Source: a virus | DNA: 64,000 nt | IMG/VR virus record: IMGVR_UViG_3300047316_000726 | Coordinates: 6,949-70,948 of that record | Reading direction: 5' to 3' (one strand) | Shown here: in pieces, positions 1 to 64,000 of the stretch | Position numbering within the stretch: the first letter of the stretch is position 1 | How the letters are laid out: each line of letters starts with the position of its first letter | The notes under the pieces: generated by a model | Database searches by the model: none | The model's input: only the letters and a program-made list of their open reading frames with translations | Told to the model about the DNA's origin: nothing | Made by a program: the position numbers and the translations under genes

Positions 1-1815
1 GCCCAGCGGCGCCGCTGGGCCACCACCGTCATCATCGCTGGCGGGGCATGGCTGCTGTGGGCCGCGACATTCGGCCCCACCGAGGTCGCGACGCTGCTGC
101 TCGCCGGTGGGGGTGCGGCGCTGATGCTGCCGTACTGGACTCGCAACAGCCCCTGGCAACCCCACCTCGATCACGACGACGAGGAAGCCCTCGAGGAGTT
201 GCCTGAGGCGCCGACGCTGGAGCCAGTCGAGGTCCTCGACTCCCGAACCTCGACCCAGATGTTCTGGGACACCGTCGTTGCCGTGACCGTGTCCGCACTC
301 CGCGGCACCTACCTGTGCGACCCGCAGGTCACCGACGAGTTCGAGCAGTACACCATCCAACTCGCGGGCGGAACCCAAACCACCGCCGGCGCGATGGGCG
401 CGGCGACGAACGTCGCCTCAGCGTTCGGTCGCGGCCTGGACACCGTGTCGGTCCTCCCTCACCCCAGCGGCGCCCAGGACAAGGCGTTGCTGCGGCTACC
501 CATCGCGAACCCGCTACAGACCACGTTCTGGTACCCGGGCCCCGAGCAGGCCATCGACCTGCGCGACGGCAACATCCGGGTCCTCATCGGCTACCGCGGT
601 GACGGCACCCCCGTGTGGTGGACGTTCTACCTCGCCGACTTCGGCGGTCTCGGTGGCGCTGTGTTCGGCGACACCGGATCCGGTAAGAGCGAACTGCTCC
701 GCAGCCTCATCACGTCCGCCGCCTACAGCAACCTGATCACCCCGATCGTCGCGTGCCCGCAGGGCGGCGCCAGCTATCCGATGTGGATGAACAACGGGCA
801 CTGGCCCGCGGCGAACATCGACGAGATCCTCCGGCAGGGCCGCGCCCTGTTGAAGGCGCACGCCTCCCGCTCCGTGCTCAACAAGCTGATGAACCGCGAC
901 ATCCACATCCCCACCCCGCAAGCACCCGGCCTGATCTGGGTTGTCGACGAGTTCCACAAGATGAAGGGCAACACCGAGTTCTACGACATCGCCGACACCC
1001 TCGAACGCGAAGGCCGCAAGACGTTCATCCGCCTGCTGGCCGCAGACCAGGACCCCAGCGTCCCCGCCACCTTCGGGAACCGGTCGACACTGCGGTACTC
1101 GCTGCTGGCCGCCCAGGCGGTCACGCTGCGCCTGGGCGGCAACGTCGACTCCATGCTGCCGGGCATGCAGCTCGATCCCAGCAAGCTCGCCAAAACGTTC
1201 CCCGACGGCACACCCACCGCAGGCCTGGGCGTCCTGGTGGGAGAGTCCGAGGCGTTCCGGGTCGCTCGCCTGCGCGACGCCGCCGGGCTGGCCGCCAACG
1301 CGCCGACCGGCGCCATCGAGCCCGCAGTCGCGAACCGCATGGGCGAGGACTACACCCAGCGCCACGCCCGCAACCTCACCGACATCGCCGAAGCCGCCGC
1401 CGAGATGGAGCAGTGGGACCCCGAACTGGTCGCCGCCCTCGTCGCGGACAACCCGGAGCTGGCCGCCGCACTACCGCGGGTACGAGCGGAGCAGGCACGC
1501 CGTGCAGCCCAAGCCGCCACCCAGCCCGCCGGAACACCTGCCGCAACTGTGGTGCTGGATGTGCCGTCCATTCCCACGCTGCAGCTCATCCTCCCGTCGC
1601 CCACGGCACCGCCGCGTACGTGGACGTGCGTCGAGCGCGTCGACGACCTGCTCCGCCAAGGCATCACCCAGTTCGGCGAACTCATGGCCAGGGCCCGCAA
1701 GCCTGATGGCACGACCTACTCCGAGACCGCGATCCGCGGAGCACTGCGCGACCTGATCAACCAGGGACGTGCGCGCGACGGTGGCCACGGCCTCTTCGAG
1801 ACCACAGCAGCCTGA
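1..1815 (+). CDS. TraB/FtsK-SpoIIIE family DNA translocase (5' end lies outside the window)
   Basis: Frame open from base 1 with hydrophobic TM segments (WATTVIIAGGAWLLWAATF); Walker A GDTGSGKS; Walker B IWVVDEFH; C-terminal wHTH-like segment (SETAIRGALRDLINQGRA). This is the layout of actinomycete TraB proteins. Confidence 0.8.
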   Translation, partial: AQRRRWATTVIIAGGAWLLWAATFGPTEVATLLLAGGGAALMLPYWTRNSPWQPHLDHDDEEALEELPEAPTLEPVEVLDSRTSTQMFWDTVVAVTVSALRGTYLCDPQVTDEFEQYTIQLAGGTQTTAGAMGAATNVASAFGRGLDTVSVLPHPSGAQDKALLRLPIANPLQTTFWYPGPEQAIDLRDGNIRVLIGYRGDGTPVWWTFYLADFGGLGGAVFGDTGSGKSELLRSLITSAAYSNLITPIVACPQGGASYPMWMNNGHWPAANIDEILRQGRALLKAHASRSVLNKLMNRDIHIPTPQAPGLIWVVDEFHKMKGNTEFYDIADTLEREGRKTFIRLLAADQDPSVPATFGNRSTLRYSLLAAQAVTLRLGGNVDSMLPGMQLDPSKLAKTFPDGTPTAGLGVLVGESEAFRVARLRDAAGLAANAPTGAIEPAVANRMGEDYTQRHARNLTDIAEAAAEMEQWDPELVAALVADNPELAAALPRVRAEQARRAAQAATQPAGTPAATVVLDVPSIPTLQLILPSPTAPPRTWTCVERVDDLLRQGITQFGELMARARKPDGTTYSETAIRGALRDLINQGRARDGGHGLFETTAA

Positions 1816-1826
1816 GAGGGCACGAC

Positions 1827-2414
1827 ATGAGCACACTCATCCCGTCCGTGCCCGGCACCGGGCCCACAGCCAGGCGGCACGGCAGCCGTGCACGCGGCGC
1901 GGGCCGCACCTCGACACCAGCGGTTGTGGTCACGGCACTGGCTGTCGTCGGTGTGATCGGCTTCGTCGGCATCCACGCCGCCACCACAAACACTGTGGTC
2001 GCCGAACCCGCCGGCAGTGCGGTGGCAGACATTCCCGCTGACCATCTCGCCCTGTACCGGGCTGCGGGTTCGATCTGTCCCGGCGTGGACTGGGCTGTGC
2101 TTGCTGGGATCGGGAAGATCGAAACCAACCACGGCCGCTCCACCTTGCCCGGGGTCCACAGTGGGGCGAACTCCGCTGGCGCCGAGGGGGAAATGCAGTT
2201 CCTGCGCGGCACGTGGGACGCGGTCCGTGCACGGCACCCCGACATCGGACCCAACCCGTACGCGGCGAGCGACGCGATCCCCGCGGCCGCCCACTACCTG
2301 TGCGACTCCGGCGCCACCGCAAACCTGTACAGGGCGATCTTTCAGTACAACCACGCCGACTGGTACGTCCGCGAAGTCCTCGACCAGGCCGCCGCATACC
2401 GCGCCGCCGGATGA
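1827..2414 (+). CDS. Lytic transglycosylase (SLT-like), membrane anchored
   Basis: N-terminal TM helix; WAVLAGIGKIETNHG (catalytic Glu), GAEGEMQFLRGTW, AIFQYNHADWYV motifs. Confidence 0.85.
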   Translation: MSTLIPSVPGTGPTARRHGSRARGAGRTSTPAVVVTALAVVGVIGFVGIHAATTNTVVAEPAGSAVADIPADHLALYRAAGSICPGVDWAVLAGIGKIETNHGRSTLPGVHSGANSAGAEGEMQFLRGTWDAVRARHPDIGPNPYAASDAIPAAAHYLCDSGATANLYRAIFQYNHADWYVREVLDQAAAYRAAG

Positions 2415-2432
2415 CTTTTGAGGAGAATCCAC

Positions 2433-3086
2433 ATGATCAAGCAGGTCCTCGTGTCTACCGTCCTCGTCCTCGCGGTCGGCGGCACCGCAGGCGCATGCAC
2501 AGCCGAATCGCTTTCTCCAACCGCGTCCACCCCAACGACGCGGCTGGCGACACTAACGATCCGGCCAGCCGCCCTCACATCGGTACCCGCTGATATCACC
2601 ACCGCGTTCGCCATCGATGGTGACCCCGACCGGGATCGGCCGCTGGGCTCCCGATGCTCACTCCGGTCGCTAGTGATATCCGGACAAGGCACGCATGGCC
2701 ATGGCGATACCGGTGGCCTTTGCGGCACAGCAACTTCCGGTGATTGGACCCCACTGCTGGGCGGCCCGGTCGCGCACGACCCGACCACGCTCGACATCGG
2801 CTACGTGATTCCCCTGGCCGAGGCGTGGCGCTCTGGTGCAAACCAGCCTGACTTCGATCGTGCCGCGTTCGCTACGGACCCCACGTGGGAACGGACTGTG
2901 ATCACGCCCGGCTCGGACCAGGCGCGCGGCGACCATGCCCCGGATGCCTGGCAGCCTGCGGCATCAGCACAGTGCCACTACGTCGGGGCGTGGATCAACG
3001 CCAAGTGGGCCTGGCATCTGAGCATGACCCAGGCCGAACACGACGCGTTCGCTGCTGCCCTTGCCACCTGCCTGCCCACGCCCTGA
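2433..3086 (+). CDS. Secreted/lipoprotein DUF1524-like (HNH-fold) protein, catalytic residues degenerate
   Basis: AGGAG RBS; signal peptide ending GAC; LDIGYVIPLAEAWRSGA...WQP...C.Y...W...K..W.LS matches the DUF1524 pattern, but DH is replaced by GY. Confidence 0.7.
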   Translation: MIKQVLVSTVLVLAVGGTAGACTAESLSPTASTPTTRLATLTIRPAALTSVPADITTAFAIDGDPDRDRPLGSRCSLRSLVISGQGTHGHGDTGGLCGTATSGDWTPLLGGPVAHDPTTLDIGYVIPLAEAWRSGANQPDFDRAAFATDPTWERTVITPGSDQARGDHAPDAWQPAASAQCHYVGAWINAKWAWHLSMTQAEHDAFAAALATCLPTP

Positions 3087-3103
3087 CCTCCAGGAGTCCG
3101 ATC

Positions 3104-3463
3104 ATGCGTAAGTTCGCGCTCGCCGTCATGGCCGTCATCGTGGTGCTCTACATCGTCGGCCACCTCCCGACGTCGGTGGCTGACCAGAAGTCGATCCAGC
3201 AGCAGGTGGCTACCTCGGGCACCACGCCGATCCCGGCCGCCGCGCTCGCCCCAATGGTGGTCAACGGGCCCTCATACCTTCGTGCCGGAGGCGTGCAGCG
3301 GTGGTCCGTGATCTGCATTCCTGCCGACACCGTGCCATTCGAGTTCGACGCCGCCGTGCACTGGCGGGAGGTCGAAGTGTCCGAGCAAGGCCCAGACGGA
3401 CCGGACGGCTATTGGAAGTCGGGCCGCCCGTGCCCGACCGGCAACCTCCTCGCGGGCGGCTGA
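3104..3463 (+). CDS. Hypothetical secreted/membrane protein
   Basis: AGGAG RBS, N-terminal hydrophobic helix, operon packing. Confidence 0.65.
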   Translation: MRKFALAVMAVIVVLYIVGHLPTSVADQKSIQQQVATSGTTPIPAAALAPMVVNGPSYLRAGGVQRWSVICIPADTVPFEFDAAVHWREVEVSEQGPDGPDGYWKSGRPCPTGNLLAGG

Positions 3464-3464
3464 C

Positions 3465-4262
3465 GTGTGCACCGGACGTACTCACGCGATGCAGGGCGCG
3501 ATCGTCGGCCTGGTCGTGCCCGCGCTGTGCCCGACCTTGTTCGGCTACACGCCGAACCTGCCTGCCGTCCTGCTCGGCGCCGTGTTGGCCACGGGCGGCG
3601 CGTTGATCCCGGACTTGGACACTCTCAGCTCGACCGCCACCAGCTCGTTCGGCCCGGTCACCGACCTCGTGTCCAGGATGTTGAGGTGGCTGTCGCGCCT
3701 GGCGTTCCGGCTCACCGCGACCCGCACCGACCGTGCCCGCACCAAGGGCACCCACCGCGGCCTCACCCACACCCTCGTGTTCGCCATCGCGCTGGGCGCC
3801 GCGACCGCATGGCTGGCCGGCTACGGGCTGCCTGCGGTCCTGGCCATCGTGTTCATCGTCAGCTTCCTCGCCCTGCGTGGCCTGCCGCCGGTTGAGAAGA
3901 ACCTGACTGACGTGGTCACGGCGGCCGCGATCACCGGCCTGACGTGGCTCACCGTCGACGTATCGGCACTGCCGGGCTGGTGGGTGGGCGCCGCGATCGG
4001 CGCAGGCGCCCTAACCCACACCCTCGGGGACGCGATCACCGACCAGGGCGTGCCACTGCTCGCACCGATCCCGCTGGGCAACCGAACCTGGCGTCCACTC
4101 GGGACACCCCGGTTCTTGCGGATCTCCACCGGTCACTGGGTCGAGCTGAAGCTGCTGCTGTGGCTCAACAGCGCGGCGTTGGCCGTGCTGCTGATCAACC
4201 TCACACCGGGCGGCCACGAGGACCTGGTCGCGATCCTCGGCCACCACCAGGCCGCGGCCTGA
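3465..4262 (+). CDS. Membrane metal-dependent hydrolase (YdjM-like)
   Basis: GRTH, LIPDLD, HRGLTHT and THTLGD motifs; several TM helices. Confidence 0.85.
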   Translation: MCTGRTHAMQGAIVGLVVPALCPTLFGYTPNLPAVLLGAVLATGGALIPDLDTLSSTATSSFGPVTDLVSRMLRWLSRLAFRLTATRTDRARTKGTHRGLTHTLVFAIALGAATAWLAGYGLPAVLAIVFIVSFLALRGLPPVEKNLTDVVTAAAITGLTWLTVDVSALPGWWVGAAIGAGALTHTLGDAITDQGVPLLAPIPLGNRTWRPLGTPRFLRISTGHWVELKLLLWLNSAALAVLLINLTPGGHEDLVAILGHHQAAA

Positions 4263-4311
4263 GCAACGTCCGCGCGTACTTCCCCGGCGCGCGGCAGGCG
4301 GAAACGCCAAA

Positions 4312-4350
4312 AGGCCCTCGTGCTCACCAGAACGGTGAGCACGAGGGCCT
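4312..4350. terminator. Bidirectional terminator-like hairpin between convergent modules
   Basis: Perfect 17-bp inverted repeat AGGCCCTCGTGCTCACC-agaac-GGTGAGCACGAGGGCCT. Confidence 0.8.
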
Positions 4351-4370
4351 CATTGCTGTGTGGGTACTGC

Positions 4371-4709
4371 TCAGTCGCTTGGTGGCATGCCGTCGTCGTC
4401 AGCGCGCTGACTGTCCGTAGTGTCGGCGGTGAGCGCTTCGAGGTCGCGGGCGCATTCCTCCGTGATCTCATCGAGGCGCCGCCCGAACCTGCCGAGCGAG
4501 CGCAGCGTCCCGATCAACCGCTCGCGGTCTTCGTTGTCTGGTCCTATCGAGAACCGCATCGGCTGTCTCCTTGACTGCTCGGCGTCAACTCGTTGCGCCT
4601 CCAATGCGCATGACGGGCAGAGATGGGGTCCACCGCACGGAAACAGTGGCGGGGAAGGGACTGTGGGCTCGCCGTGACCTACCCAGTGGCCATGCGTCGT
4701 CCAGCTCAT
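4371..4709 (-). CDS. Hypothetical protein with CxxxxxCxxC cluster
   Basis: ORF follows the lysis cassette co-directionally. Confidence 0.5.
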   Translation of the reverse strand: MSWTTHGHWVGHGEPTVPSPPLFPCGGPHLCPSCALEAQRVDAEQSRRQPMRFSIGPDNEDRERLIGTLRSLGRFGRRLDEITEECARDLEALTADTTDSQRADDDGMPPSD

Positions 4710-4724
4710 CGGGCAGCAGGTTCC

Positions 4725-5588
4725 TCAGCGGGTCGGTTTCAGAAGCGGCGGGGCGGTCGAGGTGGACGGCGTCACCGCGGGGCACGAGTAGGTCGGGGAA
4801 CTGTCCGGCGATTTGGGGTCCCGCGTGCACTGATAGGTGCGCCCCAGCGTGTCCGTCCATGTCCATCCGGCGGGCGGCTGCCCAGCGGTACCCGGCAGTC
4901 CTTGCGGCCCAGTCGGTCCTGGTGGTCCTGCGGGGAGCGGACCGGCGTCCTCGGTGATGCTGTCGGTGTAGGTGACGATCAGGTGCCCGTTGTTGTTCGT
5001 GACGGACTGGACCCCGCGCCCGGCAGCGCCGGTCGCGCCGACGGCACCGTCTTTCCCGACGACCTGCCCGGCGTCCGCGGTCGACCCGTCCGAGTAGGAC
5101 AGCACCAGGTGCCCGCTGGTCGCGTTCGCACCGGTGATCCCACGACCAGCTGGTCCGGTCACACCGGCCGCGCCTTGAACCTGCCCCTTGTCCTCCGTCG
5201 CACCGTCCGAGTACGTGACGAACAGATGGCCCGCACTGATCGACGTCCCGGTGATCCCGCGCCCCGCCGGACCAGTCGGCCCCGGTGAGCCTGTGGGCCC
5301 CGGCGGCGGCTCGACCTTCGGCGTGCCGCCCAACTGCTTCACCTGATCGGCAAGAGTCTGCGCGGCATCATGATTCACCTCGGCCGCCGCACGGTTCTTC
5401 TGATCACTCGCGGCAAGCGTGTCGACCTCCGCCTGCAACCCGTTCGCACGGAGCAGGAACAAGGCCGCCAGAGCAAGAAACGCCGCGACGGCGACCGCAC
5501 CGAACACCGCCATCTTCACGTGCCCACGACGATCCCGAGCGCCCTTGGCGGCCGGTGTGGACGCTGCCTCCCGGATGTCATCGGTCAC
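4725..5588 (-). CDS. Collagen-like membrane-anchored protein of the lysis cassette
   Basis: N-terminal TM helix, coiled coil, G-X-Y triplets interrupted by three AGRG(I/V)...GHL..(T/S)Y(S/T)D repeats, C-terminal Cys pair. Confidence 0.75.
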   Translation of the reverse strand: MTDDIREAASTPAAKGARDRRGHVKMAVFGAVAVAAFLALAALFLLRANGLQAEVDTLAASDQKNRAAAEVNHDAAQTLADQVKQLGGTPKVEPPPGPTGSPGPTGPAGRGITGTSISAGHLFVTYSDGATEDKGQVQGAAGVTGPAGRGITGANATSGHLVLSYSDGSTADAGQVVGKDGAVGATGAAGRGVQSVTNNNGHLIVTYTDSITEDAGPLPAGPPGPTGPQGLPGTAGQPPAGWTWTDTLGRTYQCTRDPKSPDSSPTYSCPAVTPSTSTAPPLLKPTR

Positions 5589-5842
5589 TCGCCCTCGACC
5601 TCCTTCCGGTGCCGCTTGGCATGCAGTTCACGCAGCTTCGCCAGCTCGTCGACAGTGATCTGCCCGTCCGCGACCGCGGTGAGCATCTCTTCCACCGCAC
5701 GGTCAGCCGCATCAGTCGCGGCGTCCTTCCGTTCCCGCCTGGACGACCGCAGCCACGTGACGACCAAGGCGACCGAGGACGTGACTCCGGTGAACATGGT
5801 GCCGATCGCGCCGAGCAGAGTGGCCAGATCACCCACGTTCAC
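5585..5842 (-). CDS. Single-TM holin-like protein
   Basis: N-terminal TM helix, basic stretch, position in lysis cassette. Confidence 0.55.
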   Translation of the reverse strand: MNVGDLATLLGAIGTMFTGVTSSVALVVTWLRSSRRERKDAATDAADRAVEEMLTAVADGQITVDELAKLRELHAKRHRKEVEGE

Positions 5843-5878
5843 CTCCCCGCTGCGTCACGGATGCCACGGCGAGCAGGC

Positions 5879-6211
5879 TTACTGCTTGAACGAGGATGGA
5901 GGCGTGGACCGGGATCCGATGCGCTGCATCGCCACCGTGGCACCGACTGGCTTCCAGAAACCCAGATGGCTGCCCACCCCGAAAAGGAACGTCCCGACGA
6001 ACGTCAGGAGCGTCGCGCCAAGATCGAACGGGGTGTGGTTGGCCAACGAATCACCGAAGGTCATGACCGCGGTCGTCAAGGCTGACAGGGCGATCAGCAC
6101 GACAGCTTTCACGCCCGCGCTGGTGTTGACCTGCGTGACCAGCCCGGTCAGGAGCGGGAGAACTACGCCGACCAGTAGCGAAATCACCTGAGCAGGATCG
6201 AAGTGCACCAT
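5879..6211 (-). CDS. Holin
   Basis: 110 aa, three TM segments, basic C-terminus, next to lysins. Confidence 0.75.
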   Translation of the reverse strand: MVHFDPAQVISLLVGVVLPLLTGLVTQVNTSAGVKAVVLIALSALTTAVMTFGDSLANHTPFDLGATLLTFVGTFLFGVGSHLGFWKPVGATVAMQRIGSRSTPPSSFKQ

Positions 6212-6224
6212 GATGTTTGTCCTT

Positions 6225-7193
6225 TCAGGACAGGCCCTTCACGGCCAGCCAGGTTCTGACGGCAGTGGCCGCCTTCTTGTTGTCACCGGTGTGCCGCTCG
6301 CTCAGCCACGTCCGAACAGCTGTTGCCAGAGCCCGGTCGGCCGAGTCCACAGCTGGCGCAGGAGGCTCCGGTGTCGGGGAGGGGCTGGGAGTGCCGCCGG
6401 GAAACGGACGCCCGGTGAGGGCGGTGTAGTCCGCTGCGAGAGAGGACAGGTTCACCCCCTGCTGGAATCCGGTGGCGCCGAGGTGCTCGGGCCAGACCAC
6501 GACGTAGGCCTCCTGGACCTGGTGCTGCCAGAAGGAATCCGTGAGCGCCACGACTTCGGCCCACGTCACGACGGACAGGTCACCGCCCGTCGCCGACGAC
6601 GTGTACGCGCCAGTCAGCACGGCGTGGCCGCCCCACTGCGACGAGGACTGGTAGTCCCACAAGCCGTTGTTGGTCTGCGTCTGCTGTGCCACCTCGAGGT
6701 CGACACCGAGCAGCAGCGATCCGAAGATGGAGACCGCGGCCCGCACCTCGTCCAGGTTGGACACATCGACCGATGCGAACGCCAGAGCCTTCACGCCGCC
6801 GATTCCGCCGGAGACGACGGCTTGCAGCATGGTCTTCATGTCCACGCCGTTGTCGTCGACACCAGTGGCCGGGTCGAAGGTCGGGTTGCCGCTGCGCCGG
6901 TACAGGTCGAACACGTCGGCCTGCGACGGCGAATGCTCGGCGCCGCCCAGGTAGCGGGTGATCAGCTTCCGGCAGTTCGCGACCGACGTCGGCCCGCAGT
7001 CACCGAACTGGTCGTTCTCGTACAAGCCCCAGTCCACGACTTCCGAGAAGTGGTTAGCCGCAGCGGGATGTGCGGGCACGACGCCGGTGAGGTAGCGACC
7101 GAGCTGGAGAGTGCGACGGTTCGGGTCGTGCGGGCGCCGCCCGAGTCGACGGCCGGGCACGAGCTGCGTCTCGACGTGGGCGTCAGCAGGCAT
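6225..7193 (-). CDS. Papain-like cysteine peptidase, putative second endolysin
   Basis: NDQFGDCG (Gln...Cys) and GGHAVL (His) motifs; Pro-rich linker plus helical C-terminal domain; start chosen at GAGAGGA RBS. Confidence 0.6.
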   Translation of the reverse strand: MPADAHVETQLVPGRRLGRRPHDPNRRTLQLGRYLTGVVPAHPAAANHFSEVVDWGLYENDQFGDCGPTSVANCRKLITRYLGGAEHSPSQADVFDLYRRSGNPTFDPATGVDDNGVDMKTMLQAVVSGGIGGVKALAFASVDVSNLDEVRAAVSIFGSLLLGVDLEVAQQTQTNNGLWDYQSSSQWGGHAVLTGAYTSSATGGDLSVVTWAEVVALTDSFWQHQVQEAYVVVWPEHLGATGFQQGVNLSSLAADYTALTGRPFPGGTPSPSPTPEPPAPAVDSADRALATAVRTWLSERHTGDNKKAATAVRTWLAVKGLS

Positions 7194-7240
7194 GCTGTGG
7201 GTCCTCTCGGTTCTCATGGTTCTCGGCGTACGTATCCCCG

Positions 7241-8032
7241 TCAGTCGTTGGGGTTCGGGTCGGTGCCGAGGCGCTCGGCGAGTTCGGCCGCGACAGCGTT
7301 CTTCAGCTGGGCGGCCAACTTGACGGCGACCTTGGTGGCCAGCGCGTCGAGGTCCACGTTCGGCGCCACCACCTGAGAGATCAGGCTCGAGATCTTGGTG
7401 TCCACCTCGGTGCGCACAGTCGCGACGTCGGCGTGCATGGCGGTGATCTGCGCGTCCGACCAGGCGGCCATGGCGAGCAGTGACGTGGTTCCGGTCTGGC
7501 CGGCTCCTTGCCGCTGGATCGGATAGTTGAGCAGTTGCAGGATCTCGTCGGGGGTCACTGGTCCTCCTTGGGGGGCGTCCACGCCTGGCCAGTAGTCAGC
7601 CACGACCGAGAGGTCGTAGCCGCCTGCGTCGGTGTGCTGGTGGGCCACGCTGCCGGGGTAGAGCACAGGGCCAGGCCCCGGATAGGCGGCGACCCAGTAG
7701 TGCGGCTCAGGGACACCCTGGGACTTGAACGCGTTGATGACGTAGGGCCACCACGCCTCGGAGCAGTACACGGTGGGGTCGACACCAGCGCGGCGCCGCA
7801 TGAGCACCCAGGGGGGGCACTGATCTGGTGTGGCGTCGCCGGTCTCGCAGTCGAGCACATGCCCGTCGCTGGTGGACGGGAACACGGCGATGCGCACCTT
7901 CACGGTCCCGGTTCCCCAGCGAGCCCAATCTGCGGCTGACCACGCATACCGGCCGTCGACATACCCAGCGACCATCGCCGCAGTCGTCGGGATCGCACTC
8001 GGCGTCACCGAGTCGTACATGAGGCGCGTCAT
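7241..8032 (-). CDS. Endolysin, GH25/DUF1906-like muramidase with helical C-terminal domain
   Basis: MYDSVTPSAIP...VAGYVDGRYAW...VLDCETGD...PTVYCS...YWVAAY...AHQH pattern; ATGA overlap with the upstream gene. Confidence 0.75.
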   Translation of the reverse strand: MTRLMYDSVTPSAIPTTAAMVAGYVDGRYAWSAADWARWGTGTVKVRIAVFPSTSDGHVLDCETGDATPDQCPPWVLMRRRAGVDPTVYCSEAWWPYVINAFKSQGVPEPHYWVAAYPGPGPVLYPGSVAHQHTDAGGYDLSVVADYWPGVDAPQGGPVTPDEILQLLNYPIQRQGAGQTGTTSLLAMAAWSDAQITAMHADVATVRTEVDTKISSLISQVVAPNVDLDALATKVAVKLAAQLKNAVAAELAERLGTDPNPND

Positions 8033-8484
8033 GAGATCAGCCCTCTGACGTAGATCTCGCCCTCGAAATCCGCCACCGACGCGACGTGCTTTCCGCCGTG
8101 CCCGCGGTGATGGAACACGCACAGCAGCTCAAGGTTCTCCGCCTGATCGAGCCACGCCCCGATGCCCTGCGCGGACACCCCGGGGTAATCGCGCTCCAGC
8201 AGCGCCAGGTCCACGCCATTCTGCAGCGCGAACTCGATGTGCTTGTGGTGGCACTCCAACGGCTTCGTCAGATCACACTCAGACTCGTCGCCACCGCGGT
8301 GCTCGACAGCGAAGTCACAGTGGTAGGTGCCGTCGACCTTGCGGCGTCGTTTGTATTCGTCGAAGTCATGTTTGTGCGGGTCGTGCTCGCGGGGCTCATG
8401 GGCAGGGAAGCGCACCGAATAGGAGTGCGTCATCTTCTGATCGTGGGCGGCGACTTCGTCAGTGGGACCTGCTGATTCGGCCAT
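8029..8484 (-). CDS. His-rich HNH-like protein
   Basis: LECHHKHIE...NLELLCVFHH...H resembles the HNH beta-beta-alpha-metal motif. Confidence 0.5.
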   Translation of the reverse strand: MAESAGPTDEVAAHDQKMTHSYSVRFPAHEPREHDPHKHDFDEYKRRRKVDGTYHCDFAVEHRGGDESECDLTKPLECHHKHIEFALQNGVDLALLERDYPGVSAQGIGAWLDQAENLELLCVFHHRGHGGKHVASVADFEGEIYVRGLIS

Positions 8485-8494
8485 CGGTCGCTCC

Positions 8495-9034
8495 TCAGCG
8501 GATCGGCCGGGGACCGTCAACCGGCGCGGCGTCGGGCTCGGGCTGCTCGGGATCCAGCGACGGCACCATCGGCACCTGCGGGACCGGGGTCACGGTGGCG
8601 TGCTGCCAGTCCAACTCGCCCACACACATCCCGTATTCGTTGCGGTGCGGCCAATCGACCGTGAGGACCTGATAGTCATCGGCCCCGATCCTCACCTGCT
8701 GGCCTGGTTGCAGCGGGGCGTGATGGCAGCCCGCGAACAACTCGATGCCAGTTTCGTCCAGGACCCGCACCCGTGCCTCGGGTGTGCCTGTGACCGGCCG
8801 CAGGTGCCGGTCGAGGTAGAGCGGTGCTTTCGGTTCGGAATGGATAGTCAGCTCGGCGGAGTTGCGGTCGGCGGCGACGGTGACGGCGACGAGGACGTGC
8901 CAGAACGCTGGGTCCAGCCCAGGGCACTGCACGCGGGACTGCAACCACTCCCCGAACGACGTGGGGAGGAATCCGCCGCCGCCAGTGGGTTGGGCCGGGA
9001 TCTCGGGATAGACGGTGAGGCGGCAAAGGAACAT
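8495..9034 (-). CDS. Hypothetical protein at end of tail module
   Basis: Co-directional ORF between tail and lysis genes. Confidence 0.55.
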   Translation of the reverse strand: MFLCRLTVYPEIPAQPTGGGGFLPTSFGEWLQSRVQCPGLDPAFWHVLVAVTVAADRNSAELTIHSEPKAPLYLDRHLRPVTGTPEARVRVLDETGIELFAGCHHAPLQPGQQVRIGADDYQVLTVDWPHRNEYGMCVGELDWQHATVTPVPQVPMVPSLDPEQPEPDAAPVDGPRPIR

Positions 9035-9065
9035 CGCGGGCGCCCTTTCATGAAACGTCGTGGGG

Positions 9066-9638
9066 CTAGTAAGGGGCGTCCCATCGGGCGCTGAGGTAGG
9101 TTCCCGGTACCGCGCTCAGCAGGTTCAATGCGCCACCAGAGCTTTGGTAGATGTACCCGTAGACGGTGGCCCCTGCCGCGAGATGCTTGTATGCCTGGAC
9201 CTGGAACCAGATCGACCCGGACGCCGCCGAGTTCTGGAAATCGTTCTTGGCTACGGAGTTCACGCTCTCGGTGAGTCCGTTGACCATGATCCCGCAGTTG
9301 CGTTCGGACAGTGTGCCGCTGGCCCAACTGACCTGCATCAATATCGAGTACCAGCCCGACGTTTGGATTGTCAGCGACGCCGGGGACGACACAACCCACA
9401 TGTTGTCGGTGTTGCTATTGGCAACGTTCCAGGAGATCACCTGGACCGAGTTGTTCGGCATGGACTGGTTCGCGTTGAGCGCGACCTCGATCAGCGGCTT
9501 CGTCGACACAGTACTGGCTGCTGTCTTGCCAGTCGTCAACTGACACAGGGTGTCAATGTTGGTCGAAAGGTTGTTCACGCCCCCCTGGTGCACCACCACG
9601 GAATCGGTGAACGTGGTGAGCGCGGACATTGACGGCAC
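9066..9638 (-). CDS. Minor tail / receptor-binding protein
   Basis: Ser/Thr/Asn-rich beta protein after the large tail protein; TIQTSGWYSI...GIMVNG...HLAAGATV pattern like tail-tip head domains. Confidence 0.65.
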   Translation of the reverse strand: MPSMSALTTFTDSVVVHQGGVNNLSTNIDTLCQLTTGKTAASTVSTKPLIEVALNANQSMPNNSVQVISWNVANSNTDNMWVVSSPASLTIQTSGWYSILMQVSWASGTLSERNCGIMVNGLTESVNSVAKNDFQNSAASGSIWFQVQAYKHLAAGATVYGYIYQSSGGALNLLSAVPGTYLSARWDAPY

Positions 9639-9647
9639 AGGGACCCC

Positions 9648-12137
9648 CTAATAGATCGGGACGGTTGTGACGCCCATGACGCTGTACGTCGAATCGCCCA
9701 TTACCCACGCTGATGGCACGAACACGGGGGACAATTGCAGGTCTATTGTCCAGTACGGTGTCGACGAGTTGATGTTGATCGAGTGGTTGATCTGTTCCAC
9801 GTAGTAGTTGCCGCTGATCGTGACTCCGTTGACGCGGCGAGTGACCGTCACCCGCTGCGAGATCTCCAGGGCCAGTACGACGGGCCACATCCCCGCGTTG
9901 CCCAACGGGTTCAAGGTGAGCTTCCGAATTCGGGCTTTCGGGGTGCCGTATCGTTGCAGGTAGAAGATTGCTGCCTGCCCAAGGTCGAAGTCGGTGTTGA
10001 CCTGCAACTGCTGCGTCAGAATCCGCTGTCCGTACGCGGCCTGTGAGGTCGCGTTCATTTGCGGCGCGTACATCTGGTTTGCGGGTCGACCCAGGTTCGC
10101 CTGTGAGTACACGTAAGTTGGGTCGAGGTCGTACTCGAGGTTCTCGTACGGCAGTTCGCCGATCCCGTCGCCAAAGGTTGCGACGCTGGATTGTGTCGCG
10201 TACCTGCCGGATCGGTCTTCGAACACAATCACGCCAGTCCGGTCGGCATACACCAGCCCGTTCTCGGTGTTGCAGATTTCCTGCAGCACGTCCAGCATGC
10301 TGCGTGTGGTGTACCCGAAATCGGCCGCCAGCTGGATGTAGCCAGCCGCAACAGACTTGGGGCCACCCCAGTACTGGGTGAGCAGGCGCGCGACCCTAGT
10401 GCCCGACAGTTCCCCGATGTAACCGATACCTCGCTGGTAGTGCGCGGCCCGGGTGGTCGAGCCGATATCTCGGGTGTAGACCGCGACACGGGACGCCGAC
10501 ATCTGAGCCTGCGCTGAGCCGAGTCCCGTATAGCCGTTGAACTCGACGGTGTTGAACCCGATATTGTGGGCATTGGCGAAAGGTGACGAGATCGCGAGTT
10601 CGACGCCATCCAGGGTCAGGGTGACCCCCGGCGTCCCGCCGCCCAGGTCAGTGAGGGTGATTGCGTAGTAGTGCCAGGCGCCGTCGGCATAGCGATTGAC
10701 CGCGGGGTTCACCTGGTCGAGGGTGTACAACTTGAGGGTAGCCGTATCCTGGTCGTACAAAGAGAAGGCGATCTGTTCGACGATGCCAATGTAGTTGGTG
10801 ATCTCCAGGATGCTGCCCGCGGCCGGAGTCGTGGACGTCAGATCGAACGCCTGGGACAGTTGGAACAGACCCAGAGTTCCAGATATCGCTTTGAACCATC
10901 CCTCCACTGTGGTTCCGGTCGTAGACAGGCTCAGTGGGCTGCCGATCATCTCCAACACGGTCCGGTTATTGGGCACGCCTCCAGTTACCGGAACCGGGTT
11001 GCCGGGGTTCTTCTGCGTAAGTGATACCGCCGGCGTGCCGTCCTGGACACTGTCACCGGTCCACTGGATCGACCCGTTGGACGAGTTCGGCAGCTCATAC
11101 GGCACGAACGACTCGGTTTTGATTCCCCCTAGCGCACCCTGCACCGATGAAGTTTTGTTGTTGAGCGGCAGGTAGAACCGCGGGCTGTCACCGGTGATCG
11201 TGAGGTCATAGCCCTGCGAGATCGCCGCCCTCGACAGCGGCGCCAGCGCGTCCACGCACTCCAGCGGCCGCACACCCCGAAATCCCTGGTCGGTCCACGT
11301 CTGCGGCCAGCGCTCGACGTAGCCGGTGTAGATCGGGTACAGCTTCGGCCCGCTGGTCGTGAACGCACTGGCCGCTACCCCGAACTCGAGCTGGGTCGCA
11401 TCCACATAGAACGTCGGCGTCGCCGTCACGCTGCCGTAGACGGTGACGGCCTCAAGGGTGTCAACACAGTTCCACGTGATCGACAGCCGGGTCCATGTGT
11501 TCTGTGTGGACGCCGTGGCCGATGTGTGAATGACACCGCCGTCGTCGGCGACCTGCGCGGTGACCGAGCATCCACCGGTGGGATAGACGTAGACGGAGAA
11601 CGTGTAGGTGATCGGCGGGGTCGTGGGGAACGTGTTGACCACGCCACGGGTGACGCCAGCGGAGGACTGGGTGACCAACAGGCTCTTGGTGCCCGAGAAA
11701 TGCTGGGCGCTGGACACAACGCAGGTGGTGGTTCCACCTGCTGGCGCCCATAGGCCGGTGGTGGTCTCGAAACTCGGGTCGTAGCCGGTGTTGACACCGG
11801 AGTTGATGATGTTGCCGCTCCCGACCGCGGTCGGCCACATCACGGGAATCTGAACACACCGGTACGGCAGGATCGTCTGTGCGCCCGAGTTGAAGACGCT
11901 GCCGGTGTTGCTGGGGTTGAGCTGCTCCTGCGGGTCAAGAACCGTGACCTGCGCGGTCCCAGCCTCGCAGACCGCGAGTTCGTACTGGCGGCCACGTCCT
12001 GTGGCGACCTGTCCGATCCCCAACCCGCGGCGTTGCAAGCTCATCCGCGCCGCGCCGGGCAGGTTCGGCGGCCCCTGCGTGTTGTCGACCTGCACATCCA
12101 CCAACGGCCACGACGAATTGGGCAAGATCGTGGCCAT
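9648..12137 (-). CDS. Large minor tail protein with CBM-like and LamG/concanavalin-like inserts
   Basis: Directly after tape measure; PSFE...W...G.KSL...YTFSVYV...FYVDA.QLE (CBM4/9-like) and VEGWFK...DGAWHYYAIT..LDGV (LamG-like). Confidence 0.75.
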   Translation of the reverse strand: MATILPNSSWPLVDVQVDNTQGPPNLPGAARMSLQRRGLGIGQVATGRGRQYELAVCEAGTAQVTVLDPQEQLNPSNTGSVFNSGAQTILPYRCVQIPVMWPTAVGSGNIINSGVNTGYDPSFETTTGLWAPAGGTTTCVVSSAQHFSGTKSLLVTQSSAGVTRGVVNTFPTTPPITYTFSVYVYPTGGCSVTAQVADDGGVIHTSATASTQNTWTRLSITWNCVDTLEAVTVYGSVTATPTFYVDATQLEFGVAASAFTTSGPKLYPIYTGYVERWPQTWTDQGFRGVRPLECVDALAPLSRAAISQGYDLTITGDSPRFYLPLNNKTSSVQGALGGIKTESFVPYELPNSSNGSIQWTGDSVQDGTPAVSLTQKNPGNPVPVTGGVPNNRTVLEMIGSPLSLSTTGTTVEGWFKAISGTLGLFQLSQAFDLTSTTPAAGSILEITNYIGIVEQIAFSLYDQDTATLKLYTLDQVNPAVNRYADGAWHYYAITLTDLGGGTPGVTLTLDGVELAISSPFANAHNIGFNTVEFNGYTGLGSAQAQMSASRVAVYTRDIGSTTRAAHYQRGIGYIGELSGTRVARLLTQYWGGPKSVAAGYIQLAADFGYTTRSMLDVLQEICNTENGLVYADRTGVIVFEDRSGRYATQSSVATFGDGIGELPYENLEYDLDPTYVYSQANLGRPANQMYAPQMNATSQAAYGQRILTQQLQVNTDFDLGQAAIFYLQRYGTPKARIRKLTLNPLGNAGMWPVVLALEISQRVTVTRRVNGVTISGNYYVEQINHSININSSTPYWTIDLQLSPVFVPSAWVMGDSTYSVMGVTTVPIY

Positions 12138-15100
12138 CAGAACTGCACCGCCGTCCCCTGCCCAAGACCGTTACCGACGTTCCGCCCTGCGTGCTGTAGA
12201 ACGATGTCCTGGATGTAGCGGCGCAGATCCCCTTGGTGCACAAGGTTTCCCTGCACGGTGAGCTGGAACACGATCGGCTGCGCACCGCCGTTTCGACTGC
12301 CGGCCCCTCCGCCGCTGGCGAATGCCGGGTTGAGCGACATGCCTGTGCTCGAGGAGAGCGGGACAGCGCCGACCATGGACGACATGGCTGCGGCGACAGT
12401 GGCCTGCTGCGACATCAGCCCGGTCGCGACCATGCGGCCGACGGTCGCGCCGGCCAATTCCGGCGAACCCTTACCCGAGAGTGGGCCTTCCTTCGCAGGG
12501 CTGTGTGGCAGCCGGTTGCTCATCGCGCCGGCCAGGTTATTCGCGGCCAATTCGACGTTGAGGACCTGTGCGGAAATTCCGCGAGCGAAATTCGCGCCCA
12601 CGCTGCTGCCTGAGGCAAAAGCGGAACCGACCACGCCCCACAGCGGACCCACACCGGTGTTGGCCAACTGGCCTGCGGTGGCGGATACCGTGGGGACGGA
12701 GTTCGCGATTCCTCCGGCGTAGTTGTTACCAACAGCGGCCCCGGCAGTGCCCGCCGCCGGGATCACGCCCCATAGGGGGCCTGTGCCCGAGTTTGCCAGT
12801 TTCCCGGCGCTGGACTGAACCTGCGGTAGCGTATTCGCGATGCCTGTCGCGTAACTATTTCCTGCCGCCGAGCCGGCCGTTCCGGCGGGAGGGGTCGCGC
12901 CATTCATTGTGGCGACCAATCGGCTCACAACCTCGTCTCCTGCCGCGTCCACGGCTTGACGACCGGTCAGGATTCCAGAACCGAACTTGTCCGCGATTGC
13001 GCGCCCGGCTGGCGTGGGGTCAAATAGCCGGAAACTATCGCCGACGTCGCCTGTTACCTTGGTTGCGGCATCCAGTGCGTCCCCGACGGCGTTCTTCATC
13101 CCTTCGGAGAAGTCCCGCGTGGTCTTCATTCCTGCGGTTGTCCAGTGCTGCTCTGAAAATACTTGCTGGATTGATTGCGTTAGTGCGGTTGCCGCGGCGG
13201 TCGTGCCGGAAATCCCAGATCGGATAGCGTCGCTCAGATGTTTCGTGTACGTGTCGCCGATCGAGGCTGCGAATTCTTTGTTGAAGTCGGCTGCGCTGGT
13301 CATGGTGCCGTTGAGAGAGTTGACCGCGTCGGCCCCGGCCTTCGAGGCATCCGTCATATTACTGCCGAGATTTTTGAACGCGTCCCCGAGTTCCCGGAAG
13401 CCCTGCTGCGCTTGGTCCGTGTTACCGGAGGTAATGCCATGCATGATGTCTTGAAGGGCATTGAATCCCATGCCCACGGACGTGACCGCGTTGATGATCA
13501 ACTGAAGGGCGTTCGACACACCCTTAGCGAAAGCGTCCATCGTGTCCTTGTTGCTGACGATGGTGTTGATGCTATCGAGGAAGTCCTTCAGCTTCGGCAG
13601 GACGGCTGTGCCGATCTTGATGGCGAGCGATTCGAGGGTGCCCTTGAACTCCGAGAACTTCTGGTTGAAAGTGGACTGCACATCAGACCACCCCTTGACG
13701 CTGCCATCTGCCTCTGTGGCGGCACCGGCGACGGCCCTGATCGCCGTGTTCGTTGTGTCTGCGTTCTCGCCGGTCAGCATCAGCGCCGTGTTCAACGTGG
13801 TGGAGTCGCCGGTAGCCCGCTTGAGGGCGTCCGCGAACGCGAGTGCGTCGGGGTTGCCCTGCTTGAGCATCGTCGAGAAACCGGTAGCCCGGTTCGCGGT
13901 CGTCTCGAACTGCTTGCCCAGGTTTGCCATCTCCGGCGGCAAACCCTTGATGGCCTTCGTCAGATCGCCTGCGGAAACGGAACCCTTCAGGTATTCCTGG
14001 GCCACGTTCTTGACCGACGCGGGCATCTTGTCCATCATCTGCTGGAGAGCCTGCGCCGCATCCTTGGAGTCGTTGAATGCATTGACAACAATTTTCCCGG
14101 CCGGGCCCATGTGGTCGGAGATGGTCTTCTCGATCAATTGCAGCGTGCCTGACAAGCCGCGTTCGCCCAGCTTGGACGACAGGTCCTGGGCGGACAAACC
14201 CAGCTCGCCGAGCATGTCGCGCTGTCCCTGTGTAGTGGTTTGCAGGTGCTGAATTGTGTGCGCCAGGTTTTGTGACGCCTGATCGGCCGACATTCCGTGG
14301 ATTGTCATGCTGGCGAGGTCGCCAAGGATGTCGTTCAGAGAGATGTGGCTGGCGGAAGCGACCGGAAGCACAGAGTGCAATGCGCCGGTGAATTCTTCGA
14401 ATGTAGACTTTCCGGCGCCGACCGCGGCGACGAGTTTGCTCGTGACCAGCGCGGAGTCTTCCGCCTTGAGGTGATAGTCCTGCAATACGCTCGTGACTGC
14501 GTCGGTGACTTTCACCAGATCCGCATTCTCGGCCTTGGCGCCCTGTGCCGCCGCTTGCAATACCTTGAGTCCGTCGGCGCCGTGCTGGCCGCCGGACTCG
14601 ACCGTGTACATCGCTTTCGAGAGTTCCTCGGCCGAATACCCGACAGATCCAGCCATCGCAAGGATTCCGTCGCGGACCAGGCCGAGGTTGTCGTGCGTCT
14701 CCCCTGCGGAGGTGACCAGTCGGTTGGTGGATGATTCGAAGTCGGCGGCCATCTTGACCGTGCCCGCGCCGACAGCGACTGCGGCAAGAGCGACACCGAT
14801 GCCGACCTTGCCCAACCGTGCCACCGCGCCGTCGGTGGCCGCCGCGTTCGCGACCGCGGATTCGTCAGTCTTGGCCGCGAGCGCCGTGATGGACTTCGCC
14901 GCGCGGGCGTCCGCGGCTTCCATCTCGGTGGCGACCTTCGCGGTCTCGGCCCGCATCGCCTCCATCGCGGCCGCGTAGTCGACCGCTGCTTTGTCTGCGG
15001 TCGCGGCAACGGACTCCACGGAGGTGTTGAGCCGCAGGACCTCGGCTTCTACAGATGCGGTGAGTTCAGCGGTCGCCGCCGCGACGGCTTCGTTGGCGGC

Positions 15101-15430
15101 GATCTCCTTCGCCGCGGCTTCCTCCGCTGCGGTGGCCGCCGCTGCTTCGGCCGCGGCCATCTGTGCTGCCGCAGCTTCTTGTTCGGCTGCTGCAGCGGCC
15201 GCCCCGGTGCCTCCAACCGCGCCCGCTTCGGCCGCGCCGGCCATCGCCGCCGCGTCGGCGGCGCCTCCGCCACCGATGGACGCCATGCGGGCGTCAAGTT
15301 CGGCGATCTGCACGGTGGTGGCCTCGACGAACGCGGCCATGCGCGCTTCTGCCTCGGTGAGCATCGCGGCATACCCGGCCATGTCCCCAGCCAGCACTGC
15401 CACAACAGGGGCAAGGAATTCCTCAGACAC
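12137..15430 (-). CDS. Tape measure protein (TP901-like core)
   Basis: 1097 aa, Ala-rich helical; AADFES...ELSKAMY...LKVL.AAAQGAKA core; located after the chaperone genes. Confidence 0.9.
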   Translation of the reverse strand: MSEEFLAPVVAVLAGDMAGYAAMLTEAEARMAAFVEATTVQIAELDARMASIGGGGAADAAAMAGAAEAGAVGGTGAAAAAAEQEAAAAQMAAAEAAAATAAEEAAAKEIAANEAVAAATAELTASVEAEVLRLNTSVESVAATADKAAVDYAAAMEAMRAETAKVATEMEAADARAAKSITALAAKTDESAVANAAATDGAVARLGKVGIGVALAAVAVGAGTVKMAADFESSTNRLVTSAGETHDNLGLVRDGILAMAGSVGYSAEELSKAMYTVESGGQHGADGLKVLQAAAQGAKAENADLVKVTDAVTSVLQDYHLKAEDSALVTSKLVAAVGAGKSTFEEFTGALHSVLPVASASHISLNDILGDLASMTIHGMSADQASQNLAHTIQHLQTTTQGQRDMLGELGLSAQDLSSKLGERGLSGTLQLIEKTISDHMGPAGKIVVNAFNDSKDAAQALQQMMDKMPASVKNVAQEYLKGSVSAGDLTKAIKGLPPEMANLGKQFETTANRATGFSTMLKQGNPDALAFADALKRATGDSTTLNTALMLTGENADTTNTAIRAVAGAATEADGSVKGWSDVQSTFNQKFSEFKGTLESLAIKIGTAVLPKLKDFLDSINTIVSNKDTMDAFAKGVSNALQLIINAVTSVGMGFNALQDIMHGITSGNTDQAQQGFRELGDAFKNLGSNMTDASKAGADAVNSLNGTMTSAADFNKEFAASIGDTYTKHLSDAIRSGISGTTAAATALTQSIQQVFSEQHWTTAGMKTTRDFSEGMKNAVGDALDAATKVTGDVGDSFRLFDPTPAGRAIADKFGSGILTGRQAVDAAGDEVVSRLVATMNGATPPAGTAGSAAGNSYATGIANTLPQVQSSAGKLANSGTGPLWGVIPAAGTAGAAVGNNYAGGIANSVPTVSATAGQLANTGVGPLWGVVGSAFASGSSVGANFARGISAQVLNVELAANNLAGAMSNRLPHSPAKEGPLSGKGSPELAGATVGRMVATGLMSQQATVAAAMSSMVGAVPLSSSTGMSLNPAFASGGGAGSRNGGAQPIVFQLTVQGNLVHQGDLRRYIQDIVLQHAGRNVGNGLGQGTAVQF

Positions 15431-15436
15431 GGTCGG

Positions 15437-15886
15437 TCACCTCCCGATGCCGGTGGCCGACCACATGGCCCGGAAGATCGCGCGGAGTTTCGGTCTCGCC
15501 TTGGCCAGACCTGGGGCCACGTAGGGCCGAGCGGGCAGGTGTGCGCCGTGTCCCGCGGTGCCGCCGAGTTCGTGGATCCGCGAGTACGGGGCGGTCGGCC
15601 CGACCTTCGCTTCGGCTCGGGTGAGACCGATTGGTGTGGCGGGAGTGGCTCGAACCGATGCCTTCAACCGGCCGGTGATCATCGCCGGGGGCTCACCTGG
15701 CGACGACGGTGTCTTCGTGCCCTTCGCGTGTTCCTTCAGCATCAACTGGTCGACGATGTCTTCGCGGACCTGTTTGGCCGCGGCATCGACAGCGAGAACC
15801 GTGGCGGCACGCTTCTCGATCTGCATGGACCGCAGGCACTCTTGGAATCCGCTGACACCACGCCATTCCAGAGCCACCACACCCAC
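15437..15886 (-). CDS. HK97 gp10-like tail/neck protein
   Basis: SSPGEPPAMITGRLKASV...YSRIHELGG...LPARPYVAP motif. Confidence 0.75.
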   Translation of the reverse strand: MGVVALEWRGVSGFQECLRSMQIEKRAATVLAVDAAAKQVREDIVDQLMLKEHAKGTKTPSSPGEPPAMITGRLKASVRATPATPIGLTRAEAKVGPTAPYSRIHELGGTAGHGAHLPARPYVAPGLAKARPKLRAIFRAMWSATGIGR

Positions 15887-15907
15887 CCCGTTCCGTGCTG
15901 GCAGGGG

Positions 15908-16147
15908 CTACGGGGGGCGGTTGGTGTCGTGTGCGGCCTCGGCACGGACGGCGGCGACCGTGGGGATTCGGGCCACCAGCCACGCCGGGAGGTCGGCCTT
16001 CTGCGCGGGGGTGAGGTGGTACTCGCGCAGCCACCACTCGGCGTCAGCGGCCCGCTCGAGCAGTTCGGGCTCGCCGGGGTGAGGTGGGTTGTTGTCGAAA
16101 CTCCAGCCCGCGAACCGTGCTCTCAGTCGTTCGCGGGCGCGGTAGGG
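15908..16147 (-). CDS. Tail assembly chaperone C-terminal extension (-1 frame, G/GT-like)
   Basis: Protein-like -1 frame (PYRARERLRARF...WWLREYHLTPAQ..DLPAWL) with no start of its own, overlapping the chaperone 3' end. Confidence 0.6.
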   Translation of the reverse strand, partial: PYRARERLRARFAGWSFDNNPPHPGEPELLERAADAEWWLREYHLTPAQKADLPAWLVARIPTVAAVRAEAAHDTNRPP

Positions 16148-16491
16148 GACGCGGGATCGTCGTGGTCGTCGACGGAGGCAGGCTTGGGGAACAACATTTC
16201 CCGCGCCTTGAGGATGTATGGATCCAAGGCATCGGCGTCGCGGATCTTCAATTCCCGCAGCAGCGCGGGATTGTCCGCGGGGAGTGCGTCGGGGTCGGGA
16301 AGGTAGGGGATGTGCCATGCCGCGATGAGCGCGAGCTTGAGGCCGGTGACCAGGTCCCAGCCGAAATGCAGTGGCTTCCCGGCGTCGAACTTTCCGAGTC
16401 GACGTTGGACGTCTTCGCGGTCGCCGTCGCGGAGGTCCTCGGGATCTCTGAGCTCGACCCAGCCCCCTGAGGGCAGTTCGACACGGTCCAT
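16123..16491 (-). CDS. Tail assembly chaperone
   Basis: Small acidic protein right after the tail tube gene. Confidence 0.75.
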   Translation of the reverse strand: MDRVELPSGGWVELRDPEDLRDGDREDVQRRLGKFDAGKPLHFGWDLVTGLKLALIAAWHIPYLPDPDALPADNPALLRELKIRDADALDPYILKAREMLFPKPASVDDHDDPASPTAPAND

Positions 16492-16503
16492 GGCGGAGGG
16501 TCC

Positions 16504-17775
16504 TTACTGGTAGGTGTTGGGGGTGGTGGCGTTGGTGACGGTGGCTTTGACGGGGGATCCGCCGCCGGATCCGCCTGCGTTGGTGGTGTTGGTGATGCCG
16601 TCCCACATGATCTTGTAGCGGATGTTCTCCTTGGAGGCGTCCATCTTCGCGGCGTTGTAGGAGGCCTGGTTGGCGTCGATCTGGAGCTGGATGAGGTTCG
16701 CGCCGGCGAGTCCGTTCCCGACGAGTGCCTGGAACTGCGGCTGCGAATTGTTGATCATGTTGAGGTACTGGGACTCACTGTCCGCAATGATCTCCATCTC
16801 GCCGGCCACATCCACCGCACCGCGCTGGATGATGTACGGCGTCTGCACACCAGACAACGTCCAGTCAGGCTCAAGCTTCCGCTTGAACGTCAGCTTCAAA
16901 CTGGGCAGCGCGTTCACCTTCGTGCCACCCGACGCCGGACCGCCAATACCCACCGCGCCACGCCACGAGGCGATCGGCAGCACCGACGACGGCGCCGACA
17001 CCGGCAGCGCAGGAGCGATCACCGACGGCCAGCTCTGCCACTTCGAGTCGAACTGCACGAGCGACGACTCCGCGTTGAACATCAACGACAGCTCCGAGCA
17101 GCACGCCCCCGGGAACTGCCGGGCCCCGACCGTCGCGGTCACGCCCTGGTAGTGGGTGATCGTGTGCGTCGGAGGCTGACCCTGCCCGTACACCGCGGTA
17201 GCGCCAGAGTTGAGCACGCTGAACGCTGAGGTGTATGGGGCGGTCACCGCGGTCACCGCGACACCTGAGGTGTGCGGGTACAGCAACGACCTTTCCCCGG
17301 CGGCGAACGGGATCGTGTACGGACCTGCGCCGCTGGGCGTACCGGTCTTGCGGATCTCAGCCAGCGCACCGGTGTCGATCTGGATAATCGTCCCCAAAGG
17401 GATGGACGCCGCGGTCGTGATCGACGTGATCGGCGCACCCACCGTCGGCGTTGCTGTCGTGGCCGACAGAGTCGTGGTCGGAGTCGTCGTCGTCCCCGTC
17501 GGAACCAGATCCCCGAACAGGTTCGACAGTACGAACGGCAGCACGTCGCCGAAGAAGTTCCCCGACATCGAGAAGTCGTTGATGAGGGGACCGACCTGAC
17601 GGCCAGCCAGGGGCGACATCCACTGCCGCCAGCCCTTGTCATCCAACCACTTGGGCTTGTCCTCCCAGTCGAACTTTTCGACGATCATGGTGTTGCTCAT
17701 CGCGATGGGTGTTCCGGGCGTCGCCTCCAAGGCGATGCCCACGAACTGCCTGGCGGATGCGTAAGTCGCTGGCAC
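16504..17775 (-). CDS. Major tail (tube) protein with internal insertion
   Basis: FVGIALEATPGTP N-terminus, RQFPGACCSELSL...RGAVDVAGEME, position before the chaperone. Confidence 0.8.
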   Translation of the reverse strand: MPATYASARQFVGIALEATPGTPIAMSNTMIVEKFDWEDKPKWLDDKGWRQWMSPLAGRQVGPLINDFSMSGNFFGDVLPFVLSNLFGDLVPTGTTTTPTTTLSATTATPTVGAPITSITTAASIPLGTIIQIDTGALAEIRKTGTPSGAGPYTIPFAAGERSLLYPHTSGVAVTAVTAPYTSAFSVLNSGATAVYGQGQPPTHTITHYQGVTATVGARQFPGACCSELSLMFNAESSLVQFDSKWQSWPSVIAPALPVSAPSSVLPIASWRGAVGIGGPASGGTKVNALPSLKLTFKRKLEPDWTLSGVQTPYIIQRGAVDVAGEMEIIADSESQYLNMINNSQPQFQALVGNGLAGANLIQLQIDANQASYNAAKMDASKENIRYKIMWDGITNTTNAGGSGGGSPVKATVTNATTPNTYQ

Positions 17776-17778
17776 AGC

Positions 17779-18111
17779 TCACTCCTCAGTGTTCTGGTCG
17801 CTCACAGCAGGAGCGGGCTCGGGCTCAGGGACTGGCTCCCAGTTCGTGTCCGGAGGACCATCCGGCCAGGCAACAACCTGACCCGGCTCGATCCACTGGG
17901 ACACCCGATCTGGGGTCGTATAGGCACACGCGTACGCACCGGTGAACCGAGACAGGCTGGCAGCGGGTACCGCGCCGGCGGTTGTAGCCGTCGATGGCGC
18001 GGTGCGCAGCACAGTCAAGCCGTCTGCCCCATGCATTCCGCCGGCATCAACCGCGTGCATGTCCTCGTCCTGCAACGACTCGGCGGCAGGCGGGCGTGAT
18101 TTGCTGGGCAT
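17779..18111 (-). CDS. Hypothetical virion-module protein
   Basis: Operon packing. Confidence 0.55.
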   Translation of the reverse strand: MPSKSRPPAAESLQDEDMHAVDAGGMHGADGLTVLRTAPSTATTAGAVPAASLSRFTGAYACAYTTPDRVSQWIEPGQVVAWPDGPPDTNWEPVPEPEPAPAVSDQNTEE

Positions 18112-18120
18112 CGAGGCTCC

Positions 18121-18666
18121 CTAGGCGATGATGTACTCGTGGGCTTCGAACGACACCGGCAGCAACGCCTCTGTCCGTTCCGCTGTGGACTCGACTTCGC
18201 TGTCACTCCACCGGATCCAGGGCTCGCCGCCCTCACCGACCTGGAATCCACCGTTCTCGATCCCACCGGAACCACAGGTGCGGTCGGCGTGAATGCGGGC
18301 CCGGATCGCGTCCTGCAGCGCGTACAGCGCGTCTTGGACGTCCTCGGCGTACGGGGCGGATGACCGGATCAGGCATAGCATCTCGACCGAATGGGAGACC
18401 CGCTTCAACCCTGCGGTGGCCCCACCGAAGCCCACACGGGACTCCACGCCGGGCTTCAAGAAGAAGAACATCTGACAGCCGATCCCCGTGCCCGGTGCGC
18501 CGAGGAAGTAGTCGGCTTGGTCGAAACGTTTTGGCTTGGCGCGGCGGACCGCGCCCATCGTCAGCCCCGGCACGCTCAACGCGGGTGTGCGGTAGGAGTG
18601 GGACTTCCAATCGTAGGCGCCACCGAAGTAGACGCACAGCTGGTTGACGACACTGACCGCCGTCAT
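18121..18666 (-). CDS. Tail terminator-like protein
   Basis: Position; C-terminal DAIRARIHADRTCG motif seen in neck proteins. Confidence 0.55.
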   Translation of the reverse strand: MTAVSVVNQLCVYFGGAYDWKSHSYRTPALSVPGLTMGAVRRAKPKRFDQADYFLGAPGTGIGCQMFFFLKPGVESRVGFGGATAGLKRVSHSVEMLCLIRSSAPYAEDVQDALYALQDAIRARIHADRTCGSGGIENGGFQVGEGGEPWIRWSDSEVESTAERTEALLPVSFEAHEYIIA

Positions 18667-18715
18667 CACCTCACCCCGATTCCCGTGGCGTGAGAAGGAC
18701 AACTGACAGGCAGCG

Positions 18716-19609
18716 TCAGATGGTGCGCCGGTAGCGCTGAAGCAGTTGCTGCGCTTCGAAAACCAGCCCCGAGCCGTCTTTGCGAGAGTCGGCCAGTCGA
18801 GTGGACACACCGCCGCGCATGTCGGGGAACGCGTCCTCCGCGCTGGTGTCCGGTCGCATGAGCATCGCGATCGCGTAGTACGCGGTGGCTTGCGTAATGT
18901 CGTCGCCGGCCGCCGTCAACCGCACCGGGCCTGCCGTCGACGAGTGCGAGTTGAGCAGGCCTGCCGCCAGCGGCACTGTCGCGGCCCCAGTTGTCGGAGT
19001 CCAGGTGGTCGCCACGTACACGGTCTCGTCCGAGCCCGGGTCGTAGATCCGCAGCGGTTGCCCCGGTTGGATACCGATCGCATCCATCACCGGCAGCGCG
19101 ACAGCGGACGCGGTCACATTGGTGGCGAGCAACGTGTTGGCGAACCCGGCGGTGTAGTTCCAGATGGTGTACAGCTCGGCGCCGGGCGCGGGAGGCCCGA
19201 ACTGCAGCGAACCCGACCACTGCGATGTGCCCGCCTGGAGATCGACGACGACGTTGCGCAGGTCCTCGACGAACACCGACGGGTTGAGATAGGTGCTGAT
19301 CTGCCCCATCGTCCGGCCGTACCCGACCGACTGCACCGAGATGACCGGGATGTGGTCCGGGTGCCACAACAGACGCCCGTACCTGTCTGGGCGCATCCGC
19401 TTGTTCTCGACCCTGAGATGGGCGGTGAGCGTGCCGTCCGCGCCGAGTTCGCAGTGCCCGTCAACGAACTGGGAGGCCATCAACAGGATCTTGTTGAGCA
19501 CCGACGTCTGGTGCGCCAACTCGGAATCGTTCGAGCGGAGATTCAACAGGTCCAAGAACGTGGGGTACTCAACGAACTCGCTGGTCGTGATGTACGGGAC
19601 CGTGAGCAC
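18716..19609 (-). CDS. Head-tail adaptor with inserted beta domain
   Basis: N-terminal PYITTSEF..PT.LDL..L...ILLMASQFVDGHC and C-terminal DITQATAYYA..LM, typical of adaptors. Confidence 0.7.
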   Translation of the reverse strand: MLTVPYITTSEFVEYPTFLDLLNLRSNDSELAHQTSVLNKILLMASQFVDGHCELGADGTLTAHLRVENKRMRPDRYGRLLWHPDHIPVISVQSVGYGRTMGQISTYLNPSVFVEDLRNVVVDLQAGTSQWSGSLQFGPPAPGAELYTIWNYTAGFANTLLATNVTASAVALPVMDAIGIQPGQPLRIYDPGSDETVYVATTWTPTTGAATVPLAAGLLNSHSSTAGPVRLTAAGDDITQATAYYAIAMLMRPDTSAEDAFPDMRGGVSTRLADSRKDGSGLVFEAQQLLQRYRRTI

Positions 19610-19650
19610 CAGCCGTCACCTCCAGCACGTGGTAGCGGCCGCGCTCGGCA

Positions 19651-20169
19651 TCAGGGGCGTCCCACCACGGATGCCGAGAACGTCACCGACGTCGGGCTGC
19701 CGGTGAACGTCCACCCGAACTGGGCCTGGGTGGTGAGGACGCTGGGGACCCAGATCTGCGTTGCGGTCGCGGTTCCGGACTGGCCGGGGCCGACGTTGAC
19801 CGACACCGTCCCCGCCGCGGACAGCCCCACCGCGGGCGCCCACATCGGATACCACAGGCCGTCCGCGCCCAGCCGGTTGAGGAAGAACTTCACGGTCGGC
19901 GAGGTGCCGCCGGTGAACGCGGTGATGCTCAGGTCGACGGCCAGCGCGGTGAACGGCGTGGTGAGTACCGTGTCGCCAGCGTTCGGGCTAGACCGTGCCA
20001 GCGCCGGGTACGTCAGGGAGTTCTGCGCACCAGACAAGGATGTTGGCCCGACGAGGTTGCCTTCGCCGTCGGACAGCACGACAACCGTCGCGGGAGGGGT
20101 GGCGGGGTTGGTGGTGCCTTGGGTGACGGCCCGGACGTTGCTGAAGGACGTGATGATCGTGGCGGCCAT
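19651..20169 (-). CDS. Putative capsid decoration/beta-sandwich protein
   Basis: Thr/Gly/Ser-rich beta pattern, downstream of the capsid gene. Confidence 0.5.
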   Translation of the reverse strand: MAATIITSFSNVRAVTQGTTNPATPPATVVVLSDGEGNLVGPTSLSGAQNSLTYPALARSSPNAGDTVLTTPFTALAVDLSITAFTGGTSPTVKFFLNRLGADGLWYPMWAPAVGLSAAGTVSVNVGPGQSGTATATQIWVPSVLTTQAQFGWTFTGSPTSVTFSASVVGRP

Positions 20170-20459
20170 CAGTCACCAGCCGTCGTGGGACGTTCCCACT
20201 GGCCGTCCACGCACCCGGCGGAGGTGACGACCTCGGGCCAGCCGTCGGGGAAGTGCACGCGGCACAGCGGGTTCGGATCCGGATCGGCCGGATCTGCAGC
20301 CGGCGGAGTGGTGTCGACACCCTGCTCGTCGACGGGGGTTTCCGGCTCCGGCTCCGGCTCGACAGGGTCCGGCGCGCTGACCTCGTCCTGGGTAACGTCC
20401 ACGGCGGGGTCGACGTCGGCTGCCGGAGCGGTCTTGCGGTTGGGTACGCCTCGTGGCAT
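20169..20459 (-). CDS. Small acidic Pro-rich protein
   Basis: AGGAG RBS, operon packing. Confidence 0.55.
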   Translation of the reverse strand: MPRGVPNRKTAPAADVDPAVDVTQDEVSAPDPVEPEPEPETPVDEQGVDTTPPAADPADPDPNPLCRVHFPDGWPEVVTSAGCVDGQWERPTTAGD

Positions 20460-20461
20460 GA

Positions 20462-20728
20462 CTACGACTCCTCTTTCTGACACTGGTTTCCGCATCGTCC
20501 GCAGTGGACGAAGAACGAGGCAAACCCGCACTCACTGCAGTGGTAGCCACCGACTGCGGCCGCGGTGCCGCTGATGCTCGCCGGGAACGCGCCCTCAGCA
20601 CGCAGCGCACGCTCGTGGCGCGGGTTGTTCACCTCGACGATCTGGCCCTGGTACTTGGTGGAGCGCCCGGTCTGGGCGCCTTCCACCGTGATCCCGCGGC
20701 AGGACGAGTCGGGCATACACAGCCGCAT
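20462..20728 (-). CDS. Small zinc-ribbon protein
   Basis: CSECGF...CGRCG motif; GAAAGGGAG RBS. Confidence 0.65.
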   Translation of the reverse strand: MRLCMPDSSCRGITVEGAQTGRSTKYQGQIVEVNNPRHERALRAEGAFPASISGTAAAVGGYHCSECGFASFFVHCGRCGNQCQKEES

Positions 20729-20761
20729 GGTCGGCTCCCTTTCAGACGCTGACACACATCA

Positions 20762-20796
20762 GCCCCGCACCTGTGGAGCTGCGTGAGGTGCGGGGC
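20762..20796 (-). terminator. Hairpin after the capsid gene
   Basis: 11-bp inverted repeat GCCCCGCACCT / AGGTGCGGGGC. Confidence 0.6.
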
Positions 20797-20819
20797 CGAT
20801 GCGTGGTTGGAGTGGACGG

Positions 20820-22559
20820 TCAGGCGAGCTGAATGCCCCGCACAGCGCCATTCCAGGCGGGCGCGTAGCAGACGAACGTGCCGAACCAGTACGACGAGGA
20901 CTCGTAGCTGAACTGCTGGACCGGCCAGTCCATGCCCAGGTAGTCCTGCACGTTGAACGCTGCCCAGACGTTGCTGACCTGGGTGTCGGGGATCGGCAGG
21001 GTGTCGGAGATGATCGCGGAGTTGCCCTGCGGCATCCACGGGTGCACCTCGACGTCGACGGTCTTGCCGGTGACCTCGTTGACGATGCTGGAGACGATGG
21101 ATCCGAGGGTGACGCCGGTGACCTCGTCCTGGGTGACCTTGAACTGGTACGGGCCGCCCGAGGTGCTCTTGAGCGCGTCGGAGAGCTGCTTGCGGTCGCG
21201 GCCGTTCTGCATGATCCGGTCCGGGTCGGCCTTGACCGCGTCGAACATCGCGGCGAACGCCGTCTGGTACTCCGCACCCGGGTTCGAGGTGGAGAACGTG
21301 GTGTTGATGGCGTTGTTGTAGCCGGAGTTGGCGCCGGTGCAGTAGGCCCAGATGCCGTCGTAGCCCGCGGCGAATCCGGTGCCGCCGTCGGCGGCCGCCA
21401 GGTTCACCGTCGCACCGGACGGGAGGGCGTAGGCGGCGACGCTGGACCCGGAGGTCGGCAGCGCGCCCTGGAGCGTGATCTTGTTGTAGCCCGAGCGGAT
21501 CGAGGTGACGAACCAGCGCGCGGCGTCACCCGGGTCCGAGGAACCGGTGCTCACGAACATCCTGGCGCCGGTGGCCCCGGCGGGGAGGGTGTAGGTGACG
21601 TCGACGACCTGAGTGGACGGTGCGGCCGACACCGCGGCGGAGGTCTGAGAGACACCCCAGTCGCCGAGTTCGGCGACGATCTTGACGTACACGTTGGTGG
21701 AGACACCGGTGATCGCGGTCTCCCCGGCTGCCGCGGACCGGGCGGTCGCGGTGCCGATGGTCGGTGCGGCGAGCACACCGACGTACGGGGAGGTGGTGCC
21801 GCGCCCGTACAGCATCATGCGCTCTTCCATCAGCATCGAGCTGTAGAGGAGGTGGGTGCGGGAGACCTGGCGGATGTCCTGGTATCCCTGGCCGGCGTAC
21901 TGCGCGGACCACGTCACCTCGTCGGAGAGGCTGAACTGCATGTAGGGCAGCGACGTGTCGATACCGGCGTAGCTGATCTTCGGGCCACGGTTGTAGTACA
22001 GGGCGTTCGAGGAGCCGGACACCGCGAAGTTGTTCTGGGTGGTGTCGACGATGCCGGGGTGGACCACACCGACGCCACCGGTGCCGCTACCGGTGAACCC
22101 GGTGATGGTCTTGAACCGGTGTGACGTGCCAATCCCGCGCTCGCGTGGGATCCGGTTGCGGATCGGCGTCGGGCGCGGCGCCAGCTCCTTCATCGGCGCC
22201 TCGAGGTCGAACGCGACCGCGCCGGTGGGGATCGGGCTGGTGAGATTGAAATCCTTCATCAAGTCAGGCGACGTGGACTTCAGCTGCTCCAGCGAGGCCT
22301 GGATGGAGGCCAGGGAGTTCGCGTCCAGTCCCTTGGTCGCCTGCGCGTTGAGGGTCTTGGTCAGCGCCTCGAACGCGTTGGTCGGCGTAGCGGAGAAGTC
22401 GACGCCTTCGGTGCGGAACCGAATGACTTCCTCGCGGGTCAGGTTCTTCTCAGGGGTTTCGTTGAGCTTCCCGAGGAACCTGTCGAATGTCTTCGACAGC
22501 TCAGCGCTGTCCATGTCGCGGCCACCGAACAGAGTGCTCGGGGTCAGTGCCTGCACCAC
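20820..22559 (-). CDS. Major capsid protein (HK97-like) with N-terminal delta-like segment and internal insertion
   Basis: AAAGGAG RBS before GTG; follows protease gene; FDLEAPMK.L.P..TP.RNRIPR and EVHPWMPQG.....S..LP motifs. Confidence 0.85.
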   Translation of the reverse strand: MVQALTPSTLFGGRDMDSAELSKTFDRFLGKLNETPEKNLTREEVIRFRTEGVDFSATPTNAFEALTKTLNAQATKGLDANSLASIQASLEQLKSTSPDLMKDFNLTSPIPTGAVAFDLEAPMKELAPRPTPIRNRIPRERGIGTSHRFKTITGFTGSGTGGVGVVHPGIVDTTQNNFAVSGSSNALYYNRGPKISYAGIDTSLPYMQFSLSDEVTWSAQYAGQGYQDIRQVSRTHLLYSSMLMEERMMLYGRGTTSPYVGVLAAPTIGTATARSAAAGETAITGVSTNVYVKIVAELGDWGVSQTSAAVSAAPSTQVVDVTYTLPAGATGARMFVSTGSSDPGDAARWFVTSIRSGYNKITLQGALPTSGSSVAAYALPSGATVNLAAADGGTGFAAGYDGIWAYCTGANSGYNNAINTTFSTSNPGAEYQTAFAAMFDAVKADPDRIMQNGRDRKQLSDALKSTSGGPYQFKVTQDEVTGVTLGSIVSSIVNEVTGKTVDVEVHPWMPQGNSAIISDTLPIPDTQVSNVWAAFNVQDYLGMDWPVQQFSYESSSYWFGTFVCYAPAWNGAVRGIQLA

Positions 22560-22591
22560 GGCAGACTCCTTTCTGCGAAGTAGAGAGGGGG

Positions 22592-24466
22592 TTACTTGTC
22601 GGCCTTCGCGATCAGCTCGGCCGCGCGCACCCGGTAGCCGTCGGCCAGTCGCGCGTCGTGGTGCTGGACGTCGGCGGCCTTCGACAGGAGCGCTTCGGCT
22701 TCCTTACGAAGGGCGACGGCGTCACTGACCCGTGCGACGGCGGCCTGTGTGGCGGTTCGGGTGATGACCGGCCCTCCCGGCTCCGGCAGCGACAGCGCCT
22801 TCTGCAGGTCGGCCTCCAGCGCCTGGATGCGCTCTTCGGAGGTCTTCGTTGCGGCGGCGACTGCGCTCTTCACCAGTTCAGTGAGGCGGTTCTGTTCGTC
22901 CGTGCCCGGTGTGGGCGCGGTGGTCTTGGTGTCCACAGGGGACTCGGACTTGGTGGCGTCGGAGGTGGCGGCGAGGTACACCTCGACGACCTCGACACCG
23001 TCACTGTCGGGCTCGACGTAGGGCGAGGTGGTCTCGCCGCCGCGGGCTTCGCCCTGCCACCACCGCAGGAACATCGACAGGGAGCACAGCAACTGGTCGA
23101 CGTCGCACAGTTCAGGCTGTCCGGCGCGCAGCTCGTCGAGCTCGGCCTTGATGACGGCCACGAGGCTGTCGCGGATCGCGGCCAGCTCGGCGGGATCGTG
23201 GGTGAGTTCCGAACCCGCGCCGCCTCCAGACTCGGCGGTGTTCTCGCCGTCGGCCTTGACCAACTCGGCGAGGACTGCCTTCCAGTCGTCCGGTATCAGC
23301 GCGCTCTGCCCGAGGCGCTTGGCCTCGGACTTGATGTGCGCCTGGATCTTGTCCTTGTCGGAGTCCTTGCCGCGGCCGAAGGCCAAGATCGCGTCCTTGA
23401 GGTCCTGGACGCTGTCGATCGGGTAGCGGGGCTTCCCGCCGGGCTTCAGTGGCGGCATCGCACCCTTGGCCACCAGGAGAACCTGGACGTTCTCGGGAAT
23501 CTCAGCGACCTCGGCCGGGGTCAGGCCGTAGAGCTTGACCAACTGCTCGCTCCGTGCGACGGCGGCCTTCTCCTCGTCGGTGCCCTGGAACGTGTTCAGC
23601 GTCGCGGTGAGGGCATCGAGGAACGTCTTGGAGTCGACGGAGGCCCCGTTGAAGGTGATCACGTCGCTTGCCGCGGCTCCCACAGGCTCCGTGACCACCG
23701 CGGTCACCGGCTCGACCGCTGGTGCGTCGACAACCGGCCCCGGCTCGACGTCGGAAACCACGGCCTCCGGCGCGGCAACAGCCGGCTCCTCGACCAGCAC
23801 GGGCTCGACCACGGCCGCGGTCTGCTCGACGACCACGTCCTCGACGACCTCGGTCACGGTCTCGGCGTCAGGCTCGGCGACCGCCGTGGTGTTCTTCCGC
23901 GACACCAGCTTCGCCAGATCGGCAGGAGAGAACTTCGTGGCACCGACGGAAATGGTGACCTCATCGGAGGCGGGCTCAACCTCGGCCGGCTCCCAGTGGG
24001 CTTCGTTCCCGCCGGCCATCTTGCAGATCGCCAGCTTCGCCGTCGGGTTGCACGGCCGGTCGACGTAGCTGATTTCGCAGATGTTGCCGCCGACGATCCA
24101 CTCCTGACCGTCCCGGACGGTGATGTGCGGGGAGTTGATGCCGATGCTGTAGCCCTTGAGGACTTTCTTCTCGATGCGGTTCGCCGTTCCCGGATCGACG
24201 ACGAGGCTCTTGACGTACCAGTCGTCGCCCTGCTCCAGCAGTTCGACACCGACACCTGCGGCGACAGGCTGGTGCATCTCCCGCACATTGGCCCACTCGA
24301 ACCAATCGGGCATCGCCGACTTCAACCACGCGGGGTCGCAGCGCTGTCCGTCCAGGTCGAGGTCCGCGCCGGTCGCCTTGCCGTACACGAACAGATCACC
24401 TGTGACGGGGTCTCGCTCCGTCTTGGTGATGTCCGCCGCGTAGGCGTAGGCGAGGTTGGTGGTCAT
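22592..24466 (-). CDS. Prohead protease fused to scaffold-like regions
   Basis: VYGKAT..DLDLDGQ...VREMHQP..AG...KGYSIG protease motifs (His/Ser), acidic linker, C-terminal coiled coil. Confidence 0.8.
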   Translation of the reverse strand: MTTNLAYAYAADITKTERDPVTGDLFVYGKATGADLDLDGQRCDPAWLKSAMPDWFEWANVREMHQPVAAGVGVELLEQGDDWYVKSLVVDPGTANRIEKKVLKGYSIGINSPHITVRDGQEWIVGGNICEISYVDRPCNPTAKLAICKMAGGNEAHWEPAEVEPASDEVTISVGATKFSPADLAKLVSRKNTTAVAEPDAETVTEVVEDVVVEQTAAVVEPVLVEEPAVAAPEAVVSDVEPGPVVDAPAVEPVTAVVTEPVGAAASDVITFNGASVDSKTFLDALTATLNTFQGTDEEKAAVARSEQLVKLYGLTPAEVAEIPENVQVLLVAKGAMPPLKPGGKPRYPIDSVQDLKDAILAFGRGKDSDKDKIQAHIKSEAKRLGQSALIPDDWKAVLAELVKADGENTAESGGGAGSELTHDPAELAAIRDSLVAVIKAELDELRAGQPELCDVDQLLCSLSMFLRWWQGEARGGETTSPYVEPDSDGVEVVEVYLAATSDATKSESPVDTKTTAPTPGTDEQNRLTELVKSAVAAATKTSEERIQALEADLQKALSLPEPGGPVITRTATQAAVARVSDAVALRKEAEALLSKAADVQHHDARLADGYRVRAAELIAKADK

Positions 24467-24502
24467 GACGTCCTCCAGTGGTGGCCGACAGACCGGCCGA
24501 AC

Positions 24503-25701
24503 TAGTGGTGCGGCTCAAATCGTCAACCCGGTAATTGATCTTCGCTGGCAGTGAGGTCAGGCTGGTCCCGTAGATCGAGTGCGGGAGGTGGTTGTGGCTC
24601 GTCGTCCAGAGGTGTTCGTCCGGTCGCTGTCGATGGAGGAAGGCCGGAAGCTGCAGCGGGTGACCAGGACCGCGAAGGACCCGGTCAAGATGCGTCGGGC
24701 GATCGTGGTGCTGATGTCCGGCCAAGGGCAGGCGGTCCGGGACATCACGTCATTGCTGCAGGTCAGCGACGACTACGTGCGCGATGTGATCCATGCGTTC
24801 AACGAGCGGGGGTTCGATGCCCTGAACCCAAAATGGAGCGGCGGGCGACCGAAGACGATCGGTGAGCAGATCCGTCAGCGGATCTGTCTGATCGCCCGGA
24901 CGTCTCCCGCCGACTGGGGCATCACCGCGTTCGCGACCTGGTCGCTGTCCAAGCTGGCCACACATCTGATCGACCGCGGCACCGTCGTGGCGATCAGCCG
25001 GGAGACCTTGCGGCGGATCCTGCGTGCCGGTGGTGTGTCGTGGCAGACCACCACGACGTGGAAGGCTTCCACCGACCCGGACTTCATCGCCAAGATGCAC
25101 CGCATCCTTGATCTCTACGATCATCCGCCCACCGATGGCCGGGTGGTGTGCGTGGACGAGTTCGGACCGCTGAACCTGATGCCACGTAAGGGAAAAGCCT
25201 GGCGATTACGCGGCAAGCCGCGGCGGCTGCGGGCGACCTACAACCGCAACGACGGCGTGATGCACATGCTCGCCGCCCTCGACCTGGCCACCGGCAAGAT
25301 CTTCTACCGGATCCGTTCCCGCAAACGCCACCGCGAGTTCCTCGACCTGCTCAAGACCCTGCGGGCACGCTGGCCCGGGGAGAAGCTCTACGTTATCGCC
25401 GACAACTTCTCCCCGCATCGCCACCCGAAGGTCCGCGCGTGGTGCGCCGACCACCACGTCGAGTTGGTGTTCCTGCCGACCTACGGGTCGTGGTTGAACT
25501 GGATCGAGGCCGAGTTCGCCGCGCTGCGGTACTTCGCCCTCAACGGCACCGACCACCGCACCCACACCGAACAGAATGCCGCGATCGAGGCCTACATCCG
25601 CTGGCGCAACGCCCGCACCCACCCCAAGACCGGATTCGCCACCGACTCACCCATCCGAACCTGGACCCATTACCCGGTCAAGGCTGCGTGACACGCCACT
25701 A
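24503..25701 (+). mobile_element. IS630-family insertion sequence
   Basis: Flanked by TA at 24503-24504 and 25700-25701, each in a CTAG context; imperfect terminal IR TAGTGGTGCGGC / TAGTGGCGTGTC. Confidence 0.85.
24594..25691 (+). CDS. tnp: IS630 transposase, intact single ORF
   Basis: N-terminal HTH region; DDE triad VCVDEFG / IADNFSPH / LNWIEAEF; GGAGG RBS. Confidence 0.92.
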   Translation: MARRPEVFVRSLSMEEGRKLQRVTRTAKDPVKMRRAIVVLMSGQGQAVRDITSLLQVSDDYVRDVIHAFNERGFDALNPKWSGGRPKTIGEQIRQRICLIARTSPADWGITAFATWSLSKLATHLIDRGTVVAISRETLRRILRAGGVSWQTTTTWKASTDPDFIAKMHRILDLYDHPPTDGRVVCVDEFGPLNLMPRKGKAWRLRGKPRRLRATYNRNDGVMHMLAALDLATGKIFYRIRSRKRHREFLDLLKTLRARWPGEKLYVIADNFSPHRHPKVRAWCADHHVELVFLPTYGSWLNWIEAEFAALRYFALNGTDHRTHTEQNAAIEAYIRWRNARTHPKTGFATDSPIRTWTHYPVKAA

Positions 25702-28362
25702 GGAGCGGTAGGGGAAGATCGCGCACCGGCACGACGGGTGCTCAGGTGGGCTGTAGGAGCCAGTGGGGAACGGTTGTCCAAACCGGACAGGGGAGCCTGC
25801 CGCGTTTTCCTGACAGCGGGGACAGGCGTCGGCGGCCGCCACCCACTCCAGCTCGGTGAGTCCGTTGAGGCGGGCCAGGTCGTACCGCGTCAACGCCGCG
25901 CCGGACACCGCACGGCTGACCTCGGTCACCGCGATCCGGCCGACCATCGCCTCATCGGTGAGGATGTCGGCCAACTCGGTGCTGAGGTCGTCGACAGTCG
26001 GCTGTCCACCGACCGCATCGGAGAGCGCCTTCGCCACCTCGCGTACCCGGGTGGAGTTGATGCCCTCCGAGATGCGGCCCGCATCGGCCAGGACGTCCTG
26101 CAGCCCCGGATCCATGCCGTTGGCGGCGATGAGCAGTCGAGTCTCGGCAGGACTGCCCGGTGTCCACTCGCCCCAGTCGACTTGTTCGGCACCGGCCAGC
26201 ACCGCCTGTGCAGCCTTGTCACCGACCAGGTAGGCGTCGACGTACAGGCCGAGCAGGACCTTGCGTACCAGCTTGGACACGCTCCAGCCGATGACGATCA
26301 GCCACTGCTCGGCGTCACGCCGCCGATCCTGATCCCCGGCCGCCTTGCGTACCTGCAGCCAGCGTTCAGCGATCGCCCGGGTAGGTGCTCCAGTCAAAGC
26401 CGACCGCAGCACGCCCGCCCAGTACTCGGCGACCTGAAGGTCTTTCTCCCAGGCCGGCCAGTGCCGGCCCCCGACTTTTGGGTCGGCTTCGCCTGCCTTG
26501 AACGCCACCAGACCGAGATCGACCTCATGCAGCATCGCCGTATTCCGGTCGATGTGGACGAACTCGAACGGGCGTCGCTTGGTACGCCCGTTGCGTACCC
26601 ACTTCCAGTAGGCAGCCAACTCCGCCTTGACCAGGTCCGCGGCGAGCGTCTTCCCAGCGGCCCCGGCCGATGCACCGTTTCCTGGCTTGGCTGGCTGCCC
26701 TGCTGGCTTGGCCACAGACTCGTCGTCACCATCTGCCTCGTCGGCGGACCGGTCCGTGGTCACCATGTTCAGCGGCGGCGCCTGCGGCGGAACGATCTCC
26801 TCCCCGGCGGGCGCGAGCAGTGACGCGTCCTCAACGAAGATGATGCCGCGGGCGGTCTGGACCTGTGGCATGTCGGCTTCGTCGAAGTCGTACGGGGCAC
26901 GGCCCATTTCCTCCCGGGCCTCGTTCAGAGTGATCCGCCCGGTCTTGAGCTGGGCCTCCACCACCGCGTCCGCGTTGGCCTGGTCCTCAGCATCGAGCCC
27001 AAGGAACTTGAACTCAAGCTCGCGCGGCATCCCGAGGTGGGTGCGGGAGATGTTGGTGAGCAGCGCCTGCAACCACTGGATCGTCGGGTTGGTGGCCTTG
27101 CGCTCCTGGACGTTCTCCTCGCCCTCGTGGAACCCGGCAGACCCCAGGCCCTTGGACTCGGTGAAACCGAGTTCGCTCATGGTGACGTCGAAGTGCATCG
27201 CCACGAGCTTGATCAGGTGCAGGTGGTAGTCCGGCTTGAACTTCTCCGGGATGTCCGCAGTGGGGATCGGCTCCATGCCCGGGGGCAGGAGGTGGTAGCG
27301 CATTCGGCTGAGCGTCTGGCCGGCATACAGGTCGTTGAACGCGCGGCTGTAGTCCGCCAACTGCTGGGGCGTCCACTGCTCCATGCCGGTGTTCTTGATC
27401 CAGCCGCTGGGGGCGACCCCATCGGTGTACTGGGCCTTGTCCCACTCCAGGCGGCGCAGGTACAGGTCGCAGTCCTGCAGGGCCTGCTCCACCGCCGAGT
27501 ACCCGTACGGGGTGATGGTGCGCACCGCACGGCGCCGGTAGATCAACCGGTCCGAGTCGAATCCGTTCAGGACGGTCCCGTCCTCGTCGGTGTCCGCGAT
27601 GAACTCGCCACGAGGAAAGCCCCACAGCACCTGCTGATAGGCCGGGTTCGGCGCCAACGGGCGTCCACCGAGGTGATCGAGCAACGGCTTGACCGTGGAC
27701 CCGTCGAGGATCCGCAAGCCCTGCTTGGCCTTGGCACGGTCCTGGAACGGCCAGATCGCGACGGCGTCGAGGACCAGGTGCTCCTCGAGGAGCTTCGAGA
27801 TCCAGTCGACCCAGGTCTCCCCCTGGTGGAAGTCCGGCATCTCCCAGAAGTCGCAGATGCGGGACACCTCGGGATCGAGCTGCTCTCGCAGGCGCCGCTG
27901 GATTTCCACACTGGACGTGTCTGGGTCCACCTTGCGGTGGGCCTGCATTGCCCGCTTGGTGACGACGATGTCCCATTCCAGGCTGGATATCTCGTTGGTA
28001 CGAATGCGGATGCAGTCCCGCACGACGGGGATCTCCGCAGCGTCGCGCAAAACTTTCCACGGGATGACCCGGTCGGTCATGCCCGGCAGGTTCATCGAGA
28101 CCGGGTACTCGTAGATCCGCGGCTCGGGGCGCCCACTCGCGGGGTTGAGCGGGTCGATGGCCCCGGTCTGCATCGGGATCCCGGGCCCGAACGGTACATG
28201 CGGCTCGGTGCGCGGCAGCGGGGTCGCGAGCTGTCCGGTGGACACGGTCTGCTGGTTCTGCAGCAGGGCCTGTACCTGGCCGGCGGTGAACGTCGCCGCC
28301 GGCTGGACGTGCTGACGGGGCGCCTTTTGGACCTGAGGAGAACGGCGTCGGCGCCTAGCCAC
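25699..28362 (-). CDS. Portal protein fused to MuF-like minor head domain
   Basis: Portal features (LVLDAVAIW, LDGSTVKPL, YGYSAVEQ, GRITLNEARE) followed by the MuF C-terminal signature EWVAA..ACPRCQEN...F......PPEHPSCRC. Confidence 0.85.
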   Translation of the reverse strand: MARRRRRSPQVQKAPRQHVQPAATFTAGQVQALLQNQQTVSTGQLATPLPRTEPHVPFGPGIPMQTGAIDPLNPASGRPEPRIYEYPVSMNLPGMTDRVIPWKVLRDAAEIPVVRDCIRIRTNEISSLEWDIVVTKRAMQAHRKVDPDTSSVEIQRRLREQLDPEVSRICDFWEMPDFHQGETWVDWISKLLEEHLVLDAVAIWPFQDRAKAKQGLRILDGSTVKPLLDHLGGRPLAPNPAYQQVLWGFPRGEFIADTDEDGTVLNGFDSDRLIYRRRAVRTITPYGYSAVEQALQDCDLYLRRLEWDKAQYTDGVAPSGWIKNTGMEQWTPQQLADYSRAFNDLYAGQTLSRMRYHLLPPGMEPIPTADIPEKFKPDYHLHLIKLVAMHFDVTMSELGFTESKGLGSAGFHEGEENVQERKATNPTIQWLQALLTNISRTHLGMPRELEFKFLGLDAEDQANADAVVEAQLKTGRITLNEAREEMGRAPYDFDEADMPQVQTARGIIFVEDASLLAPAGEEIVPPQAPPLNMVTTDRSADEADGDDESVAKPAGQPAKPGNGASAGAAGKTLAADLVKAELAAYWKWVRNGRTKRRPFEFVHIDRNTAMLHEVDLGLVAFKAGEADPKVGGRHWPAWEKDLQVAEYWAGVLRSALTGAPTRAIAERWLQVRKAAGDQDRRRDAEQWLIVIGWSVSKLVRKVLLGLYVDAYLVGDKAAQAVLAGAEQVDWGEWTPGSPAETRLLIAANGMDPGLQDVLADAGRISEGINSTRVREVAKALSDAVGGQPTVDDLSTELADILTDEAMVGRIAVTEVSRAVSGAALTRYDLARLNGLTELEWVAAADACPRCQENAAGSPVRFGQPFPTGSYSPPEHPSCRCAIFPYRS

Positions 28363-28390
28363 AGCTCACCCCCAAGGTGGTTGCTCGTGT

Positions 28391-29860
28391 TCAGCTGGCT
28401 TGGTGGTTGAGGAGCTGGTCGAGGAATCCGGTCGCTGAGCCGTCCAGCAGCAGCCGTGTGATGGCTTGGGTCATCGTGTCGACCTGGTCGTCGTGGGCGG
28501 CGGTGGGAAATCCGGCGCATTCCTCGACGAAGTCCAGAATCCACGGCGCCCGTGCCGCGGCGGGTAGATGGACGTTGCCCGCTTCGATGAACGGTGACAC
28601 CGCGGCGACCCTGGCGGCCTTGGAGTCCTTGGGGTTGATCGGGACCATGCCGGGCACCTTCTGCCGCAACTGGGCGATCACCGCAGGCCCGTTGGCTTTG
28701 TCTTCCACCAGTTTCAGTGCCGCTTGCGGCCACTTCGCTGACAGGGCCTGGACCGCGCGGCAGGTGGTCGGAAAGTCCATGCGATCCCGTACCTGGTCGA
28801 GGAGGAACACCTCTGCCCCACGACGCGCCCACACCTGCCCGACCACGTAGTCCGACGCATCGGTGTCCTTGAACGTCATGTCCCAGGACTGGATGACGGT
28901 GTCCATGGCGTGGGCGACCATCGTGCCGTCGGCCTTGGCGTAGGCGGCGGGTGCGTCGTCGTAGCGCCACCACGCCCGCTTGAGCAGGCCGCCCTCCGCA
29001 GGTGCGGGACGGCCCTGGCACAGGGCGGTGAACCCGCGGGCGCCGAAGTTCTTGCGGCGCTTCTCCCATCCGGCTGTCGAGCGGCCGCGCGCGGATTCCA
29101 GCCACTCGCCTGGTTCCCGACCGAGCGGGTCGAGTTCACCCTTGGCTGGGTCGTGGTCGGCCAGCGCGGGGATGTTGACCACATGCCAGTCTTCGGGGTA
29201 CTCGGCGAGCAGCCAGCCGGCGAGGTCGTCCTCGTGCCAGCGGGTCATGACCACGACGACTGGGGTGTGCTCGCCGAGGCGGGCGTTGACCGTTTCCCGC
29301 CACCATTCCTTGGCGTCCTCGCGGTAGGTCTCGGAGTCGGCCTCGGCGCGGCCCTTGACCGGATCGTCGATGATCATGAGATCAACAGGTCGGCCGGTCA
29401 GCGCCCCACCTACGCCAGCGCAGTAGACGCCGCCGGTATGGCCATCCAGCTCCCACTCGTGCGCGGCCGCAGTATCGGCCTTCACCTTCAGGCCCAAATC
29501 GGGGTGGGCCTTGATCTCGTTGCGGATCGCCCGACCCCACCGGCGTGCGGTGCCCAACTCGTAGGAGGCGATCGCGATCCGCAGGTCCGGGTTGCGCAGC
29601 AGCATCCACAGCGGAAACCAGCGGGACACCCGCTGCGACTTCCCTTCCTGCGGGGGCATGAACCACATGAGCCGGTCGACGCGCGCCTCGGCGACCTCGA
29701 CCAACTGCTCGTCGAGCAGTTGCAGTGCCGGCGTCTGGATGGTGACGCGCGGATACAGTGCCGCAGCGAGGGCGCCGGGCGTCGGGTAGGCGGGCCGCTC
29801 GTCGGACTCTAGGTCGGCTTCGATCTGGTCGGCGGCGCGAGAGAGAACACCCACACCCAC
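28391..29860 (-). CDS. terL: Terminase large subunit
   Basis: MPPQEGKS Walker A, LMIIDDPVK Walker B, VVVVMTRWHEDDL, nuclease SWDMTFKD..SDY and HDDQVD. Confidence 0.95.
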   Translation of the reverse strand: MGVGVLSRAADQIEADLESDERPAYPTPGALAAALYPRVTIQTPALQLLDEQLVEVAEARVDRLMWFMPPQEGKSQRVSRWFPLWMLLRNPDLRIAIASYELGTARRWGRAIRNEIKAHPDLGLKVKADTAAAHEWELDGHTGGVYCAGVGGALTGRPVDLMIIDDPVKGRAEADSETYREDAKEWWRETVNARLGEHTPVVVVMTRWHEDDLAGWLLAEYPEDWHVVNIPALADHDPAKGELDPLGREPGEWLESARGRSTAGWEKRRKNFGARGFTALCQGRPAPAEGGLLKRAWWRYDDAPAAYAKADGTMVAHAMDTVIQSWDMTFKDTDASDYVVGQVWARRGAEVFLLDQVRDRMDFPTTCRAVQALSAKWPQAALKLVEDKANGPAVIAQLRQKVPGMVPINPKDSKAARVAAVSPFIEAGNVHLPAAARAPWILDFVEECAGFPTAAHDDQVDTMTQAITRLLLDGSATGFLDQLLNHQAS

Positions 29861-29865
29861 CCCCT

Positions 29866-30399
29866 TCAGGCCACCCGCAGGACCCGCACCGCGGCGAGCT
29901 TCGCTGCCTTGCGCCGGTCCGCCGGGACCTCGGCTACATCAAAGGCGGCCTCAATGGCCTTGAGGACCAGTTCGGCTTCCTTCTCCTCGATCTTCACCAG
30001 GCGCTCGTCGATGTTGAGCTTCGCCATCGACGTGATGAACCGCTCGCATCGGTCGAGCGCCCGTTCCCACAGGGCGACTTCGGAGCGCAACTGCTCGGAG
30101 CCCTTGTCGTCGGTGAACCGCAGCCGCTCCAGGTCGTTGACCTTTCCAGCCAGCACGTCCTTGAATGCCAAGGCCTGCCCAGCCAGCACGCCGAGCGCGG
30201 AGAACGGATCCGCCACCGGCGCGACGTCGAGGCGGGCGAGGACCTTGTTGGCATCGGCTTCGGTCTGCCGGGCCGCGGCCTTGCCCCGCACCTGTTTCGC
30301 ACCGCCGCCGTGCATCCGGCACACCGTGCCGCCCCGGATGGCCCAGTTCCCGCATGGCTTCTTCGTAACACGGCCCTTGCCCCGGCACTTCGCGGCCAT
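29866..30399 (-). CDS. HGG-motif protein, probable terminase small subunit
   Basis: C...C..CRMHGG motif; immediately upstream of terL; GGAGGTGA RBS. Confidence 0.7.
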   Translation of the reverse strand: MAAKCRGKGRVTKKPCGNWAIRGGTVCRMHGGGAKQVRGKAAARQTEADANKVLARLDVAPVADPFSALGVLAGQALAFKDVLAGKVNDLERLRFTDDKGSEQLRSEVALWERALDRCERFITSMAKLNIDERLVKIEEKEAELVLKAIEAAFDVAEVPADRRKAAKLAAVRVLRVA

Positions 30400-30434
30400 C
30401 CCGGTCACCTCCAACCCGTTGCGGTGACGTGGTT

Positions 30435-30755
30435 TTAGGTGATGGACAGGACCCCGACGTCGATCACCGGGATCTCAGGGTTGTCGGTGACCCGGACCCA
30501 CATCATGTATTTCGCGACCGTCAGCGCGATGGTGCCCCCAGGGCCGACCAGGCACTGCGCGACGTAGCTCCCGTCAGCCCGTGGCGTGGTGCCATCCCAC
30601 GAGCCCACCTGCCAGTCCCCGCTGGCAGGCTTCGCGCCGACCGCGGTGAACGCGAACGCCACGACGTCGCCGGTCGGATTCACCGCTGTACCTTCGGCCG
30701 TTGTGGTAACCGACGCCTGGACGTACTGCAGGGACAGAGCGTCCTGGATCAGCAT
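30435..30755 (-). CDS. Small Ig/BppU-N-like beta protein
   Basis: SLQYV.......VNPTGD.V.FAF...W..GSW...AQCLVGP...Y.MWVRVTDNPE.PV pattern; AGGAGG RBS. Confidence 0.55.
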   Translation of the reverse strand: MLIQDALSLQYVQASVTTTAEGTAVNPTGDVVAFAFTAVGAKPASGDWQVGSWDGTTPRADGSYVAQCLVGPGGTIALTVAKYMMWVRVTDNPEIPVIDVGVLSIT

Positions 30756-32647
30756 CAGTCCTCCTGCCTGGAACGCCAACGCTGCTTCGGGGGACCGGCT
30801 CTCCACCGGCCAACCCACCCGGTGACTGCCCACCGCTGGAACGGTCCGCCAACGGCGACAACCAACGCGCGCAACCTGACGGTGAAGGCCGCGGTGGCAG
30901 TGGTGAACACGGTCGTGGTCAACGAGCGCGCCGCGGTTCGGGACACCGTCGCGATGGCAGTGACCGTCGCGACTAGGCGCTGCACAACAGCCCGAGCAGT
31001 CGCGACACTGCCGGTGGTGGTGACCGTGACGGACAGCGGCTTGGTCGTCGTGCGCGTCAGGCTGGTCGAGACACCGACCTGTGTCGACAGCCCGCGTGTC
31101 GAGGCTTTCGTGATGGTGCCCGTGGCGGCCGCGCTACCGGTCAGCGGCTTCGCAATCATCCTGGCGACGGTGGCGACAGAGCTCACCGCGGTGCTCAGGG
31201 TCTTCAGGAACACCTTTGCGACGATCAGTGCGGCGCTGGTCGTTACCGACACCGGCAGCGACTTGGCCACCTGCCGTCCCACGGTGCCCGACGTGGTGAC
31301 TGTTGTCGTCGACGTCTTGGACACCGACGAGGACAGGGTGCCCGTGGTGGACGCTGTGGCGGGTAGGGGCTTTCCTGTGGCGCGGCCCAGGGACACGGCA
31401 GTCGACACGGTGGTGGCGAACGTCCGTAGCGCCACCTTCAGTGCCGAAAACGTCCCGGTGGTACTGATCTGGCCGGGCAGAACGCGGCCAGTTTGCCGTT
31501 GAAGTGCGGCATTAGTGGCGACTGTGCTCGCTTGCGTGAGAGCAGCCTTGCGGGTCACGGTGCCCGTGGCACCGACAAGTCCAGACAGGACCCGGGATAC
31601 CGAGCGAATAACAGCCCCGCTGGTGGCCAGGGTCGCGGTGTAGGTCTGGGCTGCTGCCCGCACCAGCACGCCGGGGACGGCGACTGTCGCAGTCAGGTTT
31701 CGGCTGGTTCGGCGCCCGACCATCCCTGTGGTCGAGACGGTGCCCGCGCACTGCTTACCTACCTGCCGTGTCACCGTCGCCGCGGTTGATACTGCGGTAG
31801 TGAAGACCCGCAGCACGACGTTGGCGACCTGCAGCGTCCCTGTCGTCGATACCACTGTGGTGAACGCCGCCCGAGATACCGACCGCACAACCTGGGCGGT
31901 CGTGGTGGCCGTGACCGGCAGCGACTGGCCGATCCGACGAGACAAGGTGCCGCTCGTGGCTTGCGTACCGGGCAACGACTTGCCGGGCTGCCGGATCGCG
32001 GACACAGACGTGCTGACAGGGCCAGCCAGAAGCCGGGCAAGCTGCCGCTGGACCGCCCCCACCGACGTGACCGTGCCCGCGAGGATCCGCGCCGCCAGCC
32101 TGCTCAACGCCGGGACCGTTGAGACGACAGCGGCCAGGAACTTGCCGCCCTGCCGGGCCAGAGCCCCTGCCGTCGCGACGGACGCAGCCAAGGCCTTCCC
32201 CGGCTGCCTGGCAACACCGGCCGCCGTGCTCACGGTGGCGGACAGTGACTTACCGGGCTGGCGCTGGACGCTGCCTGTCGTCGTCGCGGTTGCCGCGCAG
32301 ACGCGCCCTGGCTGCCGGGCCACGGTGCTCGCCGTGGCCGCGGCACCGGCCAGCGGCTTCGACACCAGCCGGGACACCACCGACGACGACGCCACAGTCG
32401 ACGCCAACCCGCGCGCCGCCGACCGAACCAACACGGGCGTCGTCGTCGCAGTGGACGCCAGCACACGACCAGGGGAGCGGGTCACGCTGCCAGCGGTGAC
32501 CACAGTTGCCGCCACGAGCGTCGACGGCTGCCGCACCAACACTGGCGCCGTGCTCGCGGTGGCTGTCAGGGTGATGGTGTAGAGAGAGCCGCCGAAGCGG
32601 CCGTAGAGGACGTGCCGGCCGGGATAGGAACGTCCAAGGCGAGCCAC
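30755..32647 (-). CDS. Basic Thr/Ala/Val/Ser-rich 18-aa tandem repeat protein
   Basis: About 31 imperfect 18-20-aa repeats, e.g. ATVSTAAGVARQPGKALA. Confidence 0.8.
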   Translation of the reverse strand: MARLGRSYPGRHVLYGRFGGSLYTITLTATASTAPVLVRQPSTLVAATVVTAGSVTRSPGRVLASTATTTPVLVRSAARGLASTVASSSVVSRLVSKPLAGAAATASTVARQPGRVCAATATTTGSVQRQPGKSLSATVSTAAGVARQPGKALAASVATAGALARQGGKFLAAVVSTVPALSRLAARILAGTVTSVGAVQRQLARLLAGPVSTSVSAIRQPGKSLPGTQATSGTLSRRIGQSLPVTATTTAQVVRSVSRAAFTTVVSTTGTLQVANVVLRVFTTAVSTAATVTRQVGKQCAGTVSTTGMVGRRTSRNLTATVAVPGVLVRAAAQTYTATLATSGAVIRSVSRVLSGLVGATGTVTRKAALTQASTVATNAALQRQTGRVLPGQISTTGTFSALKVALRTFATTVSTAVSLGRATGKPLPATASTTGTLSSSVSKTSTTTVTTSGTVGRQVAKSLPVSVTTSAALIVAKVFLKTLSTAVSSVATVARMIAKPLTGSAAATGTITKASTRGLSTQVGVSTSLTRTTTKPLSVTVTTTGSVATARAVVQRLVATVTAIATVSRTAARSLTTTVFTTATAAFTVRLRALVVAVGGPFQRWAVTGWVGRWRAGPPKQRWRSRQED

Positions 32648-32681
32648 GGCTCACCCCCCGGCGGTGCGAAGGTGTCGCCGA

Positions 32682-33224
32682 TCAGAGTTCGACGATGACG
32701 TAGCAGTAGGCGTTTACCGAGGTGCCGAATGTCATCCGGATGCGCAGGAACTCCACCGTCTGCTTGCCGTTTAGCTCAGGCTCTCTAGAGAGCGGGAACT
32801 GTTTGACGTACTGGTTTGTGGGCGCGATCATCTGGCAGTCGAACATCCGGGCGTTCGCCACGGTCCCCTCGGTGACTGCGGCGGTGGCGAAGCCCGAGAG
32901 TCCGGTGCCCAGGTTGAACGGGACGCCACCGGTACCGGCCGTGTTGGCGGTGGTGTTCGGGTCACCGTAGGGCTGGATGTCACCCGCCACATAGGCGGTG
33001 GACAGCCCGGTCGCCGCCACCGTCGTCGCAAACAGCTCGACCTGACCCGGCGTCGCCGCCGCGCTCGCGTCGAACGAACAGCCCCACTCGATGATCCGAA
33101 TCGGATATCCGGCAGCGGGGGCGAGCTGCATCATCGTGCGGATCGCCGTGCCCGTCGGTTGTTTGACCGGGGCCGCCGTCGTGACCGCTGCCGAGTTATG
33201 GATCAGATAGGTCTTGGCAGCCAT
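32682..33224 (-). CDS. Hypothetical virion-like beta protein
   Basis: Operon packing, GAGGAG RBS. Confidence 0.65.
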   Translation of the reverse strand: MAAKTYLIHNSAAVTTAAPVKQPTGTAIRTMMQLAPAAGYPIRIIEWGCSFDASAAATPGQVELFATTVAATGLSTAYVAGDIQPYGDPNTTANTAGTGGVPFNLGTGLSGFATAAVTEGTVANARMFDCQMIAPTNQYVKQFPLSREPELNGKQTVEFLRIRMTFGTSVNAYCYVIVEL

Positions 33225-33237
33225 CGCCCGGCGCTCC

Positions 33238-33951
33238 TCAGTAGATTGCCGCCCGGTTCCGGGCAATACGTGTGGTGAACAAGGAGTTCGATACAGGTCC
33301 CGTTGCTGTGGCAGGCAGGACTTCGAAGGCGGCCAGCATGTAGGTATCCGCAGCGCCAGCCGACCAGCCGTACGTTGTGGCGCCGGGAGTTGTGGTCGCC
33401 GCCAGGGCTTTGAACGCGGCAGCGGTTTCGCCGTCGCTGGCGTTGTTGAACCAGGTTCCCGCTGTGGCGCTTGCCGCGTTTGCCGTCAATGCTGCTTGGT
33501 TGGTTGCCAGATCCATCATGCAGCCGTAAACCCACGACCCGACGGTGGTAGTGGTGAGGGCGATGGTCGGCGTGGTGCCTGAGGTATGCAGAGCAGTCGC
33601 GCCATTTTGAGTTTGCGCCGCGCCGTTCAATACCCTCACGGTCATAAATTCAGTCGTACCGCCCGCCGTCGGCGTACCGGTCACAGTGATCGATCCCGGC
33701 GCCGACGTCAGATACGTGTACCAAATCTCGGCATCCCCAGCCCCCGAGGCATTCGCTCTAGCTGGGCGCGTCCACGTATGAGATCCAGAATCAGTGACAG
33801 TGGCGGTGACGGTGCCCGATGCTGCCGCCCAGGACGTCAGCGCCACCAGCAGTGAACCTGATGGCGGAGAGAACGAAGCAGTGGCGAGGGCTGCGCTGGA
33901 GGTGCTGCGGGACACCGTTGCGGGCTGGGAGGCATCCTCGGTGATCGCCAC
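33238..33951 (-). CDS. Thr/Ala-rich beta-sandwich-like protein
   Basis: TASFSPPSGSLLVAL...VTDSGSHTWT...IWY pattern; lower GC than neighbours. Confidence 0.65.
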   Translation of the reverse strand: MAITEDASQPATVSRSTSSAALATASFSPPSGSLLVALTSWAAASGTVTATVTDSGSHTWTRPARANASGAGDAEIWYTYLTSAPGSITVTGTPTAGGTTEFMTVRVLNGAAQTQNGATALHTSGTTPTIALTTTTVGSWVYGCMMDLATNQAALTANAASATAGTWFNNASDGETAAAFKALAATTTPGATTYGWSAGAADTYMLAAFEVLPATATGPVSNSLFTTRIARNRAAIY

Positions 33952-34063
33952 CGATCACCCCCGGACTCGCCAACAAGTCTTGATGGTTTGGGATTGGCTT
34001 GCGGATCAATTGGCTTCCGTGTGGTGAGAATGAGTGGCGACTTACGTTCGCCCAAGGATAGAT

Positions 34064-34717
34064 CTACGAGTGCTTGATTTGCACCGTGCTTTGAAGACTA
34101 TCGTTCGTATTGAGCGCCAATCCCGTGAAACTGGCGTGGAGATAGAGGGTCGAGTTTGCGGTCGACGTTCCCGGTGCGTTCCCCGTCGTCACGATGTCCA
34201 CTGCCGCGATAGTCGCAATCGCCGACGAGCCATTCGCGCCGCGGGTGACCGTCAGGGCGGTTGATCCGGACCCGGCGGTGACCTGCATGACCTCGGTACG
34301 GACCTGCACGTAGGTGCCGTTGGCCGGGGTGTAGGTCGCGGCGACGTTGAGAGTCGTGGCGGAACTGGAGCCCACCACACCGCCGGCCGCGACGGTGGTG
34401 GAAAACGGCTTGGTTGTCGAGTCCGAGAGCAGCACCTCGGCGATCGTCTGATTGCTCAGCGACGTGATCGTCCCCTGCACCTGGTACGTGTCGTTCGTGG
34501 TGGTCGTCGTGACGATGCTGGAGGTTCCGGCTACGCGGGTCTCGGCGCCTTCCTGGAACGCGGCGACATCCGTCACGGCCGCGGTGAAGGGGCCGCCAGC
34601 GGCGCCCCCGGTGCCCCAGCCGAGGTTCTTGGGCTCGAGCTGGGTGGGCGTGGTGCCGATCATGCGGCCCGCGATCACCTCACGACCCTTGGACGTGACG
34701 AGAACGGTGTTAGCCAA
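34064..34717 (-). CDS. Virion-like structural protein with inserted beta domain
   Basis: GRE.IAGRM.G...LGWGTG...ETRVAGT...NDTYQV.GTIT...IAEV pattern, like small tail-associated proteins. Confidence 0.65.
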   Translation of the reverse strand: MANTVLVTSKGREVIAGRMIGTTPTQLEPKNLGWGTGGAAGGPFTAAVTDVAAFQEGAETRVAGTSSIVTTTTTNDTYQVQGTITSLSNQTIAEVLLSDSTTKPFSTTVAAGGVVGSSSATTLNVAATYTPANGTYVQVRTEVMQVTAGSGSTALTVTRGANGSSAIATIAAVDIVTTGNAPGTSTANSTLYLHASFTGLALNTNDSLQSTVQIKHS

Positions 34718-34723
34718 CGGAAT

Positions 34724-35011
34724 TCACTCCTTCTTGGCGCGCAGATTGGTCGCGCGCCGGTTCGCGCGCCGAACACGACGATCAGCAAGCGGCTTCCCCA
34801 CCAGTTGCCACCACGCCTGCCTCAAGGGATTGCGGTACTGCGCGGTCACAACGCCGAGATCCTCGACAGTGGGTGCCAGCGGATTGCCGCACACAGCACA
34901 CGGTTCGCCCAGATGCCGGCCAGCACCGCACGCCTGGCAGGCCCGAACGATGACTTGCCGCACCTCGGCGGTGGAGATGGAGTCCGCTGTCGACGGGGCG
35001 GGTTCAGTCAC
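34724..35011 (-). CDS. Zinc-ribbon hypothetical protein
   Basis: CQACG...CAVCG; GTGA overlap with the upstream stop. Confidence 0.6.
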   Translation of the reverse strand: MTEPAPSTADSISTAEVRQVIVRACQACGAGRHLGEPCAVCGNPLAPTVEDLGVVTAQYRNPLRQAWWQLVGKPLADRRVRRANRRATNLRAKKE

Positions 35012-35193
35012 GACACCCCCCAGCTGGGATCTACTTCGTTGAGCAGAGAACGAACGGCGCGGCGTTCCTTGGCCTTCGCGCGAGCCTGCGGTGTGCCACC
35101 ACCGTGCATCCGGCAGACGTTGGCGCCCTTCATCGGCGAGTTGCCGCACGGCTTCTTGGTGACCTTCCCGCGACCGGTGCACTTTTCCGCCAT
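35008..35193 (-). CDS. Short HGG-motif paralogue (61 aa) of 29866-30399
   Basis: KCTGRGKVTKKPCGN...CRMHGGG; same GGAGGTGACCGG RBS context. Confidence 0.75.
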   Translation of the reverse strand: MAEKCTGRGKVTKKPCGNSPMKGANVCRMHGGGTPQARAKAKERRAVRSLLNEVDPSWGVS

Positions 35194-35214
35194 GCCGGTC
35201 ACCTCCGGAGTCGG

Positions 35215-35490
35215 TCAGAACCGGTAGCGGTAGTAGGTCAGCGTCGCGGCTGTGCCGCACGGATCGTTCTCGCTATGACAGCGGTTGCACGTCTCCAGCA
35301 GGTGGCAGTGATCGTTGTCACTGCGGAGAAAGCCGCACGTCCGACACTGGCCGAGCCGGTCGTACAACGGGGGCACTGTCCGGACAGCGCACTTCTTGGG
35401 GTCGAGGCCAGGTACAGGGCGTACGTTGTCGCCCGGCAGTATCTGGTTCCGACCCTGCACGGCTCGGCGACTCTTGCGTGGGACGGTCAC
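35215..35490 (-). CDS. Cys-rich hypothetical protein
   Basis: Several CxxC motifs; overlap coupling. Confidence 0.55.
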   Translation of the reverse strand: MTVPRKSRRAVQGRNQILPGDNVRPVPGLDPKKCAVRTVPPLYDRLGQCRTCGFLRSDNDHCHLLETCNRCHSENDPCGTAATLTYYRYRF

Positions 35491-35864
35491 TGCTTGCGCC
35501 AGAAGTCGGCGCCGCGTGTTTCCTCGCGTTGGAGGTAGTCGCGTATCTCATCGTCGGTCGGCGGCCGCGCAGGTACCGCTGAGGCCCGTTCCGGGGTGAG
35601 GGCCTGCACGGTGTGTGAGCCGTCGCGCAGGGTCCAGTCCACGGCGACCATGTGCACCGGGTCGGGGCGGCCGTCGTGCCCGTACCGCGGGGACATCTCG
35701 ATCGCGTCCTTCGGGGCGTCGGGTGCGTCGATGGCGAGGAGCAGCATCGGCTCGCCGTCTGTGGTCTCGGTGCGGGCACCGACGATGCGCATCGTCGCGC
35801 CGAGGCGCATCAGCTGGGCCAGGATGTCGGCCGGAACCCGGAGGGCAATCGTGCGGCGGGTCAT
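35487..35864 (-). CDS. Hypothetical protein
   Basis: Overlap-coupled ORF. Confidence 0.65.
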   Translation of the reverse strand: MTRRTIALRVPADILAQLMRLGATMRIVGARTETTDGEPMLLLAIDAPDAPKDAIEMSPRYGHDGRPDPVHMVAVDWTLRDGSHTVQALTPERASAVPARPPTDDEIRDYLQREETRGADFWRKQ

Positions 35865-36292
35865 GACTCGACAGCCGGGTCATCGTCGGCGCACGATGCC
35901 GACTGGCCGAGGTGGTTCCGGTGTGGGAGAAGGTGCCCGCGTTCGCAGGTCGGTCCCGGGTTGTTCACGAACGCTTGGAACTGGCGAGCCGCCAGGACCT
36001 GTTCAGCTTCCTCGTGGGTGAGGGCCAGGCGCACCGGACCGCCGGGCAGGGCGATGCGCTGCTCGACGTTCGGCTCCTCGGCGACGGCCTCGATGTCGAC
36101 ATCGACCATCTCCAGGACAGCCCGAGTCGTTTGGGCAGCGTCGAGGATCACGGTGGCGCGAACAACGTTGGTGAGCTGGATGTCATCGACGAAGACCTTC
36201 GCCTTCGAGCCGTGCGGGTATTCGGAGACGATCCGCACGCGGGACTTATGGATCGCAGTCGCCTCAGGGGCGGGTTCCATGGGGGCGGTCAT
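35861..36292 (-). CDS. Hypothetical protein
   Basis: GAAGGA RBS, overlap coupling. Confidence 0.65.
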   Translation of the reverse strand: MTAPMEPAPEATAIHKSRVRIVSEYPHGSKAKVFVDDIQLTNVVRATVILDAAQTTRAVLEMVDVDIEAVAEEPNVEQRIALPGGPVRLALTHEEAEQVLAARQFQAFVNNPGPTCERGHLLPHRNHLGQSASCADDDPAVES

Positions 36293-36326
36293 GGGGGAGT
36301 CCTTCGCTGGGGCGGATGGTGGTACT

Positions 36327-36371
36327 GGCCAGCCCCCGCGAGAAGTCGGTGCGGTCTCGCGGCGACTGGCC
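36327..36371 (-). terminator. Hairpin downstream of micro-ORF
   Basis: 15 of 17 bp paired (GGCCAG..CCGCGAGA / TCTCGCGG..CTGGCC), 11-nt loop. Confidence 0.5.
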
Positions 36372-36386
36372 CCCAGAACGGTCAGA

Positions 36387-36431
36387 TCAGAGGTGCAGGA
36401 ACAGAAACAGGTTGAGGAACAGGTACAGCAC
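36387..36431 (-). CDS. 14-aa hydrophobic micropeptide MLYLFLNLFLFLHL
   Basis: Strong AAGGGAGGTGA RBS 5 nt before GTG; ends in TGA. Confidence 0.45.
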   Translation of the reverse strand: MLYLFLNLFLFLHL

Positions 36432-36461
36432 GCAGGTCACCTCCCTTGCCGGACAGATTGG

Positions 36462-36623
36462 TCAGGCTGTGGAGGCGAGGACCTCACGGTCGTCGAGTCG
36501 GGCGATCGTGTGCCCGTGGCGTTCGGCGAGGTGCCGGCAGAACCAGTCGCCTTCGTCGAAGTCGGCCCGGCACGGATCGCACCGGTCAACCCAGTGCGGG
36601 CCGGTACAGACCGGGAGCAGCAT
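36462..36623 (-). CDS. Small Cys/His hypothetical protein
   Basis: CDPC...FCRHL..RH pattern; start uncertain. Confidence 0.4.
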   Translation of the reverse strand: MLLPVCTGPHWVDRCDPCRADFDEGDWFCRHLAERHGHTIARLDDREVLASTA

Positions 36624-37077
36624 CGGACCTGGGCGCGCGGTACGGACGATCACCACGGACCTCCTCAGGGGCAACGCCAGCACTGGAGGCGGGTGTCGTG
36701 GATGCGAAGCGCAACCCGATCGGCACCCGAACCTGGGTGCCGTAGTGCTCGTTGGCGTGGGACAGGGGCTGGAACTGGAAATCGATCGGCAGCCCTGTGT
36801 ACGAGTGGCCCAGCGTCGACAGTGCGACGGTGATCAGCGACAGGTACTGGTTGGTCCACCACGGTTTGATCGTCGACGGGAACAGGGCGTCGAACTCGTC
36901 GTCGGGCAGCATCAGGCGCACGTCGACATCGCGCCATTGCTTGCCGACCGCGGCTGAGCCGACGAGGAACGGCGTGTGTCCGTAGGCGTCGAAAATGAGG
37001 CGCCCGAAGTGGTCGAGCCGAATCAGGCCGGGTCCGCCGACGCCGATCTGTGGACGCGGTTGCGTGGGAACAGACAC
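36586..37077 (-). CDS. Minimal nucleotidyltransferase-fold protein
   Basis: LVGSAAVGKQWRDVDV fits hGS-x-DhD; likely third Asp in LPIDFQF; GGGTGAGG RBS. Confidence 0.65.
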   Translation of the reverse strand: MSVPTQPRPQIGVGGPGLIRLDHFGRLIFDAYGHTPFLVGSAAVGKQWRDVDVRLMLPDDEFDALFPSTIKPWWTNQYLSLITVALSTLGHSYTGLPIDFQFQPLSHANEHYGTQVRVPIGLRFASTTPASSAGVAPEEVRGDRPYRAPRSDAAPGLYRPALG

Positions 37078-37084
37078 GGCTGCC

Positions 37085-37246
37085 TCACCCGGCGTGGAGG
37101 GTGAACAGGTCGACGACCAGGACAACACCGGCGAGGACGGCGGCAACGATGACCATCGATTGGGCAATGCGACCGCCGATGGCGAGACCGAGGAACCCGA
37201 TGGTCGCCGCAGCGGCGAGCAGGATGGCCAGCAGGGCAGGAGACAC
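37085..37246 (-). CDS. 53-aa two-TM membrane protein
   Basis: GGAGG RBS; sequence VSPALLAILLAAAATIGFLGLAIGGRIAQSMVIVAAVLAGVVLVVDLFTLHAG. Confidence 0.65.
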   Translation of the reverse strand: MSPALLAILLAAAATIGFLGLAIGGRIAQSMVIVAAVLAGVVLVVDLFTLHAG

Positions 37247-37274
37247 GTGGACCTCCACTGTCGATCAGAGCGAG

Positions 37275-37348
37275 TGACGAGAGCGGGATTCGAACCCGCA
37301 ACGATGCGGGTTTGAGCCGCACGCCTCTGCCAGTTGGGCTACCCCGCC
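37275..37348 (-). tRNA. tRNA-Leu(CAA), short variable loop, CCA not encoded
   Basis: Cloverleaf GGCGGGG-TA-GCCC AACTGGCAGA GGC-G-TGCGG CTCAAAC CCGCA-TCGTT-GCGGG TTCGAAT CCCGC-TCTCGTC-A. Confidence 0.85.
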
Positions 37349-37761
37349 GTGCGCCAGCGAGCCGGGGGAGGGCCCGCTGGCTCGTCCATGCCGCCGAGGG
37401 GCTGACAGCACAGACCGTTCCGCCGCATGAGCGACGGCGGCCTCGGGGCGCGGTGCTGGCCGACAGGACCACGCCCCGAAGAAGGGGTGCCGGTTCTTCA
37501 GGGCCCCAGAACCCCGCGGTGACCGGCCAACCGCTGTGCGGGTGCCGCGGACGTGCCGCCCCGCACGTCGACGACACCCGCAGATCGTGAGGTCGGACGT
37601 CAACATCGGACGATGTAGTGCCAGCCACGGAGTCGTCGCCCGGGGGCTCGTCCTGCTGGCTCTCGCATCGTCCGCAACCCCGTGCGGTACCGGCCCGGGG
37701 CGATCGCGATGCGAGGGGTTTGAGGTGATCGCCGTGTACGGCCAGTTACAGGCTGCCGTCC
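37349..37761 (-). ncRNA. Candidate structured ncRNA upstream of the tRNA
   Basis: 413-nt gap with no plausible CDS and about 10 nested helices. Confidence 0.4.
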
Positions 37762-38118
37762 TCAGTGGCCGGTCAGCCTCAGGTACAGGTCGAACACGAC
37801 CGCGAGACCCGCCAGGCCGGACAGCACGGCGACGATTCGAGTGAGCGGCGACCAGGACTGCTCGGTCTTGTCCCGGCGGGCCTCTTCAGCATCTTTCAAC
37901 GCGGCGGCAGTCGTCACGACCGTGGCATCCCTGGCCACCGCCTGATCCCCGAGTCGCTGCACCGCCATCCGGATTCCTGCCAGTTCGTCGGCGACCCGGC
38001 CAAGTTGGCCGTTGATGGCCTCGAAGTGCCGGTCGTGTCCAGCAAGCCGGGCATCGATCTGGCCCGCTTCGTGGCCGGCGTCGTGGCCGCGGTCGTAGTC
38101 GCCGCCCTGCACTGTCAC
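37762..38118 (-). CDS. Coiled-coil protein with C-terminal TM helix
   Basis: Heptad pattern and terminal hydrophobic helix. Confidence 0.7.
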   Translation of the reverse strand: MTVQGGDYDRGHDAGHEAGQIDARLAGHDRHFEAINGQLGRVADELAGIRMAVQRLGDQAVARDATVVTTAAALKDAEEARRDKTEQSWSPLTRIVAVLSGLAGLAVVFDLYLRLTGH

Positions 38119-38534
38119 AGCCGTGGCCGCGGGCGAGGGAGCCGGTTCTCGCCGGTTTCCGGGTCGATGCCGAGGTTGCTGGCCAGTGCCCGGACGAGAC
38201 GGTTCGTGTCGTCACAGGTGACGGCGATGTGTCCTTGAGCGACGTGGTCGACGTCGGCTTTCGCGTCCCGTTTCAGATCCGCCAAGTTCGTGCCCCGCTG
38301 CAGCACCGGTAGCGCCCATGCTTGGAACCAGCTGGAGAACACGATGCTGACGAGCAGCTTCACCGTGTCCGGGCCTGGCAGCACGACCAGGGGTACGAGG
38401 AATGTCACCCAGAACAGAGCCATTGATCCGAGGACGCTGGATGCGAGGCGTCCGACCATGTTGTTGAGCCAGGCGACACCGCTGCGTTCGACGGCGAGGA
38501 GGTCGCGTGGGTGCTGGACCTGGGGGTGCGTCAC
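38115..38534 (-). CDS. Membrane protein, DUF1003-like
   Basis: GSMALFWV...SSWFQAWALPVLQ...AD.DH pattern; GGGAGG RBS. Confidence 0.55.
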   Translation of the reverse strand: MTHPQVQHPRDLLAVERSGVAWLNNMVGRLASSVLGSMALFWVTFLVPLVVLPGPDTVKLLVSIVFSSWFQAWALPVLQRGTNLADLKRDAKADVDHVAQGHIAVTCDDTNRLVRALASNLGIDPETGENRLPRPRPRL

Positions 38535-38576
38535 GCCGTACCTCCCCGAATGGTGTGGCGTCGGCACGTCACGCTT

Positions 38577-38894
38577 TCACGCCGGAACCCAGCGCCCGCC
38601 GCGCACAAACCCGTGATGGCCGCAGGTGCCACACGCCACCGACGGGCTGATGGTCAGCGGTTCGCGGCTCGCCACCGTCCAGAACGGGCCGCGTGGCCAT
38701 GCACGCCTGGCGGCGTCGTTGTCGAAGTACACGGTGCCAGCGCAGAAGTCGTGCTTGCAGTCGTGCCACTCGTTCATGCCGATCTCGTTGCCGTCGTTGT
38801 CTTGGATGAACGAGATCCACGTGTTGTGGCCGATGGCCAACGCGTCGGTGATGCCGAAGTCCGTCGGTGATGTGGCCCGCTCAAACTCGGACAT
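38577..38894 (-). CDS. DUF6527-like protein
   Basis: WTV.SREPLTISPSV.C..CGHHGFVRGGRW. Confidence 0.65.
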   Translation of the reverse strand: MSEFERATSPTDFGITDALAIGHNTWISFIQDNDGNEIGMNEWHDCKHDFCAGTVYFDNDAARRAWPRGPFWTVASREPLTISPSVACGTCGHHGFVRGGRWVPA

Positions 38895-39208
38895 CACGTG
38901 CCGACCTTCTCCTCGGTGCCGTCCCACACGAACTCGCCGTGCTCGCCGACTGGGCGGTGCATCTGGCAGCGGACGCAGTACGTCGAGCCGTAGAAGCCGG
39001 GCTGGCGGGCGTAGGTCTCGGCGATGCCGCGCGACATGGTCGTGACCGCGCCACACCCGGTATGCACGTAGGACAGCCGCACCGGGCGTACGAATCCCTG
39101 TGCTCGTTCCTCTTCGGACAGCACTAGGTACGCGGCGTTCTGCGGTGCGGGCTCGTCGTTGGCGCCGTGGCCGAGACGCGGGTCACTGGGATCGGTTACT
39201 TCGCTCAC
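38894..39208 (-). CDS. Conserved phage-type Cys/His hypothetical protein
   Basis: YLVLSEEERAQGFVRPVR..Y.H..CG..T.M...AETYAR.P.FYG.TYC..C; GGAGGTGA RBS. Confidence 0.75.
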   Translation of the reverse strand: MSEVTDPSDPRLGHGANDEPAPQNAAYLVLSEEERAQGFVRPVRLSYVHTGCGAVTTMSRGIAETYARQPGFYGSTYCVRCQMHRPVGEHGEFVWDGTEEKVGT

Positions 39209-39248
39209 GGCGATCACCTCCGTCACGGTGCGGTGCAGACTGTCCAGC

Positions 39249-39644
39249 GTGGACGACGACATCGAGCCGTACCCGGCGCCAGCAGTGCTGTTCTTCGGTG
39301 AGCGGTGGGACGCCCCACAGCTCGACTACAACACTGTCCAGGTGGATGCCCCGGTCGGCCGGGCCTGCCTGCACTGCGGCGAGCCGGTCGAGGCCGGGGA
39401 CCGTGGACTGATGCGGCTCACGATGCGCGGCACCCGAGAGAACCCCGTCGCCACGCAGGAGCCCGCGCACATGGAGTGCGACCTACGCATGGGGCTCGGC
39501 AGCTTGGCGCACATGGAGGGCCGATGCCGGTGCTGCACGGGTATCGACAGCGAGCCGTCCTCGTGGACCGCGAGGGAGGAAGCGCTCGCGGTGCTGGCCC
39601 ACGTCAACCAACTGCGCGCGGCCGGTGGTCGGGCACCGATGTAG
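39249..39644 (+). CDS. Divergent zinc-binding hypothetical protein
   Basis: CLHCGEP...H.EC...H..G.C.CC; followed by a terminator. Confidence 0.6.
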   Translation: MDDDIEPYPAPAVLFFGERWDAPQLDYNTVQVDAPVGRACLHCGEPVEAGDRGLMRLTMRGTRENPVATQEPAHMECDLRMGLGSLAHMEGRCRCCTGIDSEPSSWTAREEALAVLAHVNQLRAAGGRAPM

Positions 39645-39662
39645 CCGGGCCCCTGGACGTGG

Positions 39663-39690
39663 CGAAGGCCCCGCCGAAGCGGGGCCTTCG
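39663..39690. terminator. Hairpin between convergent genes
   Basis: Perfect 12-bp IR CGAAGGCCCCGC-cgaa-GCGGGGCCTTCG. Confidence 0.75.
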
Positions 39691-39742
39691 AACGCCGTGG
39701 CTGCGCACGAGGCACAGCTCTGCTAGCCGAATGAAGTGGATT

Positions 39743-40678
39743 TTAGACACAGACCGGGGGCGAAGCGCCAGCACGGGCTTCTGCATCGGCGTGTCGCTTC
39801 GGCTGCCGGATCCGGACTGCGGTCGTGAGGGCCAGGTTCACGATGTCGCCAAGCCGGTACAAGGCGGTGTCGGTGTCCGGGTCGACGCCCTGTTTGACAA
39901 GGCGACGTTCGCCGGTCTCCTTGTCGTCGGTGTTGGCCCAGTTGCGGACCGTCTTCACCGACAGTGGGCGGCCCAGCAGATCCGGCAACGCACGTGAGGC
40001 CTCGGCAGCGGTGACCAGGTAGTGGGCCGATTCCTTGAGTAGCCAGTCCCGGCGTTCGGTGGCGTCGTACTGGGTGCCGCACTCGTTGCATTTGGCAAAG
40101 TCGTCGCCGGGGAAGCCGAAGACCTCGCCGCCGCATTCGGGCACGCACGGTCCGGCGTAGGCGCGGTCGGCGCCCCGGTCGACTGCCCATTCAGCTTTCC
40201 TGATCGCGTCGACAATCTGGGCGTGGGCTTGCCCGGCGATGTCCATGGTGCGCAGCAAGTGGTGGTGGCGGAGTAGCCAGTTCGCCGAGTCGACTGGCGA
40301 GTACATGACGTCTTCGGTTTTGCCGTGGTATCCGGCGATGGTGGAAACCCAGCCGCGTAGGACTGTGTGCAGTTCGCGGAGTGCTCCGGAGGCGTGTTCC
40401 TTCCAGGGCAGTGTTGTTGCGGAGCTGCGGACGGTGATGCCGAGGTTGCGTGCGGCGATCCGGTCGCAGCTGGCGATGGTGAGGTGCAGTTCGTCGACGA
40501 GTGTCCGGTCGGGATTGTTGTTGCCGTCGCGGGCGGGTTCGCAGACCTTGAGGAGTTCACGCCACAGTTCGTCGGCGCAGTCGGTGCAGAGGAACGCGTT
40601 GAAGGCGGGGCGTCCGCAGTCTGCGGTGCACAACCGTTCGGCTGTGGGCGCGGTGGGGTGGCGGGATTTCTGGGACAC
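39743..40678 (-). CDS. Putative late-gene transcription regulator (Zn fingers plus C-terminal HTH)
   Basis: C..CGRP...FLC..C; GPC..CGG...CNECG; C-terminal VTAAEASRAL...LSVKTVRNWA...YRLGDI; early/late boundary position. Confidence 0.65.
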   Translation of the reverse strand: MSQKSRHPTAPTAERLCTADCGRPAFNAFLCTDCADELWRELLKVCEPARDGNNNPDRTLVDELHLTIASCDRIAARNLGITVRSSATTLPWKEHASGALRELHTVLRGWVSTIAGYHGKTEDVMYSPVDSANWLLRHHHLLRTMDIAGQAHAQIVDAIRKAEWAVDRGADRAYAGPCVPECGGEVFGFPGDDFAKCNECGTQYDATERRDWLLKESAHYLVTAAEASRALPDLLGRPLSVKTVRNWANTDDKETGERRLVKQGVDPDTDTALYRLGDIVNLALTTAVRIRQPKRHADAEARAGASPPVCV

Positions 40679-40727
40679 GGCGCACTCCTCGCGGTCGGCT
40701 AGTCCGGAGGGTAACTCCGAGGTGACG

Positions 40728-40814
40728 GAATCAGTCGGATCCGGGCTCGGACTGTGGTGAATCAGTCGGAGTCGAACTCATTCAGTCATGATATGGCTGG
40801 TCAGAGTGACTGAA
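40728..40814. promoter_or_regulatory. Operator-like TCAGTC repeats in a divergent intergenic region
   Basis: GAATCAGTCGGA twice (40728, 40759) plus inverted pair TTCAGTCA / TGACTGAA. Confidence 0.45.
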
Positions 40815-40832
40815 AACGTTCACACTGGTTTC

Positions 40833-41099
40833 ATGGAGACCGTGATAGGTGTCTCCCGCGCATGGGGCCGGCGGGACGGCACTGACGAACTGGCCAGCGA
40901 AGTCGACGGCGAAGACTGCCCGGACTGCGACGCGCACGCGGGCGAGCTGTGCGTGAATTCCTTCACCGGCAACCACACCCGTATCCCGCACCCGCGCCGA
41001 CTTCGCGCGGCACACCGGCGCGGACCGATCACCAACTGTCCACAACGGGTCGAGGTCGTGGACGAGCGGCTAAGCCGCCGCTGGGCGGACTCGGCGTAG
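40833..41099 (+). CDS. Small zinc-finger-like protein
   Basis: CPDCDAHAGELC...H..R motif. Confidence 0.6.
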   Translation: METVIGVSRAWGRRDGTDELASEVDGEDCPDCDAHAGELCVNSFTGNHTRIPHPRRLRAAHRRGPITNCPQRVEVVDERLSRRWADSA

Positions 41100-41264
41100 C
41101 TGCTCCACCTTGGACAGCTCCACCGCGGTGATGTGGTGCGCGCAGGCAGGCGCGTGTCGACTCGGCCACGCAAGGCATTCCCGGCCGCTCCGTGTGGTTC
41201 GGCCGCAGCGCCGCGGTCCGGGCGGGACGTCGACTGGCGCGAGTTCGAAGAGGTAGGCGGTCAC
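41070..41264 (-). CDS. Small zinc-finger protein
   Basis: CGRTTRSGREC...ACAHH. Confidence 0.65.
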   Translation of the reverse strand: MTAYLFELAPVDVPPGPRRCGRTTRSGRECLAWPSRHAPACAHHITAVELSKVEQLRRVRPAAA

Positions 41265-41387
41265 ACCTCATTGACGCTTACCGCGCCGGGCGGTGTCCAA
41301 CCCGATCTCGATACCCTGGCCGTGGTCGTCCTGTTCGGGGTCAGCCGCAGTGCGCCCGGTCCTCGGGGGGACCGGGCGCTTCCACAT

Positions 41388-41672
41388 TCACTGGGAGCGG
41401 CCTGACGAATACCGCTCGCGCAGGTTCTGCGGACCCCTCGACCATGACGTGCGGTCCGGCAGCACATGCTCCTCGCGAGACACAGGCCGCCGTGGACCCG
41501 GCGGGGAGCTGACGCGCGCGATGGCGATCTCGAAGCCGTTGAGGCCGCGGGCTTGCTCGGGATGCAGCTGAACCCACAGGTGGCCGTCAGCGAGGATGTG
41601 CGGGCGCTCGGATGCCGAGATGTGGTTGGTGTCGGCGGCTGCGGTCCAGGTGGCTTCGTCCATGCTGGTCAT
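41388..41672 (-). CDS. Hypothetical protein
   Basis: Plausible N-terminal half; C-terminal half low complexity. Confidence 0.4.
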   Translation of the reverse strand: MTSMDEATWTAAADTNHISASERPHILADGHLWVQLHPEQARGLNGFEIAIARVSSPPGPRRPVSREEHVLPDRTSWSRGPQNLRERYSSGRSQ

Positions 41673-41708
41673 CCTGCGACAGGCCCGGCCTTGATCGCCA
41701 GACATGCG

Positions 41709-42260
41709 CGAGCGCCAGGCCCCATCGTCCGGTGGGATCTCCTGGCGCTCACTTCCAGACCTCACCGCGGTGGACCTGGCAACGGGTCGAGGATAGCCTC
41801 CGGGTGGGCGGGTTCGCTGCCTTCCCAGTCCAGGCGTCCGTGACGGCGATGCCCCCTCACCTGGACGCATTGGGCAGCAGGGTGTTCCCGCGCCGGGTCG
41901 TTGTCACGATCGGCACCGACGGCCAGCCCGTACAAGCCGGGCCGGGAACACCTTCACCCAGAACATGACGGTGCCCCCGAGATCACGCTTCTCGGGGGCA
42001 CCGCGCGGCCTGCCCAGGCCAGAGGCGTAGTCAGCGCCTCGATCATCTACTCCGCACCCACCTGCCATCTAGAGGAGCAGTCTCGACGGTATAGAGCAGC
42101 CGACGACATGGGCAAGCTCGCTGCGAAACCCGGGACGTTCCTGGACGTCCACGGCAAGACAGGACGATGCCCCCGGACCACGAATCCGGGGGCATCACTG
42201 TGGTCCTTGGCAGGGACCGGTGTCCTCACGCACACCCAGTGCAACTTGGAGGAGATGGCC
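41709..42260 (-). ncRNA. Candidate ~550-nt structured ncRNA
   Basis: About 700-nt gene gap with perfect 14-, 12- and 10-bp stems and several shorter helices; TTGCTC-18-TAGCGT promoter-like motif at 42293-42264. Confidence 0.45.
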
Positions 42261-42386
42261 ACGACGCTACGGAGCGGGCGCCGGATCGAGCAAGCTGGTG
42301 GGCGAAGTCGGAGCGTTCATGAACGTTCGCGACGATCATGAAGGTGCTGCACATTCGCAGAGTGGACACGATTCAGAAGGTGCCGG

Positions 42387-42587
42387 TCACCTGTCCCGTG
42401 GCAGTACCGGGATGTCGACACCGGCGTAGTCCCGTGCCAGCATCTCCAGCTCGACCAGCACAGCCTCGATCTTCCCGCCCTTCAGCAGGACCGCGAGCGC
42501 ACCGAACACCTCGCCGAACGTGGTGACATCCAGGGACCCGTCAGCGCCGGGTATGGATGGGAACGCGTACAGCCGGGCGTCAGCCAC
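42387..42587 (-). CDS. Hypothetical protein
   Basis: Protein-like composition, GAGGAG RBS. Confidence 0.6.
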   Translation of the reverse strand: MADARLYAFPSIPGADGSLDVTTFGEVFGALAVLLKGGKIEAVLVELEMLARDYAGVDIPVLPRDR

Positions 42588-42669
42588 GACGGCTCCTCGG
42601 GCAGCGGGGACTCAACGGTAGCGCGGCACTCCGACAAGACCTTGGTCGCCACGGCGCCTATCGAGCAGA

Positions 42670-42990
42670 TCACTCGGGTGGCCTCATTGTGGTGAGTAGC
42701 ACGTTGAATGTGATCTTGGAGCCATGGGGGCATTCCAACACGTAGACGGACGTGTAGAGCGTCTTTGTGGGGTCTTCAGGATCTTCCCTGCTGGTGGTGC
42801 CGGTCGAGACCACTCGGGTGTCAATGCAGCTGGTGAGGTGCTCGTCCGGGAACGAGTCGTGGAGGAGGCGGAACACCGCCACGTTGTCACCCATGCCGTC
42901 CATGGTGACACCGGGAACCGTCACCCGCTCGTCACCCATCATCCCGAACCACTCTGTCGACAGCGCATCCTCGATTGGAGTGTCCGCCAT
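42670..42990 (-). CDS. Acidic hypothetical protein
   Basis: MADTPIEDAL... ORF. Confidence 0.55.
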   Translation of the reverse strand: MADTPIEDALSTEWFGMMGDERVTVPGVTMDGMGDNVAVFRLLHDSFPDEHLTSCIDTRVVSTGTTSREDPEDPTKTLYTSVYVLECPHGSKITFNVLLTTMRPPE

Positions 42991-43000
42991 GGATGGTAGG

Positions 43001-43258
43001 TGTCCGGGGTGGTGTCCGGCCAGGAGAGTGGACGGGTGTTGGACGTTCTTGGACGGTGTGGACGATCCCGGACAGTCAAGCCGGACAGCCGGACAGTGGG
43101 TGCGGACACCCCGGACAACGGTGGACAACCCTGGACAGCGGGTGTGAACTCGCGTGGCATTTTATGCCCCGTGCAGGTCAGAGGGCCGCGACTGTCCTGG
43201 CTGGACACGGCCGGACAGTGCTACGGACACCCCGAGGACGACACCGACTCCCTGGACA
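43001..43258 (+). repeat. Array of (C/T)GGACA short direct repeats with central palindrome GGCATTTTATGCC
   Basis: GGACA-core copies at 43067, 43081, 43089, 43102, 43111, 43122, 43131, 43201, 43211, 43223, 43252; inverted copies at 43001 and 43013; palindrome at 43156-43168. Confidence 0.75.
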
Positions 43259-43525
43259 GCGAGCGCGACGTGGTCATGACCGGCTGCTCTGGCGACGAAC
43301 GCGGCTACGGCGGCCAGGACTTGCAACACCTTGAGGACACCCGCGGCTCGGGCTGTACGACTACTGGGGCGGTGGGGTTGTGGACTCATGCCGCCGAGCA
43401 TCAACGACCCCGGCCAGCCCGCGCACAGATAGGAGAGTGAGAGGGCGGCGGGGACAAGAGGAAGTGGTGTTCATCCATCTGTTGGTCCCCGCCACCACGA
43501 GCACCGTACCGGGACGACACCGGGC

Positions 43526-43843
43526 TCACGCTGCGGCGCGGCCAGCCAGTTCACCCTCGGTCCATGCCTGCCGCCACAGCTCCTCCAGGCGCCCGACCGG
43601 GTCATGCCAGCCTGACTCGGTCATGTCCAGGCCGTCGTGGAGCCACTGTGCTGGCGGATCAGGGCAGGTGCCGTCGCCGACATGCACGAGTGCCCAGCCG
43701 CGGGCACGGAGGAACTCCTGGAACTGTCCCTGGGCGAGGCTCTCGCCGACGGCGTCGGAGATCGCCTCGCAGATCGCGTCGGCCGGGCGCTCCGGGCGCT
43801 GATCGACCTGACGGCGCCGTAGCAGCTCTACCTCGTCGCTCAT
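43526..43843 (-). CDS. Hypothetical protein
   Basis: Operon packing. Confidence 0.55.
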   Translation of the reverse strand: MSDEVELLRRRQVDQRPERPADAICEAISDAVGESLAQGQFQEFLRARGWALVHVGDGTCPDPPAQWLHDGLDMTESGWHDPVGRLEELWRQAWTEGELAGRAAA

Positions 43844-43845
43844 GG

Positions 43846-44484
43846 TCAAAGTCCCAGCTTCTCGAGCGGGTTGGTCAGATTGACGAACAGCGTGATCACG
43901 TCCGCGTCGTACGGCCACCGCGCCACACCGCCGTCGATGTCCAGGTGGCAGAGGGTGCGGCTGGGCATGGTGTAGCCGATCTCCAGCGGAACTCGGCCAG
44001 GACCGATGTGGTGCGGCATGATCAGACGCTCGGCGTAGTCACGCGGGCATGACGGCAGCAGGCTCGCCGCCACGGTGCGCTCGACGAGGATCGGCTCGTC
44101 CCACTCCAAGTAGCCGTCCTGGTCGGCGCAGTTCTGATCGACATCGACGACAGCGCGAAACGGGCCAGGCAGATCAGCGACCGCCGCCGCGTTCTCGGCA
44201 CGGCAGCGATCCGGCTGCGGCGAGGGCACGCGGCCGATGCGGATCTGTCCGTAATTGCCGACGTGCCTTCCTGCGAAGACGCAGACGAACGCGGCGACCT
44301 GGTTGAGCGGCCAGTTATTACGGGAACTCCGGAAGATCTGGCCGATCGTGTCCACGTAGCTGGCCTTGAATCTGCGCCCGGCTTTCAAGTCGGCGCGGAC
44401 GCGGGCGAACTCGGCGGCTCCTTCCGGGTCGGACAGGATGCTGGAGAGCGCCACGTCTGCGGCTTGCTCGTGAATGGTGGTCAT
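43846..44484 (-). CDS. Hypothetical protein
   Basis: AGGAG RBS, overlaps the recombinase stop. Confidence 0.65.
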   Translation of the reverse strand: MTTIHEQAADVALSSILSDPEGAAEFARVRADLKAGRRFKASYVDTIGQIFRSSRNNWPLNQVAAFVCVFAGRHVGNYGQIRIGRVPSPQPDRCRAENAAAVADLPGPFRAVVDVDQNCADQDGYLEWDEPILVERTVAASLLPSCPRDYAERLIMPHHIGPGRVPLEIGYTMPSRTLCHLDIDGGVARWPYDADVITLFVNLTNPLEKLGL

Positions 44485-45551
44485 GGGCGGGGAACTCCTC
44501 GACTCGCGTGGGCAGTAGGCGTGCCACCAGCGAGCGCGGCGGCGACCAAGGTGGACGGGTCACGTTCGAGTTCGTCGGCGACGTGGTCGTAGAGCTGGGT
44601 GACGGCGGCGGAGGAGTGGCCGAGCGCGTCGCGGCGGTCTTCCAGCGTCGCGCCGAGCTCGCGGGCGATCGTGTTCCAGGTATGCCGCAGCGAGTGCGGG
44701 GTGATCCGGTGGGGCATCGGTACGCCGGCGAGCGCGGCCATGCGCTGCACGAGTCGGAAGACCTGGTGGCGGCTGACTCGGCGACCGTCCCGGGTCAGCA
44801 GCAGCGCGCGGTCGGCGTCCAGATTGCCCGGCGCAGGCGCAGGCCGAGCCGCGAGGTAGGTGTCCAGCTTTGCGCCGAGTTCGGGTGGGATGACGCGGTC
44901 GCGCATCTTGCTGCCCTTCATACGGACGGCGATGATGCGCTTGCCCTTCTTCTGGCCGAGGTCGTCCAGGTTCGCCCCGCAGCCTTCGGACACGCGGATA
45001 CCGAGGTCCACCAGCAGTCCGAAGATCAGCGTGACGCACTCGGCGGTCAGCGTCCGTGGTGTTCCGGTCTCGCTCTTCGCTTGGACCGCGGTGGCCTGCT
45101 GGCGGTCGAGACTGGATGTGGGGGAGTGGGTGCGGTCGTACTTCGGGCGCTTGAGGTCCTTGGCCGGGTTGGCCTTCAGCACGTCGGCCCGGACGAGGTA
45201 GGTGTACCAGCTGGACACTGCGGCGAGCATGTTCGCCCTGGTGTTGGGCTTGTAGGGGCGCTTGGTGGTCGGACTGGTCATCGAGGCGAGGTGGACTCCG
45301 TACATCGTGATCTCGGGCAGACCGACGGTCAGCGGGTCGAGGTCGCGGCTGATGCACCAGTCGAGGTAGATGTTGAGCTGCCGCCGGTAGGACTCGCGGG
45401 TGTGCTCGCTGTCGGCCTGCTCGCCGAGCCACGCCATCACAAGCGCGCCGAGCGTGTGGCCCGTGCGGGTGCGCATGGAGAGCAGCGCGCCGCGCCGCGC
45501 GGCTGGTGAAGCTGGGTCGGCAACCGGGTTGATGATCACAAGGTCGGCCAC
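44481..45551 (-). CDS. XerC/D-like tyrosine recombinase
   Basis: SAM-like N-domain; catalytic R (GIRVSE), K (MKGSK), HxxR (HSLRH), LGHSS, Y (QLYD); GAAGGGA RBS before GTG at 45551. Confidence 0.9.
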   Translation of the reverse strand: MADLVIINPVADPASPAARRGALLSMRTRTGHTLGALVMAWLGEQADSEHTRESYRRQLNIYLDWCISRDLDPLTVGLPEITMYGVHLASMTSPTTKRPYKPNTRANMLAAVSSWYTYLVRADVLKANPAKDLKRPKYDRTHSPTSSLDRQQATAVQAKSETGTPRTLTAECVTLIFGLLVDLGIRVSEGCGANLDDLGQKKGKRIIAVRMKGSKMRDRVIPPELGAKLDTYLAARPAPAPGNLDADRALLLTRDGRRVSRHQVFRLVQRMAALAGVPMPHRITPHSLRHTWNTIARELGATLEDRRDALGHSSAAVTQLYDHVADELERDPSTLVAAALAGGTPTAHASRGVPRP

Positions 45552-45565
45552 GGATTTCCCTTCGT

Positions 45566-45593
45566 TGCGCCCATAAGCGTGATTATGCTCGGT
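45566..45593. promoter_or_regulatory. dif/res-like recombination site overlapping the recombinase promoter
   Basis: TGCGCCCATAA-GCGTGA-TTATGCTCGGT (11-6-11); - strand TTGGGG-17-CATAAT promoter overlaps it. Confidence 0.65.
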
Positions 45594-45681
45594 TTTCCTA
45601 GGTGCCCCAACCGGTCCGCCCCGATCGGGCCGGTGGTCAAGTCCGTCCGGTTCGGACGGTCCCCCAGCGTGCGGTGCTGAT

Positions 45682-46046
45682 CTACGCGGTGCCGACGTCG
45701 CTTTCCTCGGCGTCCATGACGATCGGGTCGTCCAGGGTGGCCGCCACGATGGTGACCACCTCGACATGCCCCCCCGAGCCTGTTCCTCGGTCGAGTACCG
45801 GTGGCAGTCCAGGTCCATGCTGCTGCCCTCGGCGAACACCATCGTCTCGAAGATCATCGGGATGCCGTCGCAGTGGCTGTGGTCCAGGCCGAGCCAGACG
45901 GTCGAGATGTCGAAGCTCTTGGTCGGGTCAGCTGCGCTGATCACTTTGGATCGAGCGACCCGCTTGTAGGTCATGTCTCGCAGGAGCCGCTCGACCTCTT
46001 GCATGTCGTTGATGGGGATGCCTGAGCGGTCGAACCAGAGGTCCAT
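45682..46046 (-). pseudogene. Phage hypothetical gene frameshifted at a G7 tract
   Basis: STVWLGLDH...IFETMVF...RYSTEEQARGG; one extra G restores HVEVVTIVAA...TAG and a 121-aa ORF. Confidence 0.6.
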
Positions 46047-46136
46047 CGGCGCTGCCCTCTCGTGTCGATCTTGGTGGGGTGGTCCCCCGGTGTATCGGGT
46101 CCTAGGGGCCCGAACACGGTGCAACGGGTCGGACGA

Positions 46137-46535
46137 TCAGTTCCCGTCGATCAGGTCGGCGAAGGCGCGCAGGGCAAGCGCCAGCCAGCGGCGCCCGTCC
46201 GGGAGCTGGTCCACGTTGCCGCCCTTCAGCAGCAGCAACCGGAACAGGGTGTCCGCTTGGGTTGAGTCGCCGTCAAGGTCGCGCTCTGCGGCGGCTGGCA
46301 GCAGCGCTTCGCGGAACTGGTCCACCGTGACGCCGAGGATGGTCGGGAGCAACCACTCCCGGTCGATGGCGTTGAGGGCTGCGATCACGGCAGGGGTGAC
46401 GGCCTCCTCATACATGCTCCTGGTGATCTCGGGTGCGCGGAAGCCGCCGTCGGTCCTGGCCTTCACCAGGAGGTCGACGTCGAGTTCGCGGATGGCCTCC
46501 GTGACGGCCTCGTAAGGAAGTGCGATTCGGGACAT
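46137..46535 (-). CDS. Hypothetical protein
   Basis: GAGAGGA RBS, helical composition. Confidence 0.65.
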   Translation of the reverse strand: MSRIALPYEAVTEAIRELDVDLLVKARTDGGFRAPEITRSMYEEAVTPAVIAALNAIDREWLLPTILGVTVDQFREALLPAAAERDLDGDSTQADTLFRLLLLKGGNVDQLPDGRRWLALALRAFADLIDGN

Positions 46536-46574
46536 GGGTTTTCCTCTCGTGTCGGTCGTGCCTGTGCAGGGCGG

Positions 46575-46817
46575 TCAGAACGGTGGTTCGTCGCTGGCAC
46601 CAGAGCGTCGCCGGCGCAGGCCCTGCGTCCACTCTTGGACGCAGGACCGGATGCGCCAGCGGAGGATGTCGAGCCGGGTCGGCTCGCAGCAGCGGCCGCC
46701 GAAGTCGTTGCAGACGTAGCAGTCCGGCTCCTCCTTCACCCACACCGGGTCGTCGTCGAACCAGTCGTCGCGCTCGGGTTCGTCGTCGAACTCGTCCTGG
46801 AGGTCCTCGACTGACAC
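46575..46817 (-). CDS. Acidic small protein with CYVC motif
   Basis: GAAGGAGG RBS. Confidence 0.6.
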   Translation of the reverse strand: MSVEDLQDEFDDEPERDDWFDDDPVWVKEEPDCYVCNDFGGRCCEPTRLDILRWRIRSCVQEWTQGLRRRRSGASDEPPF

Positions 46818-46831
46818 GCGTGCCTCCTTCG

Positions 46832-47113
46832 TCAGTGCCCGGCCTTGGGTCGGTAGTAGGTGCCGGGCGGGAACTCCAGCGACAGGCCGAACTTGGTCTT
46901 GTCCTCCTGGAGCCCTTCTCCCTTGCCCCAGTCGACCTGGCCGAATCCCGCGTCGAACACGACTTGGTCGCCGCAGATGTCCTTGCCGCCGGGCTCCTCA
47001 GCGACCCAGCAGACAACCGGCAGATCATCTGAGACACCATCCAGGGCGGCGCGGAGCTGGCCGACGGTCCAGGCGTCGACCTTGTGCTCGAACTTCTCTT
47101 CGTCTTGGTTCAT
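46832..47113 (-). CDS. DUF6225-like protein
   Basis: FEH...WTVGQLRAAL....DDLPV...AEEPG pattern. Confidence 0.6.
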   Translation of the reverse strand: MNQDEEKFEHKVDAWTVGQLRAALDGVSDDLPVVCWVAEEPGGKDICGDQVVFDAGFGQVDWGKGEGLQEDKTKFGLSLEFPPGTYYRPKAGH

Positions 47114-47529
47114 CGGCTGGGCCTCCTGTTCGAGTCGACCAGTTCGGCCGGGAGCAGGTTGTGGTCGGCCAGCCAGCGCTTGGTGACAGCTGTCTGGCGG
47201 CGTGCCGCGTCGACAGTGCCGGGGTCGAGGAGTGCGAGGGCGGCCGGGGTGTTCACGCCCCTGAGGAGGTCGAAGGTTGCGCGGTGAGCGAAGGAATGCG
47301 CGTCGAGCGCTGTCGTCTCGTCGATGGTGCCGTTGTCGATCCACGCCGCGCGCCTGCCCGCGGCATCGGCGACCGCTTGTTCGAGGCGGTGGACCTCGGC
47401 GCGGGCCGCTTCGAGTTCGGCGCAGCGCCTGTCCATGGTCGCGGTGAACGCCTCGGTGATGGTCTGCGTGGCCAACTCGACGTCCTCCGCGCTCTGCGGC
47501 GGCTGGACAGTCGTCTTCGCTCGTGCCAT
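47110..47529 (-). CDS. Hypothetical coiled-coil protein
   Basis: Operon packing. Confidence 0.6.
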   Translation of the reverse strand: MARAKTTVQPPQSAEDVELATQTITEAFTATMDRRCAELEAARAEVHRLEQAVADAAGRRAAWIDNGTIDETTALDAHSFAHRATFDLLRGVNTPAALALLDPGTVDAARRQTAVTKRWLADHNLLPAELVDSNRRPSR

Positions 47530-47534
47530 GACGG

Positions 47535-48050
47535 TCACTCCCCTGTGGTGTTGTTGACGGCCTCAGCCATCAGGACTGGAGCGGCAGTGACACGGGCGAA
47601 CTCCTGCTGGCATGCGGGCACCCGGCACCATGACGCAGATGGCACCCCGGACGCGGCCCGCTGCATCGTCCACCGCATCGTCGTGTGACACGCCAACTTG
47701 CCGTCGCCGCGGAGTGCATGCCAGCGGGCGTTGCGGTCGTACAGCACACCCTCAGCGGCGGTGGGGAGTGGCCCAGCAGGCTCCTCGACAACCTCAGGTT
47801 GGGTAGCCTTGGCGCGGGTACGGGCGTTGCGGCGCTTCAACGCACGACGCTCGTCCTCGCTCGTATTGCCCCACACCCCGGCGTCCTGGCCGAACTCCAA
47901 CGCGTACTCCAGGCAGGCCGACACCACCGGGCAACGGCGGCACACCGACTTAGCCTCAACGATCTGTAGCAACGCCGGACCACCGTTCCCCATGGGGTAG
48001 AACAGCTCGGGGTCCTCGTCCCGGCACGAAGCCCGGTGTCTCCAATCCAT
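47535..48050 (-). CDS. whiB: WhiB-family (WhiB1-like) regulator with C-terminal extension
   Basis: DWRHRASCRDEDPELFYP...CRRCPV...CLEYAL...GVWG.TSEDERRAL. Confidence 0.9.
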   Translation of the reverse strand: MDWRHRASCRDEDPELFYPMGNGGPALLQIVEAKSVCRRCPVVSACLEYALEFGQDAGVWGNTSEDERRALKRRNARTRAKATQPEVVEEPAGPLPTAAEGVLYDRNARWHALRGDGKLACHTTMRWTMQRAASGVPSASWCRVPACQQEFARVTAAPVLMAEAVNNTTGE

Positions 48051-48466
48051 CACTTCACCTCGGTGATGGCGTCGACGGCCTCGTACACGTCCTCCGGCTT
48101 GTCCTGCGCGTAGTCCTTGAGCTTCTCCTCCTGCGCCTTCGCCTTGAATTCCTCGACCACAGGCAGCAGCACCTCGACCAGGCGCTCCGCGAACACGGGG
48201 TCGGTGTGCGGCACCGGGTACTTGACGAGCTGCCAGCCCTTGTCGAAGCCGAACTTGCCGTTCCAGCACAGGTTGATGCCCTCACGCAGTGCGATCGCCT
48301 CGACGGAGTAGGCGGCTGGTTGCGCGGCCATCATGCCCATCAGGTCGGTAGGTATCGGCGCGGAGAGGGCACCGATCGCGGTCAGGGAAACGCCGGCGTT
48401 GGCGAGGATCGTCGCCGCGGCCTCGTAGCCAGCGAGGATCTCTGGGTAGATGGCCATGGTGGTCAC
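48050..48466 (-). CDS. Hypothetical protein
   Basis: TGATG coupling to whiB. Confidence 0.6.
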   Translation of the reverse strand: MTTMAIYPEILAGYEAAATILANAGVSLTAIGALSAPIPTDLMGMMAAQPAAYSVEAIALREGINLCWNGKFGFDKGWQLVKYPVPHTDPVFAERLVEVLLPVVEEFKAKAQEEKLKDYAQDKPEDVYEAVDAITEVK

Positions 48467-49053
48467 ACTCCAGTCGTTGTGGTGGCGGATAGGTCAAGGC
48501 TGGTTTGGACGATGTAGTTGAGCCGGACAGCCAGCGAGGTCCGATGGCTTCGATCAGCGCGGTGCATCAACGCCGACAGGTCGTGTGCGACACCGATGAG
48601 CGGGTCCGTGCGGGGACGGCGCAGGACGACCAGGCTCCGTTGCGCAGGGACAGTGGGGAACTTGAATGCGGGCCCGGTCAAGTGGCGTGGTGTGACACCC
48701 TCGGGGCCGACCAGGCGGTGAAGCCATACCTCCACAGCCGCGTTGTCGGTGATGACCGTAATAGGGCGTGTGGAGGACAGAGCCCGGATCGCCAGCAGCG
48801 GAGCCAGCAACTCGGCCAACGTCGAACCCGCGTCGTGGGCGTCGGGCCGGGTGGGCAGCACCCGCCGCCACGCCTGCCAACGGCCGTCGCGGGTGACCGC
48901 GGCGCCAGTGATGACGCGCAGGCCCTTGGTGTCGGTGATCAGGCTGCCGTCGGTGGCGACGGTGATGGTGCGGGGCCCCTTGGTTTTGAGCAGGGTGGGG
49001 TCGCTGTGGATGGTGAACGACGAGTCCTTGTAGTCACGGCGACGCCTGCTCAC
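48463..49053 (-). CDS. RNase H-like protein
   Basis: ATDGS (D), STLAELLA (E), VITDN (D) triad. Confidence 0.6.
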   Translation of the reverse strand: MSRRRRDYKDSSFTIHSDPTLLKTKGPRTITVATDGSLITDTKGLRVITGAAVTRDGRWQAWRRVLPTRPDAHDAGSTLAELLAPLLAIRALSSTRPITVITDNAAVEVWLHRLVGPEGVTPRHLTGPAFKFPTVPAQRSLVVLRRPRTDPLIGVAHDLSALMHRADRSHRTSLAVRLNYIVQTSLDLSATTTTGV

Positions 49054-49427
49054 CGGGACTCCTTGGCCTTGCTCTCCTCGCGGATGGCGTCGTGCCGCTG
49101 CCACAAGGCGACCAGTGCGGGATGGTCAGCGTTCCACTGGTCGACACCCTGCTGGTACCTCTTGGCGATCTCCTCCTCGGAGACGTTCCCGTTGCAGCGG
49201 TCGATAAACCGGTCCACGCTGCGCTGGACGTACAGGTGGCGGGCGTTGGAAATGTCGAGTACCTCGGCGCACATCTGCTCCTGGCGCTCCGCCTCCCACA
49301 GGCGGCGCAGGATCGGCAGGGATCGCACGAGCATCTCGTGGGCATCGGCGAACGGGATCTGCCCCGTATGGAAAGTCATGGCAGCCGCCACAGCATCGTT
49401 GGGGACCTTGACGATGACCTGGTCCAT
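49050..49427 (-). CDS. Hypothetical protein
   Basis: GGAGGAG RBS. Confidence 0.6.
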   Translation of the reverse strand: MDQVIVKVPNDAVAAAMTFHTGQIPFADAHEMLVRSLPILRRLWEAERQEQMCAEVLDISNARHLYVQRSVDRFIDRCNGNVSEEEIAKRYQQGVDQWNADHPALVALWQRHDAIREESKAKESR

Positions 49428-49741
49428 CACAACTCCTCCGGTTTGTTGTTGACCCTGCACAGTGCCCGGCAGCGCAGGCAGACCTCGCCGGTCTCGACTA
49501 CGTCCGGTGGGCACGTACAGGGCTGGGAATGGACGAACTCCGCGACCCGCCGGAGCTGGTCGACGATCAGCGACCCGAACGCGGCGTCACCGTCCCGGCA
49601 GCCGAACCAGTGCATCACCGCGCCCGCGATATCGGACGCTTCCCCGACGAGGACCTCGTGGTCCTGGCCCTCATAGTCATCCCGGACCATCTTGACGGAG
49701 CCACTGAGGGCACGGAGGTCGTCACGGTCGCCGACGCTCAT
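49427..49741 (-). CDS. Hypothetical protein
   Basis: Overlap coupling. Confidence 0.55.
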   Translation of the reverse strand: MSVGDRDDLRALSGSVKMVRDDYEGQDHEVLVGEASDIAGAVMHWFGCRDGDAAFGSLIVDQLRRVAEFVHSQPCTCPPDVVETGEVCLRCRALCRVNNKPEEL

Positions 49742-50037
49742 TAGGACACATCCGCGTCACAGGTGCAGTGCTCGGTACCAGCGAACGGGCATCCCTCAGC
49801 CGCGTCACCATTCAGTCCGGCCACCATGCACAGGTCCATCCCCGTCGGGTAGTTGCCGAAGTCGGCAAGGTACTGGCCGACCTGCTCCGCCTGATGAGGC
49901 GTCGTGATCGTGTGCAGCAGCCCCTCGACGGGTGGCTGGTGCGCGGACTTCTGTCCACGGATCGCTGCTGCCCCAGTAGCCCCGTACTTCTCTTCGGCCT
50001 CGGCGAGGCGCTGCGCGACGAGTTCCTGCTTGTTCAT
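49741..50037 (-). CDS. Hypothetical protein
   Basis: Overlap coupling. Confidence 0.55.
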   Translation of the reverse strand: MNKQELVAQRLAEAEEKYGATGAAAIRGQKSAHQPPVEGLLHTITTPHQAEQVGQYLADFGNYPTGMDLCMVAGLNGDAAEGCPFAGTEHCTCDADVS

Positions 50038-50195
50038 AGGGACTCACCCCGCAACTCGGATACGGCAGCCAGCTGAGTCGCGAGATCCGCATCCCCGAGC
50101 CCGAGAAGCCGGACGATCCGCACGTTGCGGTCCCACTCGCTCCAACCCAGGAGCGCCAGGGACGCATCGACTTCGAGGACGTTCGGGGCGCTCAC
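50034..50195 (-). CDS. 53-aa hypothetical protein (absent from the ORF track)
   Basis: VSAPNVLEVDASLALLGWSEWDRNVRIVRLLGL...; coupled at both ends. Confidence 0.5.
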   Translation of the reverse strand: MSAPNVLEVDASLALLGWSEWDRNVRIVRLLGLGDADLATQLAAVSELRGESL

Positions 50196-50716
50196 GACGC
50201 GTCACCCCGCAACGACCGAACCTCGGCCAGCATGCGCTCCCTGATTGCGGTCCCTGCAATGCCGTCCGTGACGATCCCCGCCTCCACACAGCGGGCGATC
50301 TCCCGGTCGGTGAACACCTCGGTCGGGTACTGGTCGGCGATGCTCTGAAGGTGATCGGCGACTAGCGTGGCGACGGCGCGCTGGTGGTCTGGGCTGGCGG
50401 TGAGGGTCTTGCGGGCGGCGCGCATGTACGCGGTGTGCCAGTACTGCGTCCGCCCTTTCCAGGTCATCTTGGAGTCGTCGCCGTGCTCAACCTCGAACAG
50501 TCGCTGCGCCTCGGCCTCAACGTCGGCGAGTGACGGCTCGGGCTGCTCGGTCGGCTCGGTAAGCGTCTGCCACCGAGCGAGCAGCTTGCTGACCTCGGAC
50601 CGGATCTTGCCGTTGGACCAGTTGTTGTCGCGTGCCTCGATCGCGATGCCGGTCATGACCGGTAGGAGGTCATCGGCAACGGTGACCTCCTGGCTGAGTC
50701 TGGACGTGGATCCCAC
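50192..50716 (-). CDS. Hypothetical protein
   Basis: Operon packing; start uncertain. Confidence 0.55.
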   Translation of the reverse strand: MGSTSRLSQEVTVADDLLPVMTGIAIEARDNNWSNGKIRSEVSKLLARWQTLTEPTEQPEPSLADVEAEAQRLFEVEHGDDSKMTWKGRTQYWHTAYMRAARKTLTASPDHQRAVATLVADHLQSIADQYPTEVFTDREIARCVEAGIVTDGIAGTAIRERMLAEVRSLRGDAS

Positions 50717-50749
50717 GGGACCCTCCCTGCTGGGGTTCGGAGGTGGTGG

Positions 50750-50974
50750 TCAGGACAGGCTGTGGGCAACGACGAGGGCCAGGGACAACACCGCCACGAC
50801 GGTGACCGCGGCCAGGATCAACGGCCAGCGGCGGCCTGCGGGTGCGGCGGCTGCCAGGACACGGAGTGCCTGCTCGACATCGGAGTCCACGTCGGCGTCG
50901 GCCGGGCTGGACGCGAGGGCGGCCTTGACCCTCACAGGCAACGGATCCTCGGTCTGGTCGTTGCTGGCGGTCAT
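50750..50974 (-). CDS. Small C-terminal TM protein
   Basis: Hydrophobic C-terminal helix. Confidence 0.55.
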   Translation of the reverse strand: MTASNDQTEDPLPVRVKAALASSPADADVDSDVEQALRVLAAAAPAGRRWPLILAAVTVVAVLSLALVVAHSLS

Positions 50975-51053
50975 TGGGTCGCTCCCTGGCTGGCTGAAGT
51001 AAGCGGAGGGGGTGGCCGTTCCGGGCGGAGAGCCGAAACGGCCACCAGGCGGG

Positions 51054-51614
51054 TCAGTAGCTGGCCTTGGCGACAGCGAGGTCGGCCAACTCGGCGGCGT
51101 AGTCCCGGCGCCCCTGGGCGCACGTGCCATCGCAGTACTCGGTGTCGCCGTTGAGACTCGGGTGCCCTGAGCAGAAGTCGGCCAAGTTGAGCTCCGCACG
51201 CGCCGCGCATTCGGCCTTATCCGCCTCGTCGTGAGCCAGCTCGACCGCCTTGGCCATGATCTCCGCCTCGGTAACGTCGATCCGGCCGGTACCCACGGTC
51301 AGCGCTCTCTCGGCCGCCACGTGGGCGATGAAGCGGGTACGCATGGCGTTGTTCGTCTCGCTCGCCTCGGCGTGCGCGAGATCCAGGCATGCCTGCCGGT
51401 CGTTCAAGTCGCGGCACCAGCGAGTCGCCTGCTCGGAATCGCGCGTGTCCAAGAAACCGCCGAGGCCGTCGACACCCCAGTTGCGCCACACGATGCGGCC
51501 CTGCGCGGTGGTGCGGGTGGTGTCGATGACGGCGTACTTGGTGCCGCCGCCGTCGCACGTCGGTGCGCTGTACGACTCGACTGCGTAGCGGTCGGCGGTG
51601 TCGGTGGTGGTCAT
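51054..51614 (-). CDS. Hypothetical protein
   Basis: GAGGGAG RBS. Confidence 0.6.
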   Translation of the reverse strand: MTTTDTADRYAVESYSAPTCDGGGTKYAVIDTTRTTAQGRIVWRNWGVDGLGGFLDTRDSEQATRWCRDLNDRQACLDLAHAEASETNNAMRTRFIAHVAAERALTVGTGRIDVTEAEIMAKAVELAHDEADKAECAARAELNLADFCSGHPSLNGDTEYCDGTCAQGRRDYAAELADLAVAKASY

Positions 51615-51717
51615 CTCGACTCCCTCGGTTGGCTGGCGGGTCTGGGTTGGTGTCCTGGTCTCGTCATGAGCGAGACGGCCCCGGCGGCCGGGGACAGGAC
51701 TGGGGTTGTTGAGCGCC

Positions 51718-52032
51718 TCACGCGTAGTACCTGCGCTGTACCCACCGGGGCTGGGTGTCCACAGCGGCCCGGATGATCTCGGCAGGGGCGAGGCCCTGCT
51801 CGCGGAGTGCGCTCACCTTGAACGTGTCGAAGATCAGTTCGCGGCCAGCAGGGTCGATGAACGTCTTGCAGGGGTGTGCGTCGGCACTCCGGTTGCCCAT
51901 GCCGATCAGGATCTCTTCCTGACGGTCGTGGGCGATCCACACGTTCGCGAGGACGTCGTGTTCGACAGCGATTTGCAGGGCGAGGATGGCGGTGGAGAGG
52001 ACCTCGGCGGCGGGGCGGAGGGTGGCGATCAT
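51718..52032 (-). CDS. Hypothetical protein
   Basis: AAGGAG RBS. Confidence 0.65.
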   Translation of the reverse strand: MIATLRPAAEVLSTAILALQIAVEHDVLANVWIAHDRQEEILIGMGNRSADAHPCKTFIDPAGRELIFDTFKVSALREQGLAPAEIIRAAVDTQPRWVQRRYYA

Positions 52033-52053
52033 GTCGGGCTCCTTGCTGGTCGA

Positions 52054-52106
52054 TAGTGGCTTGCCACTAAAGAATGGCACACCGGTCGACAAGTGGCAAG
52101 CCACTA
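52054..52106. promoter_or_regulatory. Paired quasi-palindromic operators in a divergent promoter
   Basis: TAGTGGCTTGCCACT (52054-52068) and its exact reverse complement (52092-52106); - strand TTGCCA-17-CATTCT overlaps them. Confidence 0.7.
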
Positions 52107-52121
52107 CGCAATACTTTCTGC

Positions 52122-52598
52122 ATGAGCAACGAGCACGCCGACCCGCCCCTCACCGTGAGGCCCCCGCTACCAGTCCTCGAGGCAGCCAAGGACGCGCTCG
52201 AAAGCCGCGGCCTCGACATGCGCGGATTCGTTGTTGCATCCCTTGACGAACTCGCCGACGAAACCGACCAAGTGCTCGCCCGCCTCGCGCACCGCTGGCC
52301 GCCACCCAAACCCCGCGGCCAGCCCCGCCCACCGGCCGGCGTCATTTACGCATTCCGCACAGCCGACGACCCATCGACTTGGTACGGGCCGCTGGACGCC
52401 CTGCCAGCAGGCGAGTTCGAGACCGGAACCCTGGACTTCCAGCCGGTTGCACCGAACCGCTTCACAGGACAGTTGGAGGTGCGCTACGGGCCGGTCGACG
52501 ATGACGTACTGCCCAGCTTCTACGCGTTCACGACGGTGGACGGGAAGCGAGTCAGACCAACGACTGAGGTGCACGGGTTGCTGTTCGGCGCTGACTAG
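52122..52598 (+). CDS. Putative ribbon-helix-helix-type regulator with extra C-terminal domain
   Basis: PPLTVRPP..VLEAAK..L...G.DMRGFVVASL strand-helix-helix pattern; divergent, no RBS seen. Confidence 0.55.
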   Translation: MSNEHADPPLTVRPPLPVLEAAKDALESRGLDMRGFVVASLDELADETDQVLARLAHRWPPPKPRGQPRPPAGVIYAFRTADDPSTWYGPLDALPAGEFETGTLDFQPVAPNRFTGQLEVRYGPVDDDVLPSFYAFTTVDGKRVRPTTEVHGLLFGAD

Positions 52599-52618
52599 CC
52601 TCGGACTGACTGCGCCGA

Positions 52619-52882
52619 TCACTGGACGTCGCTCTGGATCGGTGGCCCCTCACGGTCATCGGCGCGCGGATGACCTCGGTCAGCCGGTGGCCAGCGGGCG
52701 TCGACCGCGAACAACAACGCCAAGTAGACGGTCATGTTGGTCCCGTGGATGTAGACGTCCGGACCGATGCCCTTGAGGAACGCCATCAGGAAGCCGACCG
52801 ACTCGCCGGTGAGGGCAACGCAGATCAAGGCCAGCCCGAAGCTCGCGAGCAGAGGTCGGCCGGACCGGCTGAGTAGCGCCAT
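52619..52882 (-). CDS. Small membrane protein
   Basis: Two hydrophobic segments. Confidence 0.55.
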   Translation of the reverse strand: MALLSRSGRPLLASFGLALICVALTGESVGFLMAFLKGIGPDVYIHGTNMTVYLALLFAVDARWPPADRGHPRADDREGPPIQSDVQ

Positions 52883-52931
52883 CAGTCCTCACTCTCGGGG
52901 GTAGTGACGGGAGTGAGCCGCAGTGCGCCGC

Positions 52932-53429
52932 TCACCACAGCGTCGCCTGGGTCATAGCTGTGCGTGCCGACGGCTTGAACTCCAACACCGGCGGCTTCAA
53001 CGGCATGTCCTTGGCCTTGGTGTGGAACCGCAGCGTCGTCCACGACGCGTCGATCGCCTGGCTGGCCGGGCGCACGAAGTACGCGACCGTCACCCCGGTC
53101 AGTTCGGCCAGGGCGCACAACTGCTTCCACGTCGGGTACAGGTCACCGGACTCCCACCGGTCGACGTCCGGCTCGCGTGCCCCGCAGGCTTCGTCCACGG
53201 CTGGCCCGTACAGGCCCTTCGCGTCCAGCGCGGTGGTGATGTAGTGCGGTACCACCAGTCCTGCCGCCCAGCGCCGCTGGGCCTCCTGCTCGCCGCGTAC
53301 ACGCCGGTACTGGGCGTTCTGCCGCTGCTGCGCCTCACGATGCTGCCGCCTGCGACCCTCCACCGTGGTAGCGGGCAGACGCTCGCCAGGGTGGCCCCAC
53401 CGGCGTCGTTCGGTCTCATCGTCAGGCAT
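52932..53429 (-). CDS. XRE-like HTH protein
   Basis: ACGAREPDVDRWESGDLYPTWKQLCALAELTG. Confidence 0.7.
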   Translation of the reverse strand: MPDDETERRRWGHPGERLPATTVEGRRRQHREAQQRQNAQYRRVRGEQEAQRRWAAGLVVPHYITTALDAKGLYGPAVDEACGAREPDVDRWESGDLYPTWKQLCALAELTGVTVAYFVRPASQAIDASWTTLRFHTKAKDMPLKPPVLEFKPSARTAMTQATLW

Positions 53430-53712
53430 CGCGGACTTTCCTCCTCAGCCGTCGCCAGCGGGCGAACCAGCCCTCCCTCCGCCAGCAACAGTCGCCCGGC
53501 ATGTTGACGTACAACGCTCCCCGCGACACCCACGTCCGACCGCACGTGCCGCACTCCCACACGGTTCCCACCGGAAACTCCGACGACCGGGGCGGGATGC
53601 CGTAGTGGGTGCCAGGGAACGCGCTGCCCTCCTCGACGGGCTTCCACTCCCAGCCCGGCGCGCACGAGTGGCCAGTCGGCGGCCGGTACACGACGCGGCT
53701 CACGTGGCCCAT
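53422..53712 (-). CDS. Zinc-ribbon hypothetical protein
   Basis: H.C...WECGTCGRTW. Confidence 0.55.
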   Translation of the reverse strand: MGHVSRVVYRPPTGHSCAPGWEWKPVEEGSAFPGTHYGIPPRSSEFPVGTVWECGTCGRTWVSRGALYVNMPGDCCWRREGWFARWRRLRRKVRDA

Positions 53713-54176
53713 CCTTCTTGCCAGCCGGGCACCTGGTGCTGGTACCGGGACGCCACGGCCTTCACGATCCGATCGCGCCGTGCATCCACACCGCAGTCAC
53801 AGGGACCTCCAGCCCTGTCGTTCAGGCAGCCCGACCCTGGTTCGGCGTTGTCCTCATGCGGGTCGATGGCCTGCGCACACGAGTACCAGCCGTCGTCATC
53901 GAGGTAGAGGTGACGCCAGGACGAGACCTCGTCGAGGATGGCCAGGTCTGCGTCGCAGCCGTCGAGTACCGCCTGCGGTTCGTTCAGGCCGATGTGGACG
54001 CGGGCGTCGACCTCGTACACGTAGTCGACTATCCGGTCCATCGGGTGCTGGCCGATGATGTCGCCGCCGTCGACCGTCCACACCGCACTGCCCGTGGCCT
54101 TCTGTGCGGCCTCCGCAGCCGCGCGAACCGTCGCGATGGCCGCGGTCGTCCACTCCACCAGGTCGGTGTCAGCCAT
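53700..54176 (-). CDS. DUF6221-like protein
   Basis: CDADLAIL...PCDC...VKAVASRY..VPGWQEGW pattern. Confidence 0.55.
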   Translation of the reverse strand: MADTDLVEWTTAAIATVRAAAEAAQKATGSAVWTVDGGDIIGQHPMDRIVDYVYEVDARVHIGLNEPQAVLDGCDADLAILDEVSSWRHLYLDDDGWYSCAQAIDPHEDNAEPGSGCLNDRAGGPCDCGVDARRDRIVKAVASRYQHQVPGWQEGWAT

Positions 54177-54744
54177 CGGCGTGCTCCTCTTCCGCGCGGG
54201 CCTTGTCGTAGTAGCGGACGGCATCCGCCAACGTCGGCGGAGACGGCGGGTCTTCGCCGAACAGTTCGGCGAGCTTCGTATCCACCGCATGCATGTAGCC
54301 ACGCGTCAGTGCCACGCCCGCTAGACGCTGCATCTGTTCCCGGCTCACCTGGCTGTTCGGCGGCAAGCCCAGGATGGACCGCCACTCATCGTCCAAACCG
54401 AGTACCTGTGCGACGTCCTCGCCGGTCAGTGTCTCGTCGGAGCGCACTGTCCATTCGGGGATGTCCACGACAGGCCATTCGCGGTTTGCGGCTTCAGCGG
54501 CTTCCTGGTCGCGCAGGTAGGCGCGGGCCTGGAACCAGTACTCGAACCCCTGCTCACGGCGTACCCGCTCCAGCCGGAGAAACCGGGCGGTGGCGCCAGC
54601 CGCCCACGCCAAGTCGACGAGCTCGGGCGGAAGCTTTCGGGAGTCGACCACCGTGAATCCCTGATAGCAGGGTGTCTTCGGCTCCCCGGCGTGGTAGGAG
54701 ACGACGCTGTTGACAGGCGGGTCAGGCTGACGGGGCTGAAGCAT
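54169..54744 (-). CDS. Hypothetical protein
   Basis: Operon packing. Confidence 0.55.
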   Translation of the reverse strand: MLQPRQPDPPVNSVVSYHAGEPKTPCYQGFTVVDSRKLPPELVDLAWAAGATARFLRLERVRREQGFEYWFQARAYLRDQEAAEAANREWPVVDIPEWTVRSDETLTGEDVAQVLGLDDEWRSILGLPPNSQVSREQMQRLAGVALTRGYMHAVDTKLAELFGEDPPSPPTLADAVRYYDKARAEEEHADG

Positions 54745-55039
54745 CGGCACCCGGCACCTCCTCGATGTCGGTGACGGTGAACTGGAGTTCGGCGCCGACC
54801 GCCAGGGCGTAGCGGGAGATGGAGGACAGCCACGGATCGCCGCCGGTCCGTTCGAAGTCGGACACCTGCGACCGCTTCCACCCGCACCGCTCGGCAACCT
54901 CCTTCCTCGACAAGCCCTTGCGGTGGCGTACCGCGACCAGGTCGTAGATCAGCTGGCCGTGCGCCTCGGCGAGCCGCTGGGCGTGCTGGTTGAGCGGATC
55001 GGTCATGTCGATGCCCAAGAGTTCGTTCAGGTCGGTCAC
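54722..55039 (-). CDS. XRE-family HTH regulator
   Basis: GLSRKEVAERCGWKRSQVSDFERTGGDPWLSSISRYALAVG. Confidence 0.85.
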   Translation of the reverse strand: MTDLNELLGIDMTDPLNQHAQRLAEAHGQLIYDLVAVRHRKGLSRKEVAERCGWKRSQVSDFERTGGDPWLSSISRYALAVGAELQFTVTDIEEVPGADASAPSA

Positions 55040-55392
55040 TTCAGGGCCTCCCGGATTGTCAATGCCAGCTGCACCAGGTGCCCGTCGGCCTCCGAGATGC
55101 GGTCGAACCAGTGGGTGGCCGCATCCCTGAACGCGGCCTCAAGGTGCTCGGCGATGGCCGGGTTCATCGCTGCGATCCACGCCTTGTCCGGCTTGTTCGG
55201 CGCCCAGTCGTCCGTGTCCGTCTTGAGCACGTTCGCCGGGTGCGCAGGTGTCCCGCCGAACTCCTGCTGGTGCACGAGCTCCACACAGCCCCAGCCGTCC
55301 TGCCAAACCCACGGGCCAAGCGTGGCGGCTGTGGCGGCAGCGTGGAGCAGGTCGGCGGTTTCCCGCAGGACCAGCCACGGCTGATCAGTCAT
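55036..55392 (-). CDS. Ead/Ea22-like hypothetical protein
   Basis: AT.GPW...D.AWIAAMNP motif. Confidence 0.55.
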   Translation of the reverse strand: MTDQPWLVLRETADLLHAAATAATLGPWVWQDGWGCVELVHQQEFGGTPAHPANVLKTDTDDWAPNKPDKAWIAAMNPAIAEHLEAAFRDAATHWFDRISEADGHLVQLALTIREALK

Positions 55393-55600
55393 GGTCGCCG
55401 CCGGTCAGTTCCAGGCCGAGCATGTCCAGCAACTGGCGGCAGTCGTCGGCGTCGAGTGAGTTGTCGGCGACCCGGAGAGCTGCTGTACGGGCCTCATCGG
55501 GCGAGTTCTTGATCATCGACTTCGGCTGGTTCACCGCCCACCTCGTCGCCGCGCACGGATAGAACGACGCCGACACGCTCTTGTCTCGTTGGTCAACCAC
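55385..55600 (-). CDS. Hypothetical protein
   Basis: Operon packing. Confidence 0.5.
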   Translation of the reverse strand: MVDQRDKSVSASFYPCAATRWAVNQPKSMIKNSPDEARTAALRVADNSLDADDCRQLLDMLGLELTGGDHD

Positions 55601-55928
55601 TGGCCACCTCCTCCGGTGTGAGCGCAACCCGTGCGGCCTGCACGGCAGCCTTCAACCGGGCCTTGACCGCCGCGCCGTTGGTGATGGTGCAGCCGCGTCT
55701 GACTTCACCGTCAGGGATGCACCTGTTCGCGGCCAGGCACGCCATGATCAGCTCCTGGATGACTGCGAGGTTCGGGTTCTCGGCCTCCATGCGCTTGCGG
55801 ACGGCGGACACCACTTCACCCATCGCCGCCAGGTCTTCCGGTGACGGCGGCATCGAGCCCCGGACGATGATGATCTCTTCCTGCCCGTCGACAGTGACAG
55901 GGACGGGACGGCATTCGTCAGCCACCAC
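55593..55928 (-). CDS. Hypothetical protein
   Basis: Operon packing. Confidence 0.55.
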   Translation of the reverse strand: MVADECRPVPVTVDGQEEIIIVRGSMPPSPEDLAAMGEVVSAVRKRMEAENPNLAVIQELIMACLAANRCIPDGEVRRGCTITNGAAVKARLKAAVQAARVALTPEEVASG

Positions 55929-56097
55929 CGGTCTCCTCTCTCGGTATCCAGATCTCCCACATGCCGCAGCCGCCGCAACGGGTCTGGATGTGCGTCCTGC
56001 CCATCTCCTGAGCCCAGTCGTGCCAGATGCCGTAGTCGCTCGGTGCCGGGGTGTGCTGCTCGACCTGAGGACACACCGGCACAGGCTGGCCGGTCAC
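55918..56097 (-). CDS. 59-aa Cys/His protein (absent from the ORF track)
   Basis: VCPQVEQHTPAPSDY..WHDWA..M..TH.QTRCGGCG.WEIW; GAAGG RBS. Confidence 0.55.
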   Translation of the reverse strand: MTGQPVPVCPQVEQHTPAPSDYGIWHDWAQEMGRTHIQTRCGGCGMWEIWIPREETGGG

Positions 56098-56339
56098 TGG
56101 GGTCTGCCTTCCAGGACAGGGATGCCGGGCTCGTTCGCGATGCGCTCGATCTCCAGCGCGAGCCCTTCGAAGTGCGACCGGCGTGCGGGCGATAGCAACG
56201 AGGCGTGATCAGCCACCAGCACGCGGAGAACGGCGACCGCGGCATCCCGCGCGCCCTGCCTGGCGTAGTCATCGGCCGGGGTGGTGGGGATGAGCGCAAG
56301 GGTCGCGGCTTGAACGAGCCGCTCAGCAAGGTCAGCCAT
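56094..56339 (-). CDS. Hypothetical protein
   Basis: GGGAG RBS. Confidence 0.55.
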   Translation of the reverse strand: MADLAERLVQAATLALIPTTPADDYARQGARDAAVAVLRVLVADHASLLSPARRSHFEGLALEIERIANEPGIPVLEGRPQ

Positions 56340-56979
56340 CGCCAACTCCCGCCAGCTTGGCGAGCCGCCGATACTTCTCGACCGTGGAGTGCCCGTCCCA
56401 CCGTGCACGAGGATCATCCGCGGCCACCTGCTCGACATGGCCGAACAGGTCCACGTCCTCAGGGGACAGATGCCACGAGCACTGGCCCTGCGGGGTATTG
56501 ACGTACACCACAGGCCACTCCGGCTCCGCAGGGTCGCTGTAGGCCCACACCGACGGGAACAAGGACGCCAGGACGGCGACAAGCCGAGCACGTTCCCGGT
56601 ACACCACGCGCTCCTGCTGCTGCGCGTCGTGCAACTCTTTCGCCAGTTGCCGCCAACGTGGCGACTCGAACGCGACCAAGGCTGCGATTGCAGCGATGGT
56701 CTGCCGTTCGCCGCCGGACAGGTGGATCTGTCGCTGCCCTCGCCCGATCATCTCGACTGTGTTCGGCCCGAGGCTGATCTTGAACTCGCGTAGTGCCTCA
56801 GCGGCAGCGTCCACCACATCGAGCGGGGCGTTCGGTGCGGGCGGCCGCCACCCGGCGACGATCAGTGCGTCCACGACCCTCGTCGCGTTCTGACGGGCAT
56901 TCCCAACCTGCTCACCCCACAGAGCCGTAGTGCCGGTGCGTACGCCCGCGTCCCTGGAGGATTCCTGTTGCTCAGGCAT
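56332..56979 (-). CDS. Phage protein with C-terminal WDGH-motif domain
   Basis: WPVVYVNTPQGQCSWH...WDGHSTVEKYRRL. Confidence 0.65.
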   Translation of the reverse strand: MPEQQESSRDAGVRTGTTALWGEQVGNARQNATRVVDALIVAGWRPPAPNAPLDVVDAAAEALREFKISLGPNTVEMIGRGQRQIHLSGGERQTIAAIAALVAFESPRWRQLAKELHDAQQQERVVYRERARLVAVLASLFPSVWAYSDPAEPEWPVVYVNTPQGQCSWHLSPEDVDLFGHVEQVAADDPRARWDGHSTVEKYRRLAKLAGVGDG

Positions 56980-57571
56980 CTCGGTCCCCGTCCTGGCTGT
57001 CCAGGATCAACCGCACCTGCTCGACAGCGGTCGGGCTGTCCAAGATCCCCAACGACACCGGATCGGTTGCGCCACCCAGTGCTGCCAGGACCGCGCCGAA
57101 CGCGTCGATGACGTACCCGAATTCCGCAGTCCCTCCACCCGTCACGTACTCCTGGTGATGGCACGCCACCACCGCGGCGATCCTGCGGCGCTTCTCGGAT
57201 TCCTGGTACGCGGCGGGCAGGTTCCCGCCTGCGTCCTCCAGGACCCGCGACGCGTTCGGGCCGCCCTCAGACGGCGGTGTGGACGGGGCAGGCAGTGTGT
57301 GTTCGAAGCCGACCAGGGCGGCCAGCCAGAACTCGTTCCGGTAGTCGGCGCCCGCGAGTTGGTCTTGGCGGCCGACCTGGTACACCAGCGCGAGGTGACC
57401 GTGCAGGCTGTCGAGCGCCTCGACGGCCTCGACGAGGTGTTTGGCGTTGTCGGTGTCGCGCATGAATCCGATGATCTTGCCGCGCGGTGCGTTGTCCTTG
57501 TGCGAGTAGAGAGTCAGCCCCTCGGAGGCTTCTGACGTGCCGGTGTGCCACGGGCGCGGACTGGTCGTCAT
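56972..57571 (-). CDS. Hypothetical protein
   Basis: Operon packing. Confidence 0.55.
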   Translation of the reverse strand: MTTSPRPWHTGTSEASEGLTLYSHKDNAPRGKIIGFMRDTDNAKHLVEAVEALDSLHGHLALVYQVGRQDQLAGADYRNEFWLAALVGFEHTLPAPSTPPSEGGPNASRVLEDAGGNLPAAYQESEKRRRIAAVVACHHQEYVTGGGTAEFGYVIDAFGAVLAALGGATDPVSLGILDSPTAVEQVRLILDSQDGDRDA

Positions 57572-57611
57572 GCTGGGTATCCCGTCGTGGTGGTGTCGTT
57601 GAGGATCCGGA

Positions 57612-57830
57612 TCACCGTCGTCCTCTCTTCGTGGTGGCACCCGAACCGTGCGGTCCGGTGCCAGAGCAGCCTGGGCAGTAGTCCTTGCCGCCCGTGTGAC
57701 TCAGCCAGCCGAGCTGGCCAGCGGCCGACCGGGCGGTCTCGACGTCGGCGGCTTTGAAGCTGGTCCGGCGGGCACACATCGAATGCGCGTCGTGGGCTCG
57801 ATCGCACTCGAGGGTGATCAAGGCGGTCAT
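57612..57830 (-). CDS. Small zinc-finger protein
   Basis: LECD...C...GW...DYCPGC. Confidence 0.6.
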   Translation of the reverse strand: MTALITLECDRAHDAHSMCARRTSFKAADVETARSAAGQLGWLSHTGGKDYCPGCSGTGPHGSGATTKRGRR

Positions 57831-58042
57831 TGGCGTGCCCGTCCTTTCTTCTCAGCCAGCAGCGCAGGAGACATCTCGACCAGCACCCCCGCCTTGTCCT
57901 CGATCTCGCTGGCCGACTGCGGTGCAGGGATCCGGGACGGGTCCTCCGGGGCCAGGCGGCGACGTAGGCGGCCGTCGGGGATTTCGTCGTACTCGACACC
58001 CTTGCCGTCCCGGAAACGGCGCATGCGGCGAACCTCAGGCAT
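57827..58042 (-). CDS. Hypothetical protein
   Basis: GGAGG RBS. Confidence 0.55.
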   Translation of the reverse strand: MPEVRRMRRFRDGKGVEYDEIPDGRLRRRLAPEDPSRIPAPQSASEIEDKAGVLVEMSPALLAEKKGRARQ

Positions 58043-58472
58043 CGGGTACCTCCGATGCGGCTCGTGCCGCGGCCCTGTCCAACTCGACTGCCTTCGCCGC
58101 AGCAGCCCGCGCGCTAGCTCCGACCCCGGCCTTGTAGCCCTCCCGCCAGGCCTGGTTCCGACTCGCCAAACCCTCCACACCCGGCCGGAGCGTGGCGGCG
58201 AACTCCCGCAGGCCATCTCCCGGCAGGCGCCCACCGTCGCCACCGGCGCCGAGCAGTCCGTGCTCATACGCCCACGCCACCGCCTGGATCCGGCCAGCAG
58301 CACCAGTCGCCTGGTAGATCCGTCTCGCATGAGACCTGACCGTGTACTGAGACAGACCGAGGACCACGGCGATCTTCTCGTCGTTGAGTCCCTGTGCGAT
58401 CTGGACCAGCACCCTCAACTCTGGTGGGGACAGCGGTGTCCCCAACCGCTTACGACTGGCCACGGCTGCCAC
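58035..58472 (-). CDS. LuxR/NarL-type HTH regulator without receiver domain
   Basis: LSPPELRVLVQIAQGLNDEKIAVVLGLSQYTVRSHARRIY...RIQAVAWAYEHGLL. Confidence 0.85.
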   Translation of the reverse strand: MAAVASRKRLGTPLSPPELRVLVQIAQGLNDEKIAVVLGLSQYTVRSHARRIYQATGAAGRIQAVAWAYEHGLLGAGGDGGRLPGDGLREFAATLRPGVEGLASRNQAWREGYKAGVGASARAAAAKAVELDRAAARAASEVPDA

Positions 58473-58683
58473 CTGCCTCGCAGTCGTCGCCGGGTTGCTG
58501 TGCGTCCTCGTGCTCGCGGTACCAGTCGCAGGCCTCTGCCATCGCCATCACGTGAGCACCGGAGCGGCGCGGTGCCCGCTTGATTGCCTGCTGCAAGTGG
58601 AGTGGGAGTCGTGCCCAGCAGCCACCGCAGGCGAAGAACTGGTGGGGCACCATGCGCTCACACTTGCCGGGGCAACGATGCAT
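58450..58683 (-). CDS. Small Cys-rich protein
   Basis: HRCPGKC...FAC..CW..LP motif. Confidence 0.55.
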   Translation of the reverse strand: MHRCPGKCERMVPHQFFACGGCWARLPLHLQQAIKRAPRRSGAHVMAMAEACDWYREHEDAQQPGDDCEAGGSRGQS

Positions 58684-58693
58684 GCGGGTTCGG

Positions 58694-59209
58694 CTAGCCA
58701 CGATCCCTGCCTTCCTGTTGTTGCAGGCTCTGTCGAGCCCGCGCCAGCAACCGCCCCACGGCCGATGGTCCGATAGCGAGCAGGCGACCTACCTCGCACC
58801 TGTCCAAATCCCACACAGTGCTCAGCAGGACGACTTGGCGCTGGCGTCTCGGCAGTGCCCGTGTGATCTCCATCAGGTCATCGACACCGAGGCGTTCGCG
58901 GGCGTCATCCTCGGCGGAGGGGCTGACGTTCCTGGCGTCGGCGGTGGCGCGCAGAGCTGCCACGGTGTCCAGCGCACGGCGAACAGCACGCCGTGCGTCA
59001 ACGATTTTGTGGCTTGCGATGCCGAACGCGTAGCCCAACTGTGTGCCAGTGACGGGCCCGTTGGCCTGTGTGAGAGCCAGCAGCACGTCTTGCGCGATGT
59101 CCTCCGCTGAGATCCCGTCCGCGCACTGCCACCGGCGAGTGCAGTAGGCCAGGATCTGCCGATAGATGTCCCCGGTGCGCTCACGGGTTTCGACGCACTG
59201 CACGCTCAC
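58694..59209 (-). CDS. ECF (group 4) sigma-70 factor
   Basis: Region 2 SAEDIAQDVLLAL...YAFGIASHKIVDARR; region 4 LPRRQRQVVLL...EVGRLLAIGPSAVGRLLARAR. Confidence 0.8.
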   Translation of the reverse strand: MSVQCVETRERTGDIYRQILAYCTRRWQCADGISAEDIAQDVLLALTQANGPVTGTQLGYAFGIASHKIVDARRAVRRALDTVAALRATADARNVSPSAEDDARERLGVDDLMEITRALPRRQRQVVLLSTVWDLDRCEVGRLLAIGPSAVGRLLARARQSLQQQEGRDRG

Positions 59210-60453
59210 CTCTGGCTCTTCCCGTCTGAGGAAGGGCTGCCGGTCTGGACCGCGCGTTCGTTGTCCATCTCGTCCTGCCACGGCTGCCCGTACTGCACGT
59301 ACGTCGACTCGTCCTCGTCCTCTGTGCTGTCCCCGCCAGAAGAGAGCGGTGTCCACGGGTCGACAGACGGGGCCGACCAGCCTTCGAGGACGCCCATTGC
59401 CGCGCCAGCAGCACCACGCGCAATGTCCTCCGTGGACATCCCGCGCACATTCTCGGTGTCGAGCCAGGATTCGATGCCCAGTCGCAGTCCCTCCTCCGCG
59501 TCGGCGGGGATGGCCGGTGCCTGCTCCAAGTTTTGGAGCAGCTTGGAGCTGGCTTGGAGATCGTCGGCCAGCTCCGTGTCGTCTTCGGTACCGACTCGTT
59601 TGCCCTGCCACATCTCGACCAGACGGCAGATCCGGGTCCACTTCCCTGCGTCCTCGACGGTGAACAGCCAGCCGACCTGCTGCCGCCAGTTCTCGGGCAG
59701 CACCACCGCGTCGGCAGGGATGGCCGGGCGAGACGCCCCCAGCAACTCGCGCCGCAGCCGCTCGCCTTCCACCAGGAGTTCGCCGCGGTGCCTGTGCGCC
59801 TCGTCCCGCTGGCGGGTGAGCCGGTCGGCTTCGCCAGCGAGGCGCGTGTTCTCGGCGGCAAGGTGGTGGTCGTCCACCAGCGGCATCACGCCGTCAGCCA
59901 GCGCCAGGTAGTAGTCCATCTCGGACTCCCATGTGCGCGGCAGGCTGTGGTCGTGGAGGCGGAGAGCCTCGGCGATGCGCGGGCGGAGGTCGCCGTCCAC
60001 AGTGGGCGCGGCCGGGGCCTGGAGCAGGTAGCCGGCAGCCCCAAACGCATCTGGGTCGGGCTCGGGCATCGGAGCACCGTCCACCGCCGGAGCGGCAGCG
60101 GCGCGCTGACCGAGCTCGTAGCCGTACACCACGGCCAGATCCACCGGCAGCTTCGGCTTCGGATGACCGAGTACGAGAGCCACCTCGGCGAGCGGCTGGA
60201 TCGGCCAGCCCGCGACGTGGTCCGAGTGGACCGGATCAGAGCCCAGATGATCGTTGGCGACACCCGTCAGGCGCTGCCACCTGCAACCCTCGTACGGGCC
60301 GCAGTAGTCCGAGGCGTCCACGGCGATCCTGCGGCGCGCATCCGGGCTCTTGGGGTTGTCGTGGAAGTGGATGCGCACCGTGCCGATCGGATCCTCGGCG
60401 GCGGTGGTGGCCGGTATGGCAGCCGGTATGAGATCGGGGCGTTCGTCGGTCAT
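59206..60453 (-). CDS. Mosaic multi-segment phage early protein
   Basis: 415 aa, repeated PAIPADA linkers, coiled coil. Confidence 0.65.
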   Translation of the reverse strand: MTDERPDLIPAAIPATTAAEDPIGTVRIHFHDNPKSPDARRRIAVDASDYCGPYEGCRWQRLTGVANDHLGSDPVHSDHVAGWPIQPLAEVALVLGHPKPKLPVDLAVVYGYELGQRAAAAPAVDGAPMPEPDPDAFGAAGYLLQAPAAPTVDGDLRPRIAEALRLHDHSLPRTWESEMDYYLALADGVMPLVDDHHLAAENTRLAGEADRLTRQRDEAHRHRGELLVEGERLRRELLGASRPAIPADAVVLPENWRQQVGWLFTVEDAGKWTRICRLVEMWQGKRVGTEDDTELADDLQASSKLLQNLEQAPAIPADAEEGLRLGIESWLDTENVRGMSTEDIARGAAGAAMGVLEGWSAPSVDPWTPLSSGGDSTEDEDESTYVQYGQPWQDEMDNERAVQTGSPSSDGKSQR

Positions 60454-60767
60454 CAGTAGCTTGCCTCCAGCATCAGCACTGGGATCGCGTTAGGTGCGGT
60501 CGGCTCGCACTTCAACCCGAGCCAGCCGAGTGACTCCTCCAGGCAAGGCGGTAGTCCGAAGTGTTTGCAGTCCTCGTGGAACACATAGCCCTCGTCGTCC
60601 TTCTCGTGCAGGCACTTCTCGCCGCAGCCGCAGTTGTCGATGACCTGCCACCACTCAGGTTTGTATGAGACGACGTCCTTCATGCGGGCCTTGCAGATCT
60701 CGCGGACGTAGCGACGAACGGCGGCGATCGCGCGGCGTTCGTCGTGGGTGAACGCGGCGATGCCCAT
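60453..60767 (-). CDS. Cys-rich hypothetical protein
   Basis: TGATG coupling. Confidence 0.55.
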   Translation of the reverse strand: MGIAAFTHDERRAIAAVRRYVREICKARMKDVVSYKPEWWQVIDNCGCGEKCLHEKDDEGYVFHEDCKHFGLPPCLEESLGWLGLKCEPTAPNAIPVLMLEASY

Positions 60768-60949
60768 GTCATGACCGCCGCGATGCCGCAGATGGCTGCG
60801 ACGCCGATTCCGCCTGCGCGGAGTTCGGAGTCGTCGCGTCGGCGGTGTGCCACGATCGCTGCGAATACGGCGATGGCGGCGAGGACGGCGGCGACGAAGA
60901 GCCAGAACACGTGAGTTGCTCCTTGCTGTGGGGCGGGAAGTTGTTGGGG

Positions 60950-61183
60950 CTACATCCAGTTGGGGGCGACGTAGGCGGTGAGTGCGGCGACGAGGAGGAG
61001 CAGGGCGATTCCGATCGCGCCGTACGCGAGCTGTCGTCGGCCGACGAGGACAAGCCACACGGCCCGAACGAGCCGGTTCCGGCGTTTCGCGCGGGGCTCG
61101 GGGAGTTTCTGCTCGCTGAGGTCGGCCAACTCGGGATCGTTGGTGATGCGCCTGAACGCGGCATCGATGTCCGGATCGCTCAC
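60950..61183 (-). CDS. Small TM protein
   Basis: C-terminal hydrophobic helix. Confidence 0.55.
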   Translation of the reverse strand: MSDPDIDAAFRRITNDPELADLSEQKLPEPRAKRRNRLVRAVWLVLVGRRQLAYGAIGIALLLLVAALTAYVAPNWM

Positions 61184-61584
61184 CCCGCGACCTCGGAAGC
61201 CTGCTCGGCGGCGTCCGCCTTCTCGATGGGGAACTGGGCGACCGCGGCGTGATCCGGGGTGTGCCGGCCTGCCTGCTCCCGGTCTGCGAGGAACGCGGTC
61301 ATCGTGGCGTTGTGATCCCGCAGCAGGGTGTCGAGCTGTGTGATGACCTGGGCGAGGTTCGCGATGCCGTAGCTGGTGGCGAGCTGGGCGGCGACCAGGA
61401 CATCGCTGGTGATCGCGAACGGGTTGTCGGCGGAGATGGCACGGAATCCGGCGGCGGCGTAGTCGGTCCACTCGATTTGGGCTGCGCGGTAGTCGGGGCT
61501 GCCGACCGCGGCTTCGGCGACTTCGCCGTCGACGTGATCGGTGTCCTGGTCGACGCGGTGCTCGGCGTGCTCGGTGGTGGTCAT
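61180..61584 (-). CDS. Hypothetical protein
   Basis: AGGAG RBS. Confidence 0.6.
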   Translation of the reverse strand: MTTTEHAEHRVDQDTDHVDGEVAEAAVGSPDYRAAQIEWTDYAAAGFRAISADNPFAITSDVLVAAQLATSYGIANLAQVITQLDTLLRDHNATMTAFLADREQAGRHTPDHAAVAQFPIEKADAAEQASEVAG

Positions 61585-62114
61585 CAGGTGGTGCTCCTGT
61601 CGTCCTGGTCGGTGGTGTAGCAGCGGAGGAGGTACACGGCCGCGGCCAGCGGCGTGATGGCGGCGAGTGCGAGATGGGGCCACTCATGGCCGTCCTGAAA
61701 GTCCAAGACCTCCTGGACGGACACACCGATGGCCAGCAGGAGAAACAGGGCGTCGCCGGGCGCGAACTTCGGCTCAGGGCAGGTCAACAGGCGGGCCCCG
61801 TACAGGATGAACGCGGTACCGAACGCGACCTCGGTCACCAGGTGAGGCAACGAAAACGAGTCAGCGAACGCCACTTCCCAGGCTTCTTCGCAGATCCCGA
61901 GGAACAAGGCCACGGCGCACACGACGGCGACGGTGCGGAACCACCACCGGCCGCTTGCCGCGTCAGCGATGGGTGCCAGCACGCGGTACACGGCGGCGTC
62001 CGCTCGTTCGACGGGCAGGTCCCGGAGGTGGTGCGGGACCACGCGGTGACGGCCGCTGTCGGTCACTGCCGGTCGGGGTGAGTCCGCGGGCTTACGCGGG
62101 ATGGCGAGCGTCAC
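61584..62114 (-). CDS. Multi-TM membrane protein
   Basis: Four hydrophobic segments; AGGGAG RBS. Confidence 0.65.
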   Translation of the reverse strand: MTLAIPRKPADSPRPAVTDSGRHRVVPHHLRDLPVERADAAVYRVLAPIADAASGRWWFRTVAVVCAVALFLGICEEAWEVAFADSFSLPHLVTEVAFGTAFILYGARLLTCPEPKFAPGDALFLLLAIGVSVQEVLDFQDGHEWPHLALAAITPLAAAVYLLRCYTTDQDDRSTT

Positions 62115-62217
62115 GACACGGCTCCCTGTGCAGTGGTCGGGGCGGGCAGAGGCGGGATCCGGAATTCCCAGCACAGTCCCGGATCGATCACGCAGTCTTC
62201 GTCCTGGCAGGCGCCCA

Positions 62218-62640
62218 TCAGCCGGCCACCGCGCGCGGCGAGAGCAGCACGTACTCGCGGGTCGTGGCGGACCGGCGCAACTCGGCGAGCGTCAGCGGTG
62301 CCAAGTCATCGATGCCCTCGAACATGTACTCGCCGGTGCCAATGTGCCTCCACTGGCCGCGGTCGCCGAGGATCACAAGGTCCGGCCACTGTGGAGCGGC
62401 GGGTTGCTGGGCTTCGAGGACGGCGAGTTGCACGAGTGCCGATGCGGCCTGCGCCATCACGGTGAGCAGGTAGTCGGGGATGTCGAGAGGGTCTTCCAGG
62501 CTGTCCATCACAACTTCGCCCAGGTCCGCAAGTCGGTACAGGAGCCGCTCGGCGCGGGCCCTGTTGTTCTCGTCGGACAACGGCTCGTCCGAGCCGCTGT
62601 GATCGTCTGTGGTGGGCTGTGTGGTGTCGTCGGCGGTCAA
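62218..62640 (-). CDS. Hypothetical protein (start uncertain, TTG)
   Basis: Protein-like ORF, GGGAG upstream of TTG. Confidence 0.5.
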   Translation of the reverse strand: MTADDTTQPTTDDHSGSDEPLSDENNRARAERLLYRLADLGEVVMDSLEDPLDIPDYLLTVMAQAASALVQLAVLEAQQPAAPQWPDLVILGDRGQWRHIGTGEYMFEGIDDLAPLTLAELRRSATTREYVLLSPRAVAG

Positions 62641-62707
62641 CGGGTGTCTCCCGAGTGATTGAGGGCGCACAGAGGCGCTGAGGACTGGGAATCGGGCGCG
62701 TGGGTTG

Positions 62708-63787
62708 TCATCCGGCGTCCCGCACGATGCGGAGGTGGTCGCGCTTCTTGAGGGGGCGCAGGGCTTCCGTGGCGGACTCGAAGGCCGTCAGGTCGTGGAC
62801 GTCCGTCGGTGGTTTCGTGACGGCGTCCTGGACGTCGCGGGTGACGCCCTTGGCGTCGAGTGCACGGCTGATGCCTCGGATGCAGGCGGCGTTGGCGAGG
62901 CTGGGCTCGTCGAGTGCGATGCGCCAGCGTCGGCCGAGTTCGTTCAGGAGTGCGGGGACGCCCCACATCGACCAGTCGGTGGTTTGCTGCCGGTGCCTTG
63001 CGGGCGCGGGCTCGTGTGCGTACACGCGCTCGTGTGTGCGCGATGGGCAACTCTCAAGATCACCTTGAGTGGTAGAAAAAACATCTACGTAGGCCGCCCC
63101 AGTTTTCGTTTCGCGGGGGGTCTGGGGGCGCGCGAATGCGCCCCCAGGTTCATGGGTGGTTCCCTGGGTAGTTCCTAGAAGACAGTGCAGGTCCCCTGTC
63201 CGGGATTCTGAGTCCCGGATGTCCGGGCTGTTGAGTCCCGGACACCGGGACTCAGAATCCCGGACGTCGACCCCCGTGAGGCCCCCGTCAGTGCCCTCCA
63301 CTGCGATGGTTGTCCGGGATTCTGCGTCCCGGACAACCAGCATCTGCGGCAACTCATGTCCGGGATTCTGCGTCCCGGACAAGGCGGCCCCAGGCGCGGT
63401 CGCCTTGCCCTTCGCCCGGTACACCCGGCGGTACTCCCGCTCGGCCCTACGCCGCGCGGCGTCCTTCGCCGACAGCTCCTTCTTGTCCTCCATCTCCGGG
63501 CGCTTCAGCGAGATGGCCAACTTCCACTGCGTGTGGCCACTCACCTCGCCGTCCTCGGCAATCAGGCCGCCGTCCTGGAGCCGTTTCAGCGCCCGCTTGA
63601 TGACCCGCGTGTCGAAGCCAGTGGCATACCGGATGCGCTGGATCGAGGGATACGAACCGCTGCCGTCCTTGTGGGCGGCCTCGGCGAGCACGACCAATAC
63701 GTGCCGGGACGTGCTGTCCGGCAGGCCCTTGTCGGTCAGGAGCATCGGCGCGTCGAACAGTGCCCACTTCACGACGTCACTCTTCAC
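62708..63787 (-). CDS. Replication initiator/replisome organizer with N-terminal wHTH
   Basis: VLVVLAEAAHKDG..SYPSIQRI...TG...RVIKRALKRL...GLI (HTH_36-like); internal repeats typical of ori-containing initiators. Confidence 0.8.
   Translation of the reverse strand: MKSDVVKWALFDAPMLLTDKGLPDSTSRHVLVVLAEAAHKDGSGSYPSIQRIRYATGFDTRVIKRALKRLQDGGLIAEDGEVSGHTQWKLAISLKRPEMEDKKELSAKDAARRRAEREYRRVYRAKGKATAPGAALSGTQNPGHELPQMLVVRDAESRTTIAVEGTDGGLTGVDVRDSESRCPGLNSPDIRDSESRTGDLHCLLGTTQGTTHEPGGAFARPQTPRETKTGAAYVDVFSTTQGDLESCPSRTHERVYAHEPAPARHRQQTTDWSMWGVPALLNELGRRWRIALDEPSLANAACIRGISRALDAKGVTRDVQDAVTKPPTDVHDLTAFESATEALRPLKKRDHLRIVRDAG
63197..63381. repeat. Putative origin: five palindromic iterons inside the initiator gene
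   Basis: TGTCCGGGA-N7-TCCCGGA(CA) at 63197, 63220 (variant), 63245 (inverted), 63311, 63357. Confidence 0.75.
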
Positions 63788-64000
63788 GAGCCACCACCGG
63801 CTGTGGTGTGCCCACTGTCCGCACTTGGCGGCACTGGGATGGTGCGAATTCCACAGTGGACGTCCTCTTCTAACGGTGGTGCAGGACCGGGGTTCACTCG
63901 GTCCCGGATGTCGCAGGGCGCCAGCAGCACCAACCACAGCGGCGTTCATGCGGCGGCCTGCTTCGAGCCACGCTGAGCCGCCGCTGCGCTGCACAGACCG

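Follow-up and report, generated by a model that had tools for sequence, protein, structure and literature searches.

When genes for conjugative transfer face the lysis cassette of a phage, it must be asked whether they belong to one element that could spread by both routes or to two elements that merely lie side by side. We analyzed a window of 64,000 nt from a viral record of 77,174 bp, which had been cut out of a circular contig. From the letters of the window, the first-pass annotation had proposed a single conjugative phage-plasmid hybrid; it had suggested inspecting the full contig for circularity and had named attL/attR core repeats near 4.3 kb as one finding that would speak for a prophage beside an AICE. 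A Logan search found the element in one run only, a soil metagenome from 2023, and two contigs of this source run are 100% identical to the record. Contig SRR26077937_45353 has 100% identity to contig positions 75536-77174 and 1-11757 and bridges the right end of the record to its left end through 14,599 bp. The second contig closes the circle with overlaps of 30 bp, resulting in a circle of 91,773 bp (the contig of TraB itself is listed with a length of 91,900 bp, i.e., 91,773 + 127). The depth is uniform (72.3-72.4 in both Logan contigs), and the contigs show no branching downstream of the integrase. Because these contigs join the ends of the record, the tra block is seen to be flanked on both sides by phage DNA from independent contigs of the source run. 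At the tra/phage junction, neither an att-like repeat longer than 16 bp nor a housekeeping gene was found, which bears out the earlier observation, nor was a tRNA or tRNA fragment; no attL/attR pair flanks the block. These data bear out the physical unity of tra block and phage, which form one element and not two neighbours; the metagenomic circle itself may also be replicating or circularly permuted virion DNA.

The same arrangement was found in other samples. At least seven relatives, all metagenomic, keep the tra operon with TraB proteins 30-60% identical, and in five of them (L066, L067, L071, G002, and G001) homologues of phage tail or lysis genes adjoin TraB. Along its sampled length, G002 has the same gene order, including a homologue of the Xer-like recombinase in the matching region (31% identical); neither the regulators nor the integrase is conserved there. 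That distant relatives again pair the tra operon with this type of phage makes a chance neighbourhood of a chromosomal prophage and a separate AICE very unlikely. That explanation could draw on the nature of the IMG/VR-type record, a cut 'provirus', and on the fact that each part has its own recombinase, but it is already contradicted by the phage DNA on both flanks, by closure of the circle at equal depth, and by the absence of chromosomal genes and att repeats; we regard it as extremely improbable. A recent cointegrate, formed by a temperate phage of ~71 kb within a conjugative plasmid or AICE of ~21 kb (or the reverse), would consist of parts that are not co-adapted and will separate. The genes from the integrase to YdjM form an uninterrupted AICE-like set (an integrase gene followed by 477 bp of non-coding DNA, Rep-like, GntR, and excisionase genes, and TraB), part of which seems, judging by the record boundary, to have been taken as non-viral by geNomad-style trimming, and the lack of conservation of regulators and integrase in G002 points the same way. 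However, in the five relatives the tra core adjoins homologous tail or lysis genes at 30-60% protein identity, as a one-off fusion would not, att-like repeats bracket neither part, and GC content is similar across all segments of the element (0.65-0.68). A recent cointegrate is quite improbable in our estimation.

The window opens within a gene for a TraB-like dsDNA translocase (window 1-1815, plus strand). Of the 696 aa, the window encodes the C-terminal 604, as the gene start lies 275 nt before the window at contig position 6673. Its Walker A (GDTGSGKS) and Walker B (VVDEF) motifs are invariant in 15 homologues. The AlphaFold model best matches the motor domains of FtsK and TcpA, a coupling protein that is itself FtsK-like (E = 1e-13, TM about 0.55 by target), and a profile search against PDB gave an EccC/FtsK match at 2e-7; Pfam FtsK_SpoIIIE scored narrowly below its cut-off (23.1 bits vs 24). 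At the N-terminus, residues 42-141 fold into long helices that, with a hydrophobic segment, are predicted to form a membrane anchor, and residues 635-693 are modelled with pLDDT >80 as a helix-helix-helix-strand-strand unit, a predicted winged helix. TraB is intact, with the modelled architecture of membrane anchor, FtsK-type motor, and C-terminal winged helix.

Four further plus-strand genes follow TraB in the window. The first encodes a membrane-anchored, SLT-like lytic transglycosylase of 195 aa (window 1827-2414) with the motifs ETNHG, GEMQF, and YNH. Nothing in Pfam reaches threshold for this protein and its PHROG match, to an endolysin domain, is weak; in the ESM Atlas it has a feature score of 0.95 and a TM of 0.66 to actinobacterial SLT clusters, and a Pfam SLT gene occupies the equivalent position in relatives. 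It is followed by a predicted lipoprotein of 217 aa (window 2433-3086) with a signal peptide and the lipobox ...GTAGAC, to which profile searches assigned no family, and by a small secreted or membrane protein of 119 aa (window 3104-3463). The last gene of the plus-strand block encodes a YdjM-family membrane hydrolase (window 3489-4262; Pfam PF04307, 1.5e-16), which also belongs to the phage protein family phrog_20744 (6e-32). At the head of the operon, outside the window, lies a GntR/UTRA regulator (contig 1029-1757) with both domains above the Pfam cut-offs; a search for its operator identified none. An excisionase-family protein (TIGR01764, 34 bits vs a cut-off of 28.8) and the small or membrane proteins g006-g010 are also encoded. 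The latter are conserved alongside TraB in relatives and have no Pfam, NCBIfam, or PHROG family match that would indicate Spd homology. TraB, the SLT-like protein, the lipoprotein, YdjM, the junction hairpin, the lysis genes, the Xer-like recombinase, and the repeat arrays all lie where the first-pass annotation had placed them.

A cluster upstream of traB (contig 3657-4042) comprises seven same-strand copies and one inverted copy of GCGGCCGA, which do not keep to one reading frame (Poisson p about 6e-14 for chance). By its position and repetition, this array is a candidate for a clt-like site. The clt of pSVH1 is placed at the traB 3' end. Here, unlike in pSVH1, about 2.6 kb separate the array from traB downstream of it, and the repeats fall within the 3' part of a membrane-protein gene. 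Element-specific arrays fit the published description of clt as direct 8-bp repeats recognized by the cognate TraB (PMC4447253), and a cluster of same-strand 8-bp repeats particular to the element is shared with Streptomyces plasmids. The likeness to the TraB/clt/Spd/TraR (Kil-Kor) systems of Streptomyces extends to the GntR-type repressor heading the operon and to the small membrane proteins surrounding the pump, and the membrane-anchored, FtsK-like, hexameric-type motor with C-terminal winged helix corresponds to those of pSVH1, pSG5, and pIJ101 (PMC4447253). Relatives of this TraB were found on 46 actinomycete plasmids. Differences from the plasmid systems are that identity to plasmid TraBs does not exceed 33% and is confined to the ATPase core, that the partner proteins lack detectable Spd homology, and that the cargo would be a 92-kb phage genome.

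We also compared the element with AICEs, pZL12, and phage-plasmids. With AICEs it shares an integrase followed by non-coding DNA, a protein of the excisionase family, a regulator of the GntR type, a Rep-like protein, and a Tra protein of FtsK type, and the segment from int to YdjM fits the definition in PMC2440964. However, AICEs span 9-24 kb, carry no virion genes, and reside in tRNA genes, whereas this element is a circular assembly of 92 kb and mostly phage; no tRNA-derived att sequence was found in it. A plain AICE is ruled out by the 91.8-kb circle, about three quarters of which consists of phage genes. The closest precedent in kind, and an experimental one, is pZL12/phiZL12, which, according to papers citing Zhong et al. 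2010 (PMC3583192, PMC7157519, PMC4487206), is both a plasmid and an infective phage. Its sequence (GenBank GQ919031; 90,435 bp, circular; relative pSLE1) and this element are alike in being circular, about 90 kb long, and from high-GC actinomycetes, and in joining the full gene set of a tailed phage to a tra gene of FtsK/SpoIIIE type, with membrane proteins encoded beside it and a regulator of the GntR family. Kinship in sequence is limited to TerL (39%, N-terminal half), GntR (28%), and matches of two small proteins, and no match between TraB and pZL12 was detectable at E = 0.01. ParA/ParB are present in pZL12 and were not found here. This element in turn adds an integrase of the classical type, a protein of the excisionase family, and a Xer-like recombinase. 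Moreover, the tra block of pZL12 runs in the direction of the late operon and just upstream of it, whereas that of this element converges on the lysis end. Membership of the pZL12/pSLE1 lineage is ruled out by the near absence of homology and the differing tra orientation. The idea of a conjugative phage is already known from pZL12, and the element is a new lineage unrelated to it in sequence.

Phage-plasmids such as P1, N15, and SSU5 (Pfeifer et al. 2021, PMC7969092) likewise combine phage genes with plasmid-type functions in one circular replicon, and those found here are an initiator-like gene with iterons, a toxin-antitoxin pair, and a dimer-resolvase-like recombinase. Phage-plasmids are maintained extrachromosomally; this element is known here from assembled sequence. 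That survey scored conjugation by CONJscan, i.e., by relaxase and mating-pair-formation genes (PMC7969092). TraB-type systems have neither and would presumably escape such scoring.

It should be considered whether the pump serves the phage in another way, such as carrying phage or prophage DNA through the septal cross-walls of a single mycelium, excluding superinfection, or taking up or exporting other DNA. PHROGs places FtsK/SpoIIIE-like proteins of phages solely under 'moron/host takeover', no Spd homology is recognized in the small partner proteins, and in Streptomyces, TraB and Spd proteins also drive spreading within the mycelium (PMC4447253). Mechanistically, however, intramycelial spreading is the same process, and the anchor, motor, and winged helix together with a Kor-type GntR, a wall hydrolase, and a repeat array make up a conjugation set. 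In pZL12, the main tra gene and two genes next to it are reported by citing papers to support conjugal transfer (PMC3583192). We consider another role of the pump unlikely.

Between the convergent operons lies a perfect inverted repeat with 17-bp arms (window 4312-4328 and 4334-4350) and a loop of 5, which has no T tract and probably terminates transcription from both sides; a consensus terminator scan gave no call. Beyond it, the genes of the phage run on the minus strand, the final ORF of which encodes 62 aa (window 4371-4559). The virion, packaging, and lysis set is complete. It comprises a tail-like (collagen-like minor tail) protein of 287 aa (window 4725-5588; PHROG tail families, with a homologue in L067), a holin with two membrane helices (5879-6211; phrog_8269, 1.9e-18), an endolysin with a weak GH25-like match (7241-8032; 53 related viral loci), the tape measure protein (12137-15430; PF10145, 2.8e-28), further tail proteins, the head genes (20820-24466; by PHROG, a phrog_13692 protein, probably the major capsid protein, together with a fusion that includes a head-maturation protease), and a portal-MuF fusion with the large terminase, TerL (25699-29860).

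An IS630-family insertion sequence (window 24504-25699, plus strand) separates the portal gene of this late operon from the protease gene. Its insertion point is the stop codon of the portal gene, it is oriented against the operon, and TA duplications lie at 24502-24503 and 25700-25701. The IS could be polar on the capsid, tail, and lysis genes, and this copy may not make virions. A conjugative plasmid with a decaying prophage, in which the IS stops particle production and leaves the element to survive solely in plasmid or AICE form, would be in keeping with this insertion, with the high and uniform depth of the circle, with the ParE/Phd toxin-antitoxin pair on the element, and with the fact that no IS-free contig was seen in the source run, although contigs cannot reveal rare IS-free variants. 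Against such decay, all examined phage ORFs are intact, and the IS is intergenic: through the TA duplication the portal gene retains its stop codon, and the downstream gene still has an intact start codon and ribosome-binding site. Judged by gene order, relatives have no IS at this position. A decaying prophage is very improbable on this evidence.

Both the Xer-like recombinase and the repeats that had been described in the phage part were recovered. The former is a tyrosine recombinase of 521 aa encoded mid-phage (window 44481-46046, minus strand; XerC profile, 2.5e-35). Near 43 kb, seven CCGGACA repeats (43001-43217) share their core with the iterons at 63.2 kb, which belong to one of two HTH_36 initiator-like proteins of the element (62708-63949, minus strand) and consist of TCCCGGACA repeats inside its own coding sequence (63197-63381). 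An initiator gene carrying its own iterons is also the build of phage lambda O. The par genes that the first-pass annotation had suggested looking for were not borne out, as no Pfam table of the element contains ParA/ParB. A classical tyrosine integrase of 404 aa had gone unnoticed because it lies outside the window. It is directly followed by 477 bp of non-coding DNA, and neither an att core nor a tRNA fragment was identified. Together with the excisionase-family gene, this integrase speaks for integration and against maintenance as a plasmid.

Taken together, we think it probable that the window is part of a circular temperate siphophage of 91,773 bp from a high-GC, probably mycelial, soil actinomycete, equipped with a conjugation toolkit. 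This plasmid/AICE-type toolkit (HTH_36 Rep-like protein, Kor-type GntR/UTRA regulator, excisionase-family protein, array-bearing membrane protein, four small genes, TraB, and the SLT-like protein) sits between the immunity/integrase region and the lysis cassette. The element may spread by conjugation as well as in virions, a suggestion read from its gene content. In a lysogen, whose resting state could be a plasmid or an integrated form made by the 404-aa integrase, the GntR repressor would hold the tra operon off. Upon derepression, membrane-bound TraB hexamers would bind the GCGGCCGA array through the C-terminal winged helix and drive the element, as a double-stranded circle, into an adjacent hypha, with the SLT-like enzyme and the small membrane proteins as helpers. 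If instead the late operon were induced, virions would result.

Element-specific arrays of 8-9-bp repeats occupy the equivalent spot of the operon in six elements, every one for which this stretch is in hand, and those of G002, G001, L066, L068, and L073 differ in sequence. Tentatively, the element might represent a widespread uncultured soil lineage of temperate actinophages of ~90-120 kb, each combining a phage with an AICE-like conjugative element and its own TraB/clt pair, in which one TraB module would replace another at a fixed slot, as suggested by G001, which keeps the slot with a TraB only 30% identical. If this is true, a single genome could be inherited in three ways: vertically (integrated or as a plasmid), by virions, and by TraB-driven transfer of the whole double-stranded circle between hyphae. 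In L066, a NUDIX gene was found after the tra genes.

The window covers bases 6949-70948 of a virus record that comprises 77,174 bp and lacks terminal repeats. The record begins exactly at the stop codon of a minus-strand gene and ends within an ORF, which suggests that one side is the product of provirus trimming at a gene boundary and the other a contig end. Exact protein look-ups retrieved two Logan contigs carrying the element, both from one run, a 2023 soil metagenome that is the sole public run holding the junction. SRR26077937_45353 (48,743 bp) is 100% identical to positions 75536-77174 and 1-11757 of the record (hereafter contig coordinates) and bridges the record's right and left ends via 14,599 bp absent from it, and SRR26077937_26932 (43,090 bp) supplies the remainder. 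The two contigs have equal word depth (72.3 and 72.4) and, overlapping by 30 bp at both joints, together form a circle of 91,773 bp. The contig bearing TraB, an FtsK-like dsDNA translocase, is recorded at 91,900 bp, i.e., 91,773 bp plus a 127-bp assembler overlap. We therefore conclude that two independent assemblies both gave the element as a single circle, of which the public record is a trimmed version. The circularity for which the first-pass annotation had proposed a check was thus found; it may reflect a plasmid, a replicative form or permuted virion DNA. The second Logan break point (contig 75536-75565, window 68588-68617), with its 30-bp overlap, lies inside an ordinary early gene; no repeat was seen at this site, and a strain variant may have caused the break.

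The 14.6 kb missing from the record contain further early genes, a divergent HTH_31 pair arranged like cro/cI, and a tyrosine integrase of 404 aa, downstream of which 477 bp (circle coordinates 83,263-83,739) are non-coding. Accessory genes are also present there (a Rv1352-like gene, a DUF397 and HTH_31/DUF5753 pair, RbpA, a DUF3558 lipoprotein and a ParE/Phd pair), and no housekeeping gene is among the contents. Provirus trimming appears to have cut this segment, including the integrase and the immunity switch, out of a circular contig, and the public record therefore misrepresents the element. As for the par genes also proposed for inspection, ParAB was not found in the element; a classical integrase and an excisionase-family gene are present.

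The tra block occupies contig 1-11,210. It comprises a minus-strand HTH_36 protein (g001), a regulator with GntR and UTRA domains (g002), an excisionase-family protein (g003; TIGR01764, above the cut-off), a membrane protein of 494 aa (g006), small proteins, one with four membrane helices (g007-g010), TraB (g011), an SLT-like protein, a lipoprotein and a small secreted protein (g012-g014), and a YdjM hydrolase (g015, window 3489-4262). No convincing GntR operator emerged from a search of the spacer between g001 and g002, and the SLT-like protein had no clear homology by BLASTP to the Pfam-SLT proteins of relatives. Both the Walker A and Walker B motifs of TraB are invariant across 15 homologues. 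Its AlphaFold model (mean pLDDT 75) has long predicted membrane helices at the N-terminus and a winged helix at the C-terminus, and the best matches of the core are the conjugation coupling protein TcpA and FtsK motor domains (E = 1e-13). By tblastn, relatives of TraB with 26-33% identity were detected on 46 actinomycete plasmids and none in 50,697 GenBank phage records, and megablast of the tra block against plasmids gave no match. Pattern scans based on TraB and on its alignment were also empty across 185,579 species genomes, a result that, given the low sensitivity of such scans, does not amount to absence from cultured strains. A first viral scan with TraB alone returned no match, and none was obtained in five viral contigs sharing just the lysin, where an empty answer of the search method is uninformative. 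On these sequence features, we infer a conjugative function for the tra operon. The YdjM hydrolase strongly matches the phage protein family phrog_20744 (6e-32), and its gene runs in the direction of the tra operon; judging from this family match, it may be phage cargo, not transfer machinery.

The remainder of the circle carries a full siphophage gene set on the minus strand, for which megablast against GenBank phages found no match. It includes head and packaging genes (TerL, portal-MuF, protease and a probable capsid protein), tail and lysis genes (tape measure, tail proteins, endolysin and holin), an early region with sigma-like and WhiB-like regulators, a tRNA-Leu, a Xer-like recombinase, and an HTH_36 initiator with TCCCGGACA iterons within its own gene. 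The recombinase, the repeat array at 43 kb and the iteron initiator at 63 kb had been reported by the first-pass annotation, and all are present. Two arrays 20 kb apart have a CCGGACA core in common, one non-coding (window 43001-43217) and one inside the initiator gene (window 63197-63381); a second iteron set away from the origin would resemble the copy-control arrays of iteron plasmids, e.g., P1 incA. The WhiB-like gene of the early region lies at window 47535-48050, and its homologue in relatives precedes the tra genes by a few genes (L066 4811-5155; L068 3891-4511).

The tra and lysis ends converge on a perfect 17-bp hairpin, as first described together with the abutting transfer module, an observation that we confirm. 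The alternative that two separate elements meet here predicts attL/attR repeats near the junction. When the integrase region was compared with the whole circle for exact repeats of at least 12 bp, only matches of at most 16 bp were obtained, which we would expect within the range of chance, and none of them lies at the tra/lysis junction. A T-loop pattern search for a tRNA fragment as a trace of an att site detected just the tRNA-Leu of the phage itself and a single site within a coding sequence. GC content is similar between the segments; a tetranucleotide comparison was unstable, probably driven by rare words, and was set aside.

TraB relatives of 48-60% identity were found in metagenomes only. 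In L066, L067, L071 and G002, the core g007-g008-(g009)-g010-TraB adjoins genes homologous to the tail and lysis genes of this phage, and in G002, a 104-kb record, the gene order equals that of the circle over the sampled length, including the Xer-like recombinase. L068 and L073 have kept the tra operon, with no homologues of this phage's genes seen within 10 kb. G001, a 103-kb record, has phage genes that are equally similar and a TraB in the same slot. Identity to the element's TraB is 30% in G001 (L060, 15310-16602) versus 59% in G002 (L077, 67656-69620), whereas the tail and lysis genes of both are equally similar to those of the element (41-62%). Because similar tail and lysis genes accompany divergent TraBs in the same slot, sequence comparison suggests that tra modules have been swapped at a fixed genomic position.

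Wherever the region was available, the stretch between the g006-like and g007-like genes contains a cluster of same-strand 8-9-bp repeats, whose word differs from element to element. That of our element (L001:3657-4042, contig coordinates, upstream of the window) lies within the 3' portion of the gene for the 494-aa membrane protein and consists of seven copies of GCGGCCGA on one strand and an inverted one, the copies falling in mixed reading frames. Five relatives in all carry other words, with seven copies of CACCGCTGA in G002, eight copies of GCGGTTGC in G001, and arrays at the equivalent operon position in L066, L068 and L073. Known clt loci consist of 8-bp direct repeats that their cognate TraB recognises (PMC4447253); the arrays agree with this description, and that of the element is a candidate clt. 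The recurring place of element-specific arrays offers an in vitro handle on TraB/clt specificity. Since phage DNA flanks the tra block on both sides of a closed circle, the junction has neither an att-like repeat nor a tRNA fragment, the arrangement recurs in relatives, and the repeat arrays keep their position, the initial reading of tra block and phage as one hybrid element is supported.

Such hybrids are a known but little-studied kind, to which this element adds. The Streptomyces plasmid-phage pZL12 (GQ919031), a 90,435-bp circle, likewise combines phage genes with an FtsK-like tra gene and a GntR regulator; however, it has ParAB, which was not found here. Because the two have in common just TerL (39%), GntR (28%) and two small matches, the element is a separate lineage of the same kind. 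Actinomycete integrative conjugative elements (AICEs) are defined by an integrase with attP downstream, an excisionase, GntR, Rep and an FtsK-type Tra (PMC2440964). The element's toolkit fits this gene set, but its size and its virion genes place it outside the class. A survey of phage-plasmids screened conjugation with CONJscan, i.e., for relaxase and mating-pair genes (PMC7969092). Because TraB-type systems have neither, they were probably not scored and such hybrids not counted, and surveys of this type probably have a blind spot for TraB-bearing phage hybrids. A functional TraB operon would allow a temperate phage to reach new hosts independently of receptors, capsids and lysis, and models of host range, phage resistance and lysogen spread in mycelial soil bacteria would then change.

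An IS630-family element with a DDE_3 transposase (window 24504-25699) is flanked by TA target duplications (24502-24503 and 25700-25701). The insertion point coincides exactly with the stop codon of portal-MuF, which is kept by the TA duplication, and the ribosome-binding site and ATG of the downstream gene are intact beside it. The portal and protease genes are thereby set 1.2 kb apart, and late gene expression may be lower in this copy. One Logan assembly break falls within the insertion. When contigs of the source run, which cannot reveal rare variants, were compared with the element, no IS-free contig was seen, and two low-depth joints with short sides likely derive from other organisms. 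The closest relatives of the IS630 element, approximately 79% identical, reside on Streptomyces and Rhodococcus plasmids.

What the first reader, a model, noticed from the sequence alone, without database searches (positions are those of the whole stretch)
26366..26482. Probable programmed -1 frameshift at the portal/MuF junction, giving portal with or without MuF
Seen: at the domain boundary (...EADPK-VGGRHW...) the - strand reads C CCA AAA in the correct X XXY YYZ phase (26482-26476), using CCA and AAA codons that are rare in this high-GC DNA. Six nt later is a 7-bp all-GC stem, GGCCGGC-ACTG-GCCGGCC. The -1 frame adds 36 aa and stops at TGA (26368-26366), giving ~665 aa versus the 887-aa fusion. 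Known: heptamer plus spacer plus stem is the classical -1 signal; portals are dodecamers while MuF proteins are low-copy. Inference: recoding sets how many portal subunits carry the MuF domain, a control normally described for tail chaperones and some capsid/tail genes.
Basis: partly seen in the sequence, partly recalled or inferred. Interest (0 to 1): 0.8.

Follow-up and report, generated by a model that had tools for sequence, protein, structure and literature searches.

The report
Conserved frameshift site splitting portal from MuF
This phage's portal gene is fused to the MuF head-protein gene, and the junction holds a ribosome-slipping signal kept in more than 120 related phages and prophages, so the phage very probably makes its portal both with and without MuF from one gene, a recoding event I found described nowhere.

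Summary
C_CCA_AAA sits at 26482-26476 (- strand) in X_XXY_YYZ phase. A 6-nt spacer and a 7-bp GC hairpin follow, and the -1 frame stops after 36 codons (665 aa against 887 aa).

Taken alone the site is no better than chance: 0.61 copies of CCCAAAAG are expected per window, and the hairpin z-score is -1.78. The comparative evidence decides it.

- Of 123 non-identical homologous junctions (27-70% protein identity), all carry XXXAAAA, and 119 have it in -1 slip phase with the portal frame.
- G follows the heptamer in 121 of 123.
- The codons used are rare: CCA is 7.6% of Pro codons and AAA 16.5% of Lys codons.
- Two variants keep the slippery pattern: T_TTA_AAA and G_GGA_AAA.
- In 15 junctions MuF lies in the -1 frame, mostly with no start codon. 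This arose at least five separate times.
- In in-frame genes the -1 frame stops early (median 8 codons against 62) and a downstream hairpin is enriched.
- Relatives without MuF lack the heptamer.
- The cultured Arthrobacter phages Sonali and Mufasa8 carry the same cassette.

Verdict: a dnaX-like programmed -1 frameshift, not annotated and not published as far as I could find. No protein data exist. Earlier notes from this scan reported portal-to-MuF frameshifts in other phage lineages, all of the fusing kind.

The parts
25699..28362 (-). Portal-MuF fusion ORF, 887 aa, the zero-frame product (P0001)
   Evidence: ORF list and translation. PF04860 at residues 112-487 and PF04233 at 775-882. phrog_2662 'portal protein' covers residues 72-882, E 7e-87.
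26902..28029 (-). Portal domain (residues 112-487)
   Evidence: Pfam PF04860, 42.6 bits against a cutoff of 39.1.
26497..26646 (-). Small conserved module (residues 573-622, motif AELAAYxKWxRNG..RRPFxF) that ends the portal-only product. Relatives without MuF end just after it.
   Evidence: AlphaFold2 gives an ordered helix and strands at 569-621, between two disordered stretches. The motif is conserved. The MuF-less portals P0017 and P0038 end '...RVAFADCAS*' and '...RVTFPA*'.
26488..26493 (-). Position of the family's upstream RGTGRY element, a possible Shine-Dalgarno-like stimulator. In this window it is the weak version GGCGAA.
   Evidence: RGTGRY lies at -11..-6 in 52 of 123 junctions, against 0.19% of in-frame positions elsewhere in the same genes. 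The anchored logo shows G at -14, -11 and -8 and T at -9. The window sequence is read.
26475..26482 (-). Slippery heptamer C_CCA_AAA (26482-26476) plus the conserved following G (26475)
   Evidence: Phase checked. XXXAAAA is present at all 123 unique homologous junctions, with G next in 121. It carries 1.7-2.0 bits per position, while most flanking positions carry less than 1 bit.
26452..26469 (-). Downstream stimulatory hairpin: 7-bp all-GC stem, 4-nt loop, 6 nt after the heptamer. Its 3' arm encodes the conserved W-P-A of MuF.
   Evidence: Fold of -19.4 kcal/mol, z -1.78. The 50 nt downstream fall in the lowest 1% of windows of the same gene. Across the family the in-frame class averages -20.1 against -13.6 kcal/mol. 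The linker is complementary to the WPGW arm, mean z -1.13, p 5e-10.
26366..26476 (-). -1 frame tail: 36 codons (SRGPALAGLGER...YPGDR) and stop TGA at 26368-26366. Product is 629 + 36 = 665 aa.
   Evidence: Translation. In all 82 unique in-frame relatives tested the -1 frame stops within 55 codons, median 8 against 62 at other positions.
25702..26451 (-). MuF (SPP1 gp7-like minor head protein) domain, residues 638-887, present only in the zero-frame product
   Evidence: The AlphaFold2 model is mostly above pLDDT 90 from residue 638. Residues 623-632, which include the slip-site codons, fall below pLDDT 50. PF04233 at 775-882 and phrog_115 minor head protein.

Best explanation
The junction of the portal-MuF gene is a programmed -1 ribosomal frameshift cassette of the bacterial dnaX type.

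Ribosomes that keep the zero frame make the 887-aa portal-MuF fusion. With tRNA-Pro on CCA and tRNA-Lys on AAA, held up by the GC hairpin 6 nt downstream, a fraction slip back one base to CCC_AAA. They then read 36 out-of-frame codons and stop, giving a 665-aa portal without MuF. This shorter product ends where the portals of MuF-less relatives end.

One gene therefore supplies both plain and MuF-carrying portal subunits in a ratio set by slip efficiency.

Shown here: the signal itself, its nucleotide-level conservation and covariation, and the interchangeable in-frame and -1-frame arrangements among relatives.

Inferred: that slipping really happens, how efficient it is, and that the ratio sets the number of MuF copies (and of any cargo fused to MuF) per portal dodecamer.
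For: 1. Conservation. Among 123 non-identical junction contexts from IMG/VR, GTDB genomes, metagenomes and assemblies (27-70% protein identity), XXXAAAA sits at the junction in all. It is in X_XXY_YYZ phase with the portal frame in 119, and G follows in 121.

2. Rare codons. CCA is 7.6% of Pro codons, AAA 16.5% of Lys codons and TTA 0.34% of Leu codons in these genes. Of 394 conserved amino-acid columns, only three have an A/T-ending major codon. Two are this P (CCA 95%) and this K (AAA 100%); the third is a Gly GGT seven alignment columns upstream of the P.

3. Covariation that keeps the site slippery. L116 has GAT-TTA-AAA-G (T_TTA_AAA). L055, L056, L066/L099 and L147 have CTG-GGA-AAA-G (G_GGA_AAA).

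4. Reversed arrangement. In 15 distinct junctions MuF is in the -1 frame. The zero frame stops 3-24 codons after the heptamer. The frame overlap is 22-187 nt and always holds the heptamer. Eleven of the 15 have no ATG/GTG/TTG in the -1 frame there. On the portal tree this arrangement arose at least 5 times, nested among in-frame relatives, one of them inside the window's own 12-member clade.

5. Early -1 stops. In in-frame genes the -1 frame stops a median of 8 codons after the shift against 62 elsewhere. 34% stop within 2 codons against 6.4%.

6. Downstream structure. In the in-frame class the mean is -20.1 against -13.6 kcal/mol, and 61% fall in the lowest decile. The variable linker is complementary to the conserved WPGW-coding arm.

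7. Upstream element. RGTGRY at -11 is enriched more than 200-fold.

8. Link to MuF. Close relatives whose portal lacks MuF (L108, L110) lack the heptamer and end a few residues before its position.

9. Domain boundary. The slip codons lie in a 10-residue low-confidence linker between folded modules.

10. Cultured phages. Arthrobacter phages Sonali and Mufasa8 (about 26% identity) have GGTGGT, C_CCA_AAA_G, a 6-bp hairpin and a -1 stop after 9 codons.

11. Precedent. E. coli dnaX uses the same logic, and the roles of the two frames are reversed in some bacteria (PMC5009743).
Against: - There is no direct evidence of two proteins, a trans-frame peptide or ribosome slippage. All support is comparative.
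- In the window alone the heptamer and hairpin are within chance, and its upstream element is the weak GGCGAA.
- One lineage of in-frame fusions (L039/L041, L135/L137) has no slippery heptamer, so the recoding is not obligatory.
- Four junctions (L059, L061, L062, L143) have the portal in the CCC_AAA_A phase with MuF in the +1 frame. A -1 slip cannot explain these.
- X_XXA_AAA efficiency in Actinobacteria, which have two Lys tRNAs, is not known to me.
- The fusing class shows no hairpin enrichment.
Confidence: 0.85

Rival explanations
1. Relic signal. The ancestor needed a -1 frameshift to join portal to MuF. In in-frame fusions such as this window the genes have merged, and the heptamer persists without function.
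For: Fusing-type relatives exist and are scattered over the tree. One in-frame lineage lives without the heptamer.
Against: About 100 distinct in-frame junctions keep rare codons unchanged while synonymous sites elsewhere are saturated. Early -1 stops and strong hairpins are enriched specifically in the in-frame class. The variants T_TTA_AAA and G_GGA_AAA arose inside in-frame genes and stayed slippery.
Confidence: 0.06
2. Protein-level or pausing constraint. Pro-Lys is a conserved residue pair, for example a protease cleavage site that releases MuF, or the rare codons slow translation at a domain boundary. No frameshift is involved.
For: P-K is nearly invariant in the protein alignment, and the site lies in an interdomain linker.
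Against: This does not explain why the preceding codon always ends in the matching base. It does not explain why P changes to L or G only together with that base. It does not explain why the next base is G in 121 of 123 junctions, why MuF is in the -1 frame without a start codon in 15 junctions, or why -1 stops are enriched.
Confidence: 0.03
3. Another nucleic-acid signal. The conserved octamer could be a recombination or module-exchange junction, a protein-binding site presented in a hairpin loop, or an internal start region for a separate MuF.
For: The motif is conserved whatever the frame arrangement, including four junctions where it is out of -1 phase and is followed by an in-frame GTG.
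Against: A stem enclosing the heptamer is no better than with shuffled partners (-6.17 against -6.11 kcal/mol). No start codon follows in most junctions; the next codon is GCN, GTC or GGN. Phase with the portal frame is kept in 119 of 123 junctions.
Confidence: 0.03
4. Transcriptional slippage by RNA polymerase on the A4 run produces the frame change, not ribosomal slippage.
For: The A run is invariant. Another note from this scan reports A9/A10 runs at portal-MuF junctions of other phages.
Against: Four A's are far shorter than the runs of about nine A/T known to give productive slippage in bacteria (PMC5009743). The XXX requirement and the phase conservation are properties of tRNA re-pairing, not of polymerase slippage.
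Confidence: 0.02

Closest known systems
E. coli dnaX tau/gamma programmed -1 frameshift (as reviewed in PMC5009743)
   Same: [quoted passage not shown] A downstream stem-loop and a possible upstream rRNA-pairing element. The shifted ribosome stops soon after and makes a truncated protein lacking the C-terminal domains. In some taxa the roles are reversed, and the long product then needs the shift.
   Different: A different gene (virion portal and minor head protein, not a clamp-loader subunit) and a different heptamer (C_CCA_AAA_G, not A_AAA_AAG). The hosts are high-GC Actinobacteria. In this window the -1 tail is 36 codons, not 1. Efficiency is unknown.
Lambda G/GT-type tail assembly chaperone -1 frameshift (Xu, Hendrix and Duda 2004, as cited in PMC7302621 and PMC7911831)
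   Same: A conserved -1 slip in a phage structural operon that makes two proteins sharing an N-terminus in a fixed ratio. It was recognised mainly by comparative genomics.
   Different: There the shift extends the protein, and it concerns tail chaperones that are not in the virion. Here, in the window, the shift truncates a virion protein. Only the minority 'fusing' relatives resemble G/GT in layout.
Single-ORF portal-MuF fusion genes of actinobacteriophages (Microbacterium subclusters EA3, EA5, EA8 and cluster EB, PMC7302621; Arthrobacter phage Sonali gene 3, annotated 'portal and MuF-like fusion protein')
   Same: The same domain architecture. Sonali and Mufasa8 are distant homologues (about 26% identity) and carry the same cassette.
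   Different: These genes are annotated and discussed as plain fusions. No frameshift is mentioned in the paper or in the records. I did not examine the Microbacterium phages.
Portal-to-MuF frameshifts noted earlier in this scan (Bacteroidales Mu-like prophages, Bacillus-type, marine and soil phages; unpublished AI notes)
   Same: The same gene pair and the same idea: some portal subunits are made covalently joined to MuF by recoding.
   Different: All of those are the fusing layout, with other slip sites (T runs, A9/A10 runs, other heptamers) in unrelated lineages. This family is actinobacterial, mostly in-frame with a truncating shift, and switches between the two layouts. I did not re-test those notes.

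Membership tests
Programmed -1 ribosomal frameshift cassette (bacterial, dnaX/IS911 type) | X_XXY_YYZ slippery heptamer in phase with the upstream reading frame | tested here: met
   C_CCA_AAA at 26482-26476 in phase. The phase is kept in 119 of 123 unique homologous junctions.
Programmed -1 ribosomal frameshift cassette (bacterial, dnaX/IS911 type) | Nucleotide-level conservation of the heptamer beyond what the protein requires | tested here: met
   Rare codons CCA and AAA are fixed. The covarying variants T_TTA_AAA and G_GGA_AAA keep the pattern. The logo gives 1.7-2.0 bits at the octamer, with most flanking positions below 1 bit.
Programmed -1 ribosomal frameshift cassette (bacterial, dnaX/IS911 type) | Stimulatory RNA structure about 5-9 nt downstream | tested here: met
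   The window has a 7-bp GC hairpin after a 6-nt spacer, -19.4 kcal/mol, though its z-score is only -1.78 on its own. Across the family it is enriched in the in-frame class. It is not enriched in the fusing class.
Programmed -1 ribosomal frameshift cassette (bacterial, dnaX/IS911 type) | Upstream Shine-Dalgarno-like stimulator (present in dnaX, optional in other cases) | tested here: inconclusive
   RGTGRY at -11 occurs in 52 of 123 junctions against a 0.19% background. That it pairs with the 16S 3' end (AUCACC) is my inference from general knowledge. The window itself has GGCGAA.
Programmed -1 ribosomal frameshift cassette (bacterial, dnaX/IS911 type) | Two protein products sharing an N-terminus are actually made | not testable with these tools
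   No proteomic, ribosome-profiling or reporter data were available.
Programmed -1 ribosomal frameshift cassette (bacterial, dnaX/IS911 type) | The alternative frame gives a defined, biologically sensible product | tested here: met
   The -1 product (665 aa) ends within a few residues of where MuF-less homologous portals end. In 15 relatives the -1 frame carries the whole MuF.
Phage portal protein (Pfam PF04860) | Profile match above the curated cutoff | tested here: met
   42.6 bits against a cutoff of 39.1, residues 112-487. phrog_2662 and phrog_12 are portal families. The gene lies directly downstream of the large terminase gene at 28391-29860.
Phage Mu F / SPP1 gp7 minor head protein (Pfam PF04233) | Profile match above the curated cutoff | tested here: inconclusive
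   29.1 bits against a cutoff of 29.6 for the window's protein, residues 775-882, so just below. It is supported by phrog_115 minor head protein at E 2e-10, by homologues precomputed with PF04233, and by P0073 at 41.1 bits.

The most novel reading that the evidence does not exclude
The portal dodecamer of these phages may be heteromeric by design. A frameshift at a fixed site would set how many of the twelve subunits carry MuF and whatever is fused behind it, up to ADP-ribosyltransferase toxins and ORFs of more than 1000 codons.

The strength of the stimulators would be tuned to the gene layout. In-frame genes pair the heptamer with a strong hairpin, so many ribosomes shift and make plain portal. 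Split genes have no hairpin enrichment, so few ribosomes shift and make the fusion. Both layouts would then give a minority of MuF-bearing subunits.

A one-base indel in the linker could flip the layout without killing the phage, which would explain at least five independent flips.
Probability: 0.45. Interest if true: 0.85.

Novelty: new member of a known kind. Interest (0 to 1): 0.75.

Why it matters
The portal is the single vertex through which DNA enters and leaves every tailed-phage head. MuF/gp7 proteins are low-copy internal head proteins, and in many phages they deliver toxin or effector domains.

A conserved recoding signal at their junction means the ratio of plain to MuF-carrying portal subunits is written into the mRNA. 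That would explain how a 12-copy protein and a low-copy protein can share one gene.

It also means that several hundred database genes annotated as plain 'portal' or 'portal and MuF-like fusion' proteins, and the 'start-less' MuF ORFs beside some portals, are incompletely annotated.

The family offers a natural experiment. The same slip site is used in the truncating layout and in the fusing layout, as in dnaX. It also includes cultured, non-pathogenic Arthrobacter phages in which the prediction can be tested directly.

It adds a well-supported case to the short list of conserved frameshifts in phage head genes. The comprehensive 2016 recoding review (PMC5009743) does not contain the word 'portal'.

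Tried and rejected
- Nucleotide search of the gene against the phage collection found nothing.
- Hairpin enclosing the heptamer in its loop. Several junctions looked that way by eye, but the energy is no better than with shuffled partners (-6.17 against -6.11 +/- 0.17 kcal/mol). Rejected.
- Synonymous versus non-synonymous counts, to show that MuF is under selection in the +1-class loci. This was uninformative, because the MuF-frame ORF there runs on for more than 1000 codons and aligns poorly. An earlier run timed out.
- The idea that the upstream T-rich codons exist to place a -1-frame stop (TGA) before the site. GGTGGT, which makes no stop, is the commonest form, so this is rejected in favour of an rRNA-pairing element, which remains untested.
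- Exceptions examined:
  - L039/L041/L135/L137 are in-frame fusions with no in-phase heptamer.
  - L081 has a separate MuF ORF with its own ATG.
  - L075, L079, L105, L108 and L110 have no MuF.
  - L173, L191, L192, L196 and L197 have other architectures.
- Brevundimonas phage Strzyga's portal-MuF gene has no in-phase heptamer at all. Thermoanaerobacterium phage THSA-485A is too A-rich to judge.
- Literature searches for a portal/MuF frameshift found no report.
Full report
**1. The observation**

The - strand ORF 28362..25699 encodes an 887-aa protein. It has a portal domain (PF04860, residues 112-487) and a MuF/SPP1-gp7 domain (PF04233, residues 775-882, just under the Pfam cutoff). A single PHROG, phrog_2662, spans both.

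The gene lies directly downstream of the large terminase gene (28391-29860). It sits in a siphovirus-type structural module that includes a head protease-like gene and a tape measure gene.

Codons D627-P628-K629 read GAC-CCA-AAA. That gives C_CCA_AAA at 26482-26476 in X_XXY_YYZ phase. A 6-nt spacer (GTCGGG) follows, then a 7-bp all-GC hairpin with loop ACTG at 26469-26452.

After a -1 slip the ribosome would read 36 codons (SRGPALAGLGER...YPGDR) and stop at TGA 26368-26366, giving 665 aa.

Taken alone the site is not remarkable:
- CCCAAAAG is expected 0.61 times per window.
- In-phase slippery heptamers occur 0-4 times per gene here.
- The hairpin's z-score is -1.78.

**2. Relatives**

The protein has hundreds of homologues. 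Most are 860-920-aa portal-MuF fusions in prophages of Streptomyces and other Actinomycetota and in soil metagenomes.

I fetched DNA for 200 loci from IMG/VR, GTDB genomes, JGI metagenomes and assemblies. I placed the portal and MuF reading frames by tblastn. After removing identical contexts, 123 distinct junctions remain.

*The heptamer is conserved as nucleotides.*
- All 123 junctions carry XXXAAAA at the junction. In 119 it is in X_XXY_YYZ phase with the portal frame.
- The next base is G in 121 of 123.
- Anchored on the heptamer, the octamer carries 1.7-2.0 bits per position. Most flanking positions carry less than 1 bit, except for a periodic upstream pattern.
- In these genes CCA is 7.6% of Pro codons, AAA is 16.5% of Lys codons, and 49% of third positions are C. 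C-CCA-AAA would therefore be expected at under 1% of x-Pro-Lys sites.
- In a codon alignment of 82 unique in-frame genes, only three of 394 conserved amino-acid columns have an A/T-ending codon as the major codon. These are this Pro (CCA 95%), this Lys (AAA 100% of 78) and a Gly (GGT) seven alignment columns upstream of the Pro.

*The heptamer covaries.*
- L116 (61% identical to the window's protein) reads GAT-TTA-AAA-G. Pro has become Leu and the preceding wobble base has become T, giving T_TTA_AAA with the rarest Leu codon (0.34%).
- A clade of more distant relatives (L055, L056, L066/L099, L147) reads CTG-GGA-AAA-G, that is G_GGA_AAA.
- The amino acid changes but the slippery pattern does not.

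*The frames can be swapped.*
- In 15 distinct junctions the portal frame passes through C_CCA_AAA in phase and stops 3-24 codons later, while MuF continues in the -1 frame for 165-517 codons.
- The overlap between the last upstream -1-frame stop and the zero-frame stop is 22-187 nt and always contains the heptamer.
- In 11 of the 15 there is no ATG, GTG or TTG in the -1 frame in that stretch.
- Two of the 15 are in isolate genomes (Acrocarpospora catenulata and Actinomadura harenae), so they are not metagenome assembly artefacts.
- On a portal tree the five such loci included lie in five separate places among in-frame relatives. One (L109) is inside the window's own 12-member clade.

This is the relation described for dnaX. 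E. coli makes gamma by a -1 shift followed by a stop. In some bacteria the roles are reversed, and a single-nucleotide change suffices to reverse them when efficiency is near 50% (PMC5009743).

*The -1 frame is closed quickly in in-frame genes.* After the shift the -1 frame stops after a median of 8 codons, against 62 at other positions of the same genes. 34% stop within two codons (for example CCC-AAA-AGC-CGG-TGA) against 6.4%. All stop within 55 codons, where only 49% would by chance.

*Stimulators.*
- The 45-50 nt downstream fold better than other windows of the same genes. In the in-frame class the mean is -20.1 against -13.6 kcal/mol, and 61% fall in the lowest decile. The window itself is in the lowest 1%.
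- The 3' arm of the hairpin is the conserved W-P-G/A-W coding sequence at the start of MuF. The 5' arm is the variable linker. The linker is more complementary to the W-P-G/A-W arm than shuffled linkers are (mean z -1.13, p 5e-10; window z -1.58).
- The fusing class shows no such enrichment (-14.6 against -13.7 kcal/mol).
- Upstream, RGTGRY (mostly GGTGGT or GGTGAT) lies at -11..-6 in 52 of 123 junctions, against 0.19% of in-frame positions elsewhere. GGT is only 11% of Gly codons.
- GGUGAU and GGUGGU can pair with the AUCACC stretch just 5' of the anti-Shine-Dalgarno core of 16S rRNA. I therefore read this element as a dnaX-like upstream stimulator. That reading rests on general knowledge and is untested. 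The window has only GGCGAA there.

*The signal goes with MuF.* L108 and L110 are close relatives whose portals end '...RVAFADCAS*' and '...RVTFPA*', with no MuF downstream. They have no heptamer. Their ends fall a few residues before the slip position, so the frameshift product of the window corresponds to a natural complete portal.

*Structure.* An AlphaFold2 model places the slip codons in a 10-residue low-confidence linker (residues 623-632). This linker lies between a small ordered module (about 569-621) and a confidently folded MuF domain (638-887).

*Cultured phages.* Arthrobacter phages Sonali and Mufasa8 are about 26% identical to the window's protein and have a NUDIX insert. They carry GGTGGT, C_CCA_AAA_G in phase (codons 738 and 739), a CCCUCC/GGAGGG hairpin with differing loops and spacers, and a -1 stop after 9 codons. 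Their records annotate a plain fusion or portal protein.

**3. Mechanism**

The best-supported reading is a programmed -1 ribosomal frameshift. Peptidyl-tRNA-Pro on CCA and aminoacyl-tRNA-Lys on AAA re-pair with CCC and AAA while the ribosome is held by the hairpin.

- The zero-frame product is portal-MuF.
- The -1 product is plain portal.

Portals are dodecamers, and MuF/gp7 proteins are low-copy internal head proteins (general knowledge). A fixed translational ratio is therefore a plausible way to load only some subunits with MuF.

Hairpin enrichment is confined to the in-frame layout. This suggests, as inference only, that efficiency is high where shifting removes MuF and low where shifting adds it. 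Both layouts would then give a minority of MuF-bearing subunits.

**4. What does not fit**

- Four junctions (L059, L061, L062, L143) have the portal in the CCC_AAA_A phase and MuF in the +1 frame. A +1 slip of tRNA-Lys on AAA_AGU is possible, and so is initiation at the GUG that follows. I cannot decide between them.
- One lineage of in-frame fusions has no slippery site.
- No protein-level data exist for any member.

**5. Rivals**

- A relic signal is unlikely. Selection is visible within the in-frame class: early -1 stops, hairpins and new slippery variants.
- A Pro-Lys protein motif or a rare-codon pause does not explain the matching upstream base, the following G or the -1-frame MuF genes.
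- A hairpin that presents the octamer in its loop was tested and rejected.
- Transcriptional slippage needs much longer runs.

**6. Novelty**

Portal-MuF fusions are known in actinobacteriophages (PMC7302621). I found no report of a frameshift at the junction, and the 2016 recoding review does not contain the word 'portal'.

Earlier notes from this scan describe portal-to-MuF frameshifts in Bacteroidales Mu-like prophages and in Bacillus-type, marine and soil phages. All are the fusing layout with other slip sites. I did not re-test them. They agree with the general idea and did not shape the analysis here.

The mechanism is a known kind, while the gene family, the truncating layout and the repeated flipping between layouts are new.

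**7. Verdict**

Confidence that this is a functional -1 frameshift site is 0.85, and interest is 0.75.

Noticed in passing
L059:2158-6474, L061:5328-9635, L143:4294-7596 (also L062, L148): In the '+1 class' loci the portal frame reads CCC_AAA_AGT and stops 37 codons later. The MuF frame starts one base further on and stays open for 1098-1438 codons to the end of the locus, so this is a giant MuF-containing ORF. It is unclear how MuF is reached here: a +1 slip on AAA_AGU, or a start at the GTG directly after the heptamer.
   Followed up: partly
L201:301-3672 (protein P0073): A 1123-aa triple fusion of portal, MuF and an ADP-ribosyltransferase exoenzyme domain (PF03496). It carries GGTGGT..C_CCA_AAA_G in phase at codon 625. 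The frameshift would therefore also set how many toxin-domain copies are attached to the portal.
   Followed up: partly
Proteins P0006, P0009, P0017-P0020, P0023, P0025; L117 and L118 (Sonali, Mufasa8): The stretch between the portal core and the slip site is a hotspot for inserted domains. Several relatives have an insert of roughly 100-170 aa with a DGHHR motif and no Pfam match. The Arthrobacter phages have an insert that RefSeq annotates as MutT/NUDIX hydrolase. P0062 additionally has an intein domain.
   Followed up: partly
window 15908-16606 (-), heptamer at 16202: G_GGA_AAT lies in phase in the ORF upstream of the tape measure gene (12137-15430). It is a candidate for the usual tail assembly chaperone G/GT frameshift of this phage.
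   Followed up: no
window 37274-37348 (-): A tRNA-Leu (anticodon CAA) gene is the only tRNA found in the window.
   Followed up: no
L098:5279-5700 (Sphaerisporangium album genome): The junction is in frame with the heptamer intact, but the MuF frame breaks about 100 codons further on. This is probably a decaying prophage copy.
   Followed up: no
L120 (Thermoanaerobacterium phage THSA-485A), codon 536 of gene Tsac_2861: This low-GC relative is a 789-aa portal-MuF fusion. It has A_AAA_AAA_G in phase near the portal/MuF junction, with a -1 stop after 7 codons. It cannot be judged in such an A-rich gene.
   Followed up: no
L108:29-2083; the no-DNA contig listed for P0038: The large terminase genes beside some related portals carry an intein (PF14890 together with Terminase_6C).
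   Followed up: no

Follow-up and report, generated by a model that had tools for sequence, protein, structure and literature searches.

A mosaic non-coding island with candidate small-RNA cassettes near the integrase of a soil provirus

The gene-free gap and its setting

The window analyzed here, meaning the whole stretch of 64,000 nt, belongs to an IMG/VR record of 77,174 nt that represents a provirus of soil-metagenome origin with a G+C content of ~67%. Within it lies a gene-free gap of 714 nt (41673-42386), flanked on both sides by minus-strand genes and set among genes of which the majority are on the minus strand (Table 1). The upstream gene encodes a 66-aa protein without a family match in Pfam, PHROG or NCBIfam, and has homologues at four of the loci described below (L243, L246, L247, and L248). 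The downstream gene is an orphan whose 91-aa product returns itself alone in a database search; it probably starts at the ATG at 41663, with an AGGA ribosome-binding site in front. On the same side, the PHROG_908 protein (39743-40678) has distant homologues that carry a helix-turn-helix annotation. An identical 43-kb contig is present in a public run, and the gap sequence is contained in two runs, both of soil-metagenome DNA, whose contigs include one identical contig and one 151-nt piece of a relative. We read the source as a temperate soil actinophage, and the gap as lying within a variable region beside the integrase.

Table 1. Coordinates of genes, modules, stems and signals at the locus (positions in the window; empty strand cells denote features without an assigned strand).
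Feature	Position	Strand	Description
tRNA	37275-37348		only Rfam match at gathering scores in the whole window
PHROG_908 protein	39743-40678		
Downstream flanking gene (orphan)	41388-41672	-	91-94 aa, GC3 bias
58-nt insertion	41708-41765		10-bp perfect hairpin at 41710-41750; absent from L247
Stem of the insertion	41710-41719/41741-41750		10 bp, perfect
P_C	41771-41799	+	candidate promoter, TGGACC-17-TAGCCT
Module C	41791-41954	+ favoured	conserved non-coding structured element; contains long hairpin 41881-41952
Long hairpin	41881-41901/41932-41952		21 nt, 81% complementary
Module B	~42115-41960		paralogous promoter, ~120-nt body, hairpin 1
Small RNA B (candidate)	41960-42080	-	~120 nt; folding z = -3.0
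Hairpin 1	41969-42003		terminator-type, possibly bidirectional
Hairpin 1 stem	41969-41982/41990-42003		14 bp, perfect, 7-nt loop
P_B	42086-42115	-	promoter-like, TTGCCC-18-TACCGT; paralogue of P_A
Module A	42386-42158		palindrome, promoter-like site and ~100-nt RNA body ending in hairpin 2
Small RNA A (candidate)	42158-42259	-	~100 nt; folding z = -3.0
Hairpin 2	42166-42196		terminator-type; matches a widespread actinobacterial hairpin pattern
Hairpin 2 stem	42166-42177/42185-42196		12 bp, perfect, 7-nt loop
P_A	42264-42293	-	promoter-like; -35 TTGCTC, 18-nt spacer, -10 TAGCGT
Module A, regulatory part	42300-42386		near-invariant non-coding stretch, ~91% identical to L243
Upstream flanking gene	42387-42587	-	66 aa, GC3-biased ORF; stop TGA at 42389-42387
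Tyrosine integrase	44481-46124		547 aa; ~2.1 kb and three genes from the gap

The gap exists as described and does not code for protein. On the identical contig, an independent gene call places no gene in it, and the ORFs tested within it have no Pfam, PHROG or NCBIfam match, which bears out the first-pass annotation in its description of the ORFs here as not protein-like. That annotation had also named a frameshifted coding sequence as a competing explanation, and the gap does hold plus-strand ORFs of 118 and 146 aa, with a local rise of GC3 in one of the plus frames (41700-41850). The translations, however, are rich in Arg, Trp, Cys, and Pro and do not resemble proteins, and the 17 substitutions that separate module C from its counterpart in L247 fit none of the six frames, being mostly non-synonymous or falling in a frame with stops. 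Likewise, the sole ORF of module A is disrupted in L243 by a 1-nt indel, and the genes that relatives carry at the position of the gap have left no remnants in it (all E > 0.05). Given the substitution pattern and the proteins of the relatives, we find it hardly credible that the gap is decayed or frameshifted protein-coding sequence.

Hairpins of a generic actinobacterial type

The stems listed by the first-pass annotation are all in place, including the shorter ones (GAGGCG/CGCCTC, TCCAGG/CCTGGA, and GGACGT/ACGTCC), and it was right that the gap contains conserved, structured, RNA-like elements. The repeated motif GRTGCCCCC is concentrated here as well: five of its six copies in the 64-kb window fall within 41848-42196, and four of these five are arms of the two perfect 12-14-bp hairpins. 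Its paired form, TGCCCCCGR...YCGGGGGCA, occurs twice in the window versus 0.00 times expected from shuffles.

To place these hairpins among known genomes, we searched reference genomes with the pattern GACGRTGCCCCCG-N9-11-CGGGGGCAYC, which returned more than 120 exact matches, nearly all in Actinomycetota and spread over many genera, with one or two matches per locus. Within 120 nt of the end of a GC3-rich ORF, on at least one side, lie 62% of these matches, and 31% are located between convergent ORF ends. The bases outside the search pattern are strongly biased, with ACAY before and a partial GTC after (flanks ACAY / RTGT), and the stems therefore extend further than the pattern itself. The core GCCCCCG...CGGGGGC is only ~2x as frequent as its reversed control in five genomes, and the raw count of pattern matches does not exceed a rough chance estimate, so it is the recurrent flanks and not the raw count that are evidence of a family.

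In Streptomyces clavuligerus, intrinsic terminators described from Term-seq carry a C-rich 5' arm opposite a G-rich 3' arm, and three or more U follow within 8 nt of the stem (PMC8269248). By our own count, GUCCUGUC and UCAUGUUC, the tails on the minus strand, contain 3 and 4 U within 8 nt of the stem, and the plus-strand tails contain 3 and 1; on the minus strand, both hairpins thus agree with the sequence definition of U-rich actinobacterial intrinsic terminators (PMC8269248). We accordingly describe the perfect stems of the gap as predicted ordinary terminator-type hairpins of Actinomycetota. They share with the U-rich terminators of Streptomyces and with TRIT a long GC stem whose 5' arm is C-rich and whose 3' arm is G-rich, a loop of 4-8 nt and a U-containing tail, as well as a palindromic and often bidirectional character at gene ends, and they share with TRIT the recurrence of the stem sequence itself. 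TRIT is a sequence-conserved palindromic terminator reported only from Mycobacterium, with its centre ~8 nt ahead of the stop codon (PMC3152330), whereas the hairpin type of the gap occurs in many genera and past stop codons; the resemblance, judged from the description of TRIT, is an analogy and not a match.

Since the GRTGCCCCC copies are arms of generic hairpins, a type common at gene ends in Actinomycetota, the repetition of the motif is explained without the alternative pairings that had been suggested for it. More generally, long perfect GC stems of shared sequence in high-GC phage DNA are of a generic terminator type, and alone are no evidence of a large structured RNA.

The same copies, together with the palindromes of the gap, might instead be DNA sites, for example attP arm-type sites, operators, or a partition or replication locus. 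Five copies lie within 350 bp and 2 kb from a tyrosine integrase, and a separate invariant palindrome at 42314-42327 is indeed best read as a protein site. We nonetheless regard this explanation of the copies as unlikely: four of the five are arms of perfect 12-14-bp hairpins, a type that many genera commonly carry at gene ends; three genes intervene between the gap and the integrase gene; and the gap holds no recognisable tRNA-like or other core sequence. Furthermore, the gap shares no repeat longer than 14 nt with other parts of the record, and the full 77 kb contain no direct repeat of at least 19 nt.

Separable modules in related loci

Close relatives of the phage are few, and those of the gap were reached via the flanking proteins, as four short contigs that are partly collinear with the window. 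L243 matches 42639-42158 at 79% and 41377-39928 at 72%, with an unrelated 103-aa gene in between. L247 carries the 66-aa gene (81%) followed by an unrelated 131-aa gene, and its further matches cover 41954-41791 at 89.6% and 41707-41655 at 77%. L246 has the 66-aa gene (87-89%), the promoter region and 42040-42006 at 89%, and the 151-nt contig, which stems from a second soil metagenome, covers 41893-42040. A search of metagenome contigs with an alignment of the 66-aa protein added a single distant locus (L248), the downstream region of which is unrelated. As L243, L246, and L247 each share a different part of the gap, the gap is composite and made of at least three modules; on this comparison it reads as a patchwork of three swappable modules with separate histories. 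Each module is covered by two sequences, three in part, and covariation is weak because there are only these two or three.

Other searches extended to larger collections. Phages and plasmids gave no blastn match to 40500-43500, phages gave no tblastn match to the 66-aa protein, and viral contigs held no loci related through single flanking proteins and no exact 24-26-mers of modules A and C. A scan of viral contigs for the generic hairpin found 116 loci, all unrelated, and of the 210 terminase relatives in viral contigs the 25 longest records share only one similar hairpin with the gap. Where phage genomes are mosaic, a highly similar segment may owe its identity to recent exchange and not to selection.

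The modular composition bears directly on whether the gap encodes one RNA of ~550 nt, as the first-pass annotation had proposed. Folding of the whole gap exceeds that of shuffled sequence on both strands (z = -3.1 minus and -6.7 plus, 20 shuffles per strand), and the many stems would suit a large structured RNA of the GOLLD, ROOL or raiA kind. A 150-nt sliding scan, however, places the excess in three hairpin regions: z falls to -6.0 on the plus strand and -2.9 on the minus strand across 41875-42099 (the long hairpin and hairpin 1), and is -3.5 plus and -1.9 minus across 42100-42249 (hairpin 2), while the remaining gap is at background (|z| <= 1.3). The excess folding is thus local to the hairpins and does not extend across 550 nt. 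In addition, the parts are found apart and differently combined in relatives, the proposed RNA would span promoter-like sites as well as hairpins of terminator type, and cmscan of 41300-42700 found no raiA, GOLLD, ROOL or other large Rfam family even at E <= 10, leaving the suggested resemblance to the raiA motif unsupported. A single large RNA is, on these grounds, very improbable.

Module A is more conserved than the coding DNA next to it, with 85% identity to L243 versus 72%, and identity is ~91% over the first ~80 nt past the stop codon. Its regulatory part includes a perfect 14-bp palindrome, ACGTTCATGAACGT, which occurs only once in the window and is a perfect 20-bp palindrome in L243, and two 16-nt direct repeats (42332-42347 and 42368-42383). 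We read the palindrome and repeats as operator-like, that is, as putative binding sites of a regulator. The promoter-like motif that the first-pass annotation had noted on the minus strand, P_A, is present as described and recurs in two relatives, L243 (TTGTCC-17-TAGCGT) and L246 (TTGCCC-18-TAGTGT), so that the hexamers are conserved around spacers that vary. A generic scan for sigma-70 promoters and terminators returned no site in the gap; its A/T-rich consensus and run-of-T rule fit a phage of ~67% G+C poorly.

Downstream of P_A, candidate small RNA A would begin with CAUCUCCUCC at its 5' end, followed by stem P1, hairpins GCAC/GUGC and GGUCC/GGACC, hairpin 2 and then CGUCCUGUCUU. This body is conserved in L243, where homology ends immediately past hairpin 2, and the two sequences, folded separately, give the same four-helix architecture. 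A patch of 11 nt differs at 9 positions between them and still pairs with the invariant 5' CAUCUCCUC, in a shifted register; column-wise compensatory pairs number zero. In L243 the stem of hairpin 2 is kept with two loop bases changed, and one stem change there makes a G-U pair on the plus strand and an A-C mismatch on the minus strand, for which the minus-strand fold compensates elsewhere. A scan for complements of the 5' stretch gave only matches with three mismatches, not clearly located at gene starts.

Module B repeats this arrangement. The resemblance of P_B to the other promoters is weak: it is identical to P_A at 23 of 35 positions, counted by eye, and matches the L246 promoter at 77% over 35 nt (E = 0.13, not significant alone); the pattern TTGCNC-N17-19-TANCGT, derived from P_A and P_B themselves, has these two sites and no others in 64 kb. 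Candidate small RNA B would consist of a 5' CUGCUCCUCU, hairpins GAGGCG/CGCCUC and GGCC/GGCC, hairpin 1 and then CGUCAUGUUCU. Its segment 42040-42006 is 89% identical to L246 (E = 4e-8), in which a P_A-like promoter precedes it by 70 nt, and both small hairpins are identical in that relative. The sole indel of the 151-nt contig falls in the linker between the two small hairpins. Both candidate RNAs have a CUCCUC stretch at the start of the body, and hairpins 1 and 2 have the flank ACAKGACGRTGCCCCCG in common; from the shared promoter pattern, CUCCUC start and hairpin flank, we read A and B as tandem paralogous cassettes.

Module C is 89.6% identical to L247 (1478-1641). There, 6 nt separate it from a tRNA-like gene of 102 nt, on the strand that corresponds to the plus strand of the window. 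The gene matches RF00005 with a score of 46 bits, its anticodon arm being enlarged by a 40-nt insert; its position beyond module C implies some plus-strand promoter in or beyond the module. The best candidate for a plus-strand promoter of module C is P_C, whose flanks L247 retains on either side of a variable spacer of 16 nt. A consensus fold of window and L247 has 54 pairs on the plus strand, of which two are compensatory, five are kept via G-U and none are broken, versus 47 pairs with none compensatory on the minus strand, and the folding z is -6.0 plus versus -2.9 minus. With two sequences, this covariation is not significant, as 132 of 500 shuffles reach the observed value, and L247 threaded onto the window's own fold does no better than random substitutions (0.87 and 0.31). 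We therefore treat both the strand and the structure of module C as provisional, and consider that it could form an RNA of ~200 nt (~41806-42005) ending at hairpin 1. In the window and in L247, module C and the leader, with the ribosome-binding site and the first ~six codons, stand in front of genes that are otherwise unrelated; the 91-94-aa gene and the L247 gene have no more than the leader and ~6 initial codons in common.

In the same neighbourhood, L245 carries a TROVE gene with two YrlA-like matches, and we accordingly considered a Ro60/Y-RNA link for the gap. The record has no TROVE gene and its only YrlA-like match is the phage tRNA, and the candidate was rejected.

Candidate small-RNA cassettes and competing readings

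We consider it about an even chance (a probability of roughly 0.5) that the gap is a mosaic non-coding island of two tandem small-RNA cassettes and one conserved structured element. The cassettes would both be transcribed from the minus strand, each from an HrdB-type promoter (TTGCYC-18-TAnCGT), with a body of ~100-120 nt whose first part is C/U-rich (CUCCUC) and which ends in a host-type intrinsic terminator hairpin, made of a GRUGCCCCCG stem followed by CGUCNUGU. The first would lie behind the invariant palindrome and repeats, where a regulator might bind. Module C, adjoining the downstream gene, would probably be transcribed from the plus strand towards hairpin 1, in which case hairpin 1 would be bidirectional, and the hairpin-bearing 58-nt insertion would sit in the leader of the downstream gene. 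By analogy with known C-rich RNAs, we infer that the CUCCUC stretches may pair with the Shine-Dalgarno regions of target mRNAs and block their translation.

The same elements might act only in cis, as intergenic signals without any trans-acting RNA. Hairpin 2, with hairpin 1 as a back-up, would then end an operon running from the integrase to the 66-aa gene after a long 3' UTR, and module C with the leader would supply the downstream operon with its promoter and 5' UTR. Such an arrangement accords with the position of both hairpins downstream of a minus-strand operon, with their minus-strand U-containing tails, with their generic terminator type, and with the joint occurrence of module C, leader and first codons before different genes in the window and L247. 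It accounts less well for the conserved -35 and -10 hexamers, which lie upstream of both RNA bodies with spacers that vary, for L246, which joins the same promoter to a different body, and for the conservation with L243, which begins at the stop codon, is strongest outside the coding sequence and stops precisely at hairpin 2; the G-U pairs and z-scores of module C, moreover, favour the plus strand. We hold a purely cis-acting gap to be possible but doubtful.

No Rfam family matches the gap. Besides noise, the search of 41300-42700 at E <= 10 gave two matches, to PtaRNA1 and sodF_sRNA (the whole window was searched at Rfam gathering scores). The sodF sRNA (RF02790) was discarded as a candidate, with 29.5 bits versus the 46 needed and a match that consists of terminator hairpin 1 only and skips 35 model positions. 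The match to PtaRNA1 (RF01811) would make 41782-41704 on the minus strand the antisense antitoxin of a type I toxin-antitoxin pair, and it is full-length (E = 6e-5 in a 500-nt search), with the two-hairpin layout and a few single-stranded motifs of that family. It scores, however, 33.7 bits versus a gathering score of 47, and 19 nt are inserted in its terminator loop. The match is also chimeric, because L247 lacks 41708-41765 and keeps the flanks: its 3' half is the 58-nt insertion and its 5' half the flank, and it was not inherited as a unit. Neither of the opposite-strand ORFs (41612-41968, 41466-41843) matches a family in NCBIfam or Pfam, the former does not translate into a protein-like sequence, and no toxin partner was found. 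We give an antitoxin of this type next to no chance.

DicF and IsrK are small RNAs encoded by prophages of enterobacteria. Similarly to phage morons and such prophage sRNAs, the predicted cassettes are self-contained units of promoter and terminator between genes, in a mosaic and swappable region, and the candidate products are short RNAs ending in an intrinsic terminator. They differ from DicF and IsrK in having no sequence or Rfam relationship to them, in their uncultured high-GC actinobacterial host, and in the tandem arrangement of two paralogous cassettes. The C-rich sRNAs 6C and RsaE/RoxS pair with the G-rich Shine-Dalgarno regions of target mRNAs and thereby block translation. The candidates from the gap resemble 6C (RF01066, Actinobacteria) and RsaE/RoxS (Firmicutes) in being short and terminator-ended with a (semi-)exposed C/U-rich stretch; unlike these, they have no Rfam match, and their C/U-rich stretch is at the 5' end and partly paired in P1 and not in hairpin loops.

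The cassettes are probably new, but they belong to a kind of phage small-RNA unit that is already known. To our knowledge, the regulatory RNAs of actinobacteriophages are almost uncharted. If expressed, the candidates would represent new phage small RNAs with a recognisable layout of promoter, seed, and terminator and an apparent operator, and would offer a handle on how temperate soil actinophages tune translation, whether of host or phage.

A bolder possibility, which we advance only tentatively, is that in this group of soil actinophages the position past the 66-aa gene is a dedicated locus for the swapping of non-coding RNA modules, holding tandem sRNAs with a 5'-CUCCUC seed that form an undescribed family, one type of promoter, an invariant operator and a plus-strand RNA of ~200 nt. 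In L247 the ~200-nt RNA would be fused directly upstream of the unusual tRNA-like gene, which suggests that RNase P may release it. Ro60/Y-RNA modules occupy this neighbourhood in relatives, and if this picture is true the region could be a phage toolkit for manipulating host RNA or translation.

The 3' end of the 66-aa gene

Five contigs, namely the window and its relatives L243, L246, L247 and L248, share the conserved 66-aa gene, and the sequence that follows it differs in every one of them. Its 3' side is occupied by an sRNA-like cassette, another RNA body, a gene of 131 aa, or coding DNA that is unrelated and lies on the opposite strand. The 3' end of the 66-aa gene looks like a hot spot of recombination.

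Possible RNA genes in related contigs

In L247, a tRNA-like gene lies 6 nt from module C, the conserved non-coding element of the gap, and ends at a bidirectional GC hairpin. It carries 40 nt where 11 are expected in the anticodon loop region, and ARAGORN made no call at this locus. In the distant relative L245, the neighbourhood equivalent to the window's gap is occupied by a TROVE/Ro60 gene and, immediately upstream, two sub-threshold matches to YrlA (Y RNA-like).

Coordinates of features in the window, related contigs and reference-genome loci
Feature	Location	Strand	Remark
66-aa gene	window 42387-42587	minus	
Homologue of L243 111-aa gene	window 41091-41386	minus	45% identity over 101 aa
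Intact ORF of that homologue	window 41070-41264		C-terminal part only
Stable folding patch	window 41275-41499	both	z about -3
tRNA-like gene	L247:1370-1471	minus	RF00005, 46 bits
TROVE/Ro60 gene	L245:1515-3149	minus	
YrlA match	L245:3231-3310	minus	sub-threshold
YrlA match	L245:3471-3537	minus	sub-threshold
(GG)ACAY...RTGT hairpin	L121:144-178		example
(GG)ACAY...RTGT hairpin	L131:3352-3387		example

Downstream region and provirus label

Downstream of the gap, the window's homologue of the L243 111-aa gene contains an in-frame stop codon near 41266 that interrupts it; this homologue may be either a pseudogene or a gene in two parts. A second locally stable folding patch surrounds the point where the 91-aa gene stops, and Rfam returned noise-level matches only for it. 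The whole record (G000, 77,174 nt) is labelled a provirus, yet its integrase sits mid-record, and att-like direct repeats of at least 19 nt were found nowhere in it.

Hairpins in Actinomycetota genomes

Hairpins of the form (GG)ACAY-GACGRTGCCCCCG...CGGGGGCAYCGTC-RTGT are repeated across many Actinomycetota genera (reference-genome loci L119-L238), where they usually stand directly past stop codons or between convergent genes. Beyond the search pattern, their flanks have a strong base bias, with single positions reaching, for example, 64% A or 65% C. These hairpins may constitute a sequence-conserved terminator class that is wider than TRIT, the Mycobacterium terminator motif.
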